This document shows, piece after piece, positions 1-64,000 of a DNA stretch of 64,000 nt. Made by a program: the position numbers and the translations under genes. Position 1 is the first letter of the stretch; each line of letters begins with the position of its first letter. The notes beneath the pieces were generated by a model. That model did not search any database, had not been told where the DNA came from, and worked only from the letters and a program-made list of their open reading frames with translations. This DNA comes from an uncultured Acidimicrobiia bacterium (GTDB taxonomy: Bacteria > Actinomycetota > Acidimicrobiia > Spongiisociales > UBA11373), in contig CAZEHO010000003.1 of NCBI GenBank assembly GCA_964511945.1, forward strand, positions 62,431 through 126,430, given 5' to 3'.

Positions 1-865
1 ACGCTGTCGGTCGTGGCTTCAGCTCCTGGCCGAGCTCGGGTACCTGGCCTTTGATTCGGACAGGTACGAACCGTCGCTGCAAGCCTGCCATGCGATCTTG
101 AACGCCTACAGCCGCGAGACGTGGGCATTCCTGGCACGGGAGGCACGCGAGCGCTTCCCTGCGGTCAGAGATCTCGCCGTTCAACTCGGCGACCCTGGGA
201 CACCGTGGGAAACGCAGGGGCTCGAACCACCCGACTACCTCGAGAATCTGCGCCGGGACCCGGTGCGGGCACGTGAGTTCACCCGCATGCTCTTCGAGGT
301 CCACCTCCCCCTTGCCGAGGCTATCGCCGACGCGGTCTCCCCCGGCGGCGTCGACCGGATCCTCGATGTCGGAGGTGGCTCCGGCGTCGTCTCGTTGGCG
401 CTGCTGCGCCGGCACCCCCAGGCCCGAGCGGTCGTCGTGGATCTCGACAACGTGTGCGTTGCCGGTCGGGAGATCGCGGCCGATCACGCCACGCACGACC
501 GAATCGAGTACCGGGCTCTGGATTTCCTCGCCGATGACCTGCCGTCCGGATTCGACCTCGTCGTCTACTGCGACGTCGGAGAGTTCGACGAGCAGGTCTT
601 GCACAAGCTCCGCAGTTCCCTTGATCCAGGGGGCCGATTGGTCATCGTCTACAAGTTCGGGTCACGTCCGGGACGGTCTCACCCGTCGCGAACCCACTGG
701 GCTCTTCTGGCTGAACTGGGCAACACCCCACGAGATACCCCAACCGTCGAAGAACTGGTGGCAGATCTCGGCCGCGCCGAGTTCACGGCCTCGACGGTGA
801 TTGACCTCCCGGATCTGGAGTCGCGGTGGTCGAGTGGCTGGACCTTGATTGAAGCCGCGGTTTGA
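1..865 (+). CDS. Class I SAM-dependent (O-)methyltransferase, 5' partial. The frame is open to the window start; the track's TTG at 98 is probably internal.
   Basis: Glycine-rich SAM-binding motif LDVGGGSGVVSLALLRRHPQARAVVVDL followed by an acidic-residue motif (VVDLDNV). GC3-rich frame with no in-frame stop from nt 2 to 865. Confidence 0.6.
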   Translation, partial: RCRSWLQLLAELGYLAFDSDRYEPSLQACHAILNAYSRETWAFLAREARERFPAVRDLAVQLGDPGTPWETQGLEPPDYLENLRRDPVRAREFTRMLFEVHLPLAEAIADAVSPGGVDRILDVGGGSGVVSLALLRRHPQARAVVVDLDNVCVAGREIAADHATHDRIEYRALDFLADDLPSGFDLVVYCDVGEFDEQVLHKLRSSLDPGGRLVIVYKFGSRPGRSHPSRTHWALLAELGNTPRDTPTVEELVADLGRAEFTASTVIDLPDLESRWSSGWTLIEAAV

Positions 866-938
866 CCGCTGCCCCTCCGCTCCGACCCCACCCACGCGGA
901 GCGTTTTGACCCCCCTCCGCCCCTTCGGGACATCTGAC

Positions 939-1214
939 TCAGGCTCCCCCCGCCAGGGCCACCAGGATCACGATCTCGTCGTCTCGGCTCACCAGGGTGC
1001 GATCGACATCGCCATGTTTGATGATCCGATCGTCGACCACCACCGAGAGGTGGTTGCGCACCTTCCCGTACGAATCGAACAGCCGCTCCTCGAGATCCGG
1101 ATGTGCTGCGACCACATCGCGCAGCACCTCGCCCACGGTGTTGCCCGCCGCCGGAACCCGCTCTGCACCGCCGGCGTACTTGTGGAACGTCGCCGGCAGC
1201 CGGACGGTGGTCAT
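939..1214 (-). CDS. MoaD/ThiS-family ubiquitin-like sulfur-carrier protein (C-terminal GG)
   Basis: 91 aa ending ...ALAGGA, with a beta-grasp-like composition. Its ATG overlaps the upstream LLM gene's stop as ATGA (plus strand 1211-1214 reads tcat). Confidence 0.65.
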   Translation of the reverse strand: MTTVRLPATFHKYAGGAERVPAAGNTVGEVLRDVVAAHPDLEERLFDSYGKVRNHLSVVVDDRIIKHGDVDRTLVSRDDEIVILVALAGGA

Positions 1215-2104
1215 GAGGCCAACTCGGCGATGAGCTCCCAGGTGGCTTCACGCTCCGCCCGCCGCCCGAAGACGTCGACGCCGATGACCGTGGCCCCGGC
1301 GGCCTCGATCTCGGCCAGCCGCTCCCGCACGTAGCCGGCCTCACCGACGACCGCCAGATCCTCGGGTCCCGACGCACCTTCGCGGTCCAGCATTGCCCGG
1401 TACGACGGCAGCACTCCGTACAGCGCGTAGACCCGGGCCGCCCGCTTTCGGGCCGCTTCGACTTCGGTGGTCACGCACACCGGATAGGTCGCCGTGATGT
1501 TCGGCTCCGGTCTCCCTGCCGCTTCGGCGGCGGCGAGGATCGTCGGCACGGTGTGCTCCACCAGGGTGCGGACTCCCACCATCCAGGTCAGGGTGCCGGC
1601 CGCCCGCTTCCCGGCAAGCTGCAGCATTTGGGGGCCGAGCGCGGCGATCATCACCGGAACCGGTGGAGCCTCGGCTCGGATCACCCATTGCGACGACACC
1701 AGCGTGCCCTCGGCACCGACCACCCGGTCGTCGAGCAGCGGCAGCAGCACATCGAGGTATTCGTTCATGAAGCGGACCGGGGGGTGCCAGGGCAGGCCCC
1801 AGTTCTGCTCGACTACTGGGCGATGCGACAGCCCGACGCCGAGCGTGAACCGGCCGTCTGAGATCTGGCTCAACGTGACGGCTTCCTGCGCCAGCAGCGT
1901 CGGATGTGTCGTCGGAATGGCGGCGACTCCGACTCCGAGGCGGATCCCCGGAACCTCGCGAGCGACGACCCCGAGCACGACCATGGGAGCCAGGCCTTCG
2001 ATCTGCGGCAACCACAGCGTCCCGACGCCGGCTTCGGCGGCACGCCGAGCCCCGGCCACGGTGTCATCGACGGTGCCGAAGTCACCCGAAATGTCAATGC
2101 GCAA
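1211..2104 (-). CDS. LLM-class (luciferase-like) F420-dependent oxidoreductase
   Basis: 297 aa, TIM-barrel LLM pattern (GTLWLPQ...GRFTLGVGLSH...), typical of actinobacterial F420 enzymes. Confidence 0.75.
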   Translation of the reverse strand: MRIDISGDFGTVDDTVAGARRAAEAGVGTLWLPQIEGLAPMVVLGVVAREVPGIRLGVGVAAIPTTHPTLLAQEAVTLSQISDGRFTLGVGLSHRPVVEQNWGLPWHPPVRFMNEYLDVLLPLLDDRVVGAEGTLVSSQWVIRAEAPPVPVMIAALGPQMLQLAGKRAAGTLTWMVGVRTLVEHTVPTILAAAEAAGRPEPNITATYPVCVTTEVEAARKRAARVYALYGVLPSYRAMLDREGASGPEDLAVVGEAGYVRERLAEIEAAGATVIGVDVFGRRAEREATWELIAELAS

Positions 2105-2233
2105 AGGTGCCCCTCCTACTCCTCGGGCTGAAGGTACACCTCACGGGCTCCCAATCTCGCAGTTCATAAGAAAACAAACCAATCTCATCTGATGGCTGCA
2201 GAATCCACACCTCCGAGTCGGTAGGATCGTGAT

Positions 2234-3205
2234 ATGCCGTACCAGCCCATTCCCCCAGCAGACCTGGACGACATCGACCGTCAGCTCGTCGGGCTCCTGA
2301 TTCGGGATGGGCGTGCCACGTACACGTCGCTGGCGCCGGCGGTCGGACTCTCGCACACCGCGGTGCGGGCCAGGGTGCAACGATTGCTCGACGACGAAAT
2401 CGTCACCGTCACCGCCAGGATCGATCCTCGCAGCCTCGGCGCCGGCGTGTTCGGCTTCGGGTTGGTCGGGGTCGATCAACCGGCCCGCCGGGTCGCCGCC
2501 CGGTTCGAGGACACCGACGAGGCCGTCTTCGCCGCTTGCCTCACCGGCAAATGGGCCCTGCTGCTAGAACTCCGCTGCCGCGACAACGACCATCTTCTCG
2601 AGACCCTCGACACGGTTCGGTCGGCCCCGGGAGTAGAGGAGCTGGAAAGCCTCACGGTGCTCGACTACTTCAAGCAGGGATGGACCGGCATCGCCGCTGA
2701 GGTCTTCGGACTCGAGGTGTCGCCGGCCCAGGAGAACCCGGTGCCGGCGCCGCGCTCCCTGGACGACGTGGATCGCCGGCTGGTCCGTGAGCTGGTGATC
2801 GATGGGCGGGCAACGTACGCCGATCTCGCCAGCGCCATCGGCCTTTCGCAGACCGCAATCCGTGCACGGGTGCAGCGTCTGCTCGATGAGGGCATCGTGG
2901 TGGTGCAGGCATATGCCAACGCGGTCGCCCTCGGCATCGCCTCGTTCTCGGCACTGCTGATCTCCGCCTCGGGTGAGGTGCGGGAGGTGGTGTCTCAACT
3001 GCAACCGATGCCGGAGATCACGCTGATCGCAGCCACCGGCGGACGTTTCGACATCGTGTGTGAGGTGTGGTGTCGTGACAACCGGCACCTCCTGCAGACC
3101 ATCGACGAGATACGTGCGTTCCCCGGTGTCGGCACGGTCGAGTCCGGCACCTTCCTCGAAGTGGTGAAACAGGAGTACCGCATCAGTGGCACCGACGGCA
3201 GCTAG
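2234..3205 (+). CDS. Lrp/AsnC-family transcriptional regulator, tandem-duplicated (two HTH plus RAM modules in one chain)
   Basis: Two repeats of the Lrp pattern: D(D)IDRQLV..L..DGRATY..LA.A.GLS.TA...RVQRLLD, each followed by a RAM-like domain. Divergent from the LLM gene. Confidence 0.8.
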   Translation: MPYQPIPPADLDDIDRQLVGLLIRDGRATYTSLAPAVGLSHTAVRARVQRLLDDEIVTVTARIDPRSLGAGVFGFGLVGVDQPARRVAARFEDTDEAVFAACLTGKWALLLELRCRDNDHLLETLDTVRSAPGVEELESLTVLDYFKQGWTGIAAEVFGLEVSPAQENPVPAPRSLDDVDRRLVRELVIDGRATYADLASAIGLSQTAIRARVQRLLDEGIVVVQAYANAVALGIASFSALLISASGEVREVVSQLQPMPEITLIAATGGRFDIVCEVWCRDNRHLLQTIDEIRAFPGVGTVESGTFLEVVKQEYRISGTDGS

Positions 3206-3369
3206 TGCCGTGTCTCATAACGTTGGCGAGGTTTCAGGGCGAGCTCAGGGCGTCGCCCGGCAAGGACGCAGTCCCGCAGGCGCACTCGGATGCGTGCGTC
3301 AAGGGCGAGGACACAGCCGGAGGCGTCCTGAGCCGCATCTGAACCCGCCAAACGTTTTGTGACGTGGCA

Positions 3370-5052
3370 CTAACCACTTCCGGTTGCCGCCCCGCAGATT
3401 CTGACCGCAGCCGAACCCGCCGGGACTCCAATCGTCACAGCCGTGTTCTCCTCGACCGGATCCGGCACCCTGATCCGGCCCGTCCCGTCGACCGGCTCGA
3501 CTCGCACCACCGACCCGAACTGATCGATCCAGGTCAGCTCGAGCACCGAACCGGCCTCACCGAGCACATTGAAGCCGAGGCTCCCGCGCCGGCGCGAGAC
3601 ACCCTCGACGACCGTCCCCGGCTCGATCGTGATACATCCATCGGCCTCGGCCGTCGTGATGATCACCGGATGGCCTCGCGGCTCCCCGTGCGGACCGACC
3701 TCGAAGCGCACCCTTGGCCGCAACTGCTCGATGACGCCCGAGTCCGCAGCGGCCGGCGGACGGTATCCATCCTCCACCAGCCTGCCGACCGCCGAGATCC
3801 GAACGATCATCCAGCGGTAATCACCGAGGTGGGACACCGGCTGATCCGCCATCGGCTCGCCGTTGAGGCTCATCGCAGCCACCGCGTCGAATCCGACCCG
3901 ATCCCCGGCAATGTCCTCAGCCCGCTCATGCTGGACCTCGACCCTATCGAGGGCGTTGACGACGACACCGAAGCCGGCGAGCCCCACCACCCCGGCCATC
4001 GCAGCCGTTCTGAGAGGAGGGGCACTCGGGAGGCGGATGTGGGGGGCAAAGCCGCCGAGGAGATACAGCGAAACCCACACCGCGTACCGGCCCTCTTCGG
4101 GTCCATGCCCGCTGGACGCGCGGACCAGGAGAACGGCCGACACGAACCCGGCCGCGGCGACCAGGAACACGACGTCTCCCGCCCGCAGCCGGCGCCGCCA
4201 CGCCAGCCAGACCACGAATCCGGTCACCGCCACCCCGAACCCCCACCGGAACCAATCGGGGAATCCGAGGATCCGTCCGACGGCGAGCCCCGCCGTCTCC
4301 ACCAGACCCAAGGGGATGTCCACCATGGCGGCGAGGTCGATCGTGTTCCTGCCCGAATCTGCACCCCACGTCAGCAGCCAGCTCACGTACGCAGCAGCGG
4401 GAAGCACAAACGCCGGCAGCCACCTGCGGTGCGCCGGCGAAACGGCCGCCACCAGCCCCGCCGCGGCGGCGATGATGACCCCCGAACTCCCGGACCCGAC
4501 CAGCACCAGCAGTGCCGCCATCAGCCAGACCCGGTGGTGGCGTGCCGGAATACCGATTCCGTTGAACCAGGCCGACAACAGGATCAGGCCGGCCAGCGAG
4601 ATCAGTGCACCGACGACCGTCGCATCGATGATGACCGCGCCTCCGATGAAGAGCGCCAGCAGCAGTGCCCCGAAGGCCGGAACCCGGTCGGTCCCGCGGG
4701 CCAGCAGCACCCGCCACAACAATACGCACGCAGCGCCGAACAGCAGCACATGGGGAATCAGGTACCAGGGGAAGTAGTCCATCCCCACGGCTCCGTACAG
4801 CACACGGTGCAGCAGGAACGCCGGAATCTGGAGGTGGCCGTTGTGGGGTTCCAGCCATTCGTCCACCGAGCCGATCTCACGCAGTGTGAGGAAATCCCAG
4901 GCATCGACAAAGAACCACATGTCGCGCGACGCGATGAACCAGACGATCGCTGCGAGGAGCGCGGCCGACAGGCCCAGGATCCATTCGATCGTGTCCGGCC
5001 GAGTCAGCGTCCGGCGGATCGAGGCATCGCTCATCGCCGACTCGCCGGTCAT
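3370..5052 (-). CDS. Polytopic integral membrane protein, paralog 2 (possible GT-C-like glycosyltransferase; family not recognised)
   Basis: About 10 predicted TM helices plus a C-terminal roughly 200-aa soluble domain. Strong paralogy to the upstream gene (WFIASRDMWFFVDAWDF...GHLQIPAFLLHRVLYG). Start chosen at ATG 5052, which overlaps the upstream stop as ATGA. Confidence 0.6.
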   Translation of the reverse strand: MTGESAMSDASIRRTLTRPDTIEWILGLSAALLAAIVWFIASRDMWFFVDAWDFLTLREIGSVDEWLEPHNGHLQIPAFLLHRVLYGAVGMDYFPWYLIPHVLLFGAACVLLWRVLLARGTDRVPAFGALLLALFIGGAVIIDATVVGALISLAGLILLSAWFNGIGIPARHHRVWLMAALLVLVGSGSSGVIIAAAAGLVAAVSPAHRRWLPAFVLPAAAYVSWLLTWGADSGRNTIDLAAMVDIPLGLVETAGLAVGRILGFPDWFRWGFGVAVTGFVVWLAWRRRLRAGDVVFLVAAAGFVSAVLLVRASSGHGPEEGRYAVWVSLYLLGGFAPHIRLPSAPPLRTAAMAGVVGLAGFGVVVNALDRVEVQHERAEDIAGDRVGFDAVAAMSLNGEPMADQPVSHLGDYRWMIVRISAVGRLVEDGYRPPAAADSGVIEQLRPRVRFEVGPHGEPRGHPVIITTAEADGCITIEPGTVVEGVSRRRGSLGFNVLGEAGSVLELTWIDQFGSVVRVEPVDGTGRIRVPDPVEENTAVTIGVPAGSAAVRICGAATGSG

Positions 5053-6788
5053 TCGCCGTCCACTCCGCACACGTCGATCGGCGCCTCTTCCGAAGGCACC
5101 CGCAGTGTCACCGTGGTGGCGTCGGCGGTGGGCTCGGCAAACTCGAGGCGCTGATCGCCTTCCAGTTCGATCGATTGCTCGACGATCCCGAACCGGTCCG
5201 ACCAGATGACGTCGAGGACGGTCGGCCGGTCGTTCGCCGGCTCGACCCGCACCGTCCCGGTCTTGTGCACCACCGCCTGAATCGATTGGCCGGCCCCGAT
5301 CCGCAGGCACCCATCGGCATCCACCCCCGGGGCGGTGATGGGGAGCCTGGCCGGCCTGCCGGGGCGGATCACCTCGACACGGACCAGCGGGCGCAGCTCA
5401 GCGAGGAGCTCCGGGTCGACGGCCTCCGGAGGCCGGTAGCCGTCACCAACAAACATCCTGACGCTGGCGGTGGTGAGGGTCATCCCCCGATAGCTGCCGA
5501 GCGAATCGACCCGCCGCTCGACGACCGGTTCGCCGGCAATGATGAACGAAGCCACCGCATCCACCCCGACCCGGTCGCGGGTGAGACGGGTGCCTCTGGT
5601 CTCCACCCGGTCGACACGGGCCGACGCGTTGTCGTACACCGCGTACCCGACGAGCAGCGCACCGGCAACCAGGACCGGGATCACGGCGCGCGCCGGTGGG
5701 CGCGGCAGGGCAGGCGCCAGCCCAACGATCAGATAGATGGCAGGGAAGATGGAGTAGCGATTGAGCGTCAGGTCGACACCGTCGGCGACTCTGATCAGCA
5801 GCACCGCAGCAACGAAGCCGAGGGCCGTCACCAGATAGAGCGCTTCGCCGGCACCGAGCCGCCCCTTCCACCCGAGCCAAGCGATCACCAGGAGGACTGC
5901 GATGCCGACCGCCCATCGCCAGGCCTCGGGGAAGCCGAGCGCCCTGCTCATCGCCAGCCCGATCAGTTCGACGGCATCTCTGGGGAAGGTGACCAGAGCA
6001 CCGAGATCGAAGTCGTTGTGCGAGGAATCCGACGCCCACGTCAGCCACCAGGCCAGGTAGGCGATGGCCGGCACGATGAACGACGGCAGCCACTTCCAGC
6101 GCCGCCGGTCGAACAGGACGATCAGCCCGGCCGAGCCGGCCACGATCACCCCGGAGCTCCCGGTCGCCAGCAGAAGGAGCACCATTCCTCCAATCACGAT
6201 GCGAGGGGCCCGGGTCGGCACCAACTGTCCCTCGAGCCACAGCGAGAGCAGCGCCATTGCACCGAGGACAATCACCGCACCGATCACCGTGGCGAAGATC
6301 ACCTCTGCGGTACCGATGAACAGCACCAGCAGAAACGCACCGAAGGCGATGAACCGGTCGGCCCCGCGATGCAGCATCGACCGCCACAGCAGGAGCGCCG
6401 CGATGCTGAACCCGATGGTGTGCGGCAGTACGTACCACGGGAAGTAGTCCAATTCGAAGATCCCGTAGAGCGCCCGGTGCACGAGGAATGCCGGGATCTG
6501 CAGATGCCCCAGATGCGGTGTCAGCCAGCCATCGACCGAACCGAACTCCCGGCGGGCGGTGAAGTCCCATGCGTCGGCAAAGAACCACAGATCCCGTGAG
6601 GCGACGATCCAGATGATCGTTGCGGCCGCCGCGACGAGGCCGGCCGCCACCCATTCGATGCGTGGAAGCGCCCCTTCCCAGCGATTCTCGGAGGCTGGTT
6701 GTGCTTCGGTCAACTGGTCTCTTCGTCGGTCACCGCATGGTATCCGCCGGCCCTGCGGTCCCCCCGGCAGCACGGTGGGCACTGCCAC
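5049..6788 (-). CDS. Polytopic integral membrane protein, paralog 1
   Basis: 579 aa with the same architecture as paralog 2 (WIVASRDLWFFADAWDF...GHLQIPAFLVHRALYG). Confidence 0.6.
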   Translation of the reverse strand: MAVPTVLPGGPQGRRIPCGDRRRDQLTEAQPASENRWEGALPRIEWVAAGLVAAAATIIWIVASRDLWFFADAWDFTARREFGSVDGWLTPHLGHLQIPAFLVHRALYGIFELDYFPWYVLPHTIGFSIAALLLWRSMLHRGADRFIAFGAFLLVLFIGTAEVIFATVIGAVIVLGAMALLSLWLEGQLVPTRAPRIVIGGMVLLLLATGSSGVIVAGSAGLIVLFDRRRWKWLPSFIVPAIAYLAWWLTWASDSSHNDFDLGALVTFPRDAVELIGLAMSRALGFPEAWRWAVGIAVLLVIAWLGWKGRLGAGEALYLVTALGFVAAVLLIRVADGVDLTLNRYSIFPAIYLIVGLAPALPRPPARAVIPVLVAGALLVGYAVYDNASARVDRVETRGTRLTRDRVGVDAVASFIIAGEPVVERRVDSLGSYRGMTLTTASVRMFVGDGYRPPEAVDPELLAELRPLVRVEVIRPGRPARLPITAPGVDADGCLRIGAGQSIQAVVHKTGTVRVEPANDRPTVLDVIWSDRFGIVEQSIELEGDQRLEFAEPTADATTVTLRVPSEEAPIDVCGVDGE

Positions 6789-6849
6789 CGGCGGTGGACG
6801 CGATGCGGGGAGCCCGCAGGCTCCCCGCTTCAGTCAATCGAAGTTTGGC

Positions 6850-7272
6850 TTACGCGTCCTTGATGAACGCTCCCACCACTGCAGCGATCCCGCCGATGAG
6901 CACGAGCCACAGCCCGAACCCAACGCTGACATCGACGCCCGGCAAGCCGCCGAGCTCGCCGGCGGCACGGCCGACGTCGACGATGTCGATGATCGACACC
7001 AGCACGATGATCGCCCCGGCCACGATGACACCGATCATCCGGGCCCGACCCTTGAGGAACAGTGCAAAGGCAGCTGCGGCGAGGCCGACGATCAGGGTGA
7101 TCGTTCCGTCCCCATCCATGCCGCCTACGGACTCGGAGCCGAAGCCCTCTACGCTCACCGAGGCCCAGGCCAGGAATGAACCGATCACCACGACGAGCGC
7201 CCCGATGAGCACAATCATCGTGGATCGGCTGGACGTCACCCTTTCCATCGAGAAACCACCACCGTCGGTCAT
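6850..7272 (-). CDS. Small hydrophobic membrane protein (3-4 TM)
   Basis: 140 aa, Gly/Ala/Val/Ile-rich TM segments. Same strand as the two membrane-protein paralogs and directly upstream of them. Confidence 0.5.
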   Translation of the reverse strand: MTDGGGFSMERVTSSRSTMIVLIGALVVVIGSFLAWASVSVEGFGSESVGGMDGDGTITLIVGLAAAAFALFLKGRARMIGVIVAGAIIVLVSIIDIVDVGRAAGELGGLPGVDVSVGFGLWLVLIGGIAAVVGAFIKDA

Positions 7273-7426
7273 GTCCTCCCCTCCCTTTGGGAATTTCGTC
7301 AGCGGGGGGACCCTACTCGGATCGGACCTCCGAGGCGACCGCTCCCGACCTCACACAATCTTGACAACCCGCCAACAGAGCTCCCATGGGGCTCATGTGC
7401 AATGCGATCAGCACGAAAGGAGCGAC

Positions 7427-7669
7427 ATGCTGTTGGCACTGTTTCATCCGGGGTACGGGTTCTTCTGGCTCGGACCGCTGCTGTTCTTCCTTCTGATGTT
7501 CGGGCTGTTCGCCTGGACCGGACGCAGGCGCGGTGAACGTCCGCCGCCGCTGCGGGACCGGCCCGGTCTCGGGATCCTCGAAGAGCGCTACGCCCGGGGC
7601 GAGATCGACCGGGACGAGTTCCTATCCCGCCGCCGGGACCTGCTCAACGGGGACGGTGAGGAGGAGTGA
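7427..7669 (+). CDS. SHOCT-domain small membrane protein
   Basis: RBS AAAGGAG 6 nt upstream of ATG 7427. N-terminal TM helix, then a C-terminal motif RYARGEIDRDEF..RR.DLL. Confidence 0.6.
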   Translation: MLLALFHPGYGFFWLGPLLFFLLMFGLFAWTGRRRGERPPPLRDRPGLGILEERYARGEIDRDEFLSRRRDLLNGDGEEE

Positions 7670-7754
7670 CCACACCCCTTCCCCCCCGGTGCGGGGGAAG
7701 GTCCTTCGGCGCCGGATGGCGCCGAACCGGAAGGGGGGTACTCAATGGGAAGAG

Positions 7755-9008
7755 CTACTCCACGTACGGGATCGTCAGCGGTCCCTCCGGCAGCACTGCG
7801 ATCGTCTTGCCGGCTGCGGCCGCCGCCGCCAGCACCGCCTCCATGTCCTCGACCTTTCCGAGGTGGCACTCGGCGAGTTCCTCGGCGCTGAGCCCATCGG
7901 TGACCACCGCCACTTCGCACCGCTCTTGGATCCGGGCCTGGACCTGGACCTGCCACTGATCGGGCCGCACCTCCGGATCCTCCCGGAACGCCTGAGCGAG
8001 CTGCACGATGTCGGGGACCTCCACCAGCATGTCGTGGTACTCGCTGCCGTGGGGAATCCCGTCGGCACACTCGGAGGCACACACGATCAGGCCGCCGTCG
8101 CGACAGATCTCGGCGGCGGCGGCGATGCCCTTGACCGCCTGATACAGGTTCTGGTCGAGCGGATAGCCGCTGTTGGTCGTGACGACCACGTCGAACCGTT
8201 CGGGCACCGCCACCATCGCCACATCCTTGGCAAAGGCACAGGCTGCGTCGTGCATCGGCTCCAGGTCCCCGGCGAATCCCCGAACGATCTCCTTGTCCCG
8301 ATTCAGTACAACGTCGAATGAGAAATCGGTGCCGGTGGCCGCGGCGAGGGCGCGAACGTCGTCGTGGACCGGATTGCCCGCCCGGACCCCCCAGGTAGCG
8401 CGGGGATCGCCGATCCGGCGCCCGTCGTGCAGCACCAGGACGGTGTCGAGCCCGGCGAGACCCGGAGCAACCATCTTGGGCCCGCCGGAGAAGCCGGCAA
8501 AGAAGTGCGGCTCCACGAACCCGGTAGTGATCCGAACATCGGCCTCCACCCACAGGCGGTTCAGTTCGACCGGCACATCTGCACCGCACGTACCCAGCGG
8601 CACCAGATCGTCGGCCCGGCAGTCGTGATTGATCACCCGGTACCGATCGAGCGTGTCCCTCCCGAGCATCTCAGCAAGCTCTTCCGGTGTGTTGCCGCGA
8701 TGGGTGCCGGTTGCAATCAGGATCGTGAAGTCGTCGTCGACGGCTATTCCGTCGAGTTCCCGCCGGATCGCGTCGAGCACCGGCCGGCGCGGCTGGGGGC
8801 GGGTCCCGTCGCACATGGAGATCGCGATCCGCTGACCGGACCGGACCCGATCTCGGAGCCGGGACCCGGCGATCGGTGAGGCAAGCGCATCGTCGAGCGC
8901 GGCGGGGACATTCGGAGCGGCGGGGACGTACCGGGGTTCGACGACCATCGCGCCGTCGGGGACCTCGACCTCCAATCCCTCGCGGCCGTACAGGAGGCGC
9001 ACCTTCAC
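7755..9008 (-). CDS. larA: LarA-family (lactate-racemase-like, nickel-pincer cofactor-dependent) 2-hydroxyacid racemase/epimerase
   Basis: 417 aa with DUF2088 N-terminal region. Motifs: TGTHRGNTPEE, HFFAGFSGGPKMVAPG, NLYQAVKG...GGLIVCASECADG. GTG start overlaps the HAD gene's stop as GTGA. Confidence 0.75.
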   Translation of the reverse strand: MKVRLLYGREGLEVEVPDGAMVVEPRYVPAAPNVPAALDDALASPIAGSRLRDRVRSGQRIAISMCDGTRPQPRRPVLDAIRRELDGIAVDDDFTILIATGTHRGNTPEELAEMLGRDTLDRYRVINHDCRADDLVPLGTCGADVPVELNRLWVEADVRITTGFVEPHFFAGFSGGPKMVAPGLAGLDTVLVLHDGRRIGDPRATWGVRAGNPVHDDVRALAAATGTDFSFDVVLNRDKEIVRGFAGDLEPMHDAACAFAKDVAMVAVPERFDVVVTTNSGYPLDQNLYQAVKGIAAAAEICRDGGLIVCASECADGIPHGSEYHDMLVEVPDIVQLAQAFREDPEVRPDQWQVQVQARIQERCEVAVVTDGLSAEELAECHLGKVEDMEAVLAAAAAAGKTIAVLPEGPLTIPYVE

Positions 9009-9634
9009 CCGGCGACCTCAATTCCGATCTCCGACCCGTTCACCGACACGCGCAGGGCGGCGAGCCCATCGACATGGAGATCCGCACCTTCCCCGGTGTC
9101 GCCCACGGCAATGACCCGGAACCCGCCGCGGCCGGCCGATTCGATGCCGGCGACCGCGTCTTCGATCACAACCGAGTCACCGACCCCGACCCCGAGCCGT
9201 TCCGCAGCCAGGAGGAACGGTTCCGGATCAGGCTTGCCGCACTCGACGTCGCGAGCAGTGATCAGGACCGATGGCTCGAGCAGCCCCCCGGCGGTGATCC
9301 GCGAGCGGGCAACGGGTTCGGTACCCGAGGTCACGATCGCCCATGCATCCGCCGGAAGCCGGCTCAACAGTTCGAGCGCTCCCGGCATTGCGGTCACTCC
9401 AACCGGATCGGCGGCTTGGCCGCCCTCGATCACGATCTCCTCCTCCGCAGGATCGAGATGCGGGGCGAAGCGGGCAACCACCTGCCGGGTGGGAACTCCG
9501 TGCATCCCATCCCGCAGGGTGGGCCAATCGATCCCGATGCGCTCCGCCCAGCGCTTCCAGTGGCGCTCGGTGGCCGGCAGCGAATCGACGAGGGTCCCGT
9601 CGAGATCGAAGAGGATGGCGCGACAGGTGAGCAT
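9005..9634 (-). CDS. HAD-superfamily hydrolase (beta-phosphoglucomutase-like subfamily IA)
   Basis: Motif I ILFDLDGTLVDS, a conserved Lys in GKPDPEPF, and a motif-IV acidic pair (VIEDAVAG). Start taken at ATG 9634. Confidence 0.8.
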   Translation of the reverse strand: MLTCRAILFDLDGTLVDSLPATERHWKRWAERIGIDWPTLRDGMHGVPTRQVVARFAPHLDPAEEEIVIEGGQAADPVGVTAMPGALELLSRLPADAWAIVTSGTEPVARSRITAGGLLEPSVLITARDVECGKPDPEPFLLAAERLGVGVGDSVVIEDAVAGIESAGRGGFRVIAVGDTGEGADLHVDGLAALRVSVNGSEIGIEVAG

Positions 9635-9775
9635 GAGCGGTGAGCATAGGAATGCCACGGGCGACGGGCGACGGGCAGCCCATCGCTCGTAGCTCGTAGC
9701 TCGGAGCTCACAGCCGCGAAGGAGCGCAGCGAGCGAGCTCAACCGAGCTCCCGAGGCCGCCGGTACCATCCTCTC

Positions 9776-10519
9776 GTGTCCCCCCTCGAGATCGGCATCG
9801 TATTCGTCGCCGGGATCGCCGCAGGGTTCGTCAACACGGTGGCCGGCGGCGGTTCGGTGATCTCGGTCCCGGTGCTCACCGAAATCATCGGGCCCAACAT
9901 CGCCAACGGCACGATCCGCGTCGCGATCCTCATGCAGAACGTGGTGGGTGTCGCCGGCTACACCCGCGGCGGCGCCATGCCGTGGAAGGCGGCCTCGGTT
10001 GTCATCCTCCCCATGATCGGCGGAGCAATCGGAGGCGCCTGGGTGGCGACCGAGTTGAGCGCCGGAACGATGCGCAAAGCCTTTGCGGTCGCGGTGGTCT
10101 TGGTTGCGCTTTCGGTTCTGATCAAGCCCTCGAAGTGGCAAGACGCCACCGAGCCCCTTCTCGCCGAACCGTGGCGCTCGATCGTCTTCGCCACCATCGG
10201 GTTCTACGGCGGCTTCGTGCAGGTTGGAGTGGGCTTCCCGCTGCTGGCCGGCACGGCCCTGGGACTCGGGCTCGGGCTGGTAAGGGGCAATGCCGCCAAG
10301 GTCCTGTTGATCCTTTGCTACGCACCGCTGGTCCTGCTGCTCTTCGCCCGGGCGGCGCAGGTTCACTGGGTAGGCGGCCTGGTGCTCGGGGTCGGCAGCA
10401 TGGTCGGCGCCTGGGTGTCGTCGCATCTCGCCGTCAAGGAGGGCGCCACCAAGTGGATCCGCTGGGTGCTGGTCGTTGCCGCTCTGGGAGCGGCCACCCG
10501 GATGGTCCTCGTCAGCTGA
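9776..10519 (+). CDS. TauE/SafE (DUF81) family sulfite/anion exporter
   Basis: 247 aa, two halves of 3-4 TM with the GxGGG motif (AGGGSVISVP). Confidence 0.8.
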   Translation: MSPLEIGIVFVAGIAAGFVNTVAGGGSVISVPVLTEIIGPNIANGTIRVAILMQNVVGVAGYTRGGAMPWKAASVVILPMIGGAIGGAWVATELSAGTMRKAFAVAVVLVALSVLIKPSKWQDATEPLLAEPWRSIVFATIGFYGGFVQVGVGFPLLAGTALGLGLGLVRGNAAKVLLILCYAPLVLLLFARAAQVHWVGGLVLGVGSMVGAWVSSHLAVKEGATKWIRWVLVVAALGAATRMVLVS

Positions 10520-10889
10520 TCGGCCGCCACTCGCCCACGGCCGCAGCGGGAACGGTGTACCGCCAGTCGTGCTCGGTGAGGCCAATCGAAGCGTCACCAC
10601 CCCAGCCGCCGTACTTGTCGCCCATCACCACGCCGACCCGGTGACGCTCGGCCGGATCGGAAACCTCTCGGGCGGTGCCGATCCAGGCACGGCCGTTGAT
10701 CCGGACCTCGACGGTTTCCTCGGCCAGCAGATTGCGGAACCAGTCCGCTCCCGGACCGTTGCCCGAGATGAAGTAGGCCGCGCCGTCGTCGATCCCGAAC
10801 CACATCTCGATGTCGTGGCGGCGGCCGGTCCTGCGCCCCGTGGTGATCAGGCGGCAGACGTCGGCGTCGGCAAAATCGGCTGGGGTCAT
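10512..10889 (-). CDS. Deazaflavin (F420H2)-dependent nitroreductase family (DUF385/DDN-like)
   Basis: 125 aa; ...TGRRTGRRHDIEMWFG...FISGNGPGADWFRNL... matches the PNPOx-like DDN fold family. Confidence 0.7.
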   Translation of the reverse strand: MTPADFADADVCRLITTGRRTGRRHDIEMWFGIDDGAAYFISGNGPGADWFRNLLAEETVEVRINGRAWIGTAREVSDPAERHRVGVVMGDKYGGWGGDASIGLTEHDWRYTVPAAAVGEWRPIS

Positions 10890-10963
10890 GGTGATGGAAA
10901 CCGCAGCCGCCGCCTCAAGATTCCCGTCTCTAGCATCGGTGCCGGAGACCGGGAGGAACAGAC

Positions 10964-11413
10964 ATGGCCATCGACGTCGACGTCCTCGCCGCCCGAATCG
11001 GTGAGGAGATCGGTGTCGGCGACTGGTTCGAGATCACTCAGGACCGGGTGGATGCCTTCGCCGACGCCACCGAAGATCACCAGTGGATCCACCGAGCCGG
11101 ACCGCAAGCCGATGCAGGGCCCTTCGGTGGCCCGATCGCCCACGGCTTCCTGACGATGTCGCTCATCCACCACCTGGTCGGCGACATCAGTCCCCTCGAC
11201 GAAGAGCCGGCAATGATCATCAACTACGGCGTCGACAAGGTTCGTTTCATCACGCCGGTCCCCGTCGGCTCGCGGGTCCGGGCCCGTGCGGTCCTGGCGG
11301 CGGCTGATCCGGTTGCCAACGGCGGCGTGCAGTTGAAGCAGGCACTCACGGTCGAACTGGAGGGATCCGAGAAGCCGGCCGCCTACGTGGAGAGTCTCAC
11401 CCGGGTGTTCTGA
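10964..11413 (+). CDS. MaoC-like (R)-specific dehydratase/hydratase
   Basis: Hot-dog fold motifs DHQWIH...GGPIAHGFLT. Confidence 0.8.
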   Translation: MAIDVDVLAARIGEEIGVGDWFEITQDRVDAFADATEDHQWIHRAGPQADAGPFGGPIAHGFLTMSLIHHLVGDISPLDEEPAMIINYGVDKVRFITPVPVGSRVRARAVLAAADPVANGGVQLKQALTVELEGSEKPAAYVESLTRVF

Positions 11414-11467
11414 GAAACCGCTTTCTCGAAACCTGCAAGAATCGGTCCGACCGCACCAGGAGGATCG

Positions 11468-11767
11468 ATGCTCATCATCGCCGGGCACTTCACCGTTGCA
11501 CCCGACAAGCAAGAGGTGTTTGCCGCCGCCGCCAAGGACCTGTGCGCCGAGACCATGAAGGAAGACGGCGTCACCTTCTACGAGTTCTGGGCAGACCTTG
11601 ACGGAAGCGGCCGCTACAGCGTGCTCGAGCTGTGGGAGAGCGAAGCACACCTCGAACGTCACCTGGAGACCCCCCACGTGAAGGCGTTCCAGGCCCGCGG
11701 CGCCGAACTCGGGATGGAGAACGTCGACCTCAAGCGCTACATCATCTCCGACGTCAAGCCACTTTGA
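11468..11767 (+). CDS. ABM-domain (antibiotic biosynthesis monooxygenase / quinol monooxygenase-like) protein
   Basis: 99 aa; FYEFWADLDGSGRYSVLELWESEAHLERHLETPH. Confidence 0.65.
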   Translation: MLIIAGHFTVAPDKQEVFAAAAKDLCAETMKEDGVTFYEFWADLDGSGRYSVLELWESEAHLERHLETPHVKAFQARGAELGMENVDLKRYIISDVKPL

Positions 11768-11777
11768 AGGAGCCGCG

Positions 11778-12077
11778 ATGATCATGATCGCCGCTCACCT
11801 GGCGGTGGCACCAGAGGACGCCGAAGCATTCGCAGCGGCGTGCCGTGAGATCACGGTGGAGACCCACAAGGAACCCGGCTGCCTCTTCTACGAGTTCTGG
11901 GCAGACCTCGATGGATCCGGCCGCTTCAGCGTGGTGGAAGCCTGGGCGACCGAGGCGAACTTCGAGGCGCACATCGCCACCCCGCATCTCCAGGAGTTTC
12001 GCCGCAAGCGAGAACAGATCGGCATGCTCCAATCCGACTTCGTTCGCTACGACGTCTCCGAAGTCAAGCCTCTGTAG
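11778..12077 (+). CDS. ABM-domain protein, tandem paralog of 11468-11767
   Basis: 99 aa, about 60% identical to the upstream paralog (FYEFWADLDGSGRFSVVEAW..). Confidence 0.65.
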   Translation: MIMIAAHLAVAPEDAEAFAAACREITVETHKEPGCLFYEFWADLDGSGRFSVVEAWATEANFEAHIATPHLQEFRRKREQIGMLQSDFVRYDVSEVKPL

Positions 12078-13485
12078 CGGCCGGCAGATCCCACTCGCCG
12101 GTGCGGAGATATTCGTCGATCGAGGCTGCGGCGCGCCGGCCGGCTCCCATCGCCAGGATGACGGTGGCGCCTCCGGTGACGATGTCGCCGCCTGCGAACA
12201 CGCCTTCTTTGGTCGTCCTTCCGGTGTCCTCGTCGGCAACGACGGTGCCCCACCGGGTCTGTTCGAGATCGGGGGTGGTCTTGGAGAGCAGCGGATTGGG
12301 AGCATTCCCGATGGCGACAACGGCCATGTCGATCGGGATCTCGTACTCGCTGCCCTCGACCGGCACCGGACGGCGCCGTCCGCTGTCATCGGGCTCTCCG
12401 AGCTCCATACGCTGCAGCTTCACCCCGGAGAGATGGCCCTTCTCGTCTCCGATGAACCCCAGCGGGTTGGTGAGGGTGACGAACTCGACACCCTCATCCT
12501 TGGCGTGATGGACCTCTTCGACCCGGGCAGGCATCTCGGCTTCCGATCGCCGATAGAGGATGCCGGCCCAGCCTGCGCCGAGCCGCAGTGAGGTGCGGAC
12601 CGCATCCATCGCGGTATTCCCGCCCCCAAAGACCGCAACCCGTTTGCCGAGCAGATCGAACACCGGGGTGTCGGCTCCGGCGGCATAGGCCTTCATCAGG
12701 TTGACCCGGGTAAGGAACTCGTTCGCCGAGTACACACCGACCAGGCTCTCGCCGGGCACGTTCAGGAAACGGGGCAATCCGGCCCCGACCCCGACGAACA
12801 CGGCGTCGTATCCCTCCTCGTCGAGGAGTTCATCGAGGGTGTCGACCATCCCGATCACCTGATTCGTTTCGAAGCGGACCCCCATCTTCTCGAGCCCGGC
12901 GATCTCGGCCGCCACGATGTCCTTGGGGAGACGGAACTCGGGGATCCCGTAAACCAGGACCCCACCGGCCTCATGCAGCGCCTCGAAGACCGTGACCTCA
13001 TGGCCGGCCCGGGCCAAATCTGTGGCACACGCCAGGCCCGACGGTCCGGATCCAACCACCGCAACCCGTTTGCCGGTCGGAGCTGCGATCGCGGGCAGTT
13101 CGCCCCCACCGCCTTCGCGCTCCCAGTCCGCCACAAAACGCTCCAGGTGCCCGATCGCCACCGGATCGTGCTTGACCCCGAGCACGCACACGCCCTCACA
13201 CTGGTCCTCCTGGGGACACACCCGCCCGCAGATCGCCGGCAGCGAGTTGTCCTCCTTGATGATCGCCGCCGCGGCCCCAAAATCGCCATCCGCGATCTTG
13301 CCGATGAACTCGTCGATCCGGATCCCGACCGGACAGCCCTCAATGCACTTGGGCCGGGTGCACATCAGGCAGCGTTCCGCCTCGAGGATCGCCAGTTGCG
13401 CGGTGAGCCCGAGATTGACCTCGTCGAAGTTCCAGCGCCGCTCCCCCGGCTCCTGTTCCGGCATGCCGGTCCGCGGCCGGGCCAT
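12064..13485 (-). CDS. GltD-like NADPH-dependent glutamate synthase small chain / NfnB (SudA)-type FAD and 2x[4Fe-4S] oxidoreductase
   Basis: Cys clusters CLMCTRPKCIEGCPVG and CGRVCPQEDQCEGVC, then the dinucleotide fold VAVVGSGPSGLACATDLARAGHEVTVFE. ATG 13485 chosen because the upstream gene stops at 13509. Confidence 0.8.
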   Translation of the reverse strand: MARPRTGMPEQEPGERRWNFDEVNLGLTAQLAILEAERCLMCTRPKCIEGCPVGIRIDEFIGKIADGDFGAAAAIIKEDNSLPAICGRVCPQEDQCEGVCVLGVKHDPVAIGHLERFVADWEREGGGGELPAIAAPTGKRVAVVGSGPSGLACATDLARAGHEVTVFEALHEAGGVLVYGIPEFRLPKDIVAAEIAGLEKMGVRFETNQVIGMVDTLDELLDEEGYDAVFVGVGAGLPRFLNVPGESLVGVYSANEFLTRVNLMKAYAAGADTPVFDLLGKRVAVFGGGNTAMDAVRTSLRLGAGWAGILYRRSEAEMPARVEEVHHAKDEGVEFVTLTNPLGFIGDEKGHLSGVKLQRMELGEPDDSGRRRPVPVEGSEYEIPIDMAVVAIGNAPNPLLSKTTPDLEQTRWGTVVADEDTGRTTKEGVFAGGDIVTGGATVILAMGAGRRAAASIDEYLRTGEWDLPAATEA

Positions 13486-13508
13486 CCGTTCCCTGCGGGA
13501 CAGAGTGT

Positions 13509-14360
13509 TCACGACACCTGCTCCCGCCGGCACGCTTCGAACTCCTCCATCCGCCACTCCTCCCACCACCGATAGGAGTCGTTGCGGCGCTGCAGCAAAT
13601 CGAAATCGACCTCATGGGCATCAAACTCCGGCCCATCAACACAAGCAAACAACGTCTCGCCGCCGACCCCTACCCGGCACCCGCCACACATCCCGGTGCC
13701 ATCCACCATGATCGGATTCAGGCTCACCACAGTCCGGATCCCATGAGGCTCAGTCACCTCGGAGACGGCCCGCATCATCGGAACCGGTCCCACCGCCAAC
13801 ACGTAATCGATCCGTTTGCCCTCATCTATGAGCGCCTGCAACTGCTGCGTCACAAACCCATCAAACCCATACGAACCGTCGTCGGTGCACGGCAGCACCT
13901 CGACGCCGGCAGAACGCAGCTCGTCCTCCAGGATCACGAACTCCTTCGAGCGCCCTCCGACGATGGCGGTCACATCGTTGCCCGCCTCCCGCAGCGCAAC
14001 ACTCACGGGATAGGCGATCGCAGTGCCGACGCCGCCGCCGACCGTGACCACGGTGCCGAAGTCCTCGATCTCCGACGGCATCCCCAGCGGTCCGGCGAGA
14101 TCCTGTATGAAGTCGCCGGCCCCCAACTCCCCCAGCATCGTGGTGGTCTTGCCGACCGCCTGCACGATGATGGCGATCCAGCCCTCATCCGGGTCGCCGT
14201 CGGCAATCGTGATCGGGATCCGCTCCCCGTCCTTCGTCACCCGGAGGATGACGAACTGCCCGGGCTTGCGCTTCCGGGCGATCTTCGGGGCAACGATCCG
14301 GTAATACGTCACCTTCGGCGCCAACACTCTGGTTTCAAGGATCTCGTTCACGGTGCCCAT
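13509..14360 (-). CDS. PyrK-like ferredoxin-NADP reductase-type subunit (NfnA/SudB-like, FAD and [2Fe-2S])
   Basis: 283 aa from ATG 14360. FNR-like RxPITI (ERIPITIADGD), a GGG(V)G NAD fold, and a C-terminal Cys cluster GTGMCGGCRV...CVDGPEF. Confidence 0.8.
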   Translation of the reverse strand: MGTVNEILETRVLAPKVTYYRIVAPKIARKRKPGQFVILRVTKDGERIPITIADGDPDEGWIAIIVQAVGKTTTMLGELGAGDFIQDLAGPLGMPSEIEDFGTVVTVGGGVGTAIAYPVSVALREAGNDVTAIVGGRSKEFVILEDELRSAGVEVLPCTDDGSYGFDGFVTQQLQALIDEGKRIDYVLAVGPVPMMRAVSEVTEPHGIRTVVSLNPIMVDGTGMCGGCRVGVGGETLFACVDGPEFDAHEVDFDLLQRRNDSYRWWEEWRMEEFEACRREQVS

Positions 14361-14472
14361 TATCCGGGTTCGAATCCGCTGTCGATGGGGCCGAAAGGCC
14401 CTACAGAACAGCCGCCTACGGCAGCGACACCGTACCGTAGCTTGAGACGGCCGACGACAGGAGGGATCGTCG

Positions 14473-15231
14473 ATGAGTGCGGTACTCGTGACGGGAGGAA
14501 CCGGAACCCTGGGAACTCGCCTGGTCCCGATCCTGCGTGATCGCGGCCACCACGTCTGGGTCCTGAGCCGCGGTCCGTCGGGTGATCCGGATGTCGTTCG
14601 AGGCGACCTGCTGACCGGAACCCGTCTCCACGACATCGTCGATGGGGCCGATGCAATCGTGCACGCCGCCACCGAACCGGTCGCCGGTGGCGTCGACCGG
14701 ACGGGCACCAAGCGGCTGGTGGCGGCAGCGGCCGAGGCCCGCATCCCGCACCTCATCCTCACTTCGATCGTCGGCATCGATCAGATCCCGTTGCGCCACT
14801 ACCGGGCGAAGCTGGCAGCCGAATACGCCGTGACCCGCGGAGACATCCCGTGGACGATTCAGCGCTTCACACAGTTTCACCAGGTCCTCTCCGCGTTCCT
14901 CCGCCGCTCCTACCGGCTGCGGCGCACCTGGATTCCCCGCGGCCTGTCGTTTCAACCGATCGACCCGGCGGCGGTCGCGGCAGCGGTCGTCGAGGCGGTC
15001 GAAGCAGGTCCCCGGGAGCGCATGCCCGATCTCGGCGGGCCCGAGGTCCTCGCGTTCGAGGATATGGCACGCTCCGTCTCCACCGCTCTCGGCCGCAGTG
15101 GCAGCATCGCCCGGTTGCCGGTGCTCGGCAGAACATGGAGAGCGGTGAAGCGCGGACACAATCTTGCCGATCTGATGGCAGAGGACACCACAACGTGGGC
15201 CGACCACCTGGAGGAACTCGAACCGGCATGA
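14473..15231 (+). CDS. NmrA-like / atypical SDR NAD(P)H-binding protein
   Basis: N-terminal VLVTGGTGTLGTRLV Rossmann motif; 252 aa. Confidence 0.7.
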   Translation: MSAVLVTGGTGTLGTRLVPILRDRGHHVWVLSRGPSGDPDVVRGDLLTGTRLHDIVDGADAIVHAATEPVAGGVDRTGTKRLVAAAAEARIPHLILTSIVGIDQIPLRHYRAKLAAEYAVTRGDIPWTIQRFTQFHQVLSAFLRRSYRLRRTWIPRGLSFQPIDPAAVAAAVVEAVEAGPRERMPDLGGPEVLAFEDMARSVSTALGRSGSIARLPVLGRTWRAVKRGHNLADLMAEDTTTWADHLEELEPA

Positions 15232-15884
15232 AACGGTTTGACGACCGGCTGCGAGCCTGGAGCTGCCGGTTCCAGTACCCGGTCCGAGCTGCGCAAGCAC
15301 CTCTGGTGGCTGGGTCAGATCGGGCTCGATCTCGACGGGTACCGCACGCTGCGCAACGACATCCTGGAGATCCCCAGGCCTCCGGCCTCGGCCGGTGAGA
15401 TCCGGCGTACCACAGGGCTGTCGGGACCGGCCGCCACCGGAGTGATCCAGCCGATGACCTTCGAGGGCGTGCTCCTCGAGCCCCGTTCGGAAGCCTGCGC
15501 GGCAACACGCTGAAGTACGTCGCAACCGACGCTTGGCTCGGCCGCGACCTCGGCCACCTCGACGAGGACAGGGCCTCACCCGACTCATCGAGCGCTACCT
15601 GTGCGCGTTCGGTCCGGTCCGGCCGGCTGATGACCGCATGGTGGACCGGCAGGCCCAAATCCCACATCGTCCATGCTCTCGAGATGCTCGACCTCGTCGA
15701 GATTGATTCGTTCACCAAGCTCAAAGGGGCGGTGCGCGACGTGCTCACTGCACGCTTCGAAGCGCTGCCGATCTCCTCGATGCCGATGGGATCATGTTCA
15801 CCCGCTCCGACGGGCCGCTTCACAATCCACGCCGTGCCCCGGACGGCTGATCAGCGATCTCCGAACTGCAGCACACAAGAGTGA
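15228..15884 (+). pseudogene. Frameshifted, N-terminally truncated remnant of a YcaQ/AlkZ-like (DUF1006) winged-helix DNA-binding protein
   Basis: Coding-like segments sit in three different frames. The key piece is ...RLIERYLCAFGPVRPADDR in one frame, continued by AWWTGRPKSHIVHALEMLDLVEID... in another. The conserved (Y/W)L.AFGPA...W(W)TG block is split by a frame change near 15625-15640. Confidence 0.35.
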
Positions 15885-16045
15885 GGTCGGCCCCTCACGG
15901 CTCACGGTCAGTTCCACCTCGTCGCCCGCTCCATGGCGGTGCAGTTCCGCTCGACCAGGACTCCAACGGGACGGCGCGCCGCGTGCTCCAACCGTGTCGG
16001 ATTCTGATGAGGAGCAGTGGGAATCCTCCGCCGCAGGGGCGGGGT

Positions 16046-17191
16046 CTACTCCTCGACGTCGGTGGAGCCGGTCGACAGAGCCCGGCCCTTCCACACCACG
16101 TCGCGCCCGGTCACGGTCAGCATCATCGACCAGAACAGCGTCGCTGCCCAAAACGCAATGGTGAGGGCATGCAGCGGAGCAGTCCAGACGGCGTCCCGCC
16201 CCAGGTTGGCGGTCAGCACCCGGTTCGCCGTCAGCAGCATCATCTGCCAGAGCACGAGCGACGCAACCTGTCCGTCGAGGAGACCGAGCACCAGCCGGAC
16301 CGCAGGGCTCAGCAGCAGCGGAGAAAGCACGAACACGACCGCCGATGCCACCAGCGGGTTGCGATCCAGTGCTGTGTAAGCGTTCTTGGCGAACCCGTTC
16401 CAGATTTCGCTGACTCCCCGGTACCACCGGGTTTCCACAAGATCAGTTCCGTTGAGGAGAACGATCGACCGGCCGGCCAGCTTCACACTGCGCGCCAGCC
16501 GCATGTCGTCCACAAGGTGATCCGGGTAGGCGGCGTGGCCTCCGGCTGCCTCGTACGCCGTTCGGGTCACCAGGATGAACGGCCCGAAAGCGGCTGCGAT
16601 CTCTCGGGCACGATCCGAATTGATCGCCGCCGCCGGGAACAGCGCAAACGCCGCGTGTGTGACCATCGGCAGCATCACCTTCCCGGCGAACGAACCCGGG
16701 GCCGTCCGCGGGAGTAACGAGATCAGTCCCGCACCGGCCGTCTCCATCTCACCCAGAGCTGCCGAGATGGTCTCGGGGGCAAGCACCGTGTCGGCATCGA
16801 CGAAACAAAGCACGTCGCCTTGGGCCACCTCCGCCAGCTGAGCGCATGCCCAGTTCTTGCCGGTCCAATCGGCCGGCAGCGGGGATCCGCTCATCACCCG
16901 GAGACGGGGATCATCAAAGCCCCCGATCACGTCCCGGGTGCCGTCGGTCGACCCGTCGTCGAGGACGACGATCTCGAGATTCGGGTAGTCCTGGCTCAGC
17001 AGACTGGCGATGCAGGTCCCGATCGTGTCCTGTTCGTCGCGGGCCGGAACCAGCACGCTGATCAGGGGGGCATCGCCGTTCCAGGTGTGGCGACGGGGCC
17101 GCCGGAGCACCCGGCGGTTCCAGAGAATCAGCGCTAGTTGGGCAACGAGGAGCCAGGGAACGACCCGATCGAAGAGGAACTCCCAGCTCAT
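16046..17191 (-). CDS. Family 2 glycosyltransferase (membrane-associated, C-terminal TM region)
   Basis: GT-A motifs ISVLVPARDE and VLDDGSTDGT plus a DxD motif (FVDADTV). ATG 17191 overlaps the plsY stop as ATGA. Confidence 0.8.
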   Translation of the reverse strand: MSWEFLFDRVVPWLLVAQLALILWNRRVLRRPRRHTWNGDAPLISVLVPARDEQDTIGTCIASLLSQDYPNLEIVVLDDGSTDGTRDVIGGFDDPRLRVMSGSPLPADWTGKNWACAQLAEVAQGDVLCFVDADTVLAPETISAALGEMETAGAGLISLLPRTAPGSFAGKVMLPMVTHAAFALFPAAAINSDRAREIAAAFGPFILVTRTAYEAAGGHAAYPDHLVDDMRLARSVKLAGRSIVLLNGTDLVETRWYRGVSEIWNGFAKNAYTALDRNPLVASAVVFVLSPLLLSPAVRLVLGLLDGQVASLVLWQMMLLTANRVLTANLGRDAVWTAPLHALTIAFWAATLFWSMMLTVTGRDVVWKGRALSTGSTDVEE

Positions 17192-17802
17192 GTGCTGCTC
17201 CCACCGCGCATCCGGTCCCAACCGGTGCGGGCTTCGATCTCCCGCATCCGCGGCTCGTCGACGACCCGCTTGGCGGCTACCAGAAGGAATGCACCGAGTG
17301 CGACGCCCGTCATCTTCCACTCATAGCCGACGAGTGGAGCGAGCACAAACATGAGAACGACCACCGTGATGACCGTGGGCAGGAACCGATGGGTCGCCAG
17401 CCAGACGAGGCCACACACCGCAATGCCGATCAGTGCGGCCCACGGGAGCAGGGCGGCCGCCAGACCACCGGCGGCGGCGAGACCCTTCCCGCCGGCGAAG
17501 CGGAGCCACACCGGATAGGCGTGGCCGATGATCAGGAAGGCGGTAGCGACGCACAACTGCCAGAAGGGGCGATCCCGAAAGATCAGTGCGGCGGCAACGC
17601 CCTTGCCGAAGTCGATCGCAAAGGTGACGATCCCCCACCGTTGACCGACCTCGTGGAAGACATTGCGTGAACCGACGTTTCCCTCACCGGCGACGCGCAC
17701 GTCTACTCCCGCTGCAAAACGCCCCACGAGGTAAGCGGCAGGAATCGACCCGAAGAGGTACCCGATGAGCGCGGCAAGGATCGCTGCCGCGAAAGTGTCC
17801 AC
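17188..17802 (-). CDS. plsY: Glycerol-3-phosphate acyltransferase PlsY
   Basis: 204 aa; FGSIPAAYLVGR...GEGNVGSRNV...FGKGVAA matches the PlsY signature. Confidence 0.8.
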   Translation of the reverse strand: MDTFAAAILAALIGYLFGSIPAAYLVGRFAAGVDVRVAGEGNVGSRNVFHEVGQRWGIVTFAIDFGKGVAAALIFRDRPFWQLCVATAFLIIGHAYPVWLRFAGGKGLAAAGGLAAALLPWAALIGIAVCGLVWLATHRFLPTVITVVVLMFVLAPLVGYEWKMTGVALGAFLLVAAKRVVDEPRMREIEARTGWDRMRGGSST

Positions 17803-17955
17803 GACCAGTGTCTCCGATATCCGTCAGAAAGACTTTAGGAGATCCAAGCGGTGCTCCCCCCTGGAGATGGCGTCAATCCCCCAGCGCACCCGACTAGCGG
17901 CAATCTCCGCCGCGGGCCGCCCGGTTCAGCCATCGAATAATCGGGAGGGAGCGCG

Positions 17956-18192
17956 ATGGCGGTCGATTGGACGTTCGGCGGAACCTGGCCGTTCGAGCCG
18001 AACTGGTTCGATACCACCAACGGACGTGTCCAATACGTTGACCATGGTCTCCGGGACGGCAGGCCGGTGGTGCTGGCTCTCGGCAACCCGACGCGGGGCT
18101 ACCTCTGCCGCCACTTCATCGGACCGCTCGCCACGGTTCGGTCCGGGTCGACAATCCCGAGTGTGAACGGTGCCTGGCCTCCCGGCCTGTGA
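17956..18192 (+). pseudogene. N-terminal fragment of an alpha/beta-hydrolase (haloalkane-dehalogenase-like), truncated
   Basis: Strong RBS GGGAGGGAG. WPFEPNWFDTTNGRVQYVDHG..GRPVVLALGNPT matches dehalogenase N-termini, but the ORF ends after 78 aa and diverges after RHFIGP. Confidence 0.4.
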
Positions 18193-18311
18193 TCTGGGAA
18201 GGGCGTCCGGTCGGAACATAGGGAACGGTCGCCCGCACGGTCGGTCAGGGTTCTCGTTAACACAGCCCCCGAAGCTGTCGAAGAAACCGGGAGACCCAAC
18301 AGAGAGCATCC

Positions 18312-20222
18312 GTGCGTTCGACAGTCATCGACGAACCCGGATCCGGCGCGGCCCGGCCGGTACCGCCGGCGCCCCCGGAGGCCGTCGTCGACGCGTTCGG
18401 CGTGGCGTGGAGCACCTTTACGCTCTACGAGCACCCCCAGCGTGTCGAGGCCTTTGCGCGCGCGGTCTCAATCATGGGTCGATGTCCCCGCTACCCATGG
18501 CGGGTCGAGGTCGGTCCAGAGGGTTTCATCCTGGATGAGCAGTCCGTGGGGCACCGCCGTGAGGCGACGCTCCGACTGGCACAGCGAATCTTCGCCCTGG
18601 GAACGGCCGCCCTCGAACTGGCCACTCCGCCATCGGCCGAGGATGTGCTGACGCTGTTTGGATTGCTGGCAGCTCCGGAACCGCCCACCGAACCCGGTGC
18701 CGCCCTGCAACGGCTTGGAGTGCACTCCATCGCCCTGCTCCACCGGGAGCTCTTCGGGTCAGGATCGAGCGGCGACGGTGGCAAGCCGTGGTACCTGTCG
18801 TACGACGGCAATCCCGAGCCCTTCGTCCACAAGCTGCTGGAGGGCCGGGAGAGCGATGCCAGCGGGGTCGCAGTCGACTTCGTCGCCGAGTATCAGCGGG
18901 TCCATGAACTGATCGACTCGGCCGACCCGTGGGGTCGCGAGGAGATGGTCCATGCCTTCATGGACGCCTTCTGGTATCTCCCCCAGCGCCACCAGGCGGA
19001 GGTATTCGAGCAACTCCTCCAGGGCCAGGAATCGGCGCAGAACCTCGAGCTTCTCGACCAGTTCGGCAGCCAGGAACTGGCCGAACTGAACCGGCTGTTC
19101 GGAGCCGCCGGCCATCCCCTGCTGGCGGAGTATGCCCGGGTGGCCTCCGATCAGGGAGGCCGTGAGCTGTCCGATATCGCCCCGCTGGTCGAGGAGAGCA
19201 GCGAAGCCGATTCGATCAGCAAGGCCGTCATGGACCACATCTCCCAGGTTCTCAGCGCCATCGATCCCGGCGGGACGCCGGCGGTGGCTGCCGCACTGGA
19301 CCGCCTCCGCTCGATCCGCCCTCGGCCGGCAGATGCTTGGAGGTCGGCGGTCAACGTGATCGGCGGCCTCATCGACCTCGAGATTCGGGGTGAGGAGGTC
19401 GAGCGCCCCGTCGAGTTGTGGGCCGACAAGATCGTTGCCGCGCTCGGGTCCGGAGATCTCATTGATGCTGACCGGTGGCTTACCGCACCCGGGAGACTCC
19501 GGCTCGATCCGGAGACCCGCACCAGGCTGCTGCGCACCCTGTCGGGCCGGATGGATCAGGCCTCGACCAATCGGATCGTCGCCGTGCTCATGGATGAGCG
19601 GCCCGACGGCTCGGGATCGAACGTCCGCAAGGTGGCTCCTCTCTTCGCAGCCGACGCGCTGGTGACACTCCTCGGAGCAGAGGAACGGCAGGCAAAGCGG
19701 CGCTTGCTGATCCGCGCCCTGATCCAGATCGCCGCAGTCAATCCCGGAGCGCTACTCCCCCATCTGCGCGATCCCCGCTGGTACCTGGTCCGCAACATCG
19801 CACTGATTCTCGGAGCCTGCGGCCATGCTGAGATCGCCCCGAGGCTCTCCGCCGTGCTGCACCATGACGACCACCGGGTCCGTGTCGAGGCCCTGAGCTC
19901 GTGGAGCCGCCTCGACCCCGCCGGCTCGGTACTGGTCGTCGTCGCCGGCCTCGACGACCCCAACGAGGCGGTCCGCAAGCGCGCCGACGAGTTGCTGGGC
20001 CGAATCGACCATCCATCGGTCGATGCAGCGCTCATCGACCGACTCGAGCGAGCGACACACCGAGGGGGAATGATCGCCGCCATCCACGCCCTGGGCCGGC
20101 GCGGCACTCCGGCGGCACGGCAGGTCCTGCAGCAGAGGGCAGCACGCCGATTCCCGTTCTGGGGCACGACTCGAGCCGTCCGTCGCACCGCCCGGGCAGC
20201 CCTGGAGGGACGCCATGAGTGA
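18312..20222 (+). CDS. HEAT/PBS-lyase-type repeat protein (GTG start)
   Basis: 636 aa. C-terminal HEAT-like repeats (WYLVRNIALILGACG..., HDDHRVRVEALSSW, GLDDPNEAVRKRADELLG). Its stop overlaps the next gene's ATG by 8 nt. Confidence 0.7.
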   Translation: MRSTVIDEPGSGAARPVPPAPPEAVVDAFGVAWSTFTLYEHPQRVEAFARAVSIMGRCPRYPWRVEVGPEGFILDEQSVGHRREATLRLAQRIFALGTAALELATPPSAEDVLTLFGLLAAPEPPTEPGAALQRLGVHSIALLHRELFGSGSSGDGGKPWYLSYDGNPEPFVHKLLEGRESDASGVAVDFVAEYQRVHELIDSADPWGREEMVHAFMDAFWYLPQRHQAEVFEQLLQGQESAQNLELLDQFGSQELAELNRLFGAAGHPLLAEYARVASDQGGRELSDIAPLVEESSEADSISKAVMDHISQVLSAIDPGGTPAVAAALDRLRSIRPRPADAWRSAVNVIGGLIDLEIRGEEVERPVELWADKIVAALGSGDLIDADRWLTAPGRLRLDPETRTRLLRTLSGRMDQASTNRIVAVLMDERPDGSGSNVRKVAPLFAADALVTLLGAEERQAKRRLLIRALIQIAAVNPGALLPHLRDPRWYLVRNIALILGACGHAEIAPRLSAVLHHDDHRVRVEALSSWSRLDPAGSVLVVVAGLDDPNEAVRKRADELLGRIDHPSVDAALIDRLERATHRGGMIAAIHALGRRGTPAARQVLQQRAARRFPFWGTTRAVRRTARAALEGRHE

Positions 20223-21576
20223 ACAGATCGCAGCCAGCTTGATCCGGGCGCTGCGCCGGGGCGTCAGCTACGCCAGGCTCTACGGAGCCGACCACACGCT
20301 CACCATGGAGGCGTGTGATGAGGCCGCCCGAGCCGCCAATGCATTCGGGCCGTCCTACCCGGGCACGCTCCTCGCGTTCGTCGACGAAACCCTGTTCGTG
20401 GACAGCTCGGCATGCGGGCACACGTCACTGCAGTTCAACGGCTTCTTGCGAGCGATCGAAGCGGCCGGCGTCGAGACTCTCCTGTTCACCGCCAACGTGG
20501 AGCCCGCAGAGATCAACCGGCTGGTTCAAGTGATCGCCGGCGAGATCGACGAGTTCGGGGCGGGACGGAACCTGCGGGTCAACGATGTCCATCTCGGAAC
20601 GGACGACCTCGACGAGAGCCCGACCTCCGAGTTCCGCAAGTCGTACGCCGCCTCGCTCGAGGCGCTGCGGCGCGTCGGCGCTGCCGTCACCGGCGGGGAG
20701 AAGCTGTCGATCGACGGAACCGCCGACGTGGTCCAGGACCTGCTGCGGCAGGTGGTGGAGAACCCCACCGCAGCCCTGCTGCTGGCGACGGTGAAGAGCC
20801 ATCACGAATACACCTTCTACCACTCGGTCAACACCTCGATTCTCTCGCTCGGGCTGGCGCACCTGGTGGGCCTGCCCGACGAGGACACACTGCTCCTCGG
20901 AACCGCCGCCATGCTCCATGACATCGGAAAGGTCGGCGTGTCGACGGCGGTCCTGCAGCACCCCGGTCGCCTCGACGCCGAGCAGTGGAAGGAGATCCGC
21001 AGGCACCCGCAGATCGGAGCCGAGAGCATCCTCGAAGCCGCCGGTCCCGGGCAGGAAGTGACTGCGGTGGTGGCCTTCGAACACCACGCCCGGTTCGACG
21101 GCAGTGGTTATCCCCGCCTCGTGTATCACGACGGGACGGACCACCACCATGCAACTAGCCATCCGCTGCACTTCTTCAGCCGTCTGGTCGCGGTCGCCGA
21201 CACCTACGATGCTCTCACCACCCGGCGCTCCTATCGCCGCGCCGAGCCGCCGAGCAGGGCACTCGAGATCCTGATCAGCGAAGCCGGCACCTCCTACGAC
21301 CCCGACTTCGTGCTCGCCTTCGCCCACCTCATGGGCCTGCATCCGCCGGGATCGTTCCTCCAGCTCCGATCGGGGGTCGTCGTGATGGTCACCGACGCTC
21401 CCACGATGACCGGGCAGCCTCCTCCGGTCGTGGCGATCCGCAGCGCCGCCGGTGCCCTGATCGCAGCCCCGGAGCCCATGGCATATCGGATGGAAGACGT
21501 CATCGGTCATGTCGCGCCGGCACTTATCGGCATCACACCGGCCGAGGTGCTCGAGAAGACCGGGATCGCTGCGTAG
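20215..21576 (+). CDS. HD-GYP domain phosphodiesterase with an N-terminal roughly 190-aa sensor region
   Basis: HD motif AAMLHDIGKV and GYP motif HHARFDGSGYPR. RBS GGAGGGA before ATG 20215. Confidence 0.8.
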   Translation: MSEQIAASLIRALRRGVSYARLYGADHTLTMEACDEAARAANAFGPSYPGTLLAFVDETLFVDSSACGHTSLQFNGFLRAIEAAGVETLLFTANVEPAEINRLVQVIAGEIDEFGAGRNLRVNDVHLGTDDLDESPTSEFRKSYAASLEALRRVGAAVTGGEKLSIDGTADVVQDLLRQVVENPTAALLLATVKSHHEYTFYHSVNTSILSLGLAHLVGLPDEDTLLLGTAAMLHDIGKVGVSTAVLQHPGRLDAEQWKEIRRHPQIGAESILEAAGPGQEVTAVVAFEHHARFDGSGYPRLVYHDGTDHHHATSHPLHFFSRLVAVADTYDALTTRRSYRRAEPPSRALEILISEAGTSYDPDFVLAFAHLMGLHPPGSFLQLRSGVVVMVTDAPTMTGQPPPVVAIRSAAGALIAAPEPMAYRMEDVIGHVAPALIGITPAEVLEKTGIAA

Positions 21577-21587
21577 CGATCGGGAGG

Positions 21588-22466
21588 TCAGGTCGAAGGA
21601 GTCGTCCGGCTGCGGAGCAGCCCAACCACCTTGTCGACATACCCGCTGTACGACTCGGACGGCAGCCGGTCCAGCGGTTGCCGCTCCCAATCGGTGTACC
21701 CGAATGCGGCCATCTCCTCGGCCAGCAGCGGACGCAGGAAGTCGAGGTCGCCGTCCGTCATGAAGCTCGCCCAGTTGCCGGCCGATTCACTGCGCCGTAC
21801 CCGATCGAGATTGCCCACATCCCGCTGCAGGATGATCGGGACGCCGAGCCCCTCCTCGAGAACCCGGTAGTACCCAGCGATGAAGTCCTCGTAGCGGATC
21901 GCCACGGATCGTGAGTCGCCCTCATGACGCCGAATGAGTTCCCAGTAGCGCGTGATGTTCTTGCACATCCTGCGGGTGACGGCGGGCCCGAGCTGGGCCG
22001 TCCCGAAGATGGTGTTGAACTCCTCGGCGAGGTCGAACAGCCCCTTCCCATCCGGGTGCTGTTCCTTGTCGACCAGCACCGCCCGCCACGCCGCCACCTT
22101 CTCCTCGGCGATCCCGTTGCGGGCAATGACGATGTGGAGCACGTACATCAGCCGGCTGATCAACTCGTCCCGGGGATCACGGGTGATGAAAACGAGACGG
22201 TCGAACTCAAGGTCCAGTTCCCCGGCGAGGATGGCATTGCGCAGGCGGGGCCGGGTCTCCCAGTGGTCGTTTATGAGCTTGGCCACCAGGGGTCCCTCAC
22301 GATCCGCATGTGCCGGATCGTCGAACAGCGAGATCTGCTTCGGTTCGAGGATGAATTCGCAGGGGCGACCCCACGCCTCACCCAGGCTGTGCTGGATCGA
22401 TTTCGCAATCACGGTGGTTCCGGTCTTGGCGCGACCAACGACCAGAACGTTCTTCGGTAGGGTCAT
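21588..22466 (-). CDS. PAPS-dependent sulfotransferase-family protein
   Basis: 5'-PSB-like P-loop VVGRAKTGTT and 3'-PB-like ITRDPRDELISR. ATG 22466 chosen (MTLPKNV...). Confidence 0.65.
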   Translation of the reverse strand: MTLPKNVLVVGRAKTGTTVIAKSIQHSLGEAWGRPCEFILEPKQISLFDDPAHADREGPLVAKLINDHWETRPRLRNAILAGELDLEFDRLVFITRDPRDELISRLMYVLHIVIARNGIAEEKVAAWRAVLVDKEQHPDGKGLFDLAEEFNTIFGTAQLGPAVTRRMCKNITRYWELIRRHEGDSRSVAIRYEDFIAGYYRVLEEGLGVPIILQRDVGNLDRVRRSESAGNWASFMTDGDLDFLRPLLAEEMAAFGYTDWERQPLDRLPSESYSGYVDKVVGLLRSRTTPST

Positions 22467-22592
22467 GGCTCCGGAGTCCCTGACTCCCCAATGGTCCACA
22501 ATTGATGGGGATCGCGATCCTGAGGGATCGTGGCGATTGTAGGCCGCAGGGGCCTCGGGCAGTCCCGGGGCACAGGCTGAACGGAGAAGAGC

Positions 22593-23699
22593 ATGGCTGG
22601 CAAACAGGCAAGCGTTCCCGAGTCCGGCATTCCGTTCCGACATGCTCCCGATGCCGCCCACCCACCCGCCGGCACGCTCGAAGGCGGCACGGTCGATGTC
22701 CTCGAGCACCTCGGTTCCTGGGCCCGGGTCCAAACCGGGGACGGCCGGGAGGTGTGGGTCGACGCCCGCCGCCTGACCACCATTGAGGCGGCCCCGGCGG
22801 CGGAGGCCGCCGCTGCAGAGGCCGCCACCCCGGAGGAACCGCTGCCGGTGCCTGCTCCGCCGCCACCGCCGCGCTCCCCTGGCGCTCGCCCACCCTGGCT
22901 CATCCCGGTTGCGGCGGTCGCGGGGATCGCACTGATCGTCGTGCTCATCGTCACCCTCACCGGTGGCGGCGATGACACCGCCCTCTCTACCACCAGCTCG
23001 ACGACGGCCGCCCCGACCACCACCGCGCCGACCACCACGGCGGCAACGATCGCGGCACCCACCACCACGACGACCACATCGACCACGACCACCACATCGA
23101 CGAGCACCACGACCTCCACGACGACGACCACGACGACCACCACGATCCCGCCGCTCCCCCGCGAGGAGTCATTCGACGACGGCACCACCCTGGGGACGGC
23201 ACTGTTCGACGGGATCATGAGCTGGGACATCGCCGAAGGGATCGGTGTCATCGAGGCCGGAGCGGGTGGCGTGCTCCCGGTCATGTACCCCTACGTCGTG
23301 ACCGACGGCTCGGTTGCCTTCGACTTCAGCGCAGCTCAGCTCGAGACCACCGGCGGCATCGGCGCGGTTCTTCGATCAGAAGATCCTTCCGACGGCGCGC
23401 TCGACTCCTACGTCCTTGGATACATCATCCCCGGGACCAGCCGTGCGGTGATGGCAACATTCGCCAACGGTCAATTCACCGACGTGCAGGAGTTCCCGTT
23501 CGCCCCCGGATTCCTCAACCCCACATGGAATCGGGTCGCGGTTGCGGTGCTGATCGACACCCTGGTGATCACGCTGAACGGAGAGCCGGTGGCCACCGTC
23601 GGCCTCGACAACGTGCTGCCCGAGGGATCGGTCGGCATCGTGCTGCTCACCGCGACGGCGGGTGATTGGGTCCTGATCGACAATGTGGAGATCAATTAG
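22593..23699 (+). CDS. Membrane-anchored secreted protein: SH3b-like N-domain, TM helix, poly-Thr/Ser linker, C-terminal beta-rich domain
   Basis: WARVQTGDGREVWVDARRL (SH3b-like), then TM WLIPVAAVAGIALIVVLIV, then roughly 70 aa of T/S/A/P low complexity. Confidence 0.6.
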   Translation: MAGKQASVPESGIPFRHAPDAAHPPAGTLEGGTVDVLEHLGSWARVQTGDGREVWVDARRLTTIEAAPAAEAAAAEAATPEEPLPVPAPPPPPRSPGARPPWLIPVAAVAGIALIVVLIVTLTGGGDDTALSTTSSTTAAPTTTAPTTTAATIAAPTTTTTTSTTTTTSTSTTTSTTTTTTTTTIPPLPREESFDDGTTLGTALFDGIMSWDIAEGIGVIEAGAGGVLPVMYPYVVTDGSVAFDFSAAQLETTGGIGAVLRSEDPSDGALDSYVLGYIIPGTSRAVMATFANGQFTDVQEFPFAPGFLNPTWNRVAVAVLIDTLVITLNGEPVATVGLDNVLPEGSVGIVLLTATAGDWVLIDNVEIN

Positions 23700-24159
23700 C
23701 GCCGACCGAGCGGAGGAGCGCTTCCGGAGTCTCGATCAGCCAGCACTCGGTGCCCTCGCATCCGCGTGAGCGGACGAGGACGATCACCTCACCCTCGACG
23801 CGGGCCTCGGCCCGGTCGGTCCCGGGACCCGTCTCTCGGATAGTGACATCTCCGATCCGGAGAGCCCCGAGCGCGTCGGCCTGATCCGCGCTGAGGGCAC
23901 CGGCCACCACAGAGATCACCTCAGAACAATCGACCCCGGCACCGAACCCGGAGGCAAACCCGGCCGGGTCGGCCAGCATCCCGCAGGCTGAGCTGTGATC
24001 CGCTGCCACGACCGCGACTGCAAATGACTCGAGACGCTCCCCAATCTCGGCGGCCTCGGCGGCACGTGGCGCATCGCGGAAGTACCACAGGAGTACGCCG
24101 CTGATGAGTACCACCGCCACTCCGAGGAGGAACAGACCGACAGGGAGCTTCGCTCCCAT
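23692..24159 (-). CDS. Hypothetical membrane-anchored protein
   Basis: N-terminal TM (LPVGLFLLGVAVVLISGVLLW). ATG 24159 chosen. No recognisable domain. Confidence 0.4.
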   Translation of the reverse strand: MGAKLPVGLFLLGVAVVLISGVLLWYFRDAPRAAEAAEIGERLESFAVAVVAADHSSACGMLADPAGFASGFGAGVDCSEVISVVAGALSADQADALGALRIGDVTIRETGPGTDRAEARVEGEVIVLVRSRGCEGTECWLIETPEALLRSVGAN

Positions 24160-24318
24160 GATGTTGATCGACCGGGGATCTCGTTCGGGAGTTGGTGGCG
24201 TATCCACGGGGAAGGAGCCTATCGAGCCGACCGGGGCAGGGCGTGATAGCGCTCTCCTTACCTCTATCACAGGACCCGCCGGGCAGACCGCATTCAGATC
24301 GGTACCATCACCGGTCCG

Positions 24319-25455
24319 ATGCGACGTGTCTGGATTCTCCTCGCCGTCGGGGCGCTAGCCGCCACAGCGTGCAGCAATCCCGCCACCGATTCCACGGCCA
24401 CCTCAGGAGCCGCGCCAACCACAACTCCACCGTCATCGACGACCACCGCGGCCGACCTGCTCCCGCTCGTCTCGACGTCCAGCACCACCTCTGCGTCGAC
24501 GACGAGCACGACCACTTCCAGCACCACCACGAGCACGACGACCACGACAACCACAGTTCCGTACTCGCCGGTCAACGGTCTGATCGTCGACGACGCCGAA
24601 CTCCGGGATCGCCGGGTCATCGCAGTCAAGATCGACAACCACCCGAAGGCCCGCCGTCAAAGCGGGCTCCAGGAGGCCGATGCGGTCATCGAACTGCTGG
24701 TGGAAGGGGTCACGCGGTTCATCGCACTGTTCCACACGAGTGACAGCACCTACCTCGGGCCGGTCCGGTCGATCCGCCCGACCGACTCGACGCTGCTCCG
24801 CGCATTCGGGGCCGCGTTCGTCGTCTCCGGTGGCCAGGAGTGGGTCAAGGCAATCACCACCGAACGTGGGGTCGACTTCGTAACCGAGGGCGTTTCCGGG
24901 CTCTACCGGATCTCGACCCGGGTCGCACCCCAGAATCTCTACGCCGACACCACGGAGCTGCGGGCCACCGCAGACGACCTCGGCTTCTCCGACACCGTCC
25001 ACGGCCCACTCCTCGTCTTCGGAGAGTGGGAAACAGCGCCGGCGGCAACCGCTTCCCAGATCGATCTGTACTGGGCCGTTGGAGCTCAGGTGCGCTGGCT
25101 CTTCTCCGAGGGCCGCTACTACCGGCTTGCCCAAACCACGCCACACCGGTGGGTGGATCTCGACGGCAACACCGACCAGTTGGCGTTCGACGTCCTCGTT
25201 GTGCTGGAGGGCATCCAGTACACCGCTCGACCCGGATCCGGATACGGGGGATCCTCGGTGCCGGCCACCGAAACGCTGGGGGGCGGCAGGATGGCGGTGT
25301 TCAGCAACGGCTACGTCGTGGAGGGAACCTGGGAGCGGAGCGCCATCACAGAGCCGTTCCATCTCTTCGACGACTCCGGCAACCCCGTCACCATCCCACC
25401 CGGGATCCCGTGGATCTCGATCTATCCCGAGGGCGTGGATTGGAGATGGCGGTAG
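24319..25455 (+). CDS. DUF3048 (YerB-like) lipoprotein with a poly-Thr/Ser linker
   Basis: Signal peptide and lipobox (LAATACS). Roughly 60-aa T/S run. DUF3048 core VIAVKIDNHPKARRQSGL..ADAVIELLVEGVTRFIALFH. Confidence 0.75.
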   Translation: MRRVWILLAVGALAATACSNPATDSTATSGAAPTTTPPSSTTTAADLLPLVSTSSTTSASTTSTTTSSTTTSTTTTTTTVPYSPVNGLIVDDAELRDRRVIAVKIDNHPKARRQSGLQEADAVIELLVEGVTRFIALFHTSDSTYLGPVRSIRPTDSTLLRAFGAAFVVSGGQEWVKAITTERGVDFVTEGVSGLYRISTRVAPQNLYADTTELRATADDLGFSDTVHGPLLVFGEWETAPAATASQIDLYWAVGAQVRWLFSEGRYYRLAQTTPHRWVDLDGNTDQLAFDVLVVLEGIQYTARPGSGYGGSSVPATETLGGGRMAVFSNGYVVEGTWERSAITEPFHLFDDSGNPVTIPPGIPWISIYPEGVDWRWR

Positions 25456-25500
25456 AGCCTCGACGGCCCGACGCAACGAGGACGCGATGGGCGGTGGCCG

Positions 25501-26229
25501 TCACGCACCGCGATGAAACACCGTCCGGCCGGCGACATCCTGAATTCGGCGGGCGTTGCCCGGCGGGTTCGGGCGGTCGCCACATCCGGGCGTCGGGGCC
25601 GACACAAGGCCCATGTGGGCGGCAACCTGCCGATCGGACGCTTGCAGGCGCTCGACGACCACGACCCAATTGACGCCATCCGTGAACGGTGCCGTCGTCA
25701 GTGATCCTCCATAGCGGTAGGTATCGAGTTGCGCCGGCAGCAGCCGGTCGAGCCTCATCGTCGCCGGCACCTCCTGGCCGTCGGCGGGCCCGATCACCGC
25801 CGGGTCGAATGCGCCGATGAGGTCGAACGCCGGAGCGATGTACTCGTCGTGGCCACCGACCTCCGAGCACACCCCGACCACTGTGAGATCTCCCGATTCA
25901 CTCCGGTGGACGAGATGCACCTCGAGCGGGAGGGTTTCCCCGTCGATCCAATGCTCCGAAGGGGTATGCCAATGAAGTGAATCGAGCTCGAAGCGAGTAC
26001 CGCCCAGCAGGATCGCTGCGATACCCGGGTCGACCTTCACGATGAGTTCCGGGACTACCTCGACACCGGCCGGGACATCGTCGCCGTCCTTGACCTCGAA
26101 GCACACCCGAACGGAGACCGGCTCCGACGGATACTCGAGTGTCAGAGCGGGGAGGCCGTCGTCCGGCCTCACCTCGGAGGTCCGGATGTCGATCGGGCTC
26201 TGGCCGGTGGGGAGGATCGTCGTCGCCAT
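25501..26229 (-). CDS. Alpha-class carbonic anhydrase
   Basis: SPIDI, HWHTPSEH, LEVHLVH (three Zn His) and YRYGGSLTTAPFTDGVNWVVV. No N-terminal signal peptide and no conserved Cys pair. Confidence 0.75.
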   Translation of the reverse strand: MATTILPTGQSPIDIRTSEVRPDDGLPALTLEYPSEPVSVRVCFEVKDGDDVPAGVEVVPELIVKVDPGIAAILLGGTRFELDSLHWHTPSEHWIDGETLPLEVHLVHRSESGDLTVVGVCSEVGGHDEYIAPAFDLIGAFDPAVIGPADGQEVPATMRLDRLLPAQLDTYRYGGSLTTAPFTDGVNWVVVVERLQASDRQVAAHMGLVSAPTPGCGDRPNPPGNARRIQDVAGRTVFHRGA

Positions 26230-26285
26230 GACCTGAACGTACCCCGTTCAGGATCAGCCGAATCCGGTTCGGGTACGGTGAGTCC

Positions 26286-27491
26286 ATGCGCCGCGCCGCC
26301 GTGGGAATCCTCGTTCTCGCCCTGATCCCGCTGTCGATTCCGGCTGCCGCCGACGAACCGGCCGACCTGGTGGCGGCGGTCACGGAGACCGTCACCCGGC
26401 AGATGGATTCGGTCGGGGTGGAAGGTGTTGGCGTTGCCCTGATCGACGAGTTCGAGGTCGTGTGGGTGGGCAGCTTCGGCGTTGCCGAACCCGGGCGGCC
26501 CATCGAGCCCACAACCCTCTTCCAGGCGGCGTCGCTCACCAAGCCGATGTCGGCGGTCGTGGCGGCCGCAGCCGCCGAGGACGGCTTGGTCGATCTCGAC
26601 GCCGACATCTTCAACATGCTGGTGTCGTGGCAGCACCCGCCGATGCCGTTTGGGGATGTGCCGGTCACGCTGCACCAACTGTTCGCTCATCGCGGCGGGG
26701 CGAACGTGTCCGGCTTCCCCGGGTACCGGCAGGACGAAACCCTGCCGACGCCGGTGGCGATCCTCGACGGGATCCTGGACAAGAACGAACCGATCCGCAT
26801 CTATGCCGAGCCCGGCACCGAGAAGTCCTACAGCGGTGGTGGATTCGTCATGGCCCAGGTTGCAATGGAGGACCACATCGGAATCACCTTCGAAAGCCTC
26901 GCCGAGCAGCTCGTCTTCGAGCCACTCGGGCTGGTGCATTCCACCTACCGGATTCTCGAAGCAGCCGACCGGCAGCGAGTTGCGGTCGGGTACCGGGCCG
27001 ACGGCTCAGAGATAGCCGGCGGTGGGTGGCACCTGTATCCCGAAACCGCGCCGGCGTCGCTCTGGACCACGCCCACCGAATACGCCGAGTTCGTGATCGA
27101 CGTGATGCGTTCCCACATCGGGGACGTCGGCGTCGTTCTCGACCAGGCGACGGCGGAGTATCTGTTGGATCCCCTGTATCCCGTGGGCTTCGGACTGAGC
27201 GCCCACAGCGACGTCACCTACATCGGCCATGAAGGTGCCAACGAGGGCTATCGGACCCAGTTTCTTGCGGTAGTCGAACGAGGTGAGGGCATCGTCGTGC
27301 TGACCAACAACGATGCGGGCCTCGAACTCACCCAGGCGGTGGTCGATACTGCCGCCGACGAGTTCGGCTGGCCGAAGCAGTGGAGCACACCGCTGTGGGT
27401 CGTGCTGATCGGATTCGTATTCCTGGCGGTGATCGTGGTGGGTGTCTGGCTGCTCTTCCTGACCCTGCGCAGGCGCTCGGCGGGAGCCTGA
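26286..27491 (+). CDS. Beta-lactamase-related serine hydrolase (class C/PBP-like fold), secreted with a C-terminal TM anchor
   Basis: Signal peptide and SxxK motif ASLTKP. C-terminal hydrophobic helix LWVVLIGFVFLAVIVVGVWLLFL. Confidence 0.8.
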   Translation: MRRAAVGILVLALIPLSIPAAADEPADLVAAVTETVTRQMDSVGVEGVGVALIDEFEVVWVGSFGVAEPGRPIEPTTLFQAASLTKPMSAVVAAAAAEDGLVDLDADIFNMLVSWQHPPMPFGDVPVTLHQLFAHRGGANVSGFPGYRQDETLPTPVAILDGILDKNEPIRIYAEPGTEKSYSGGGFVMAQVAMEDHIGITFESLAEQLVFEPLGLVHSTYRILEAADRQRVAVGYRADGSEIAGGGWHLYPETAPASLWTTPTEYAEFVIDVMRSHIGDVGVVLDQATAEYLLDPLYPVGFGLSAHSDVTYIGHEGANEGYRTQFLAVVERGEGIVVLTNNDAGLELTQAVVDTAADEFGWPKQWSTPLWVVLIGFVFLAVIVVGVWLLFLTLRRRSAGA

Positions 27492-27542
27492 CGCGATGGT
27501 GCCGGCCCGGAGGCCGGCACCGGACCACTTCCTCGGAATGGC

Positions 27543-28325
27543 CTAAGCGGCCTCGGCGAGTTCGATCACGAAGAACGGAGCACCCTGGGCGTCGGCGCAC
27601 ACCGCCATCCGGCCGACCGGTGATTCGAAGGGCCCACTCTGCACGATTCCACCGGCATCCTTCACCGCCGCCACGGTGGTATCGCAGTCCTCGACGGTGA
27701 AGTAGATCCCCCAATGGGACGGGATCTCATCGGGAAGCTGCATCGCGTTGGCGTCGTAGACACCGCCGTTCGGGCGATCCCCGACCAGGAACGTCGTGTA
27801 CTCCTGCCCGTTCCCCATCTCCGAGACGTGGGTGTTCCATCCAAAGAGGCTGGTGTAGAACTCGACCGATCCGGCGTAGTCGCGGGTGGCGAGCTCGTTC
27901 CAGCACATGAACCCCGCCGTGTTGAACTCGTCGGCACCGGTGTGATCCTGCGGCTGCCACAAACCGACCATCGCGCCCTGCGGATCCTGGATGAATGCCA
28001 TCCTCCCCGAGGTGAAGATCTGCATCACCGGCATGATGATGGTGGCCCCGAGCTCCTCAGCTCGGCCGACGGTGGCGTCCACGTCGTCGACGTTGAGGTA
28101 CGACGACCACACCGGGGGCTGCCCGGCTTCGATCTGATCCGGGCTGAGACCGCCCATTCCGGCGACCAGCTTTCCGTCGCGACGGAACATCCAGTAGGGC
28201 ATGCTCTCATCGGGTGAGGCCTGAGTCGCCTCCCAGCCGAACACCGCCTGATAGAACGCGGCCCCGGCTCCGGGATCGGCCTGGGCGACATCAGCCCAGG
28301 TGAAGAGGCCATTCGGGTGCGACAT
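27543..28325 (-). CDS. VOC (glyoxalase/bleomycin-resistance/dioxygenase) family protein, two tandem VOC modules
   Basis: 260 aa, duplicated pattern (FYQAVFGWE... / FYTSLFGWN...). Confidence 0.7.
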   Translation of the reverse strand: MSHPNGLFTWADVAQADPGAGAAFYQAVFGWEATQASPDESMPYWMFRRDGKLVAGMGGLSPDQIEAGQPPVWSSYLNVDDVDATVGRAEELGATIIMPVMQIFTSGRMAFIQDPQGAMVGLWQPQDHTGADEFNTAGFMCWNELATRDYAGSVEFYTSLFGWNTHVSEMGNGQEYTTFLVGDRPNGGVYDANAMQLPDEIPSHWGIYFTVEDCDTTVAAVKDAGGIVQSGPFESPVGRMAVCADAQGAPFFVIELAEAA

Positions 28326-28411
28326 CTTTTCCCTCCCGGTTGTGGTCTTGCCGTTCGCAGGGCCGACCGCGGGCGACGGTAGCGATGGTGCGGGAGTTGT
28401 GCAGGAGGAGC

Positions 28412-28431
28412 GGCCGCCCTCCAGTGCGGCC
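28412..28431 (-). terminator. Possible hairpin terminator just after the sdhB stop
   Basis: GGCCGC-N8-GCGGCC inverted repeat directly 3' of the sdhB stop (28432-28434) on the minus strand. No U-tract. Confidence 0.3.
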
Positions 28432-29184
28432 CTAGGAGCCGCCGAAGAGGTCCTTGAGGGTCTGCACCGTGGTCTGGCGGCCCAACTGGCCGATCGCAGT
28501 GGTCAGCGGGATTTCCTTCGGGCAGGCGCGCACGCAGTTCTGCGCGTTGCCGCAATCGGAGATGCCCCCGTCGCCCATGATGGTGTGGAGGCGCTCCTCC
28601 TTGGAGTACCGGCCCGTGGGATGCCCGTTCATCAGCCGCACCTGACCGAGCGGTGCGGGTCCGATGAAGTCGAGATCGGGGCCGAACTGCGGACACGCAT
28701 CCATACAGCACCCGCAGGTCATGCAGCGGGACAGGATGTAGTTCATCTCCCACTCTTGCGGGGAGATGCGGGGAGAGCCGACGCCGACGTCCCAACTGCC
28801 GTCGATCGGAATCCAGGCCTTGACGGTGCGCAGGCTGTCGAACATCCGGGAGCGATCGACCATCAGGTCGCGCACCGTGGGGAACTTCGACATCGGCTCG
28901 AGCGTGATCGGCTTCTCGAGGTCGTCGACGAGCGCCGAGCAGGCCTGGCGGACCTTGCCGTTGATCCGCATCGTGCAGGCTCCACAGACCTCTTCAAGGC
29001 AGTTCGATTCCCACAGCACCGGGTCCACCCGGGTGCCGTCGGCCGTGACCGGGTGCTCCCTGATCGCCATGAGCGCAGAGACGACGTTGTGGCCCCGCTT
29101 GTCGGGGATCTCGAACTCGTGCCAGTACCCGTCCCCGTCGGGCCGGTCCCGGCGCCAGATCTTGAAGCGGATCGTGTCGGACAT
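28432..29184 (-). CDS. sdhB: Succinate dehydrogenase/fumarate reductase iron-sulfur subunit
   Basis: [2Fe-2S] C.EEVCGAC and [4Fe-4S]/[3Fe-4S] CMTCGCCMDACP / CGNAQNCVRACP motifs. Confidence 0.9.
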   Translation of the reverse strand: MSDTIRFKIWRRDRPDGDGYWHEFEIPDKRGHNVVSALMAIREHPVTADGTRVDPVLWESNCLEEVCGACTMRINGKVRQACSALVDDLEKPITLEPMSKFPTVRDLMVDRSRMFDSLRTVKAWIPIDGSWDVGVGSPRISPQEWEMNYILSRCMTCGCCMDACPQFGPDLDFIGPAPLGQVRLMNGHPTGRYSKEERLHTIMGDGGISDCGNAQNCVRACPKEIPLTTAIGQLGRQTTVQTLKDLFGGS

Positions 29185-31067
29185 CAGCGGTAATCCCGTG
29201 GGGTTTCAGGTGGCAGCACCGACGTATCGACCGGGCGGAAGTCGATCGACGGTCCGTCGTCGCTGTGGGTCGCCACGGTCGACTTGAGCCACCGGTCGTT
29301 GTTGGCCTTCCACCGGTCGACGTACTCGTCCCACTCGGGATCACCCGGGAACTTCCCCTCGGGGATCTCGAGCGCGAACTCGGGCTTGTAGTGGGAGCCA
29401 CGGCATTCGTCACGGGCCCTGGCTCCGGCGGCGATGGCCCTGCCGAGCACGATCATGTCGTGCACCTGCCGGGCGTACGGCAGCGACGCATTGGCCCAGT
29501 CGCTCTGCTCGGCGAGGTCGACCCGACCCGCCCGCTCCTGGAGTTCGGCAAGACCGGCGATCGCCTCGTCCAGAGTGGCGTTGTCGCGCTCGATCCCGAC
29601 CTTGGCGGTCATCAGCTCTCCGAGTTCCCGGTGCAGGGTGTAGGGGTTCTCGGTTCCACCGGACCCGGCGAACGAGCGATTGATTTCGTCCTGCCGCTGC
29701 TGTTCGTCGGCAACGGCCGCGTCCGGGACGGCGTCGACACCCCGCCCGAGGCCTTTCACGTAGTTGGCCGCTGCTTCCCCGGCGACGCGGCCACTGAACG
29801 AAGCGCTCAGCAACGAATTGGCACCGAGCCGGTTGGCTCCGTGATAGGCCCCGTCGCATTCCCCACAGGCGAACAGGCCCGGGATCGAGGTCTGGTGGTT
29901 CCGAGCGCTGCCCGGCTTCATGCCACCGCTCTCGGGGTCCTTTTCGAAGTCGACCCACAAGCCGCCCATCGAGTAGTGCACGGCGGGGAAGATCTCCATC
30001 GGCACCTCGGTCGGGTCATTGCCGGTGAAGGTGTGATAGATCTCCATGATCGCCCCGAGGCGATTGAGGATGAACTCCTTCGGCAGATGGGTCAGGTCGA
30101 GATAGACCCGGTCCTCACCGCGAATGCCGAGGCCGAGTTCCTTCACCGCCTTCCAGATCGCGCGAGAGGCGACATCGCGCGGCACGGTGTTCCCGAACGC
30201 CGGGTACCACTCCTCGAGGAAGTAGAACCGCTCGGTTTCGGGTATCTCGAGAGGATCGCGCGGGTCCCCGGCGGTGCGGGGCACCCAGACCCGGCCACCC
30301 TCACCGCGGGATGCCTCGCTCATCAGCCGGTTCTTGTCGTCACCCGGCACGCCCGTGGGGTGGAACTGGATGAACTCGCCGTTGATGAACTCCGCACCCT
30401 GCTGGTACACCCGGCTGGCGGCGGACCCCGTGGAGTTGGTCGAGTTCGTGGATCGGCCGAAGATCAGCCCGAGACCGCCGGTAGCCAGCACCACGGCCTC
30501 GGCCGGGAATGCCTGGACGCCCATGTCCCGGAGACTCATGGCGGTGACGCCGCGGCAGCGACCGTCGCCGTCGCGGATGATCGAGAGGAACTCCCACCAC
30601 TCCAGCTTCTCGACCAGTCCCTGATCCTCGTAGCGGCGAACCTGCTCGTCCACGCCGTAGAGCAGTTGCTGGCCGGTGCTAGCCCCGGCGAACACCGTCC
30701 GCTTGTTCTTGACCCCTCCGAAGAGCCGCAGATCCATCAACCCTTCAGAGGTGCGGGAGAAAGTGACCCCCATCCGCTCGAAGGAGCGAATCAGCCCGGG
30801 AGCCTCCTCGCACATGGTCTTGATAGGCGGCTGATCGGCGAGGTAAGCGCCGCCTTTGATCGTGTCGACGATGTGCTGCTGCACCGAGTCGCGCTGGCCC
30901 TTGGTGTCCATGGCGGCGTTGATCCCGCCTTGGGCGCAGGCCGAATGGGAACGCTTCACCTCGAACAGGGAGAACAGCTTGACCTTGAAGCCGGCCTCGA
31001 CGATCCGCAGCGTCGCCCAGAGGCCCCCGAGGCCTCCGCCGACAACGATGATGGTGGGCTGGTTCAT
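29184..31067 (-). CDS. sdhA: Succinate dehydrogenase flavoprotein subunit
   Basis: FAD fold IIVVGGGLGGL, RSHSACAQGGINAA (covalent FAD His region), HYSMGGLWVD. Confidence 0.9.
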   Translation of the reverse strand: MNQPTIIVVGGGLGGLWATLRIVEAGFKVKLFSLFEVKRSHSACAQGGINAAMDTKGQRDSVQQHIVDTIKGGAYLADQPPIKTMCEEAPGLIRSFERMGVTFSRTSEGLMDLRLFGGVKNKRTVFAGASTGQQLLYGVDEQVRRYEDQGLVEKLEWWEFLSIIRDGDGRCRGVTAMSLRDMGVQAFPAEAVVLATGGLGLIFGRSTNSTNSTGSAASRVYQQGAEFINGEFIQFHPTGVPGDDKNRLMSEASRGEGGRVWVPRTAGDPRDPLEIPETERFYFLEEWYPAFGNTVPRDVASRAIWKAVKELGLGIRGEDRVYLDLTHLPKEFILNRLGAIMEIYHTFTGNDPTEVPMEIFPAVHYSMGGLWVDFEKDPESGGMKPGSARNHQTSIPGLFACGECDGAYHGANRLGANSLLSASFSGRVAGEAAANYVKGLGRGVDAVPDAAVADEQQRQDEINRSFAGSGGTENPYTLHRELGELMTAKVGIERDNATLDEAIAGLAELQERAGRVDLAEQSDWANASLPYARQVHDMIVLGRAIAAGARARDECRGSHYKPEFALEIPEGKFPGDPEWDEYVDRWKANNDRWLKSTVATHSDDGPSIDFRPVDTSVLPPETPRDYR

Positions 31068-31077
31068 GGGTGCTCGC

Positions 31078-31725
31078 TCACAAGAAGAAGCCGATGACGC
31101 CGTGTATGCCCAGGGCGGTCAGCAGGACGAAGACGCCCGCCGAAATGCCCTGCATGATCTTCTGCGACCTGGCCGTGGTGGTGAGACCCCAGACGATGCT
31201 CATCGACCAGAGCCCGTTGCAGAAGTGGTAGATCGCCAGGATCAGCCCGGCGAAGTAGATGACCAGGTAGAGCGGATTGGAGAACAGGGACTCCATGTGA
31301 CCGAACATGTCGCCGGCGACCTCGTCATCCCAGATCGCCAGGATCCGGGTCCCACCGACGTGCACGATCAGGAACAGCAGGACCACAATCCCCGAGATCC
31401 GCTGCAGCCACCACATCCAATTGCGGAAGTACCCGTAGGTGGTGATGTTGGAGTTGCCCCGGAGCCAGATCACCACGCCGTAGATGCCATGGAGCAGGAT
31501 CGGAAGGCCGATGATGAAGATCTCGATGAGCACCACGTAGTTGATCTCGCGGATCTTCTCCACGATGTAGGTGTTGTAGTGCTCGGCCCCGAAGCGGGAC
31601 TGGCTGTTCTCCCAGAGGTGGAAGATGAGGAACGCGCCCACCGGGATGAGACCCAGGAGCGAGTGGATGCGCCTGGCCAGGTAGTGGCGGTTCTGAATCG
31701 ACGCCGTCGTCACTCGGTCCTCCAC
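31078..31725 (-). CDS. sdhC: Succinate dehydrogenase cytochrome b subunit (single 5-TM b558-type, B-type SQR)
   Basis: 215 aa, 5 TM, His-containing helices. Directly upstream of sdhA and sdhB on the same strand. Confidence 0.7.
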   Translation of the reverse strand: MEDRVTTASIQNRHYLARRIHSLLGLIPVGAFLIFHLWENSQSRFGAEHYNTYIVEKIREINYVVLIEIFIIGLPILLHGIYGVVIWLRGNSNITTYGYFRNWMWWLQRISGIVVLLFLIVHVGGTRILAIWDDEVAGDMFGHMESLFSNPLYLVIYFAGLILAIYHFCNGLWSMSIVWGLTTTARSQKIMQGISAGVFVLLTALGIHGVIGFFL

Positions 31726-31844
31726 CGCGTCGGCGGTGCCACCGAGCCTATGCGAAGCGACGCAAGGGGTTCACGGCCGTTCGGTCCCGGAGCCCCGGGC
31801 ACAAGGTCCTTTGGATGGGAACCAGGCATGTATCTGATGGAGGT

Positions 31845-31909
31845 GGGAACTGGAAAGGCGAATCGCAACGCAGGCCCGTCCAGTTCCCGATCCACAGCAC
31901 CCAGTTCCC
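31845..31909. promoter_or_regulatory. Operator-like inverted plus direct repeat in the sdhC / P-loop-gene divergent intergenic region
   Basis: GGGAACTGG (31845-53) and CCAGTTCCC (31880-88) form a 9-bp inverted repeat. A second CCAGTTCCC copy lies at 31901-09. Confidence 0.3.
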
Positions 31910-31947
31910 TTCTTCGCATCCGAGCGGGTACCGTGCATCCCAACCTC

Positions 31948-32574
31948 ATGAACGCCACCTCTGCAGCCAAGATCGCTTTCATCGGGTCCCATTCCGTCCG
32001 CAAGACGAACGCCGTTCACTCGTTCGCAGGCGCGGTCGGCCGGAGCGGCCGCAGTGTCGAGGTCGGTCGTGAAGTCGTCCGGTTCAACCCGCTCGGGCTC
32101 AACGAAGGAGCCACCCCGGAGGCTCAGCTCTGGGTGCTGACCGCCCAGATCCAGCAGGAGCTTGAGCTGCGGAACCGCGCCGAGGTGTTGGTCACAGACC
32201 GGGCCGTGATCGACAACTACGCGTACTACCTGCGGACCACCGGAGGGGACGATCCCTTCGATGCCGAGCCACTCATGCGTAGATGGTGTTCGACCTACGA
32301 TCTGTTCGTTCGCTTGCTCCCCGACGTCGACCTGCTCGCCGACGGAGTCCGCAGTACCAACGACGCCTTCCGCGACGAGATCGAAGCCATCCTGGACCGG
32401 ATCCTTCCCGAGTACATCCCGCCGGGGAAGATGATCAGCCTGCCGGCCTCCGAGGTCACCGAGAGCTTCGATTGGGCCGGATTGGTGGAGCGCCTGGTCG
32501 GTCCGCCCGATCCGGAGCGTCTCCGGCAGGGCCCGCCACGCTTTGTGCGGCTCACCCGCAGCATCCGCACCTGA
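31948..32574 (+). CDS. P-loop NTPase-like protein (degenerate Walker A GSHSVRKT)
   Basis: KIAFIGSHSVRKTN near the N-terminus; 208 aa; ATG 31948. Confidence 0.5.
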   Translation: MNATSAAKIAFIGSHSVRKTNAVHSFAGAVGRSGRSVEVGREVVRFNPLGLNEGATPEAQLWVLTAQIQQELELRNRAEVLVTDRAVIDNYAYYLRTTGGDDPFDAEPLMRRWCSTYDLFVRLLPDVDLLADGVRSTNDAFRDEIEAILDRILPEYIPPGKMISLPASEVTESFDWAGLVERLVGPPDPERLRQGPPRFVRLTRSIRT

Positions 32575-32696
32575 GCAGTTTGGCGGGTTCAATCTCCCCG
32601 GATCAGCCAGAAAACCTGAGTCGCTTAGTATCAAGTTGGAAATAGGATGGGGGCTTAGACCGTTGCAGCGGTTCCAGAGCCAGGAGCACCCATCAC

Positions 32697-34994
<2,298 letters not shown>

Positions 34995-35001
34995 GTAACT
35001 C

Positions 35002-35060
35002 TCCCCCGGCGAAGCCGGGGGAGATGTCGCCGAAGGCGCCAGAGGGGGCAGCCTCCCCCC
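35002..35060. terminator. GC-rich hairpin terminator(s) between the convergent lon gene and the 35181-36896 gene
   Basis: CTCCCCCGG-cgaag-CCGGGGGAG, a perfect 9-bp stem 8 nt after the lon stop. A second GGGGG/CCCCC hairpin follows at about 35044-35060. Confidence 0.6.
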
Positions 35061-35180
35061 GGCGCAGTCTCCCGCTGCTCATTCCCGCACACCGTCACCC
35101 TGCGGGTTGACGACACCAGCGGCAACCGCGCCGAGGACTCGATCACCGTGACCGTTGACCGATCGTGCTGATCGAGGCGC

Positions 35181-36896
35181 TTAGGGAATCCGAAGGCAGA
35201 GTCCGGTCACACTGACCGGAATCGCGACGTCACCGTCGGTTGCCCAGTCCTGATTGCGTGCCTCGACGACCCATCGAATCGCGCCTCCGGATTCGACCGG
35301 ATACGAAGCCTCGAAATGGCCATCTGGACTGGCGAATCCGGCCCCCACGAGTCGTGAACCCGCCGGACAGGCCAGCCCAAGGTCGCCCGGTCCTACTTCG
35401 CCATCGGCAACCGAACCGGTGCGGGTCACCTCGATCACCTCCGCATTCAGGGTTCGGAGGCAATGAACGGTGACGAAGACGCGCGCCGGATCGTCGAGAG
35501 GATTGAACGCCGACACCCGCCAGCCGTTCTCATCCGGGGCACTGACGAGCACCTGGACGCCGGCCCTCGTGACAAATCCGCCACCGGTGACCGTCGCCGA
35601 GGCGCAATCCAGGACCTCCGAATCGAACCGGTTCGGACCGAGATCAAAGCCGATATCAGAGATCCAGGCGGCAACGGTCTCCCCTTCGATGCAGACCACG
35701 TACGCCTGCACCATCAGATCGCGCTCGGGCGGTGCTGTGACCTCAGCCGACCAGGAACCGGTCAGTCCGGTGCTCTCGCTGATCCACCCGGGGAGTGGCA
35801 GAGCGAACGCGTCCGGCCACACCCGGTGGCCACCGCTCAGCGCCGCCCACCCGGCAGGGCACGATGCGGTGGCGGTCCGCGCACCGCCACCGGACACCGT
35901 GACCCGGGGTCCGGCCACCACCATGATCTCCGGACACGGCTCGGTGTCGAAGCTCACCGATTCGCGATGCACTTCCACGCCGTCGCCGATGAAGGAGGCC
36001 AGGGTGAAGCCGACGGTGGTGCCGCAGTAGGCCTCTACCCAGAAGGTGCCGGCGCCCGGTGGATCCAGCCATCCGATGTCCTCGCCGACCATCTCACCCG
36101 CCGTGGAGACCTGATACTGCACCGCGAAGGACCCGTTCCGCTCCCAGAGAAACTCGACGCCGGCCCCTTCCGCCCGGGCACGGAGGTCGTGAGGCGGGCA
36201 GCCGATCAGCATCACTCCGGCGTACTCGATCTCCCTCAGAACGCCGCCATCGGCACCGATTGCCTGGAGGGCGTAGCCGAGCATCGGCGGCTCGTCGCAG
36301 GAGAACCCGTACTCATGCCGCGTGGTGTCTGCAGGAAGATCGATCACGATTGCACCCCTGCCCAGAGACAACCGGTAGGCACTCTCACCCGCGGCGTCGT
36401 TCCACAACAGCTCGATCGTCTGCATCATGCCGAGTTCGCTGGACCCGACCCTGAAGGACGGATCGGGCCAGGCGAAGACGAACTCGGCGGTCTCGACATC
36501 CCCCTCGCCACCCTCGGGATCGGCCTCCGGTGGATCGAGGCCACCACCCTCAGGATCTACAGTGGTGTCCGGTGCGGTGACATCGGGGGTTCCCGGATCC
36601 TCCTCTGTTGATGGTGGAGTCGTCCCCCCGGTCACCACCGGGGCAGTCGCCGGGGGCTCCGCCGCGGTGGGATCACCGGTGTCGAATGCAGCGGTCTCGG
36701 AGGTCGAGGTGACCTGGTCTGTCGCTGCCGACGGGTCGGGTTCATCGCCTCCCGTTGTCAGCACCACGATGAGGACGACGACCGCGATGCCAAGCATCAC
36801 AACGGTGGCAGCGATCCAGCCGACCGGAAGACCCGGCTCGGGAGGGGCCGGCGGTGGCCCGGCGTCGGATGGTGGCGGCTCGAACGGGTCAACCAT
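35181..36896 (-). CDS. Hypothetical single-pass membrane-anchored extracellular protein (Cys-containing beta-rich domain)
   Basis: 571 aa. N-terminal TM (WIAATVVMLGIAVVVLIVVL), a Pro/Thr/Glu/Asp-rich linker, and multiple paired Cys. Confidence 0.55.
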   Translation of the reverse strand: MVDPFEPPPSDAGPPPAPPEPGLPVGWIAATVVMLGIAVVVLIVVLTTGGDEPDPSAATDQVTSTSETAAFDTGDPTAAEPPATAPVVTGGTTPPSTEEDPGTPDVTAPDTTVDPEGGGLDPPEADPEGGEGDVETAEFVFAWPDPSFRVGSSELGMMQTIELLWNDAAGESAYRLSLGRGAIVIDLPADTTRHEYGFSCDEPPMLGYALQAIGADGGVLREIEYAGVMLIGCPPHDLRARAEGAGVEFLWERNGSFAVQYQVSTAGEMVGEDIGWLDPPGAGTFWVEAYCGTTVGFTLASFIGDGVEVHRESVSFDTEPCPEIMVVAGPRVTVSGGGARTATASCPAGWAALSGGHRVWPDAFALPLPGWISESTGLTGSWSAEVTAPPERDLMVQAYVVCIEGETVAAWISDIGFDLGPNRFDSEVLDCASATVTGGGFVTRAGVQVLVSAPDENGWRVSAFNPLDDPARVFVTVHCLRTLNAEVIEVTRTGSVADGEVGPGDLGLACPAGSRLVGAGFASPDGHFEASYPVESGGAIRWVVEARNQDWATDGDVAIPVSVTGLCLRIP

Positions 36897-36971
36897 GAAT
36901 CCGGTCTCCTTGGCCCCACAGCATGCAACCGAAGGCTGCCCTGCTTCCAGGGCCGAACGTCCCCACCCGGG

Positions 36972-37736
36972 CTATTCCGCCGTCCAGCCTCCATCGACGG
37001 CGAATGCGGCGCCGGTGATGAAGCTCGCCGCGTCGGAAGCCAGCAGCACCACGATTGGCCCGAGTTCGGCAGGATCACCAAAGCGGCCCAGCGGGATCGT
37101 CCCGACGAACCGATCGTGAGCCGCAGGATCGGCGATGAGTGAGGCGTTCATGTCGGTCCGGAACGGTCCCGGGAGCACCGCGTTCACGTTGATCCCGTAT
37201 GGTGCCCATTCGAGGGCCAGCGTCTTGGTCAGCGCCAGCACAGCTCCTTTCGACGCCGTGTACGGTGTTCGCTCGGCCATGCCGACTGTCGACAGCATCG
37301 AGGCGACGTTGATCACCCGGCCACTTCCCTGCTCCAGCATGTGCCGGCCGACTTCACGGCACATGAGCCAGGTGCCGGTCGTATTGACCCGCTGCACCTC
37401 CTCGAACTCGGCCAGTTCCAGCGAGGTGATCGGTCCGCGGTAATTGATCCCCGCGGAGTTCACGAGGATGTCGACCCGCCCGAATTCCGAGACCACCGCC
37501 TCGACCAGCGCCGACACCGCCCATTCCTCCGCCACGTCGCACTCGAACCCGACGCCACGGTTCGGGAGTTCGGCTGCGGTCTGCTCTGCTGAGGATTGGG
37601 CCCGGCCCACCACCGCAACGGTCGCTCCTGCCGCCGAGAGATACTCGGCTGCGGATCTGCCCAGCCCGCGGGTGCTTCCGGTCACGATCGCCACGCGACC
37701 GGACAGGTCGAACGACCGCTCGATCAGTTCGTGCAT
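36972..37736 (-). CDS. SDR-family oxidoreductase (3-oxoacyl-ACP reductase-like)
   Basis: TGSTRGLG cofactor motif; NSAG; YTASK catalytic motif. Confidence 0.85.
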   Translation of the reverse strand: MHELIERSFDLSGRVAIVTGSTRGLGRSAAEYLSAAGATVAVVGRAQSSAEQTAAELPNRGVGFECDVAEEWAVSALVEAVVSEFGRVDILVNSAGINYRGPITSLELAEFEEVQRVNTTGTWLMCREVGRHMLEQGSGRVINVASMLSTVGMAERTPYTASKGAVLALTKTLALEWAPYGINVNAVLPGPFRTDMNASLIADPAAHDRFVGTIPLGRFGDPAELGPIVVLLASDAASFITGAAFAVDGGWTAE

Positions 37737-37765
37737 TCCACCTCCTCGCCGGCAGTGTTGCAGGC

Positions 37766-38860
37766 TCAGACCGCGATCCCAGCGATCAGTGTGCGGTGGA
37801 TCCGATACTCCCGATCGACGATCACGACATCGGCAGGTGTTCCCGGCCGCAGCGTGCCAAGTTCCGGGCGGCCGATGAGACGGGCAGGCGTCGCCGTCGC
37901 CGCAGTGACCGCATCCTCCTCGGCGATGCCGGCATCGATGAGATTCCGAACCGCCCGGTCCATCGTGAGCACACTGCCGGCCAGCGTGCCGTCCGCAAGA
38001 CGAGCGGTCCCGTTGCGCACCGCCACTTCCCGCCCACCGAGGCTGTAGACCCCGCCGTGCATCGCTGCACCGGCGATGGCGTCGGTCACGATGGCGTATC
38101 GCCCGGTGGCCGCCCGGGCGACCGTACGAACGGTCTCGACCGCGAGATGGTCGCCGTCGGGAATGATCATCACGGTCACGTCGTCGCGGGCTAGAGCCAC
38201 ACCGGCGAGGCCCGGGTCGCGGTGACTGAAGGGGCGCATCGCATTGAACAGATGGGTGACGGCCGTCGCGCCCGCATCGAAGGCGTCATCGGCGGTCTCG
38301 GTACCGGCGTCGGTGTGACCGCACGACACGACCACATCGCGGTCACGCAACAGCGGGACCAGGTCGAGCGCACCCGGCAGTTCCGGCGCCAGCGTCAACA
38401 GTGAGACCGGCCCGGCGGCGAGTAGGCGCTCGAGAAGCGCAGCATCGGGCAACTGCAGGTGGTCGGAGTCGTGGGACCCGGGACGCAACGGCGACAGGAA
38501 CGGGCCCTCGAGGTGCGCACCGAGGATCCTGACACCCCGGGTGGCGGTGGTCGCAGCCGCAATCTGCTCCAGCGCGCGGGTCAAAGCCGCCTCGGGCAGG
38601 GTGATCAGCGTCGGCTGGTAGGCAGTGACCCCGGTCGCGGCGAGGGCACTCCCCACCGCGTCGTAATCGGCCGAATCGGCATCGGTGAAGTCGACCCCGG
38701 CAAAGCCGTTGACCTGGAGGTCGACAAATCCCGGCAGGGCGATCCGGGTACCGACCCCCGGGGCAAGGCCGACCGCACCGATCTCACCGTCGGTGATCTC
38801 GACGTCACCGTCGACGAATGCTCCGTCGACGAACGCTGCACGTACCCCAAGCCGCACCAT
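37766..38860 (-). CDS. nagA: N-acetylglucosamine-6-phosphate deacetylase
   Basis: PGFVDLQVNGFAGVDF, HLEGPF, HLFNAM. Amidohydrolase fold. Confidence 0.8.
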   Translation of the reverse strand: MVRLGVRAAFVDGAFVDGDVEITDGEIGAVGLAPGVGTRIALPGFVDLQVNGFAGVDFTDADSADYDAVGSALAATGVTAYQPTLITLPEAALTRALEQIAAATTATRGVRILGAHLEGPFLSPLRPGSHDSDHLQLPDAALLERLLAAGPVSLLTLAPELPGALDLVPLLRDRDVVVSCGHTDAGTETADDAFDAGATAVTHLFNAMRPFSHRDPGLAGVALARDDVTVMIIPDGDHLAVETVRTVARAATGRYAIVTDAIAGAAMHGGVYSLGGREVAVRNGTARLADGTLAGSVLTMDRAVRNLIDAGIAEEDAVTAATATPARLIGRPELGTLRPGTPADVVIVDREYRIHRTLIAGIAV

Positions 38861-38916
38861 TCCCCCCGACCGATGCGATCAGGATCATGGCAGGTTCGGG
38901 TGAACTGGTCGTGACG

Positions 38917-39633
38917 TCAGGCGTTCAGCTCCGCGAACAACTCGGCGGAGGTGATTTCCCCGGTGCGCCGGGTGATCGGATTCTGCAGCGAGCCGTCCGG
39001 GTTGATGGCAACCATCACCGGCCCATCCTCAACGACCAGCCCGGTGCCGGTGTACGTCGTTCCCTCCACCGTGATCGAGATTTCGCTCTCGGTCACTTCG
39101 ATGGTCGGGATCCACGCCGTCATCGGCGGGAAGTCCTCCGGCGTCTCGGATTCCTCGAATCCAAACCCATCGGGTGTTTGGTAGAGGCACTGCGTGAGGC
39201 CGACCCCGTCCGCCTCAAAGCTGCTGCAGCTGACGAACACGCCCTCGGGCGTTCCGAACAGCTGAGCGGTGGGATCTCCGTGCTCGACCATGTCGAACGT
39301 GAAGCCAACATGCCCGTCCCGGGTGGTGGTCAGCGAAACACCGTCCAGTTCCAGGACTGTCTCCAGCGGATCGGTCGATTCGACCGACGACGGCGCCAGG
39401 TCGATCGGGGTGGAACTCGATGGGGGCATCGTGGTGGTCGTTGTCGACGTCGAGGTGGTCGTCGACGTGGTAGTCGTTGTCGACGTCGAGGTGGTCGTCG
39501 ATGTCGTCGAAGTGGTAGATGAGGTGGTCGACGAGGTCGCACTCGACAACGGTGTGGTCGAACCGGTGTCGTCGTCGCCGCACGCCGCGGCCACCATCGC
39601 CAGGACGAACAGGATTGCCAGCACCCGCTTCAT
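38917..39633 (-). CDS. Lipoprotein with a poly-Thr/Ser linker, unknown function
   Basis: RBS GGAGGGGCT before ATG 39633. Signal and lipobox (MVAAACG). Roughly 50-aa S/T run. Confidence 0.65.
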   Translation of the reverse strand: MKRVLAILFVLAMVAAACGDDDTGSTTPLSSATSSTTSSTTSTTSTTTSTSTTTTTSTTTSTSTTTTTMPPSSSTPIDLAPSSVESTDPLETVLELDGVSLTTTRDGHVGFTFDMVEHGDPTAQLFGTPEGVFVSCSSFEADGVGLTQCLYQTPDGFGFEESETPEDFPPMTAWIPTIEVTESEISITVEGTTYTGTGLVVEDGPVMVAINPDGSLQNPITRRTGEITSAELFAELNA

Positions 39634-39698
39634 AGCCCCTCCAGATGTGTCGCGCACGGCACCATAGCCGTAGCCCCGGGCTTGTTGAGGAGCGCGCC

Positions 39699-40469
39699 TC
39701 AGGTGTCCGGGAACGGCGACTTCAACTGGAGTTCGCACTCTTCGTGGTATTCGACGTCGCCGATCGGACTCTGGCTCGTGGTGGTTCCGTCCTGCGCCCT
39801 GCGGGCGATCAGCGGGGTTCCGGGGAGCGTCCAGATATCGACCCGATTCGTCCCGAATGTCTCTCCTGCAACGTCCGTCCATCTCCGGACGTGCAGCACC
39901 TCGACCTCGGTCCCACCGATCATCAAGGTCTCCAGACCGATGACCTCGTGGTGCATCGTCTCGAGCGACCCTTCCTTGCCACACGTCACCGACCACTGCT
40001 CCCCGACCTCGCCCGTCGTTCGGAACGGTTCGGGATACGTGAACTGGTCTAGGTTCCCGACACCGAACCATTCGTGATATGACAGCCATCCGGCGAGCAG
40101 GCCGTCATCGCAGTAGTCCCATTCGGTCCATCGCTGGGCGAAGGCGTGCCACCGCACCAGGGTCCCGCAGCCTCCGGGCTGCAGGGTCAGGCAGGTCTCG
40201 AGCGGGAAATCGTGGCGGGCACCTCCGAGTGCATCGGCGGTTTCGAGGCCCGTCGTGACGTAGCGGTAGAGCCCGTAGTCGCCGGGCTGGCCGCCTCCGG
40301 CGACCACACTCATGGTCACGGTGACGTCCTCTGCGCTGACGGGTGTCCCCCGGTCCCACAACAGGGTCGTCACGGTGACGATCCCGGCGATCAGGAGGGC
40401 GCCGGCGGCCCCGAGCCAGATCCACAGCCTCTTGCGAGACGGCCGTTCAGTCGAAGCATCCCCGGTCAA
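39699..40469 (-). CDS. Hypothetical membrane-anchored protein
   Basis: N-terminal TM (WIWLGAAGALLIAGIVTVTTLLW); 256 aa; no recognisable domain. Confidence 0.5.
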   Translation of the reverse strand: MTGDASTERPSRKRLWIWLGAAGALLIAGIVTVTTLLWDRGTPVSAEDVTVTMSVVAGGGQPGDYGLYRYVTTGLETADALGGARHDFPLETCLTLQPGGCGTLVRWHAFAQRWTEWDYCDDGLLAGWLSYHEWFGVGNLDQFTYPEPFRTTGEVGEQWSVTCGKEGSLETMHHEVIGLETLMIGGTEVEVLHVRRWTDVAGETFGTNRVDIWTLPGTPLIARRAQDGTTTSQSPIGDVEYHEECELQLKSPFPDT

Positions 40470-40473
40470 CGAA

Positions 40474-40887
40474 TCAGACGAAGAGCCCCTGCACGAAGGT
40501 GCACACCGCGATGATCACGAACCAATGAGCCACATCAATGAGGAGCACCAGCGGTGACCGTCGCGCCCAGATCACCGCGCTGAGCAGCACCGGGAGGATG
40601 ATCAGCACCCCGAGAGCGAGGCCCATCACGATTGCGTGCCCGAAATCGTCGGCGACACCCCACCACGCCAGTCCCACGTTGAGTACGACCATGTAGATCG
40701 CGGTCGCAGCAATCTTCGCCGGCGGTGGCGACGAGTCCATCCTCACCCCGGCCGCACGTGACCACGGCTTCCCGAACAGCGGCCCGTACCAGAGAGTCCC
40801 GATGATCATCGCCGCAACGGTTCCGACCACCACCCCAATCCAGTCCAAGTCGCCGAACCGGTCGAAGAATTGGTCGGTCGAGAGCAC
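40474..40887 (-). CDS. DUF1761-family small membrane protein
   Basis: GTLWYGPLFGKPW motif; 4 TM; 137 aa. Confidence 0.55.
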   Translation of the reverse strand: MLSTDQFFDRFGDLDWIGVVVGTVAAMIIGTLWYGPLFGKPWSRAAGVRMDSSPPPAKIAATAIYMVVLNVGLAWWGVADDFGHAIVMGLALGVLIILPVLLSAVIWARRSPLVLLIDVAHWFVIIAVCTFVQGLFV

Positions 40888-40965
40888 CGACTTCCCCCTT
40901 CTTATGTCCGCTGACGGTCAGACTACCGATGTCCGGACTCGCCGAAGGAGGCCACGCCGCAGGAG

Positions 40966-42414
40966 TCACCCGAGACCGATCGGGCTCCACACCGCTGTGT
41001 CGGGATTGAATTGGCTCCAGGCGAACCAGAAGGCCTGGTGGGTGGATATCGGGTCCCCCGCCGAGGTCTCGGCGGTCAGTCCGGCCCCGTCGGTCACGAC
41101 CCGCACGTCACCGAATTCCACCGGAGTCCCGCCCTCGAGAGCTCGGACTACTTCACCCACCGGGAAGGCGACGGCTGTACCGTCGGGTGCGACAACCCCG
41201 AGCACCGGCTCCTGCACCGGCAACCGCGGATCGACCTCGCCGATCGGGAAGATCGGTCCATCGTCGTCACGACCCCCCAGTGGGTCGTCGATGTAGCGCC
41301 TGCCGATGCCGCCGTCCTCGGCGACGATGGAGGTGTCGGGGTGCGCCGCCTTCCAATCCCCCCAGGTCGCGGTGATGACCGTCACCGGCTCGAGCTGATG
41401 GCCCTGGAGTGGTCCGGAGAGGCCGAGACCCGTGAAGGTGTCGAACACCGATCGGGTGTGGAACTCGTACGTGACCTTGTTGGAGCGCGACAGCAGCCCG
41501 GAGGTCCGCAGTTCCAGCGTCTCCAAGCCCTCGGGCGCATCGTCCGTCAAGTACGCCTGAGCCGAGCCGCACAGCGTGCAGTACGGCATCCCGACCCGGC
41601 GGCCGCCCACGGTGTCGTTCACCATTTCGTGGACTTCCATCATGTTCTTCGGATAGGCCCGGGCCTCGCCGTTCACCACAATGCCGAAGATGGTTCGATC
41701 GTCCGGGTACCAATCCCCGCCGGCGGCATCGGTGACGGCCGGATCGTTGAGGGCAGGAATACACCCGTCCGGGCACGGGAGGTGGGTCTGATCGATCGGA
41801 CGGTCGTCGATCAACACACCCCCCCAGGAGAGCCACCGCCAGTCGATGTCGGCATCGGCATCGTCGAAGAACGGCGCCCACCCGGGCTCGAGGAACTCGA
41901 ACAACAGCCGCTTCCAATCGGTGTATCCGGGAGGGGCCGGGATGTCCCAGGCGATCATCCGGTCGGTCACCTGGCCCCAGGCGAACGTGGCGGTGATGTC
42001 GGTTCCGGTGAGTTCTTCGAATGCTGCCACCGCGGTGTCGGCGATGAATCCCCGCTGGGCAAACCGCAGGAGATCGGCGAGCAGCCAGCCGATGCGAACA
42101 TCGCCCGACTTGCCGAGTCGAGTGATGGCCTCGGCGTCGACCACATTGCCGAGATCGCCGAACACGAGATCGAGGTCTGCCGCAACCGAGTCCGCCAGGG
42201 CGCCCATCGCGATGAAGGCCGGGGCGTCCGGGATCGGAGATCCGATCGAATCGCGCGAAACGGACGGCTCGATCGTGGTCGTCGTGGTGACCGCTGTGGT
42301 CGCGACCGCCTGGTCGTCGTCCGATGAATCGGCGTCGTCCGATGAGTCGGTGCCGTCCGACGAACATGCCGCGGCCAGGAGCGCGATGAGGATCAACAGG
42401 GAGAGTCGCTTCAC
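40966..42414 (-). CDS. DUF3179-domain lipoprotein
   Basis: Signal and lipobox (LLAAACS), an acidic S/D linker, and a DUF3179-like core (GIVVNGEARAYPKNMM...YEFHTRS.FDT.TG). Confidence 0.65.
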   Translation of the reverse strand: MKRLSLLILIALLAAACSSDGTDSSDDADSSDDDQAVATTAVTTTTTIEPSVSRDSIGSPIPDAPAFIAMGALADSVAADLDLVFGDLGNVVDAEAITRLGKSGDVRIGWLLADLLRFAQRGFIADTAVAAFEELTGTDITATFAWGQVTDRMIAWDIPAPPGYTDWKRLLFEFLEPGWAPFFDDADADIDWRWLSWGGVLIDDRPIDQTHLPCPDGCIPALNDPAVTDAAGGDWYPDDRTIFGIVVNGEARAYPKNMMEVHEMVNDTVGGRRVGMPYCTLCGSAQAYLTDDAPEGLETLELRTSGLLSRSNKVTYEFHTRSVFDTFTGLGLSGPLQGHQLEPVTVITATWGDWKAAHPDTSIVAEDGGIGRRYIDDPLGGRDDDGPIFPIGEVDPRLPVQEPVLGVVAPDGTAVAFPVGEVVRALEGGTPVEFGDVRVVTDGAGLTAETSAGDPISTHQAFWFAWSQFNPDTAVWSPIGLG

Positions 42415-42518
42415 GGCCGGTGTAACGCCGGAGGCGCCGAAGGCGTTCCCGATGCACCGGGAACCTCCGGCGGGTTCCGCAACGTCACAGTCGCAGAAGA
42501 CACAGGAGGGGTCACCTC

Positions 42519-43082
42519 ATGAAGATCACTCTCAAACTGGGTGTACTTGCGGTCGCGGCGCTGCTCCTCGTTGCCGCGTGCGGCGATACCGAGCCCGAGA
42601 CCGCATCCGCGCCGACCACATCGGCACCCGTGGCTGTCCCGGATGACACGCTGCCACCTAATCCGGCTGCCGGTGCCTGCTCGGAGGGCGACCCGGACTG
42701 CAACGACATCCCGGGCCTCGAGCCGGAGCCTCCGATCCTCGCCGACGAACCGGATCTCGGTGTCGATCCGGGGACCGGAAGCAGCGGCTTCATCGTCGGC
42801 GGCGGTCTCAGTGTCGAAGAGGCTCTCGGCGGCAACGCAACGGGTGTGATCGCCGTTTCGGGGTTCGTGGTCAGCGATGCGAGCGGCCATCGGCTCTGCG
42901 ACCTGCTGGCCGAGTCCATGCCACCGCAGTGCGGTGGAGCCTCGATCGACGTTGCGAATCTCGACATCGTCGACCCCGACGAACTCAAGAGCTCTCAGGG
43001 GGTGATCTGGACCGACTTCCCCGTCACCATCGTCGGTGAGATCGTCGACGGGGTCCTGATCCCGACTCCGGCGTCCGCCTAA
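42519..43082 (+). CDS. Small lipoprotein, unknown function
   Basis: Signal and lipobox (LLVAACG); several Cys; 187 aa. Confidence 0.6.
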   Translation: MKITLKLGVLAVAALLLVAACGDTEPETASAPTTSAPVAVPDDTLPPNPAAGACSEGDPDCNDIPGLEPEPPILADEPDLGVDPGTGSSGFIVGGGLSVEEALGGNATGVIAVSGFVVSDASGHRLCDLLAESMPPQCGGASIDVANLDIVDPDELKSSQGVIWTDFPVTIVGEIVDGVLIPTPASA

Positions 43083-43100
43083 CCCGGCAGTCCACCCGCT

Positions 43101-43131
43101 CAAAGCCCCGGGCCTGTGTCCCGGGGCTTTG
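43101..43131 (+). terminator. Hairpin terminator after the 42519-43082 gene
   Basis: CAAAGCCCCGG-gcctgtgtc-CCGGGGCTTTG, a perfect 11-bp stem 19 nt after the stop, ending in CTTTGG. Confidence 0.6.
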
Positions 43132-43306
43132 GCATGCGCCTTGGACAACCGTCTCTGCACGACTCAGGTGAGCTCCGCTCGCATCACCAGACCGGCACCA
43201 TCGACGTCGGCGGCACCGGACCTGCGCTCACCGATCAGTTCGTCAACGGCGCAGTCGGATGCTGATCTCCGGGAAGAGCCCGCGAGGCACTAGCCTCACC
43301 GCCACT

Positions 43307-43531
43307 ATGGACATCAGCATTGAATACTGCGTCGTCTGAAACTACGAACCGCGGGCGTCCAGTTTGGGCGCCGAAATCGAAAGAGCGATCCCCGAGGCTT
43401 CGGTGACGCTGATTCCCGGCGGGCGTGGCGACTTGATCGTCAAGCGCGGCGATGAGTTCGTTTGGGACAGGAAGGGCATGGGCAACATGTGGCCGGAGAC
43501 CGACGAGCTGATCGCCAAGCTCAAGGAGTAG
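43307..43531 (+). CDS. selW: SelW/Rdx-family selenoprotein (SelW-like). In-frame TGA at 43337-43339 is predicted to encode selenocysteine in a CxxU motif.
   Basis: Translation MDISIEYCVVU*NYEPRASSLGAEIERAIPEASVTLIPGGRGDLIVKRGDEFVWDRKGMGNMWPETDELIAKLKE, with Sec at the TGA. The frame stays GC3-rich and coding-like on both sides of the TGA. The IEYC..U redox motif and the C-terminal GG..(D/E)..V(W)(D/S)(R/K)K..G.(F/W)P pattern match Rdx/SelW proteins. A candidate SECIS hairpin (GGCGUC-CAGUUUG-GGCGCC) lies at 43354-43372, 15 nt 3' of the UGA. Confidence 0.7.
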
Positions 43532-43533
43532 CG

Positions 43534-44109
43534 CTACCCGCCGCGAGGGTTGTACACCTGGCCGTCGCTCGCCGCGAAGTCGCTATATACCCGGCACGCC
43601 TCATCGGTGAGCACTCCGTCGATCACTTCGACACCCCGTTCCGCCAGTTCGCCCTTCCACTCCGGGTGCACCGGACCCTCGTCGAACCCGGTGATCTGCT
43701 CCAGCTCCGGACCGCTCCCGGCAACGGCGAGCGACCGGACTCCCGACCACAGGGTGGCACCGAGGCACATGGCGCATGGCCGCCAGTTGACGACGAGTTG
43801 GTGTACCGGCATCCCGGACTCGCCGAGGTCGAAGGTCCCGAGCTGTTGCTGAGCGAGTGACAGTGCCATGACCTCGGCGTGCGCCGATGAGCAGTTCGAC
43901 GGTATGACACGGTTTACGCCGATCACGACGAGCTTCCCGCTGAGCTTCTCGAACACCCCGGCAGCAAACGGTCCACCGGTCCCGTGCTCGAAATTGAGAC
44001 GGGAGAACCGGATGACCTGGGCCATCCGGCGCTCGAGGTCGGGAAGGTGGCTGGGAAGACGCCGGTGCTCTTCGATCGCCCATTCGGGCATCGTCAGCGT
44101 GAACTCCAT
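43534..44109 (-). CDS. CMP/dCMP-type zinc-dependent nucleoside/nucleotide deaminase (TadA/guanine-deaminase-like)
   Basis: HAEVMAL and PCAMCLGA zinc-binding motifs. Confidence 0.8.
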   Translation of the reverse strand: MEFTLTMPEWAIEEHRRLPSHLPDLERRMAQVIRFSRLNFEHGTGGPFAAGVFEKLSGKLVVIGVNRVIPSNCSSAHAEVMALSLAQQQLGTFDLGESGMPVHQLVVNWRPCAMCLGATLWSGVRSLAVAGSGPELEQITGFDEGPVHPEWKGELAERGVEVIDGVLTDEACRVYSDFAASDGQVYNPRGG

Positions 44110-44187
44110 GGACCCTCCCTCGTTGCCACTCGGCTGCGGGCAGTATCGCGGATCGAGACGGCCTACCGGATGAGAGGTCCGGGTCGC

Positions 44188-47100
44188 CTATTCCTTCCCT
44201 GATCCCGAGTCGGTGGACGCGGCCTCCCCCGGATCAGCGATCCCCGGAGCCGGACCTGGAGAGCTCCCCTGCTGTGGTGGCCCCTGCATAGTCTGACCCG
44301 AAGGAGGTGACGGCGGTGGAGGCGGAGGCGGGGGCGGGGTGGTCCCCGGCTTGACGGTCGGCGACAGCGGTTCGGCGGGCGGTGACGGCGCCGACGGGGT
44401 GATCGACTCCGACAGCCGATTGGCGTCCTCGGGTGAAAGCGACTGCAGGATTCGCTGGGCATCGGCCGCCCGCCCGTCGCGGACCGCCGCTTCGAGTTGC
44501 CCTCTCGCCTGTTCGAGACCGACCTGGTGGTCCACGGCGCTGGTCGCACCTTGGAGGCGTTCGGTCTCCAGGGTGTTCCTGATGTGGGTGAGGGTGTCGA
44601 TCGGCTGTCCGGTACGAGGGTCGGTGAGGTTCGGCGGCAGCTTGTCGAGCAGCTCCTGGATATCGGGATTGGACGAAGGGTCGAGGAGAGCGTCGACATC
44701 GCTGCCCGGCTGCAGCGGTCCGACCACCTCACGCACCTGATCGGTCGCCGCATCCAGTACCCGGGTGTTCATGCGCTCGAGGATGTCCGCCTCGACGGCA
44801 GCCCGGGTGTCCGGATCGAGTGAGTCCAGGTAGTCGCGAACCCGCGGGTTCTCGGCCAGCGTCGTTCGCGGGTCGGTGCTGGTGACCACCCGCTCGGCAT
44901 CGATGTCGCTGGGATCGAGCGGCGTATTCGGACCCGCCTCCGGCCCGAGGTGCTGCTCGAACGCGTCGCGGGTCTCATCGTCCAAGCCGTCCCAGAAGTC
45001 ATTGATCGGACCCGGGTTGCCGCCCTGCTGGGTCGACTGATCCATGGCCTCCTGCAACCTCACGACCAGGCCCTCGTTCTCGAAGATGGTCCACCCGGTA
45101 TCGCCGGCTCCCTGCAACCGCTCCGCCTCCAAGGTGTTGCGGATCTGTTCGAGCGGGTCGATCTGATCGCCGGTGTTCGGATCGGTCAGGCGATGGGGCA
45201 GCTGATCGAGCAACTCCTGCAGGTCTGGGTTCCGGGACGGGTCGAGGAGGACGTCGATCTCGTCACCCGGTCCGAGTGGTCCGACGATGTCGCGTACCCG
45301 GTCGGTGGCCGCCTCGATGACCCGGCCGTTCATCCGATCGAGGAGGCTTGCCTCGACCGCCGCTCTCGTCTCGTGATCCAGCGAGTCCAGGTAATCCCGG
45401 AGTTGTGGAGTCTCGATGAGGACGGCTCCGGGATCGTCGGCGGTAACGACCCGTTCCGGATCGAGCGCATCGGGTCGTCCGCCACCCGACGTCGGTCCCC
45501 CATCGCCCCCGGGTGGGAATCGTTCATCGAGATAGTCCCGCTCGGCGTCACTCAGACCTTCCCAGAACTTATCGACGGGTCCCGGGTCGCCGCCCTGCAG
45601 GCGCGACTGCTCCAACGCGTCCTGGAACTTGATGACGACACCCTCACCACGGAAGATCGTCCACGCCATCTCCTCGGCGACTTCCACCCGTTCTGCCTCG
45701 AGCACGTTGTGGATGTGGATGAGCGGATCGATCCGCTCGCCCGTCCTCGGATCCGTCAGGTGCTCGGGCAGGCGGTTGATCAGATCCTGCAGATCGGGAT
45801 TCGCCGATGGATCCAGCAGTCGATCGAGATCGGCGTCGGGCCCGATCGGCCCGATCACGTTACGGACCTGGTCGGTCGCTGAATCCAGCAGCCGGTCATT
45901 CAGCCGGTCGACCAGCTCCTGCGTCACTGCGATGGCGTCGCCGTGCGGCAGATCATTCAGCGCTTCGCGGACCGCATCGGATTGCAGGAGTTCATCGGGA
46001 TCGAAGAAGTCCTGCGGAGTACCCGACCCGCTCGGCTGCATCGGCGCCGATTCGCTGATGAGATCCCGCAGTCCGGACCAACTGCCGTCCTGCCACGCAC
46101 CCAGAATCCGCTCCACCGACATCCCGGCGTTGGCAAGGGCGGTCGCCAGCAGCAGTGCTTCTCCGACGAGTCCGGCCACCGAGAGCCGTACTGCTGCCGA
46201 CGGCGGCAAGCCGGATTCCCCGGCGAGCAGCTGCTGTGCAAGGGGATCGTTGCTCAGGTCGATGCCGTCGGTGGCCCCCCACATGGCGTTGACGGCCGAG
46301 ATGTCCCATTCGCCCCGTTCGTTGATGTTCTCGGCGGTTCGCACGACCTGCGGATCGGCCATACCGCCCGGGGTGAAGACCTCGCCCGACCCGGGCACGC
46401 CGTCGTTCTTTTCGCCGCAGAACGCGATGATCACGTCGGTCTGCACCTCGCCCTCCGGCGTCTCGGGACGAACGGCGATCACTTCGCCACCGGCCGTGAT
46501 CATGGTCTGCACCGATGTGTCGCCGGGCGTGAGCTGCAGTCCGATCGGCACGCGGATGTAAATGGTCTCCGCGGTTGAATTGGTTGTCCGCACCCGGATC
46601 GACGATCCGTAGTAGGAGCCGTTTCCGCGGAGTTCGACGGTCAGCCCGTCAACCTTGCCGGCGTCGGTGAACAGGTCCGAGAGGTCATGGACCGTGGCTC
46701 CGACTGGGGCCTGATCGACGGTTTCGGCCGTTGCGGTGCCGGGGAGGCTCAGCAGCAACCCCAGAGCGAGGACGGCGTAAACCGTTGTTCGCGCCTGCGC
46801 CGCGCCGAGGGCATTCGACCGCCCGAGCATGAGTCCGCCGAGCAGGGCGGCGCCGAAAAACGACCCGGCCGTCCCCAAGGGGATCAGCCCCGAGCGGTTG
46901 AGGGCGCCGGCCAGCTGCATCAGGGTGATCCCGGCTCCCCACCCGACGATGCCGAGCACGCTACGGCTGGCGAAGGCGGCTCCATCGGCGACCCGGATCA
47001 TCAACTGCCTGCCCTGGAAGACGCCAATGCCGAGACCGGCCGCCAGGCCCAACACGAGGTAGACGGGAGGCGTCTCGGCACCGTGGACCAGAGTCAGGAC

Positions 47101-47250
47101 GATCGCGGTAGCAGCCGAGAGCAGGAACCTGACCAGCTCCAGGCGGGGCCGGATCCGGGTTTCCCGCCGAACCATGAAGACCGCGAGGAGCAACGCGGCG
47201 ATCGACAGCGGGATCAGGACGATGCTGATGATTCGGGCGACGGCACCCAT
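44188..47250 (-). CDS. Large membrane protein: N-terminal multi-TM region, signal-like segment, three internal roughly 155-aa repeats, Pro-rich C-terminal tail
   Basis: 1020 aa. Repeats of D(S/A)ATDQVR(N/D/E)V(I/V)GP(I/L)GP..(D/E)(L/I)D.LLDPS.NPD(L/I)Q(D/E)L(I/L).(R/Q/K)LP..LTDP.TG..IDPL..I.N.LE.ER... The tail runs ...GTTPPPPPPPPPSPPSG. Confidence 0.65.
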   Translation of the reverse strand: MGAVARIISIVLIPLSIAALLLAVFMVRRETRIRPRLELVRFLLSAATAIVLTLVHGAETPPVYLVLGLAAGLGIGVFQGRQLMIRVADGAAFASRSVLGIVGWGAGITLMQLAGALNRSGLIPLGTAGSFFGAALLGGLMLGRSNALGAAQARTTVYAVLALGLLLSLPGTATAETVDQAPVGATVHDLSDLFTDAGKVDGLTVELRGNGSYYGSSIRVRTTNSTAETIYIRVPIGLQLTPGDTSVQTMITAGGEVIAVRPETPEGEVQTDVIIAFCGEKNDGVPGSGEVFTPGGMADPQVVRTAENINERGEWDISAVNAMWGATDGIDLSNDPLAQQLLAGESGLPPSAAVRLSVAGLVGEALLLATALANAGMSVERILGAWQDGSWSGLRDLISESAPMQPSGSGTPQDFFDPDELLQSDAVREALNDLPHGDAIAVTQELVDRLNDRLLDSATDQVRNVIGPIGPDADLDRLLDPSANPDLQDLINRLPEHLTDPRTGERIDPLIHIHNVLEAERVEVAEEMAWTIFRGEGVVIKFQDALEQSRLQGGDPGPVDKFWEGLSDAERDYLDERFPPGGDGGPTSGGGRPDALDPERVVTADDPGAVLIETPQLRDYLDSLDHETRAAVEASLLDRMNGRVIEAATDRVRDIVGPLGPGDEIDVLLDPSRNPDLQELLDQLPHRLTDPNTGDQIDPLEQIRNTLEAERLQGAGDTGWTIFENEGLVVRLQEAMDQSTQQGGNPGPINDFWDGLDDETRDAFEQHLGPEAGPNTPLDPSDIDAERVVTSTDPRTTLAENPRVRDYLDSLDPDTRAAVEADILERMNTRVLDAATDQVREVVGPLQPGSDVDALLDPSSNPDIQELLDKLPPNLTDPRTGQPIDTLTHIRNTLETERLQGATSAVDHQVGLEQARGQLEAAVRDGRAADAQRILQSLSPEDANRLSESITPSAPSPPAEPLSPTVKPGTTPPPPPPPPPSPPSGQTMQGPPQQGSSPGPAPGIADPGEAASTDSGSGKE
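44500..46020 (-). repeat. Three diverged tandem intragenic repeats (about 465 nt each) inside the 44188-47250 gene
   Basis: Protein-level triplication visible in the translation; the nucleotide copies are diverged. Confidence 0.6.
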
Positions 47251-47422
47251 TTCTCACCTCGCCCCTTCACCTTGCGGTACCCGGACGCGCTTTCCCAGGG
47301 GCGGAAGGCCCTAGCTGATTGGCGGTGATCTCCCGTCAGCGGATCTTCCACACCCGGAACAGTGCCGCTGCTCCCGCGATTCCACAGCTAGAAGCCGAAG
47401 GGCCCTTCGGTAGGGTCCTCGC

Positions 47423-47806
47423 TCAGCGCTTCTTCGCCGAGCCGCGCACTTCGTCGGCCGGGTAGCGCAGGGCGTTCCGGGCGAACTTGTCCTCAAACGC
47501 CTCGGCGAGGTCGACGTCCATGACATCGGCGAGGCGAATCAGGTACTGCAGGATGTCGACGATCTCATCGGCGACGGCCCGCTTCTGCTCCGGATCGTCC
47601 GCCACCGCAGCCGCCTGCTCCGGCGTGAGCCATTGGAAGATCTCGAGGAGTTCACCCGCTTCACCGGCGAGCGCCATGGCGAGGTTCTTCGGGAGGTGGA
47701 ATTGCTCCCAATCACGGTCCACGGCCCAATCGCGCAGGAACCGGCGGGCCTGTTCCATATCGAACGTCTCGGTCACGAAGCCGACGCTAGCGGGATGACC
47801 AATCAC
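47423..47806 (-). CDS. MazG-like nucleotide pyrophosphohydrolase (all-alpha NTP-PPase)
   Basis: 127 aa; EAGELLEIFQW...EIVDILQYLIRLA pattern. Confidence 0.75.
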   Translation of the reverse strand: MIGHPASVGFVTETFDMEQARRFLRDWAVDRDWEQFHLPKNLAMALAGEAGELLEIFQWLTPEQAAAVADDPEQKRAVADEIVDILQYLIRLADVMDVDLAEAFEDKFARNALRYPADEVRGSAKKR

Positions 47807-47911
47807 ACCGAGAGCGGGCGGGCGGTCACCAGCGTGCGCAGATGTCGATTGCGCCTGAGCACGGATTCACCCCCTCCCGGTCGGGGAGCGTACCCGCATG
47901 AGTCGGAGCCG

Positions 47912-49945
47912 TCAGTTGGTCAGATGGTGCAGCAGGAACCCGAAGGTGTCGGCGGTCTCTTCGATGAGCTTCGAGGTCGGCTTGCCCAGGCCGTGACCGG
48001 CCCTGGTTTCCACCCGCACGAGGAGCGGGTTCCCCGAACTCCCACCGGCCGCATACTGCAGCGCGGCGGCGAACTTCAGCGAGTGCATCGGCACCACTCG
48101 GTCGTCGCTCTCGGCAGTCATGATCAACGTCGGTGGATAGGTCGACGCATCACCCACGTTGTGGAGCGGCGAGTAGGCGGACAGCCACCGGAATGCTTCG
48201 GGGTCATTGATGGCGTCGCCGTATTCGACCGTCCAGAAACGCCCGGCCGTGAAGAGCTGATACCGGAACATGTCGGCGACCGGCACCTGGGTCACGACGG
48301 CACCGAACAGATCTGGTCGCTGCACGAGAGTCGCCGCCGTCAGCAGGCCTCCGTTGGAGCGGCCCCGGATCCCGAGCTGAGGTGTCGTGGTAACGCCCTC
48401 AGCAATGAGCTGCTCGGCACAAGCGATGAAGTCGTCGAACACCTGCTGCTTGTTTCCCAGCATCCCCTGTTCGTGCCAGGTCTCGCCCTGCTCGGTCCCG
48501 CCGCGGATGTTGGCAACGACAACCACCCCACCCGCCTCCAGCCAGGCCAGGCGGGCCGGGTCGTACATCGGGGTGCTGGTCGCGGTGAATCCGCCGTACC
48601 CGTAGAGCTCGGTCGGTGCCGGCAGTGGAGTCTCCGCCAACCGCACGCAGAACATGCCCACGGCGGCTCCATCGGTCGAGGTGGCATGGCGGCGCTCCAC
48701 GATCACCCGGTCGGGATCGAGGCGGGGCTCGGCCCCGGCGAACACCGAGGTGACACCGTCTTCCCAGCGCAGCGCACCCGGTGGATGTAGGAACGATTGG
48801 AACGAGACGAACACCGTTGGTTCCTGCGGCCGGCCGTGGATCTCGGTCACCGTTCCGGCGGCGGGGAGGGCGAACTCGCCGTCCGGGGTCCCATCGATAC
48901 CAAACACCCGGATGCGATGGGACGCTTCGTCGAGTGAAACCAGCAGCAGGCGATTCGCTGCCGCCATAGCGATCTCGACCGGCATGGAGCCTTCGGGAAT
49001 CAGCTCGATGCGATCCTCCGGCGAATCGAGCGGGATGCCGACGACCCTGCCGTTTGGCGCATCGAGATCGGTGAGCACGATCAAGTTCCCATCGTCGTGC
49101 AGCAGAAACTCGTGCATCGCAACACCGGTGTCGACGATCCTGACGAACTGGGCATCCGGTTCGTCGAGGGGCAGGACGAGCAGTCCGGTCTGTCGGGATG
49201 TGCCGTCGAACTCGGTCAGCATCAGGAACGCCTCGTCGTGGGTCACCTCGGCCCAGTACCCCAGATCGGGACGCTCCGGATTGGCAAAGATCAGAACGTC
49301 CTCATCCTGCGGCGTGCCGAGCCGGTGGTAGTAGACGGTCTCGTTCTCGAAGAGGCCGACGTCACCCTCCGGCAGATCGGGGAAGCGGCTGTAGAAGAAC
49401 CCCTCCCGATACCAGGCAATCCCGGTGAAACGCAGGTGGTGAAGTTCATCCGGTAGATCCTCTCCCGTCGCCGTGTCACGCACCCGAGCGATCTGACGGT
49501 CCGACCCGGCTTCGGAGACCGTGTAGCCGAGCAGGCGGCCGTCGGGTGAGAGCGACCACACACTGATTGCAACGGCGCCGTCGTCGGACATCGTGTTGGG
49601 GTCGATGAGCACCTCGGGCTCCGACCCCTCCCGGGACCGGTAGATGCTGGGCTGTTCGGCAATGCCATCGTTGTGGGTCCACACGGTGACGCCGTTGCAA
49701 AGCACGGGTGCCGACGTACGCGGTGTGTCCCAGAGCGCAGCGATACGTTCCCGGAGTGAAACCACCTCTGGAAGCGATGCCAGGTAGGGGAAGGTGACGT
49801 CGTTCTGGGCACGAACGAACTCCTTCGTCTCGGGAGCGTCGGGATCTTCGGTCCAGCGGTATGGGTCGGCGACCGGGGTCCCGTGGTAGTCGTCGATTTG
49901 GTCGGAGCGTCGTGCGGACGGGTACGTGAAGGCCATGGCCCGCAA
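47912..49945 (-). CDS. Prolyl oligopeptidase (S9A family serine peptidase)
   Basis: N-terminal beta-propeller signature (DDYHG..V.DPYRWLED) and catalytic GRSNGGLL. Confidence 0.85.
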   Translation of the reverse strand: MRAMAFTYPSARRSDQIDDYHGTPVADPYRWTEDPDAPETKEFVRAQNDVTFPYLASLPEVVSLRERIAALWDTPRTSAPVLCNGVTVWTHNDGIAEQPSIYRSREGSEPEVLIDPNTMSDDGAVAISVWSLSPDGRLLGYTVSEAGSDRQIARVRDTATGEDLPDELHHLRFTGIAWYREGFFYSRFPDLPEGDVGLFENETVYYHRLGTPQDEDVLIFANPERPDLGYWAEVTHDEAFLMLTEFDGTSRQTGLLVLPLDEPDAQFVRIVDTGVAMHEFLLHDDGNLIVLTDLDAPNGRVVGIPLDSPEDRIELIPEGSMPVEIAMAAANRLLLVSLDEASHRIRVFGIDGTPDGEFALPAAGTVTEIHGRPQEPTVFVSFQSFLHPPGALRWEDGVTSVFAGAEPRLDPDRVIVERRHATSTDGAAVGMFCVRLAETPLPAPTELYGYGGFTATSTPMYDPARLAWLEAGGVVVVANIRGGTEQGETWHEQGMLGNKQQVFDDFIACAEQLIAEGVTTTPQLGIRGRSNGGLLTAATLVQRPDLFGAVVTQVPVADMFRYQLFTAGRFWTVEYGDAINDPEAFRWLSAYSPLHNVGDASTYPPTLIMTAESDDRVVPMHSLKFAAALQYAAGGSSGNPLLVRVETRAGHGLGKPTSKLIEETADTFGFLLHHLTN

Positions 49946-49969
49946 GGGTAGGTCGGAGCCGTCCCGGTC

Positions 49970-52900
49970 CTACTTATAGATGCTGATCGAGCCGACCGCC
50001 CCGGAGCCGTCACCCGACCAATTGGTGGTGTCGTCACCCGGCTTACCGATCACGATCAGATCGCCGCCCGCTGCCACCGACCAACCCATGAAGTCGTCGG
50101 CGTCGGCGTCGTTGTCGTCCAGTCGAGTCTCGTACCAGGTGTCGTTAGTGGAGTGATGGAAGATGAAGGCCGCGCCGCCGTTCGTCGCCTCGCCGTCGTC
50201 CATCGAGGCGCCAACCACGACCCAGCGGCCGACGACCCCGACGGCACACCCGAAGTCGTCGCTGGTGGACGGGGTCGCGGGTTGCAGCATGGTGGCTTGG
50301 GACCATGCGGCTCCGCCCCAGTCGTAGACGTACGCAGCGCCGTGGTTCCCGCCGTAGCCGGTGGCCCCAACCACCAACCGGTCGCCGGAGACCGCCACCG
50401 CGGTTCCGAAACTGTCGTTGGCATCGCCGGCGGTGAGCTTGGCTTCGTTCCAGGCCGAACCGCTCCAGCGATAGGCGTAGGCCGCCCCGGCGCCGTCGCC
50501 GCTGGCGTCCTCACCGGCGGCACCCACCACCACGAAGTCGCCGGCCGTCGCCACTGCGGCACCGAATCGGTCATCGGACTCAGCGTCGGATGCCGTCAGC
50601 TTCGTCTCGACCCAGGCGGATCCATTCCAGTCGTAGACGTATACCGCGCCGCCGGGGGCATCCTTCGGAGCACCGACGATGATGCGATCGCCGTCGATGG
50701 CGACTGCGGCGCCGAACTGGTCGTTCGCCGTGCCGTCCGAAGCCTGGAGCGTGGCAGTCTTCGACCAGGTGCCTCCGCTGTTGGTGTAGACGTAGGCGGC
50801 GCCCTCGCTCCAATCCTGACCCGGTGCTCCCACAACGATGCGGTTGCCGGAAACGGCCACCGACCGGCCGAACTTCATCCAGGTCGGGGTCCCGACCGGG
50901 ACCGGTGCGTTGACAATGGCCTCATTCCAGGCGCCGCCGGCGCCGGGGGTGTAGATCTGGATCCGACCGTGGTTGCCCGAACCGGTGAAGTCGGCTCCTC
51001 CAACCACCGTTGCGCCGTCCGTCGCCACCGAGATCCCGTGGCTCTCCCAGGCGGCGTTGGCTCGATCGAACCATATCTCGAGCCAGTTCTTCGGGCCGAC
51101 GTCGAAGGTGACCGTTGCCGTGTTCGAGTCCTCGAAGCCGTCGCTGGCTCGATACGTGAAGGTGTCGCTGCCGATGAAGTCGCCTTCCGGGGTGTAGGTG
51201 AACGACCCATCGGCGCTCAGGTCGAGGGTGCCGTGGGCCGGGCTTGTTTCGGGCTGAACCCCGGCGGTCCCAGCATCGGTGTCGACGACCGTGAGGTCGT
51301 TGCCGTCGGGGTCGGTGTCGTTGGACAGGATGCCGGATGCAGCGTTGCGGCTGATCGGCCACTCCATCACCGTGGCTAACGGGCCATCGTTCACCGCCGT
51401 CGGTGGATCGTTGGGCGGGTTGATCGTGATGGTCACCGTCGCCACGTTCGATTCGAGGCTCCCGTCCGTTGCCCTGTAGGTGAAGGTGTCCTCGGTGGCC
51501 GTGCCGCCATCGTGGACGTAGGTGAACGTGCCGTCGAGGTTGAGGGTGAGGTCACCGTGATCGACGTTGCCTACCGGCTGGACGCCTGCGGTGCCCGCAT
51601 CGTTGTCGACCACCTGAAGCGCATCGCCGTTGGCATCGGTGTCGTTGTCGAGCACCCCGTTGACGACGAGAGTTTCGCCCTGCTCGACCGAGTAGCCGTC
51701 GTCGTTCGCCAGCGGCGCAACATTCACAGCCGGGATCACCTTGATCTTGATGCCGTCGCCGGGTCCTCCCGTGTTGTGGTAGTAGAGCGCGTTGTTGGCG
51801 CCCGGATTCACATACGGAGTGATCTCGATCCAACTCCAATGCCCGTCGCTTCCCTTCGTCACGGCATCCCACTCGATGTCCCAGTAGTAGGAGTCGTCGG
51901 TGAAGTAGCGCCACTCCGAGATCCGGGTCCCGTTGATGTCGAGCCGGCCCTGCCAGGAGCCGAACCGCCACGTATCCCACTCCCGCGGGACGCACCCGCC
52001 GAAGCCGTCGTTGTCGCAGCCGTAGTGGGCGACAAACACCGCGGTGTAGCTCGACGGGAGGGTGAACGGGTATTGGGTCGTGCCGAACGTATCCGTGCCG
52101 AGCCACATGACGTCGGCAGGCTCGATGGTCAGCGTCACCGTGGCCAGGTTCGAGTTGCCCGATCCGTCGGTCGCCCGGTACGTAAAAGAGTCTGCAGACG
52201 CCGCGGAGCCATCGTGGACGTACATGAAGGATCCGTCGGCATTCAGTGTGAGCGCACCATGGGCCGGCGGCGTGACCGGCGCAGGACCGGCAACGGTGAT
52301 CGGGTCGCTCCCGGGATCCGAGTCGTTGTCGAGCACCCCGTCGGCCGGGACGAACAGCGTGTCCTCCCGGTGCACCGTGTAGGCATCGTCGGCGGCACAC
52401 GGATCGCAGATGGTGATGGTGACCGTGGCGGGATCGGACAACGCGGTTCCGTCCCAGATCCGATAGGTGAACGAGTCCGCAGTGGTGTCCGAACCATCGT
52501 GGGTGTAGGTCACCCGGCCGCTGCCGTACACGGTTGCGTTGCCGTGCACCGGATTCGTGTAGGACCACACGGAGAGGGCATCGTCTTCGGCGTCCGCGTC
52601 GTTCTCGAGTACACCGGGAGCGGCGTCATCGATCGCCCCGCCCTTCGCCACCGCATACCCATCGTCCACAGCCACCGGGTCGTCGTTGACCGGGTTGATC
52701 GTGATCGTGACCGTGGCCTCGTTCGATTCGGCCGCGCCGTCGGTCGCCTTGTAGGTGAACGAATCCGTCGTCGTCTCGGAACCGTCGTGGGTGTAAGTGA
52801 ACGACCCGTCGGCGGCCAGGTTCAGGGTCCCGTGGGACGGCCCGCTCTGTGCCTGGGCGTCGACCACCTGCAGCGGATTCGGCCCGTCCGGGTCGATATC

Positions 52901-55900
52901 GTTGTCCAGCACCCCGTTCACGTTCAGGATCCCGCCCTCGTCGACGCTGTACCCATCGTCCACAGCCACCGGGTCGTCGTTGACCGGGTTGATCGTGATC
53001 GTGACCGTGGCCTCGTTCGATTCGGCCGCGCCGTCGGTCGCCTTGTAGGTGAACGAATCCGTCGTCGTCTCGGAACCGTCGTGGGTGTAAGTGAACGACC
53101 CGTCGGCGGCCAGGTTCAGGGTCCCGTGGGACGGCCCGCTCTGTGCCTGGGCGTCGACCACCTGCAGCGGATTCGGCCCGTCCGGGTCGATATCGTTGTC
53201 CAGCACCCCGTTCACGTTCAGGGTCCCGCCCTCAGTGACGGCGTGGGAATCGTCGACCACCGTCGGAGGATCGTTCACCGGAGTGATCGTCAGAGTGACC
53301 GTGGCGGGGTCGGAATCATCGGTTCCGTCGTTGGCGGTGTAGGTGAACGAATCCGTCGTGGTCTCGGAACCGTCGTGGGTGTAGCTGAACGTGCCGTTGG
53401 CATTGAGCGTGAACGCGGCATCGTGATCGGGTTCGTCGACGACCACCGCCGTCAACCGACCCCCTTCCACGTCGGTGTCGTTGGCGAGCACTCCGTCCGG
53501 CACGAGGTAGTCGAGCCCCCCGCCTTCAAAGAGCGTGGTGTCACCTTCCGACCCGGCGGCGGGATCGTCGACGGCAGCCGGCGGGTCGTTGACTGGAATG
53601 CCGAGGATGTCGTAGCAGCCAACCTCTGTGGCACCGTCGAATCCGGTGATCTTGACCGGGAAGTCCTCACCGCCGTCGTGGGTGTAGGAGAAAGTGCCGT
53701 CGGCATTCACATTGAATGCGGCGGCAAAGGCCGCGCCCTCGGCGTGCGTGGTCGGCGCACCGAAGTCGCCGTCGAAGCTGCCGCCTTCGGTGACCGGCGC
53801 TTGATCGCAGGTCTGGACTCCGTCGAGCGGGTTGCTGACCGTGCGCTCGATTGGCGTCGGATCCTGCTCGTCCAGCTCGATGTCCCACACGATGACGGGA
53901 TCGGGATCGATCACCTGATCGGGCGGAACCGAGAACACCAGATCGTTGATGTGGGCGGCGAACTCCTTGGGGATGGTGAGCACATACTCGAAGGGGTCGG
54001 AACCGGGTCCGCCGCCCACCGCCCACACCCGGATGACCATCTGCAGGAAGTGTCCGACCGATCCGTCGCCCGCGTTCGTGCGGATCGCCCGGTACCTGGT
54101 CCCGGTGGCCACCGTGCCCGCGCCGTTCTGGGTCACTATCTCTTCGGTCTCGGCGGTGACCGTCTGGGCAGGCGCAGTCATGGTGGCGCTGTCGAGGTCG
54201 TCCTCCACCGCCGCATCGCCGGGTGTCGAGTCGGGGTCCGCTTGATCGGAGGCCGCGACGGACGCCGTGTTTTCGATCTGTCCTTCACCACTGACCCGAG
54301 TCGTGATCTGGAGGCTCGCGGACGCACCCGGTGCAAGTGCACCGACCGTCCACACGCCGGTCGCGGCGTCGTAGGTGCCGCCCCCATCATCCGAGATGTA
54401 GTTCAACCCGTCGGGCAGTTGGTCGCTCACGGAGACTCCGGTGGCCTGGCCGGGCCCGCCGTTGCTCACCACGATCGTGAAGACGACTGCATCGAGGTAG
54501 CCGGGGTTCGCTTCGTCGACGCTCTTGGTAAGGGAAAGGTCGGCGGAAGTCCCGGCAGGGTCGTAGCCCTGACATTCACTGATAGTGCCGGCCCAGTTGC
54601 ACACCTGGAAGGGGTCCGAGTCGCCCCAGGAGCCGATCCCGTAGCGGTCGAGCCGTGCAGCCGAGAGCTCCCATGCGGCGCCGGTATCGACGTAGATGAG
54701 CACATCGATCCCGGGCGGATCCTCGTTCGGTTTGTAGTCACTGCGGCGCGGATAGAACGGCTCGTACACCATGGCGGCGCGTTGACCGCCGACGATCCCG
54801 ACGGCCCACTGGCCCCGAAACTCGAGCGGCACCCGCAGGAAGCTCCGGTTGATCCCACCGAGCCAGGCCGCCAGTCCGGCAGGCATCTGGGGTTGCGGGT
54901 TCGTTCCCGGGTTCGCGATCCACCCTGCAAACGCATCCACTGCAGCGATCAGATCCGCCGGGGCACCGTCGAGAATCACCGAAGTCTCGGGCTGCTCACA
55001 CGTCGCGAACACCGGACCGTCGATGCACGACTGGGTGCCCCACGACCCAATGATCAGATCGACACCAATCCCACCGTCGACCTGATCCGGCGGATCCCCC
55101 TCCTTGGTGCCGCGGGCTTTGACAATGTCTTCACCCTGCCCCCCAATCAGGGTCTCCCCACCATCCGTCGATCCAAAGATCCGATCGTTCTGGCCCCCAC
55201 CATCCATGTAGTCGCGCCCGGCGCCACCAAAGATGATGTCCTTGCCGGTCCCCCCGAAGATCTGATCGTTGCCCTTCCCGCCGTCCAGACCAACCGCCCC
55301 TCCAGCCATGACTGATTCGAATTGCTGCAGATTCACGGACGGGTCGAGATTCGGCGGGTAATCGTGACCCGGACCACCGTAGATCTTGTCCGGCCCGTTG
55401 CCGCCGAAGATCTGATCCCGACCCTTGTTCCCAGACAGGTTGTCGGGACCCGGACCCCCAAAGATGATGTCGTCGCCGGAGTTCCCCCAAATCCAGTCCG
55501 CTCCACCATGGGCCCCGTAGTCGGCGATCCCGATTCCGTACCACTGGCCATTCACGAACGCCTTGCCGCCACCGATCAGGATGTCGTTGCCGCCAAACCC
55601 GCAAATCATGTCATTGCCCAACCCGGCGTCAATGAAGTCGTCGCCCGACGTGCCGGCGATCACATCGTCGCCGTCCGTTCCGGGGAAGACCACGTCGTCC
55701 GGCCACTCCTCGGGGACCACGTGAGTGGCCTTTTGCCCGCCGCAGTAGGTCTCTGCCGAGGCCACACCGCCCACCATCACCAGCACCGACGCAATCACCG
55801 CCGACACCAGAGCGACCGAGGAGAGATGACGACAGCGGTTGCGCGACGGGGAGGGGTAGCTCGGCACCCTGGTTGTCTCGGACGTGGCCGGGAAGGGGAC

Positions 55901-56017
55901 GCGTTCCGATGTGAGACGGGAACGCCTCGATCTCAATGGCCGCTCTCTTATCCAGTGCAGCACGAAAGGCCTCATTCGCGCTCTCGCCAATCTCCCCCAT
56001 CTCCTGTAAGGGTGCAA
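49970..56017 (-). CDS. Giant (about 2000 aa) secreted multi-repeat adhesin-like protein. Domains in order: RTX-type Ca-binding GGxGxD repeats, a DUF11 domain, tandem cadherin-like/VCBS (T-95-type) repeats, C-terminal FG-GAP beta-propeller repeats.
   Basis: GNDMICGFGGNDILIGG and GGPGPDNLSGNKGRDQIFGGNGPDKIYGG (RTX nonapeptides). LSLTKSVD...VFTIVVSNGGPG (DUF11). Many VNDPP.AVDD...TYTHDGSETTTDSFTY..TDG repeats. FGAAVA..GD..VVGAP (FG-GAP) repeated about 6 times. Signal-like segment LSSVALVSAVIASVLVMVGGVASA. The exact start is uncertain (ATG 55975 or a nearby GTG). Confidence 0.8.
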   Translation of the reverse strand: MHPYRRWGRLARARMRPFVLHWIRERPLRSRRSRLTSERVPFPATSETTRVPSYPSPSRNRCRHLSSVALVSAVIASVLVMVGGVASAETYCGGQKATHVVPEEWPDDVVFPGTDGDDVIAGTSGDDFIDAGLGNDMICGFGGNDILIGGGKAFVNGQWYGIGIADYGAHGGADWIWGNSGDDIIFGGPGPDNLSGNKGRDQIFGGNGPDKIYGGPGHDYPPNLDPSVNLQQFESVMAGGAVGLDGGKGNDQIFGGTGKDIIFGGAGRDYMDGGGQNDRIFGSTDGGETLIGGQGEDIVKARGTKEGDPPDQVDGGIGVDLIIGSWGTQSCIDGPVFATCEQPETSVILDGAPADLIAAVDAFAGWIANPGTNPQPQMPAGLAAWLGGINRSFLRVPLEFRGQWAVGIVGGQRAAMVYEPFYPRRSDYKPNEDPPGIDVLIYVDTGAAWELSAARLDRYGIGSWGDSDPFQVCNWAGTISECQGYDPAGTSADLSLTKSVDEANPGYLDAVVFTIVVSNGGPGQATGVSVSDQLPDGLNYISDDGGGTYDAATGVWTVGALAPGASASLQITTRVSGEGQIENTASVAASDQADPDSTPGDAAVEDDLDSATMTAPAQTVTAETEEIVTQNGAGTVATGTRYRAIRTNAGDGSVGHFLQMVIRVWAVGGGPGSDPFEYVLTIPKEFAAHINDLVFSVPPDQVIDPDPVIVWDIELDEQDPTPIERTVSNPLDGVQTCDQAPVTEGGSFDGDFGAPTTHAEGAAFAAAFNVNADGTFSYTHDGGEDFPVKITGFDGATEVGCYDILGIPVNDPPAAVDDPAAGSEGDTTLFEGGGLDYLVPDGVLANDTDVEGGRLTAVVVDEPDHDAAFTLNANGTFSYTHDGSETTTDSFTYTANDGTDDSDPATVTLTITPVNDPPTVVDDSHAVTEGGTLNVNGVLDNDIDPDGPNPLQVVDAQAQSGPSHGTLNLAADGSFTYTHDGSETTTDSFTYKATDGAAESNEATVTITINPVNDDPVAVDDGYSVDEGGILNVNGVLDNDIDPDGPNPLQVVDAQAQSGPSHGTLNLAADGSFTYTHDGSETTTDSFTYKATDGAAESNEATVTITINPVNDDPVAVDDGYAVAKGGAIDDAAPGVLENDADAEDDALSVWSYTNPVHGNATVYGSGRVTYTHDGSDTTADSFTYRIWDGTALSDPATVTITICDPCAADDAYTVHREDTLFVPADGVLDNDSDPGSDPITVAGPAPVTPPAHGALTLNADGSFMYVHDGSAASADSFTYRATDGSGNSNLATVTLTIEPADVMWLGTDTFGTTQYPFTLPSSYTAVFVAHYGCDNDGFGGCVPREWDTWRFGSWQGRLDINGTRISEWRYFTDDSYYWDIEWDAVTKGSDGHWSWIEITPYVNPGANNALYYHNTGGPGDGIKIKVIPAVNVAPLANDDGYSVEQGETLVVNGVLDNDTDANGDALQVVDNDAGTAGVQPVGNVDHGDLTLNLDGTFTYVHDGGTATEDTFTYRATDGSLESNVATVTITINPPNDPPTAVNDGPLATVMEWPISRNAASGILSNDTDPDGNDLTVVDTDAGTAGVQPETSPAHGTLDLSADGSFTYTPEGDFIGSDTFTYRASDGFEDSNTATVTFDVGPKNWLEIWFDRANAAWESHGISVATDGATVVGGADFTGSGNHGRIQIYTPGAGGAWNEAIVNAPVPVGTPTWMKFGRSVAVSGNRIVVGAPGQDWSEGAAYVYTNSGGTWSKTATLQASDGTANDQFGAAVAIDGDRIIVGAPKDAPGGAVYVYDWNGSAWVETKLTASDAESDDRFGAAVATAGDFVVVGAAGEDASGDGAGAAYAYRWSGSAWNEAKLTAGDANDSFGTAVAVSGDRLVVGATGYGGNHGAAYVYDWGGAAWSQATMLQPATPSTSDDFGCAVGVVGRWVVVGASMDDGEATNGGAAFIFHHSTNDTWYETRLDDNDADADDFMGWSVAAGGDLIVIGKPGDDTTNWSGDGSGAVGSISIYK
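52750..53345. repeat. Perfect or near-perfect 294-bp tandem duplication inside the giant adhesin gene (two identical 98-aa cadherin-like repeat units)
   Basis: Nucleotide stretches 52797-52935 and 53091-53229 are identical (the shadow ORFs 52797..53048 and 53091..53342 share 46 identical N-terminal residues). The minus-strand protein repeats NVNGVLDNDIDPDGPNPLQVVDAQAQSGPSHGTLNLAADGSFTYTHDGSETTTDSFTYKATDGAAESNEATVTITINPVNDDPVAVDDGY exactly twice. Confidence 0.8.
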
Positions 56018-56112
56018 CGGACGAAAGTCACAATTGGTGACGATGCGTGGTCACCGACACTGTGCACACAAGATCGCTACCCTGCGTAGTCGAGAGCGTC
56101 GAGGGGTTCGGC

Positions 56113-57087
56113 GTGACGGGACCACGAAGAATCCGCCGGTTGCTGGTGCTGCTGGCCTCAGCTGCGGCGCTGGTCGTCGCCGGGGTCGTCCCGATGGCAG
56201 CTGCCGACGAGGAGTCGGCCGAACGCCTCGCCGCATCGGACTACCTGCTCGCCATGGGTGCCGCCGGTGACCTGGTCGCCGATCTCCAGCGATCCCTCAC
56301 CGACTTCGGCATCGACGCCGGGCCGATCGACGGCATCTTCGGAGCGCTCACCGAGGCGGCAGTGCTCGAATTCCAATCCCGTGCGGAGATCGACGTCGAC
56401 GGCTACGTCGGCCCCAAGACCAAGGCCGCCATTCTTCGAGCTGTCACCGGCGACACGCCCGATCCCACACCGCCTCCGGTCGTCACGGGTCCCGCCCTCT
56501 CCCCCGGAGCCGGCGGCGACGTCGTCGTCACGCTGCAGGAGGAACTGACCCGCACGGGCTTCTACCGGGGTGAACTCGATGGTGACTTCGGACCGCTCAC
56601 GGCGTCGGCGGTGGTCGCGTTCCACAAGGTGTGGGGTCTCGACCGAACCTCCACCTGGAACAGCTCGGATTGGGACCGAATCGACGGCTGGTTCCCCGCT
56701 CCCCCCGGATACGGCTCGGCGGCGTTCCGTCTCGAGATCGATCTCACCCGCGAGGTGGTCTTCGTCGTTCGCAACGGTACGGTCGCAGCGGTGATGCCGG
56801 TGTCGTCCGGGAACGGCGAGCTCTACACCAGCCGCTCCGGTGCGGTGGTCCCGGCACGGACACCACAGGGCGACTTCACGATGTTCCGCTCCGTCGACGA
56901 GTGGGAACGCTCCTACCTCGGTGAGATGTACGAGCCGTGGTACTTCTACGGGGGATACGCCCTGCACGGGTCGACCTTCGTACCGGCGTATCCGGCGTCA
57001 CACGGATGTGTGCGGGTGATTGTCGCCGACATGGACTGGCTCGACGGGCGCCTGTGGATCGGGATGCCGGTCCATGTTTGGGGCTGA
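56113..57087 (+). CDS. L,D-transpeptidase (YkuD domain) with two peptidoglycan-binding (PG_binding_1) repeats
   Basis: GTG 56113 with RBS GAGGGG. Signal peptide. Two LQ..L...G...G..DG.FG..T..AV..FQ PGBD repeats. Catalytic HGSTFVPAYPASHGCVRV. Confidence 0.8.
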   Translation: MTGPRRIRRLLVLLASAAALVVAGVVPMAAADEESAERLAASDYLLAMGAAGDLVADLQRSLTDFGIDAGPIDGIFGALTEAAVLEFQSRAEIDVDGYVGPKTKAAILRAVTGDTPDPTPPPVVTGPALSPGAGGDVVVTLQEELTRTGFYRGELDGDFGPLTASAVVAFHKVWGLDRTSTWNSSDWDRIDGWFPAPPGYGSAAFRLEIDLTREVVFVVRNGTVAAVMPVSSGNGELYTSRSGAVVPARTPQGDFTMFRSVDEWERSYLGEMYEPWYFYGGYALHGSTFVPAYPASHGCVRVIVADMDWLDGRLWIGMPVHVWG

Positions 57088-57149
57088 TCGCTCCCGGTGC
57101 CGGCACTCCACCCGTGCGTTTGCAGGCCCCGCCCCGTACCATGCGCGCC

Positions 57150-57953
57150 ATGCCAATGTTCATGGATGTTCATCCCGGGCTCGGGGACGCCACCCCTGAG
57201 GACGTCGCCGAAGCTCACGCCAAGGATCTCGCCATGCAGGACGAGTACGGGGTCCGCTGGCTGAGCTACTGGTTCAACGACCCCGAGGGCAAGGCGTTCT
57301 GCCTCGCCGAGGCGCCATCCGCCGATGCCCTCAAGCAATGCCACAAGGCGGCGCACGGGTTGATGCCGAACGAGATCGTCGAGGTCCCGGCACCGACCCT
57401 GGCAATGTTCATGGGGACCTGGAACAGCAACTCGGAAGATCGTGCCATGCAGGGCGAGGACCCCGACAGCGGTCTCCGAACGATCATGTTCACCGACATC
57501 GAGGGTTCGACCGCCCTCAGCACCCGGGAGGGTGACGCGGCTGCGATGGAGGTCGTTCGCCTTCACGATGCGATCGTCCGGGGATGTCTGGAGGAACACA
57601 GCGGCCGGGAGATCAAACACACCGGCGACGGTGTGCTGGCATCGTTCACGTCGGTGGCCGGAGCAGTGGAGACCGCCGCCGAGATTCAGCGCAAGGCGGC
57701 AACGCACGAAAACCTCGGGATCAAGGTCGGTCTCAGCGCCGGCGAACCCGTTGCCGAGAGCGACGACCTCTACGGCGCCGCAGTGAACCTGGCGGCCAGG
57801 ATCTGTGCTCACGCCCAGGGCGGGCAGGCGCTGGCGGCCTCCACGGTCCGCGATCTATCGATAGGCAAGCACGCTGAGTTCGTGGAGCAGGGCACCATCG
57901 CCCTCAAGGGATTCCCGGAGCCGGTTCGGCTCTTCGAGATCGTTTGGCAGTGA
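57150..57953 (+). CDS. Fusion protein: N-terminal DUF4242 (SCO4226-like metal-binding) domain plus C-terminal class III adenylate/guanylate cyclase domain
   Basis: N-term MPMFMDVH...YGVRWLSYWFND..G.AFCLAEAPSADA (DUF4242 pattern). C-term FTDIEGSTAL, HTGDGVLASF, GLSAGEPV...YGAAVNLAARI (CHD cyclase motifs). Confidence 0.7.
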   Translation: MPMFMDVHPGLGDATPEDVAEAHAKDLAMQDEYGVRWLSYWFNDPEGKAFCLAEAPSADALKQCHKAAHGLMPNEIVEVPAPTLAMFMGTWNSNSEDRAMQGEDPDSGLRTIMFTDIEGSTALSTREGDAAAMEVVRLHDAIVRGCLEEHSGREIKHTGDGVLASFTSVAGAVETAAEIQRKAATHENLGIKVGLSAGEPVAESDDLYGAAVNLAARICAHAQGGQALAASTVRDLSIGKHAEFVEQGTIALKGFPEPVRLFEIVWQ

Positions 57954-58756
57954 GCACAGCCGCTCGACGCCGGCTGCTCGCCGGACTCGTTGCGATTGCC
58001 GGGGCGGCAGCCGTCATGGCGTTCCTGCTGGCAAGCCGTGACGAGATCGTCATCTACCGGATCACCGTCGTCGAGGGTTTGACGGTGCCAGCCACCCTCG
58101 ATCGCCTGGCGAATCAGACCGGGTTCACGGTCGACGCATATACGACGGCCCTTCTCGACGGATCGGTGACATCCTCCCTGCTGCCCGCCGACCCGGACGG
58201 CCTGACGTCCTGGGAGGGGCTGTTGTTCCCCGACACCTACGAGGTGACGGACCAGGAAGGACCGGCGGAGATCCTGCAGCGGCTCGCCGACACCGCATTG
58301 GCCCGGGTCGAATCGGTCGATTGGAGCTACGTGGAGGACCGCGGGCTCAGCGTGTATGACGGAATCGTGATCGCTTCGATGATCGAGCGGGAGGCCGGCG
58401 TCGATGCCGACCGGCCCCTGATCGCCAGTGTGATCTACAACCGGCTCGACATCGGCATGCGTCTCCAGATCGATGCCACCGTCGTCTACGCACTCGGTGG
58501 ATACCCGCCCGGGGGCCTGACCTTCGACGATCTCGAAATCGAATCGCCGTACAACACCTACGCGGTCGACGGGCTCCCGCCGACCCCGATTGCCGGAGTC
58601 CGATTGGCATCTATGCAGGCGGCGGCCGACCCGGCGGACACCGACTACTTCTTCTACGTCCTGGCCGATTCAACGGGCCGCCACGAGTTCACCACCACCT
58701 ACGAGGAGCACCTGGCTGCGATCGAACGAGCCCGGGCGGCGGGAGCGCTGCCGTAG
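57950..58756 (+). CDS. mltG: Endolytic murein transglycosylase MltG/YceG-like (short form)
   Basis: N-terminal TM. YNTYAVDGLPPTPIAGV and the FYVL..STG.HEFTTTYEEH C-terminal signature. GTG start overlaps the cyclase stop as GTGA. Confidence 0.7.
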   Translation: MSTAARRRLLAGLVAIAGAAAVMAFLLASRDEIVIYRITVVEGLTVPATLDRLANQTGFTVDAYTTALLDGSVTSSLLPADPDGLTSWEGLLFPDTYEVTDQEGPAEILQRLADTALARVESVDWSYVEDRGLSVYDGIVIASMIEREAGVDADRPLIASVIYNRLDIGMRLQIDATVVYALGGYPPGGLTFDDLEIESPYNTYAVDGLPPTPIAGVRLASMQAAADPADTDYFFYVLADSTGRHEFTTTYEEHLAAIERARAAGALP

Positions 58757-58759
58757 GAA

Positions 58760-59689
58760 TCAGTCCCTGAAGGTGGCCGGGCCGAGGCGGCTGCGATCGA
58801 CTTCCACCGAGATCACATCTCCCCGGAAGTAGTGGCCCGCCGGATCGAAGTTCTGCCGCTCCCCGCGCACCACGGCGGGATCGATGTCGGCGGCAACGAG
58901 CCGCTCCTCACCCGATAGCGGCTCCGCCAGCCAGGTGCCGTCGGGAGCGGCGATTGCCGAGCCGCCGTCGTACATGAGGTCTCCATCACCAAACGCTTCG
59001 TCACGGAGTTCGAACGTGTCGGGGATCGAGCTGCGCCGCAGCACAGAGCCCGCGGAGAGCACGTAGCAGCGGCCCTCAAGTGCGATGAACCGGGTGATGT
59101 CGCGGGTCAGGCCGGTCGACCCGGGCCAGCCGGCAACATGGAGATCAATCCCCTGGGCGTACAGGGCGTGGCGAACCGCCGGGACCCAGTTCTCCCAGCA
59201 GTTGAGGCCGCCCACCATCATGGCGCCGACCCGGTGGGCTCGCAGCCCGTGACCGTCACCGGTGCCCCACACCATGCGCTCGTCGTAGGTGGGCATGAGC
59301 TTGCGATGCGCACTGACGATGCCATCGGTCGGATCGATCGCGACGAAGGTCGCGTACACGGTGCCCCGCGATGGGGACCGCTCCGTGATCCCCACGTAGG
59401 TGAACACCCCTGTGTCGGTGACGGCCGCAGTGATCGACGCAAGTTCGGGCCCGTCGAGGCCGACAGCGGCATCCAGATACGCGGCGTACGCCACCTTCTG
59501 CACCGGCCGGTTCCAACGCGAGCCGTCGGTGTTGCCGATCCAGAACGGGTATCCGCTCAGGAAGGTCTCACCGAAAGCGAGGAGATCGACACCGTCGTCG
59601 GCGGCACGTCCGATCCAGTCGACGACGATGGCTGCGGTGGCCTCGGGGTTTCCCCAGGCGGGAGAGGTTTGGGCGGCGGCGATACGCAT
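58760..59689 (-). CDS. Nitrilase-superfamily carbon-nitrogen hydrolase (nitrilase / cyanide-hydratase branch)
   Basis: Catalytic triad context AFGETF (Glu), RKLMPT (Lys), GGLNCWEN (Cys). ATG 59689 chosen (MRIAAAQTSP...). Confidence 0.8.
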   Translation of the reverse strand: MRIAAAQTSPAWGNPEATAAIVVDWIGRAADDGVDLLAFGETFLSGYPFWIGNTDGSRWNRPVQKVAYAAYLDAAVGLDGPELASITAAVTDTGVFTYVGITERSPSRGTVYATFVAIDPTDGIVSAHRKLMPTYDERMVWGTGDGHGLRAHRVGAMMVGGLNCWENWVPAVRHALYAQGIDLHVAGWPGSTGLTRDITRFIALEGRCYVLSAGSVLRRSSIPDTFELRDEAFGDGDLMYDGGSAIAAPDGTWLAEPLSGEERLVAADIDPAVVRGERQNFDPAGHYFRGDVISVEVDRSRLGPATFRD

Positions 59690-59855
59690 CGGGTCAATGT
59701 AGTGGTGGGGCGACTGCTGCAGCCTCCGCAGATCGAATGCGCTGTGGATCATGGCAAGGCCCGGATTCGGCGACACCGTTCCGTTGCATCGTCTACTGTC
59801 ATGGCGGGCGAACGGGAGCGGGCGTGTCGGCGACGCCGACGATCGGGAGTGTCCC

Positions 59856-60152
59856 GTGCCACTGCCATTCATCCGGACCTACCCCATCACCCCGAGGTAT
59901 GCGTTCGAGACCTGCCTGGTAGCAGCGGCCGAGATCGGGTTCGAGCCCACCATGGTGGATCCGTCGGCCTTCCATCTGTGGTTGAAAGGGCGCAAGCAGG
60001 GTCAGAAGATCTCACTGTCGATTACCGACAACGGCCTCGGCGGGGTGACCATCCACATCACACCCGAGAAGGAGCGCCGGTTCGGCGGCGGCGGCCCCAC
60101 CCGCCGGTTCATTCGCAGCTTCGAGAAGGTCCTGCGGCGCGCTTCCGCGTAA
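59856..60152 (+). CDS. Hypothetical small basic protein (possible GTG start), adjacent to the AmmeMemoRadiSam genes
   Basis: GC3-rich 99-codon frame. GGGAG 5 nt upstream of GTG 59856. No recognisable domain. Confidence 0.3.
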   Translation: MPLPFIRTYPITPRYAFETCLVAAAEIGFEPTMVDPSAFHLWLKGRKQGQKISLSITDNGLGGVTIHITPEKERRFGGGGPTRRFIRSFEKVLRRASA

Positions 60153-60162
60153 CGTTGAGACC

Positions 60163-60957
60163 ATGGTCTCGATCCGGCCGCCGGCGGTCGCGGGGACCTT
60201 CTACCCCGCTGATCCCGAAGAACTCGAACAAGCGGTTCGCGAACTGATCGAGGCTGCTGCGCCCGCCAAACCGTCGGTGGTCCCGAGGATTCTCATAGTC
60301 CCTCATGCGGGGTATGTGTACTCCGGCCCCGTGGCGGCCGCCGCCTACCGGCTCCTGCCGGATCTGGGACGATCCCGGTTCGTCCTCCTCGGGCCGTCGC
60401 ACTTCATCGGCTTTGCCGGCCTGGCAACTCCCGGGGTCGGTTCCCTGGCGACCCCTCTGGGCGATGTCACAGTTGATGCCGATTTGACCCGCCTCGCCGA
60501 GGAGCACCGGCAGGTCAGGTCCGACCCCAGAGCACACGCACAGGAGCACAGCCTCGAGGTGCAACTCCCGTTCCTGCAAGTGGCTCCTTCAGACTCCGGT
60601 GTGATAGCGCTCGTGACCGGAGACGTGGACCCGCATCCGGCTGCGGAGGTCCTCGACGCACTGCTCGACGAGAACGACACGATCGGCATCATCTCCACGG
60701 ACCTGTCGCACTACCTCCCCGACCACGAAGCCCGAATCCGGGATCGGCGAACGACGGCTGCCATCACCGAATTGCGTCCCGAGGACCTCTCCCCCGGCGA
60801 CGCGTGCGGATACACCGCTCTCGCCGCAGCACTCCACGTAGCTCGGCGCCGGTCGTGGCGTTGCGAACTCCTGAGCCTGGGCAATTCGAGCGATACGATC
60901 GGGCCCAAGGACCGGGTGGTCGGATATGGAGCGTTCGTGCTGGGCCGACCCCGATAG
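60163..60957 (+). CDS. AmmeMemoRadiSam system protein B (MEMO1-family)
   Basis: N-terminal PAVAGTFYPADPEEL and ILIVPHAGYVYSGPVAAAAY; 264 aa; ATG 60163. Confidence 0.8.
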   Translation: MVSIRPPAVAGTFYPADPEELEQAVRELIEAAAPAKPSVVPRILIVPHAGYVYSGPVAAAAYRLLPDLGRSRFVLLGPSHFIGFAGLATPGVGSLATPLGDVTVDADLTRLAEEHRQVRSDPRAHAQEHSLEVQLPFLQVAPSDSGVIALVTGDVDPHPAAEVLDALLDENDTIGIISTDLSHYLPDHEARIRDRRTTAAITELRPEDLSPGDACGYTALAAALHVARRRSWRCELLSLGNSSDTIGPKDRVVGYGAFVLGRPR

Positions 60958-60960
60958 TGC

Positions 60961-62034
60961 TCAGCCACTGATTCGAACCGGAACCCTCTTCCCACCCCAG
61001 GCTCCCGGCTCAGGTTCGAACACTCCGGAGCACCGGGTACCGCATCCTTGACAGGCACCGGCACCGTCGAGGCCCCACGCACTGAGGTGATAGCGGCTGC
61101 GGACGATCAAGACGCGGCCACACTCGTGGCAATAGGTGCTCTCGGCAGCCGGGTCGTGCACGTTGCCGACGTACACGTGGCGCAGCCCGTTGTCGATTCC
61201 GATGGCTCGGGCCCTTCGCAGTGTTGCCGCCGGTGTCGGCGGAGAATCGGTCATCCTGAAGTCGGGATGGAACGCGCTGAAGTGCACGGGCACTTCCGGT
61301 CCGAGGTGTTCGACGATCCACGTGGTGAGCGCGTCCACCTCCCCGTCGGAGTCGTTGTATCCGGGAATGAGCAGCGTGGTCACTTCGAGCCAGGTCCTGC
61401 TGCCGGCCACGTACTCGAGCGTGTCCAGAACGACGCCGAGGCGCCCTCCGCAGGTGCGCCGGTAGAAGTCCTCGTTGAAGCTCTTGAGATCGATGTTGGC
61501 CGCATCGATGTGTCCGTAGAACTCCGCTCTCGGCTCCGGGGTGACGTACCCGGCGGTCACGGCGACGGTGGCAACGCCCTCCTCATGGCAGGCGGCGGCA
61601 ACATCGATGGCGTACTCATGGAAGACGACCGGATCGTTGTAGGTGAAGGCGACGCTGCGGCACTCGAGTTGGCGAGCGCGTCGGGCGATCGCCTGCGGTG
61701 TCGCCTGCTCGCCCAGTCGGTCGAACTCACGAGCCTTCGAGATCTCCCAGTTCTGACAGAACCGGCAGGCGAGGTTGCAGCCGGCTGTGCCGAACGACAG
61801 CACCGGTGTGCCGGGGAGGAAGTGGTTGAGCGGCTTCTTCTCGATGGGGTCGATGCAGAAGCCACTGGAACGGCCATACGTCGTGAGCACGATCTCATCG
61901 TCGTGACGGGCGCGAACGAAGCACAGCCCGCGCTGTCCGTCGTGCAGCTTGCAGAACCGGGGGCACAGGTCGCACTGGATCCGGCCGTCATCGAGATCGT
62001 GCCAGTAGCTGGTGGAGACAATCGAGGCACTCAT
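60961..62034 (-). CDS. AmmeMemoRadiSam system radical SAM enzyme
   Basis: CIDPIEKKPLNHFLPGTPVLSFGTAGCNLACRFCQNWEISK (CxxxCxxC radical SAM cluster with a family-specific flank). ATG 62034 overlaps the upstream radical SAM gene's stop as ATGA. Confidence 0.8.
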   Translation of the reverse strand: MSASIVSTSYWHDLDDGRIQCDLCPRFCKLHDGQRGLCFVRARHDDEIVLTTYGRSSGFCIDPIEKKPLNHFLPGTPVLSFGTAGCNLACRFCQNWEISKAREFDRLGEQATPQAIARRARQLECRSVAFTYNDPVVFHEYAIDVAAACHEEGVATVAVTAGYVTPEPRAEFYGHIDAANIDLKSFNEDFYRRTCGGRLGVVLDTLEYVAGSRTWLEVTTLLIPGYNDSDGEVDALTTWIVEHLGPEVPVHFSAFHPDFRMTDSPPTPAATLRRARAIGIDNGLRHVYVGNVHDPAAESTYCHECGRVLIVRSRYHLSAWGLDGAGACQGCGTRCSGVFEPEPGAWGGKRVPVRISG

Positions 62035-62996
62035 GCGACGGCTCCATCGATGCGCCACAGGCCGGCCCGGCGGGCGGCGTCGTGGGCTGCGGTGAGTTCA
62101 TCGCTGCGGGGCCTGCGGTTGATGTCGAGATGGCGGGGGCTGGTCGGAACCCGGTGAGCAGGCCGGTACTGACCCATGATGTTGATGTAGGTGTCCGCTG
62201 AGAGATCATGGAGCCACTCGAAGATGGCGGCGGACTCGTCGATCAGGCCCGGCATCACCAGGTGGCGGATCAGGACACCGCGGCGGGCGAGGCCGTCGGA
62301 CCCGAATCGCAGCGGGCCAACCTGGCGGTGCATCTCAGCAATCGCAGCCCTGGCGGCGTCGGGGTAATCGGCGGCCCGCAGCAACCGGCGCGCGGTATCC
62401 GCCTCCCACACCTTGAAGTCGGGCATGTAGATGTCGACCAGTCCGTCCATCAATTGCAGTGAACTCAGCGCGTCGTACGCCGAGGTGTTGTAGACGATCG
62501 GGATCTCGAGCCCGAGCGGCACCGCCAGGGCGATGGCCTCGACGAGCTCGGGGGCGACGTGTTCCGGGGTCACGAAGTTGATGTTGTGGCACCCGGCGCC
62601 CTGTAGCCCGAGCATCAGATCGGCGATTTGCTCTGCGGTCATCTCCCGTCCGGCGCCGCCGGCCGAGATGTCCCAGTTCTGACAGAACACACACTTGAGA
62701 TTGCAGTAGGAGAAGAAGATGGTGCCCGACCCGCGCCGGCCCGACAGGCATCGTTCCTCCCCGTGATGGGGGGCGGCCTGGGCGACGATCGCGTTCCGGC
62801 CGGTGTGGCAGACGCCGCGTTCGTCGGCCAGCCGATCGACGCTGCAGTCGCGGGGACAGGCGCGACAGTTACCGAGTTCCCGCCGGGCGGCTTCCACCTT
62901 GCCGGGCAGGAGCCCGCGACGGGCGGTGCGCAGGTAGGCGGGCTCGAAGCGGCCGATCAGGAATCGCTCGTCGAGTCCCGCCGCTCTCGGGTTCAT
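62031..62996 (-). CDS. PflX-like (COG1313) radical SAM protein
   Basis: SGTIFFSYCNLKCVFCQNWDIS radical SAM motif; 321 aa; paralogous to the downstream AmmeMemoRadiSam radical SAM gene. Confidence 0.75.
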   Translation of the reverse strand: MNPRAAGLDERFLIGRFEPAYLRTARRGLLPGKVEAARRELGNCRACPRDCSVDRLADERGVCHTGRNAIVAQAAPHHGEERCLSGRRGSGTIFFSYCNLKCVFCQNWDISAGGAGREMTAEQIADLMLGLQGAGCHNINFVTPEHVAPELVEAIALAVPLGLEIPIVYNTSAYDALSSLQLMDGLVDIYMPDFKVWEADTARRLLRAADYPDAARAAIAEMHRQVGPLRFGSDGLARRGVLIRHLVMPGLIDESAAIFEWLHDLSADTYINIMGQYRPAHRVPTSPRHLDINRRPRSDELTAAHDAARRAGLWRIDGAVA

Positions 62997-63035
62997 CTCA
63001 GATCAAGGTACTCCCGGCCGGCAGAGAAGGGTGGC

Positions 63036-63320
63036 TCAGACCAGATCGCCAATCAGCCATGCGAGGCACCCGAACCCCAGGGCAGCCGCAGCGATCATCA
63101 CCATCACCAGCAGCGCAATCATCCGCATCTCCGTTGGGCTCGCCGGGTCCGTTGAGCCGCGCAGATGGCGGTAAGACCGGCGGGCCGCCAGCGAAACCAC
63201 AGCGGCACCGATTCCTGTTCCGATTGCGCCCCACCGTCCCCCGGCGGCGAAACCGGCGATCGCCGCCACGGGTCCGGCGACCACAAGCGCCAGCAGGAAT
63301 CGCACGTGAGGATGCCGCAT
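63036..63320 (-). CDS. Small hypothetical membrane protein (3 TM)
   Basis: Hydrophobic segments LLALVVAGPVAAIAGFAAG, IGTGIGAAVVSLAA, MIALLVMVMIAAAALGFGCLAWLI. ATG 63320 chosen. Confidence 0.4.
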   Translation of the reverse strand: MRHPHVRFLLALVVAGPVAAIAGFAAGGRWGAIGTGIGAAVVSLAARRSYRHLRGSTDPASPTEMRMIALLVMVMIAAAALGFGCLAWLIGDLV

Positions 63321-63324
63321 CAGC

Positions 63325-64000
63325 TCAGGGGAAGATCTTGCCCGGGTTGAGAATCCCCGCCGGATCAAACGTCGAGCGGATCCTGCGCATCAGGTCCAAT
63401 TGCTCGGGCTCCATTGCCATCGGCAGATAACTCCGGCGTGTCACCCCCACCCCGTGCTCACCGGTGATCTGGCCGCCCAGGCCCAGCGCCAGAGCGAAGA
63501 TCTCCTCACTGATCGCCGGAGTCAGCGCCTTCCAGCGGTGATCGGCGATCTCGTCCTTCAGAACGTTGATGTGAATGTTCCCGTCGCCGGCATGACCGAA
63601 GCAGACGATCCGAACGTCGTGGCGGGCGGCCGTCTGCTTGATGCCTGCAAGCAGGGTCGGGATTTCGGCCCGGGGAACGACGACGTCCTCCATGTGGTTG
63701 ATCGGGCTCTCGTTGTTGAGCGCATCGATGATCTTGCGGCGGGCGTCCCACAGCCGGTCGCGGGTGGCCGAGTCGTCGGCGACCAGGACCTCACGGGCGC
63801 CGTGGGCGAGGCACAGCTCTCCGACGATCTCGAGATCTGCGTCGACGGCCTCCCGGCCGTTCCCGTCGAGCTGAATGAGCAAATGGGCTGCGGCGTCGTT
63901 GAAGGGAACCTCCGCGCCGGTGAGCCGATCCACAGCGGCGATGCTGTCGCGCTCCATGAACTCGATCGCCGTCGGGAGTATCCGCCTGGCGAGGATCGCC
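63325..64000 (-). CDS. FAD-linked oxidase (GlcD / D-lactate dehydrogenase-like), C-terminal part. The N-terminus lies beyond the window end.
   Basis: FAD-oxidase C-terminal domain pattern ...ITGEHGVGVTRRSYL...DLMRRIRSTFDPAGILNPGKIF. The frame is open to nt 64000. Confidence 0.7.
   Translation of the reverse strand, partial: AILARRILPTAIEFMERDSIAAVDRLTGAEVPFNDAAAHLLIQLDGNGREAVDADLEIVGELCLAHGAREVLVADDSATRDRLWDARRKIIDALNNESPINHMEDVVVPRAEIPTLLAGIKQTAARHDVRIVCFGHAGDGNIHINVLKDEIADHRWKALTPAISEEIFALALGLGGQITGEHGVGVTRRSYLPMAMEPEQLDLMRRIRSTFDPAGILNPGKIFP

What the first reader, a model, noticed from the sequence alone, without database searches (positions are those of the whole stretch)
59856..62996. 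Non-canonical AmmeMemoRadiSam locus: protein B convergent and almost abutting the radical SAM gene, an extra PflX-like radical SAM upstream, and no AMMECR1 partner
The three-gene AMMECR1 / MEMO1-like / radical-SAM system is normally a co-oriented operon of unknown function. Here the Memo-like protein B gene (plus strand) ends 3 nt from the stop of the cognate radical SAM gene (minus strand). The radical SAM gene is ATGA-coupled to a second, PflX-type radical SAM paralog. No AMMECR1 (LRGCIG motif) gene is in the window. An uncharacterised 99-codon basic ORF sits just upstream of B and could be a partner or substrate. The arrangement suggests a rearranged or variant system.
Basis: partly seen in the sequence, partly recalled or inferred. 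Interest (0 to 1): 0.6.

Follow-up and report, generated by a model that had tools for sequence, protein, structure and literature searches.

The report
Conserved AMMECR1-less Memo/radical-SAM gene block

Summary
Memo-like protein B (60163-60957, +) scores 245.6 bits on TIGR04336. The cognate radical SAM (rSAM) enzyme (60961-62034, -) scores 613.5 bits on TIGR04337, cut-off 220. Their stop codons are 3 nt apart. An ATGA overlap couples the radical SAM gene to a PflX-type paralog (62031-62996, -). No AMMECR1 lies in the 64 kb window or in the 3.6 kb beyond it.

Among 80 related genome loci, B shares the radical SAM gene's strand in only 6, is divergent in 46 and convergent in 6. The window's layout (PflX-like, then radical SAM, then convergent B, no AMMECR1) recurs in about 15-20 Acidimicrobiia MAG and metagenome loci. 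These group together in a radical SAM NJ tree and have unrelated flanks. The abutment is not essential, because three of these loci carry insertions between the two genes.

The 98-aa ORF is a real gene (dN/dS 0.13) with a KA1/BamC-like fold. It is an ORFan with one known relative and is absent from every other block, so it is not a conserved partner.

PflX-like genes usually occur without this system, but they also sit beside AMMECR1-less B/radical SAM pairs in Gemmatimonadota. B in the window's clade has lost two otherwise invariant residues. Genome-wide absence of AMMECR1 could not be tested, and the function remains unknown. Interest is modest.

The parts
59856..60152 (+). 98-aa basic ORFan (pI 10.35) with a predicted KA1/BamC-like alpha+beta fold. 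It is probably co-transcribed with B, since it ends 10 nt before the B start codon. It is not a conserved component of the block.
60163..60957 (+). AmmeMemoRadiSam system protein B (Memo-like, LigB/PCAD superfamily). The predicted metal-site residues H48, H80, E128/H129, D180, H183 and C215 are intact. Clade-specific substitutions occur at the otherwise invariant positions W168 (L here) and G222 (A here).
   Evidence: TIGR04336 245.6 bits and Pfam Memo 165.3 bits. Aligns to human MEMO1 (7m8h/3bcz) at E 1e-12. Residue conservation was checked in 64 B sequences.
60958..60960 (.). 3-nt spacer between the convergent stop codons of B and the radical SAM gene.
   Evidence: Sequence read directly. 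Stop-to-stop distances in related convergent loci run from -20 to +8 nt in 11 loci, with larger values elsewhere.
60961..62034 (-). AmmeMemoRadiSam system radical SAM enzyme. It has three invariant Cys groups: an N-terminal CX2CX3CX9C (C21, C24, C28, C38), the SAM-cluster CX3CX2C (C86, C90, C93), and a C-terminal CX2C...CX2C (C302, C305, C328, C331).
   Evidence: TIGR04337 613.5 bits against a cut-off of 220. The Cys residues are invariant in 90 aligned homologs. The nearest solved structure is PFL-activating enzyme 3c8f, E 7.5e-7.
62031..62034 (-). ATGA overlap: the stop of the PflX-like gene overlaps the start of the AmmeMemoRadiSam radical SAM gene (translational coupling).
   Evidence: Sequence read directly. 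The same 4-nt overlap occurs in L004, L006 and L165, and a 1-nt overlap in L166, L168 and L169.
62031..62996 (-). PflX-type radical SAM paralog. It has an N-terminal CX2CX3CX11C (C44, C47, C51, C63) and a CX3CX2C SAM-cluster motif (C98, C102, C105).
   Evidence: Pfam Radical_SAM 47.4 bits, with all NCBIfam hits below their cut-offs. JGI names its homologs 'putative pyruvate formate lyase activating enzyme'. Cys conservation was checked in 87 sequences. It is 27% identical to the neighbouring radical SAM enzyme over 114 residues that include the cluster motif and downstream core.
63036..63320 (-). 94-aa hypothetical protein with a hydrophobic, membrane-like sequence (my reading of the translation). 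It is co-oriented with and 39 nt upstream of the PflX-like gene. It is context specific to this genome, not part of the conserved block.
   Evidence: Gene call on L084. No family hit. No homolog in any related locus.
63325..64000 (-). 3' part of a GlcD-like FAD-linked oxidase (465 aa in full on L084). It is co-oriented and ends 4 nt before the 94-aa ORF. It is context specific to this genome.
   Evidence: Pfam FAD-oxidase_C 198 bits. Full gene seen on L084. It is not conserved upstream of PflX-like genes in other loci.

Best explanation
The locus is one copy of a lineage-conserved three-gene block. The block is a PflX-type radical SAM gene, then the AmmeMemoRadiSam radical SAM gene (often translationally coupled to it), then a convergent Memo-like protein B. 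It is the normal form of the system in one Acidimicrobiia clade, and no AMMECR1 is linked to it.

Shown here:
- family membership of B and of the cognate radical SAM enzyme;
- intact catalytic and cluster residues;
- conservation of the block as a unit in unrelated genomic flanks;
- local absence of AMMECR1.

Inferred mechanism (weakly supported):
- The radical SAM enzyme cleaves SAM to a 5'-deoxyadenosyl radical. This is inferred from its SAM cluster. The two further invariant 4-Cys sites may bind auxiliary Fe-S clusters or zinc.
- That radical acts on the same unknown substrate as B. B would use its His/His/Asp/His/Cys metal site. The Aravind group has proposed nucleotide-base or isoprenoid modification as the substrate class.
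- In this clade the AMMECR1 step is either dispensed with or encoded elsewhere in the genome.
- The PflX-like enzyme may add or replace a radical step.

The 3-nt tail-to-tail junction is inherited gene order in a compact high-GC genome. The transcripts probably overlap at their 3' ends, as is common in Actinobacteria, and the junction is not a required regulatory device. The 98-aa ORF is an unrelated lineage-specific gene that happens to share B's promoter.
For: Family membership:
- Scores are far above the curated cut-offs.

The block is clade-wide:
- In a neighbour-joining tree of 90 radical SAM homologs, the window groups with L004, L006, L009, L021, L036, L088, L092, L093, L094, L100, L101, L103, L106 and L108.
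- None of these has AMMECR1 in the DNA held for it.
- Every one in which B was found has it convergent.
- All but L036, L009 and L021 have the PflX-like gene directly upstream.
- NCBI MAGs GCA_043810615.1 (L165) and GCA_947258375.1 (L166), and JGI contigs L168 and L169, show the same block and no PF01871 hit within +/-10 kb.

The block is kept as a unit:
- Flanking genes share no homology across block loci from different lineages; only near-identical contigs share flanks.

AMMECR1 is normally next to B:
- AMMECR1 is adjacent to or fused with B in 47 of the 58 genome loci that have B within 10 kb.

The proteins look functional:
- B keeps all predicted metal-site residues. It has lost W168 and G222, which are invariant in 50 other B proteins, including the AMMECR1-linked Acidimicrobiia/Actinomycetes loci L028 and L074.
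- In the nearby locus L003, AMMECR1 is unusually divergent (125 bits, against 182-318 for the others) and B shows substitutions at the same two positions.
- All Cys ligand sets are invariant.
- GC3 of 0.75-0.85 indicates expressed, selected genes.

A second lineage shows the same association:
- PflX-like genes also lie within 3 kb of AMMECR1-less B/radical SAM pairs in two Gemmatimonadota loci, in different arrangements (L007, L012).
- These PflX-like genes sit on a different branch of the PflX-like tree.
- In 80 PflX-like loci, B and its radical SAM partner are the only conserved neighbours found in more than a handful of loci.
Against: - Genome-wide absence of AMMECR1 was not tested. 22 of 80 radical SAM loci have neither A nor B within 10 kb, so components of this system can be dispersed.
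- The PflX-like family mostly lives without this system. None of the roughly 55 relatives outside the window's PflX-like clade (mostly 55-65% identical) has it. At least 5 close relatives with 2.8 kb or more of downstream sequence, and also L167, lack it. The linkage could therefore be inherited synteny.
- The association rests on only two independent lineages.
- L006 keeps both radical SAM genes but only a frameshifted C-terminal remnant of B.
- No experiment defines the substrate or chemistry of any member of this system, so the mechanism is inference.
Confidence: 0.55

Rival explanations
1. This is a canonical three-component AmmeMemoRadiSam system whose AMMECR1 gene sits elsewhere in the genome. 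The PflX-like gene is a functionally unrelated neighbour kept by phylogenetic inertia.
For: Components are often dispersed: 22 of 80 radical SAM loci have no A or B within 10 kb. PflX-like relatives outside the window's clade never have AmmeMemoRadiSam neighbours, and at least 5 close relatives lack them too. The spacing between the PflX-like gene and the radical SAM gene is not fixed; tblastn match-to-match offsets range from a 4-nt overlap to +218 nt.
Against: Where AMMECR1 is present it is almost always adjacent to or fused with B (47 of 58 loci), whereas about 15-20 clade loci have B without A. B in this clade has lost two otherwise invariant residues. The three genes stay together while their flanks differ. 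The PflX-like association recurs in Gemmatimonadota in a different arrangement.
Confidence: 0.3
2. The radical SAM enzyme is a protein activase in the manner of PFL-activating enzyme, and B itself is its substrate. The target would be B's invariant C-terminal VVGYGA motif, which resembles the RVxGY glycyl-radical signature.
For: The closest characterised relatives of the radical SAM enzyme are glycyl-radical activases (TIGR02494 57.7 bits; PFL-AE 3c8f E 7.5e-7). V252, V253, G254, Y255 and G256 are invariant in 63-64 of 64 B proteins, and 34 of 64 fit a relaxed R[IVT]xGYx[GACV] pattern. From my recollection of the human sequence, MEMO1, which has no radical SAM partner, has Ser at the Gly position.
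Against: None of the 64 B proteins matches the strict PROSITE-type glycyl-radical pattern as I recall it. Activase model scores are far below their cut-offs. By my reading of the sequence, the DGxGxR substrate-loop motif of PFL-AE is not present upstream of the CX3CX2C motif. The VVGYG segment may be a buried core strand, judging from my recollection of the MEMO1 fold. This resemblance is a lead, not a test.
Confidence: 0.05
3. The 98-aa ORF is the substrate or a dedicated partner of B and the radical SAM enzyme.
For: It ends 10 nt upstream of B on the same strand. It is under purifying selection (dN/dS 0.13) and is basic (pI 10.35).
Against: It has only one homolog in 5.8 billion proteins. 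That homolog follows MltG, and its contig ends before any downstream gene could be seen. The ORF is absent from all other block loci. It is predicted to be a compact KA1/BamC-like fold rather than a leader-core peptide.
Confidence: 0.03
4. The locus is a decaying relic: AMMECR1 has been lost and the remaining genes are on the way to becoming pseudogenes.
For: In L006, B is reduced to a frameshifted C-terminal fragment. At least 5 loci in the window's PflX-like clade have lost both B and the radical SAM gene.
Against: In the window all three ORFs are full length against their models. All catalytic and ligand residues are intact. GC3 is typical of coding sequence. The block is kept in more than 15 diverged loci.
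Confidence: 0.04

Closest known systems
Canonical AmmeMemoRadiSam system (TIGR04335 protein A/AMMECR1, TIGR04336 protein B/Memo, TIGR04337 radical SAM enzyme)
   Same: B and the radical SAM enzyme are clear members, at 245.6 and 613.5 bits. They are adjacent, and all conserved metal and cluster residues are present.
   Different: No AMMECR1 lies within 59 kb on one side or 4.6 kb on the other. A PflX-type radical SAM gene is coupled upstream. B is convergent, whereas most relatives have a B-A operon or fusion divergent from the radical SAM gene. B lacks the otherwise invariant W168 and G222.
Glycyl-radical enzyme activases (PFL-AE, NrdG, YjjW; TIGR02493/02494/02495)
   Same: Both radical SAM proteins carry a CX3CX2C motif in a CNLxCxFCQNW-type context, and their best characterised relatives are activases.
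   Different: All scores are far below the family cut-offs. No glycyl-radical enzyme was found among the larger ORFs of the window that were scanned with Pfam. Both proteins have an extra N-terminal 4-Cys motif, and the AmmeMemoRadiSam enzyme also has a C-terminal CX2C...CX2C pair. As far as I recall, PFL-AE lacks these.
Human MEMO1 and LigB-type extradiol dioxygenases (PCAD-Memo superfamily; Burroughs et al. 2019, J Biol Chem 294:10211, cited from memory because the paper is not held)
   Same: B aligns to MEMO1 at E 1e-12 and shares the PHAGY and GPSH motifs. The DxxH and Cys motifs are also present by my comparison with the recalled human sequence.
   Different: B is a short bacterial form partnered with a radical SAM enzyme, and no substrate or activity is known for it. 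By my recollection of the human sequence, MEMO1 has Ser where the bacterial B proteins have the invariant Gly of VVGYG.
Convergent gene pairs with overlapping 3' ends in Actinobacteria ('cutoRNAs', Moody et al. 2013, cited from memory)
   Same: The genes are tail to tail with no room for a terminator, and none was detected.
   Different: No transcript data are available here. The abutment is dispensable in three loci of the same PflX-like clade, L166, L168 and L169.

Membership tests
AmmeMemoRadiSam system | Radical SAM enzyme scoring above the TIGR04337 cut-off | tested here: met
   613.5 bits against a cut-off of 220, with the full-length model matched.
AmmeMemoRadiSam system | Memo-like protein B scoring above the TIGR04336 cut-off | tested here: met
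   245.6 bits against a cut-off of 26; Pfam Memo 165.3 bits.
AmmeMemoRadiSam system | AMMECR1-like protein A (TIGR04335/PF01871) encoded next to, or fused with, its partners | tested here: not met
   A custom AMMECR1 HMM finds nothing at E <= 10 in the six-frame ORFs of the window, or in L084, which extends 3.6 kb beyond it. Pfam gene tables for L001 and L084 show no PF01871 hit.
AmmeMemoRadiSam system | Protein A encoded anywhere in the same genome | not testable with these tools
   Only the 64 kb window and short Logan contigs of the source organism could be retrieved. The 172,968-bp NCBI contig is not on record for look-up.
AmmeMemoRadiSam system | Conserved catalytic and ligand residues in B (His/His/Glu-His/Asp/His/Cys) and in the radical SAM enzyme (CX3CX2C plus N- and C-terminal Cys sets) | tested here: met
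   All are present and invariant across 64 B and 90 radical SAM homologs.
PflX-type radical SAM (COG1313 / KEGG K04070, labels from memory) | Radical SAM core with a CX3CX2C motif, and homologs annotated as putative PFL-activating enzyme | tested here: inconclusive
   Pfam Radical_SAM 47.4 bits. JGI names its homologs 'putative pyruvate formate lyase activating enzyme'. No COG or KEGG model is available here, and no NCBIfam model reaches its cut-off.
Glycyl-radical enzyme activase (PFL-AE / NrdG) | Score above the curated cut-off, and a glycyl-radical enzyme partner | tested here: not met
   For the AmmeMemoRadiSam enzyme, TIGR02494 scores 57.7 bits against a cut-off of 174. For the PflX-like protein, TIGR02495 scores 32.1 bits against a cut-off of 131. 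No glycyl-radical enzyme was found among the large ORFs scanned.
Radical-SAM peptide-modification (RiPP-like) locus, with the 98-aa ORF as precursor | A small precursor gene conserved next to the modifying enzyme | tested here: not met
   The ORF is absent from all other block loci. It has one homolog worldwide, in a different context. It is predicted to be a globular KA1-like fold.

The most novel reading that the evidence does not exclude
In one Acidimicrobiia clade, and independently in some Gemmatimonadota, the Memo/radical-SAM pathway works without AMMECR1, and a PflX-type radical SAM enzyme has been recruited as the third component. The loss of the otherwise invariant W168 and G222 in B would mark the lost AMMECR1 interface or an altered substrate. 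If so, comparing the two variants would show which chemical step AMMECR1 contributes, which bears on the unknown biochemical roles of human AMMECR1 and MEMO1.
Probability: 0.2. Interest if true: 0.55.

Novelty: new variant of a known kind. Interest (0 to 1): 0.3.

Why it matters
MEMO1 and AMMECR1 are conserved, disease-linked proteins whose biochemical function is unknown. The prokaryotic three-gene system is the main contextual clue to that function. A natural, conserved variant keeps B and the radical SAM enzyme intact, lacks a linked AMMECR1, and carries a second radical SAM enzyme. Such a variant would be a useful comparison for heterologous reconstitution: does B plus the radical SAM enzyme work alone, and what does the extra enzyme add?

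As it stands the finding is a gene-order and gene-content variant of an uncharacterised system. It rests on comparative genomics alone, and it is not a surprising arrangement once the relatives are examined.

Tried and rejected
- Extending the source contig. Exact-protein look-ups returned only Logan contigs of 8.7, 1.8 and 5.8 kb. The 172,968-bp NCBI contig is not retrievable, so only 3.6 kb beyond the window could be seen.
- Conserved upstream context. The GlcD-like gene, the 94-aa ORF and the HGD-D genes found upstream in this organism are not conserved in any related locus, so they were rejected as part of the system.
- Other conserved partners. Clustering the neighbours of 16 block-type loci and of 80 PflX-like loci gave no conserved family beyond the three genes.
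- Small ORF as partner. Rejected on its distribution and predicted fold.
- RNA elements and signals. There were no Rfam hits at gathering thresholds across the whole window. There were no sigma-70-like promoters or intrinsic terminators in 58600-64000. That scan is not tuned for Actinobacteria, so the negative is weak.
- Literature. 'AmmeMemoRadiSam' appears only in passing in 6 papers. The 'PflX' search returned only unrelated hits, such as pefloxacin, among the 15 papers listed. Burroughs et al. 2019 is not held. Only Balaji and Aravind 2007 (PMC2034487) and Kaur et al. 2020 (PMC7159879) gave usable statements.
- Structure searches. The afdb50 fold library was unavailable. No PDB sequence relative exists for the PflX-like protein.
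- Not attempted. I ran no further search on AMMECR1. Without genome context it could not settle whether AMMECR1 is absent genome-wide.


Full report
**1. What is in the sequence**

The window has about 66% GC throughout. The genes I annotated are ordinary chromosomal ones: Lon, SdhA-like, prolyl oligopeptidase, LarA, MltG. The best relatives of the locus are Acidimicrobiia MAGs.

The region of the finding reads as follows.

| Coordinates | Strand | Gene | Evidence |
|---|---|---|---|
| ~58760-59752 | - | CN-hydrolase (nitrilase-like); start taken from the 330-aa Logan gene call | |
| 59856-60152 | + | 98-aa ORF | |
| 60163-60957 | + | Memo-like protein B: TIGR04336 245.6 bits (cut-off 26); Pfam Memo 165.3 bits | |
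| 60961-62034 | - | AmmeMemoRadiSam radical SAM enzyme: TIGR04337 613.5 bits (cut-off 220), full-length match | |
| 62031-62996 | - | Second radical SAM protein: Pfam Radical_SAM only, no NCBIfam model above cut-off | |

- The 98-aa ORF ends 10 nt before the B start codon.
- The stop codons of B and the radical SAM gene are 3 nt apart.
- The two radical SAM genes overlap as ATGA.
- JGI names homologs of the second radical SAM protein 'putative pyruvate formate lyase activating enzyme'. I recall that label from KEGG and COG and could not test it with a model.

**2. AMMECR1 is absent locally**

- I built an HMM from 43 AMMECR1 genes (LRGC[IMV]G motif) found beside B in related loci.
- Against all stop-to-stop ORFs of 50 aa or more, the HMM recovers 47 AMMECR1 genes in the related loci. 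One of these is a divergent copy at 125 bits.
- It finds nothing in the window, even at E <= 10.
- Logan contig L084, from the same organism, extends 3.6 kb past the window end. It carries the rest of a GlcD-like FAD oxidase, two HGD-D genes and a partial gene, and no AMMECR1.

**3. The layout is not anomalous among relatives**

A scan of species-representative genomes returned 80 loci whose radical SAM enzyme is 61-71% identical to the window's. I mapped B, AMMECR1 and the PflX-like gene in each.

| Position of B relative to the radical SAM gene | Loci (of 80) |
|---|---|
| Opposite strand, upstream (divergent), usually as a B-A operon or B-A fusion | 46 |
| Convergent | 6 |
| Co-oriented | 6 |
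| Not within 10 kb | 22 |

The premise of a 'normally co-oriented operon' does not describe this part of the family.

**4. The window's layout is clade-wide**

- In a neighbour-joining tree of 90 radical SAM homologs, the window groups with L004 (Acidimicrobiia UBA4744), L006, L009, L021 and L036. It also groups with metagenome loci L088, L092, L093, L094, L100, L101, L103, L106 and L108.
- None of these has AMMECR1 in the DNA held for it.
- Every one in which B was found has it convergent.
- All but L036, L009 and L021 have the PflX-like gene directly upstream.
- A scan of metagenome contigs with the PflX-like protein gave 13 loci with the AmmeMemoRadiSam radical SAM gene immediately downstream. 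B was convergent wherever the contig was long enough.
- Pfam-annotated gene tables show the same order, Radical_SAM, Radical_SAM, then Memo on the opposite strand. This holds for two NCBI MAGs (L165, GCA_043810615.1; L166, GCA_947258375.1) and two JGI contigs (L168, L169). None has a PF01871 hit within +/-10 kb.
- Flanking genes differ among lineages, and clustering finds only the three block families in common.

Stop-to-stop distances between the radical SAM gene and B:

| Distance (nt) | Loci |
|---|---|
| -20 | L004 |
| -4 | L094, L036 |
| +3 | window, L165 |
| +6 | L088, L092, L100, L101, L103 |
| +8 | L106 |
| 807 | L166 (PIN-domain gene inserted) |
| 1718, 1719 | L168, L169 (two small ORFs inserted) |

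The abutment is therefore inherited rather than required.

**5. Is the PflX-like gene part of the system?**

For:
- The three genes travel together through different genomic contexts.
- Overlaps of 4 or 1 nt between the two radical SAM genes occur in the window, L004, L006, L165, L166, L168 and L169.
- In 80 PflX-like loci, the only repeatedly conserved neighbours are the AmmeMemoRadiSam radical SAM gene and B.
- Two Gemmatimonadota loci also have a PflX-like gene within 3 kb of an AMMECR1-less radical SAM/B pair, in different arrangements (L007, L012). Those PflX-like genes lie on a different branch of the PflX-like tree.
- None of the 47 AMMECR1-containing loci has a PflX-like gene within 10 kb.

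Against:
- The PflX-like family is large, with at least 8000 homologs at E <= 1e-10.
- It usually lacks this neighbour. None of the roughly 55 relatives outside the window's PflX-like clade has it. At least 5 close relatives with 2.8 kb or more of downstream sequence lack it, and so does L167.
- Only two independent lineages support the association.

**6. State of the proteins**

- B keeps H48, H80, E128/H129, D180, H183 and C215. These are invariant in all 64 B sequences, and the first two align with the PHAGY and GPSH motifs of human MEMO1.
- The window's clade, together with the nearby locus L003, has replaced W168 (with I, L, V or A) and G222 (with A or I). Both residues are invariant in 50 other B proteins. 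These include the AMMECR1-linked Acidimicrobiia/Actinomycetes loci L028 and L074, and the Gemmatimonadota loci.
- L003 still has an adjacent AMMECR1, but it is the most divergent of the 47. This pattern fits progressive loss of AMMECR1 coupling, but it is only a correlation.
- The AmmeMemoRadiSam radical SAM enzyme has three fully invariant Cys sets: C21/24/28/38, C86/90/93 and C302/305/328/331.
- Against 146 positions that are at least 95% invariant elsewhere, it has only one clade-specific change.
- The PflX-like protein has C44/47/51/63 and C98/102/105. It shares 27% identity with its neighbour over 114 residues that include the cluster motif and downstream core.
- The nearest solved structure to the AmmeMemoRadiSam enzyme is PFL-activating enzyme (E 7.5e-7).
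- All glycyl-radical activase models score far below their cut-offs for both radical SAM proteins. No glycyl-radical enzyme was found among the large ORFs of the window.

**7. The 98-aa ORF**

- It is a real gene. GC3 is 0.85. It was called on two Logan contigs. dN/dS is 0.13 against its only homolog.
- That homolog (P0002, 77% identity) is the sole other hit among 5.8 billion proteins. It follows MltG directly on a 1.2-kb contig.
- No other block locus has a relative of the ORF.
- AlphaFold2 gives a confident beta-alpha-beta4-alpha domain (pLDDT 83).
- It is a lineage-specific basic KA1-like protein, not a conserved partner or a peptide substrate.

**8. Mechanism**

Nothing experimental is known for any bacterial member of this system.

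- Balaji and Aravind (PMC2034487) noted the AMMECR1, radical SAM and dioxygenase-like neighbourhood and proposed an RNA-base modification that uses the AMMECR1 cysteine.
- Burroughs et al. 2019 linked Memo to nucleotide-base and isoprenoid modification. I cite this from memory because the paper is not held.
- Kaur et al. (PMC7159879) noted related radical SAM domains in peptide-processing systems.

My best reading, at about 0.55 confidence for the genomic part and much lower for the chemistry:
- The locus is a conserved module without linked AMMECR1.
- The radical SAM enzyme(s) and the metal-dependent B act on one unknown substrate.
- The PflX-like enzyme is a possible added or replacing step.

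The main rival, at about 0.3, is a dispersed canonical system with an unrelated PflX-like neighbour. A low-probability lead is that the invariant C-terminal VVGYGA of B resembles a glycyl-radical motif. It matches the strict pattern in 0 of 64 sequences and a relaxed pattern in 34 of 64.

**9. Verdict**

This is a lineage-conserved variant of a known but uncharacterised system. It is neither a unique rearrangement nor categorically new. Interest is about 0.3. The decisive missing test is an AMMECR1 HMM search of complete genomes of the clade.

Noticed in passing
L006:11090-11279 (-): In this Acidimicrobiia MAG the PflX-like and AmmeMemoRadiSam radical SAM genes are intact and overlap by 4 nt. 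Memo-like B survives only as a frameshifted C-terminal remnant (residues ~193-256), followed by an unrelated 403-aa gene.
   Followed up: partly
L166:12187-12516 (-); L168:12141-13458; L169:4656-5973: Unrelated genes are inserted between the convergent radical SAM gene and B: a PIN-domain gene in L166, and 152-aa and 39-aa ORFs in L168 and L169. The tail-to-tail abutment is therefore dispensable.
   Followed up: yes
window 60163-60957, residues 168 and 222 of B: W168 and G222 are invariant in 50 B proteins from other lineages. They are replaced in the window's clade and in the nearby locus L003, whose adjacent AMMECR1 is unusually divergent (125 bits). This may mark a lost partner interface or a changed pocket. 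Their structural location was not determined.
   Followed up: partly
window 60916-60933 (B residues 252-257, VVGYGA): This C-terminal motif is invariant in 63-64 of 64 B proteins. It resembles the RVxGY glycyl-radical signature, which is notable next to a PFL-activase-like radical SAM enzyme. It fits only a relaxed pattern (34 of 64) and never the strict one.
   Followed up: partly
window 49970-56017 (-): A 2015-aa protein with a hydrophobic stretch near its N-terminus (probably secreted). It has RTX calcium-binding repeats, DUF11, seven Big_9/Cadherin_4/Cadherin_5 repeats (some near-identical in tandem) and six FG-GAP repeats.
   Followed up: partly
window 44188-47250 (-), 5049-6788 (-), 35181-36896 (-), 3863-4777 (+): Large ORFs of 1020, 579, 571 and 304 aa with coding-like GC3 (0.76-0.84) have no Pfam hit at the E-value cut-offs used (1e-3 or 1e-4).
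   Followed up: no
window 56937-57953 (+): A SCO4226-like nickel-binding domain is fused to an adenylate/guanylate cyclase catalytic domain. The Logan gene call is 270 aa. This could be a metal-responsive cyclase.
   Followed up: no
window 63036-64000 (-), continuing on L084:1-4266: Upstream of the PflX-like gene and co-oriented with it are a GlcD-like FAD-linked oxidase and a 94-aa hydrophobic ORF, at 4-nt and 39-nt spacings. This could be a four-gene transcript specific to this genome. Further on, two HGD-D (2-hydroxyacyl-CoA dehydratase-like) genes lie on the opposite strand, followed by a partial gene. In L166, L168 and L169 a GMC-type FAD oxidoreductase occupies the position upstream of the PflX-like gene.
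   Followed up: partly
L083:2-1195 compared with window 57944-60152: In the only relative that has the 98-aa ORF, it directly follows MltG. In the window a nitrilase-like gene on the opposite strand lies between them, so there has been a recent insertion or deletion at this spot.
   Followed up: partly
window 2234-3205 (+): A 323-aa regulator made of two tandem AsnC/Lrp units (two HTH_AsnC domains and two ligand-binding domains), which is a duplicated architecture.
   Followed up: no
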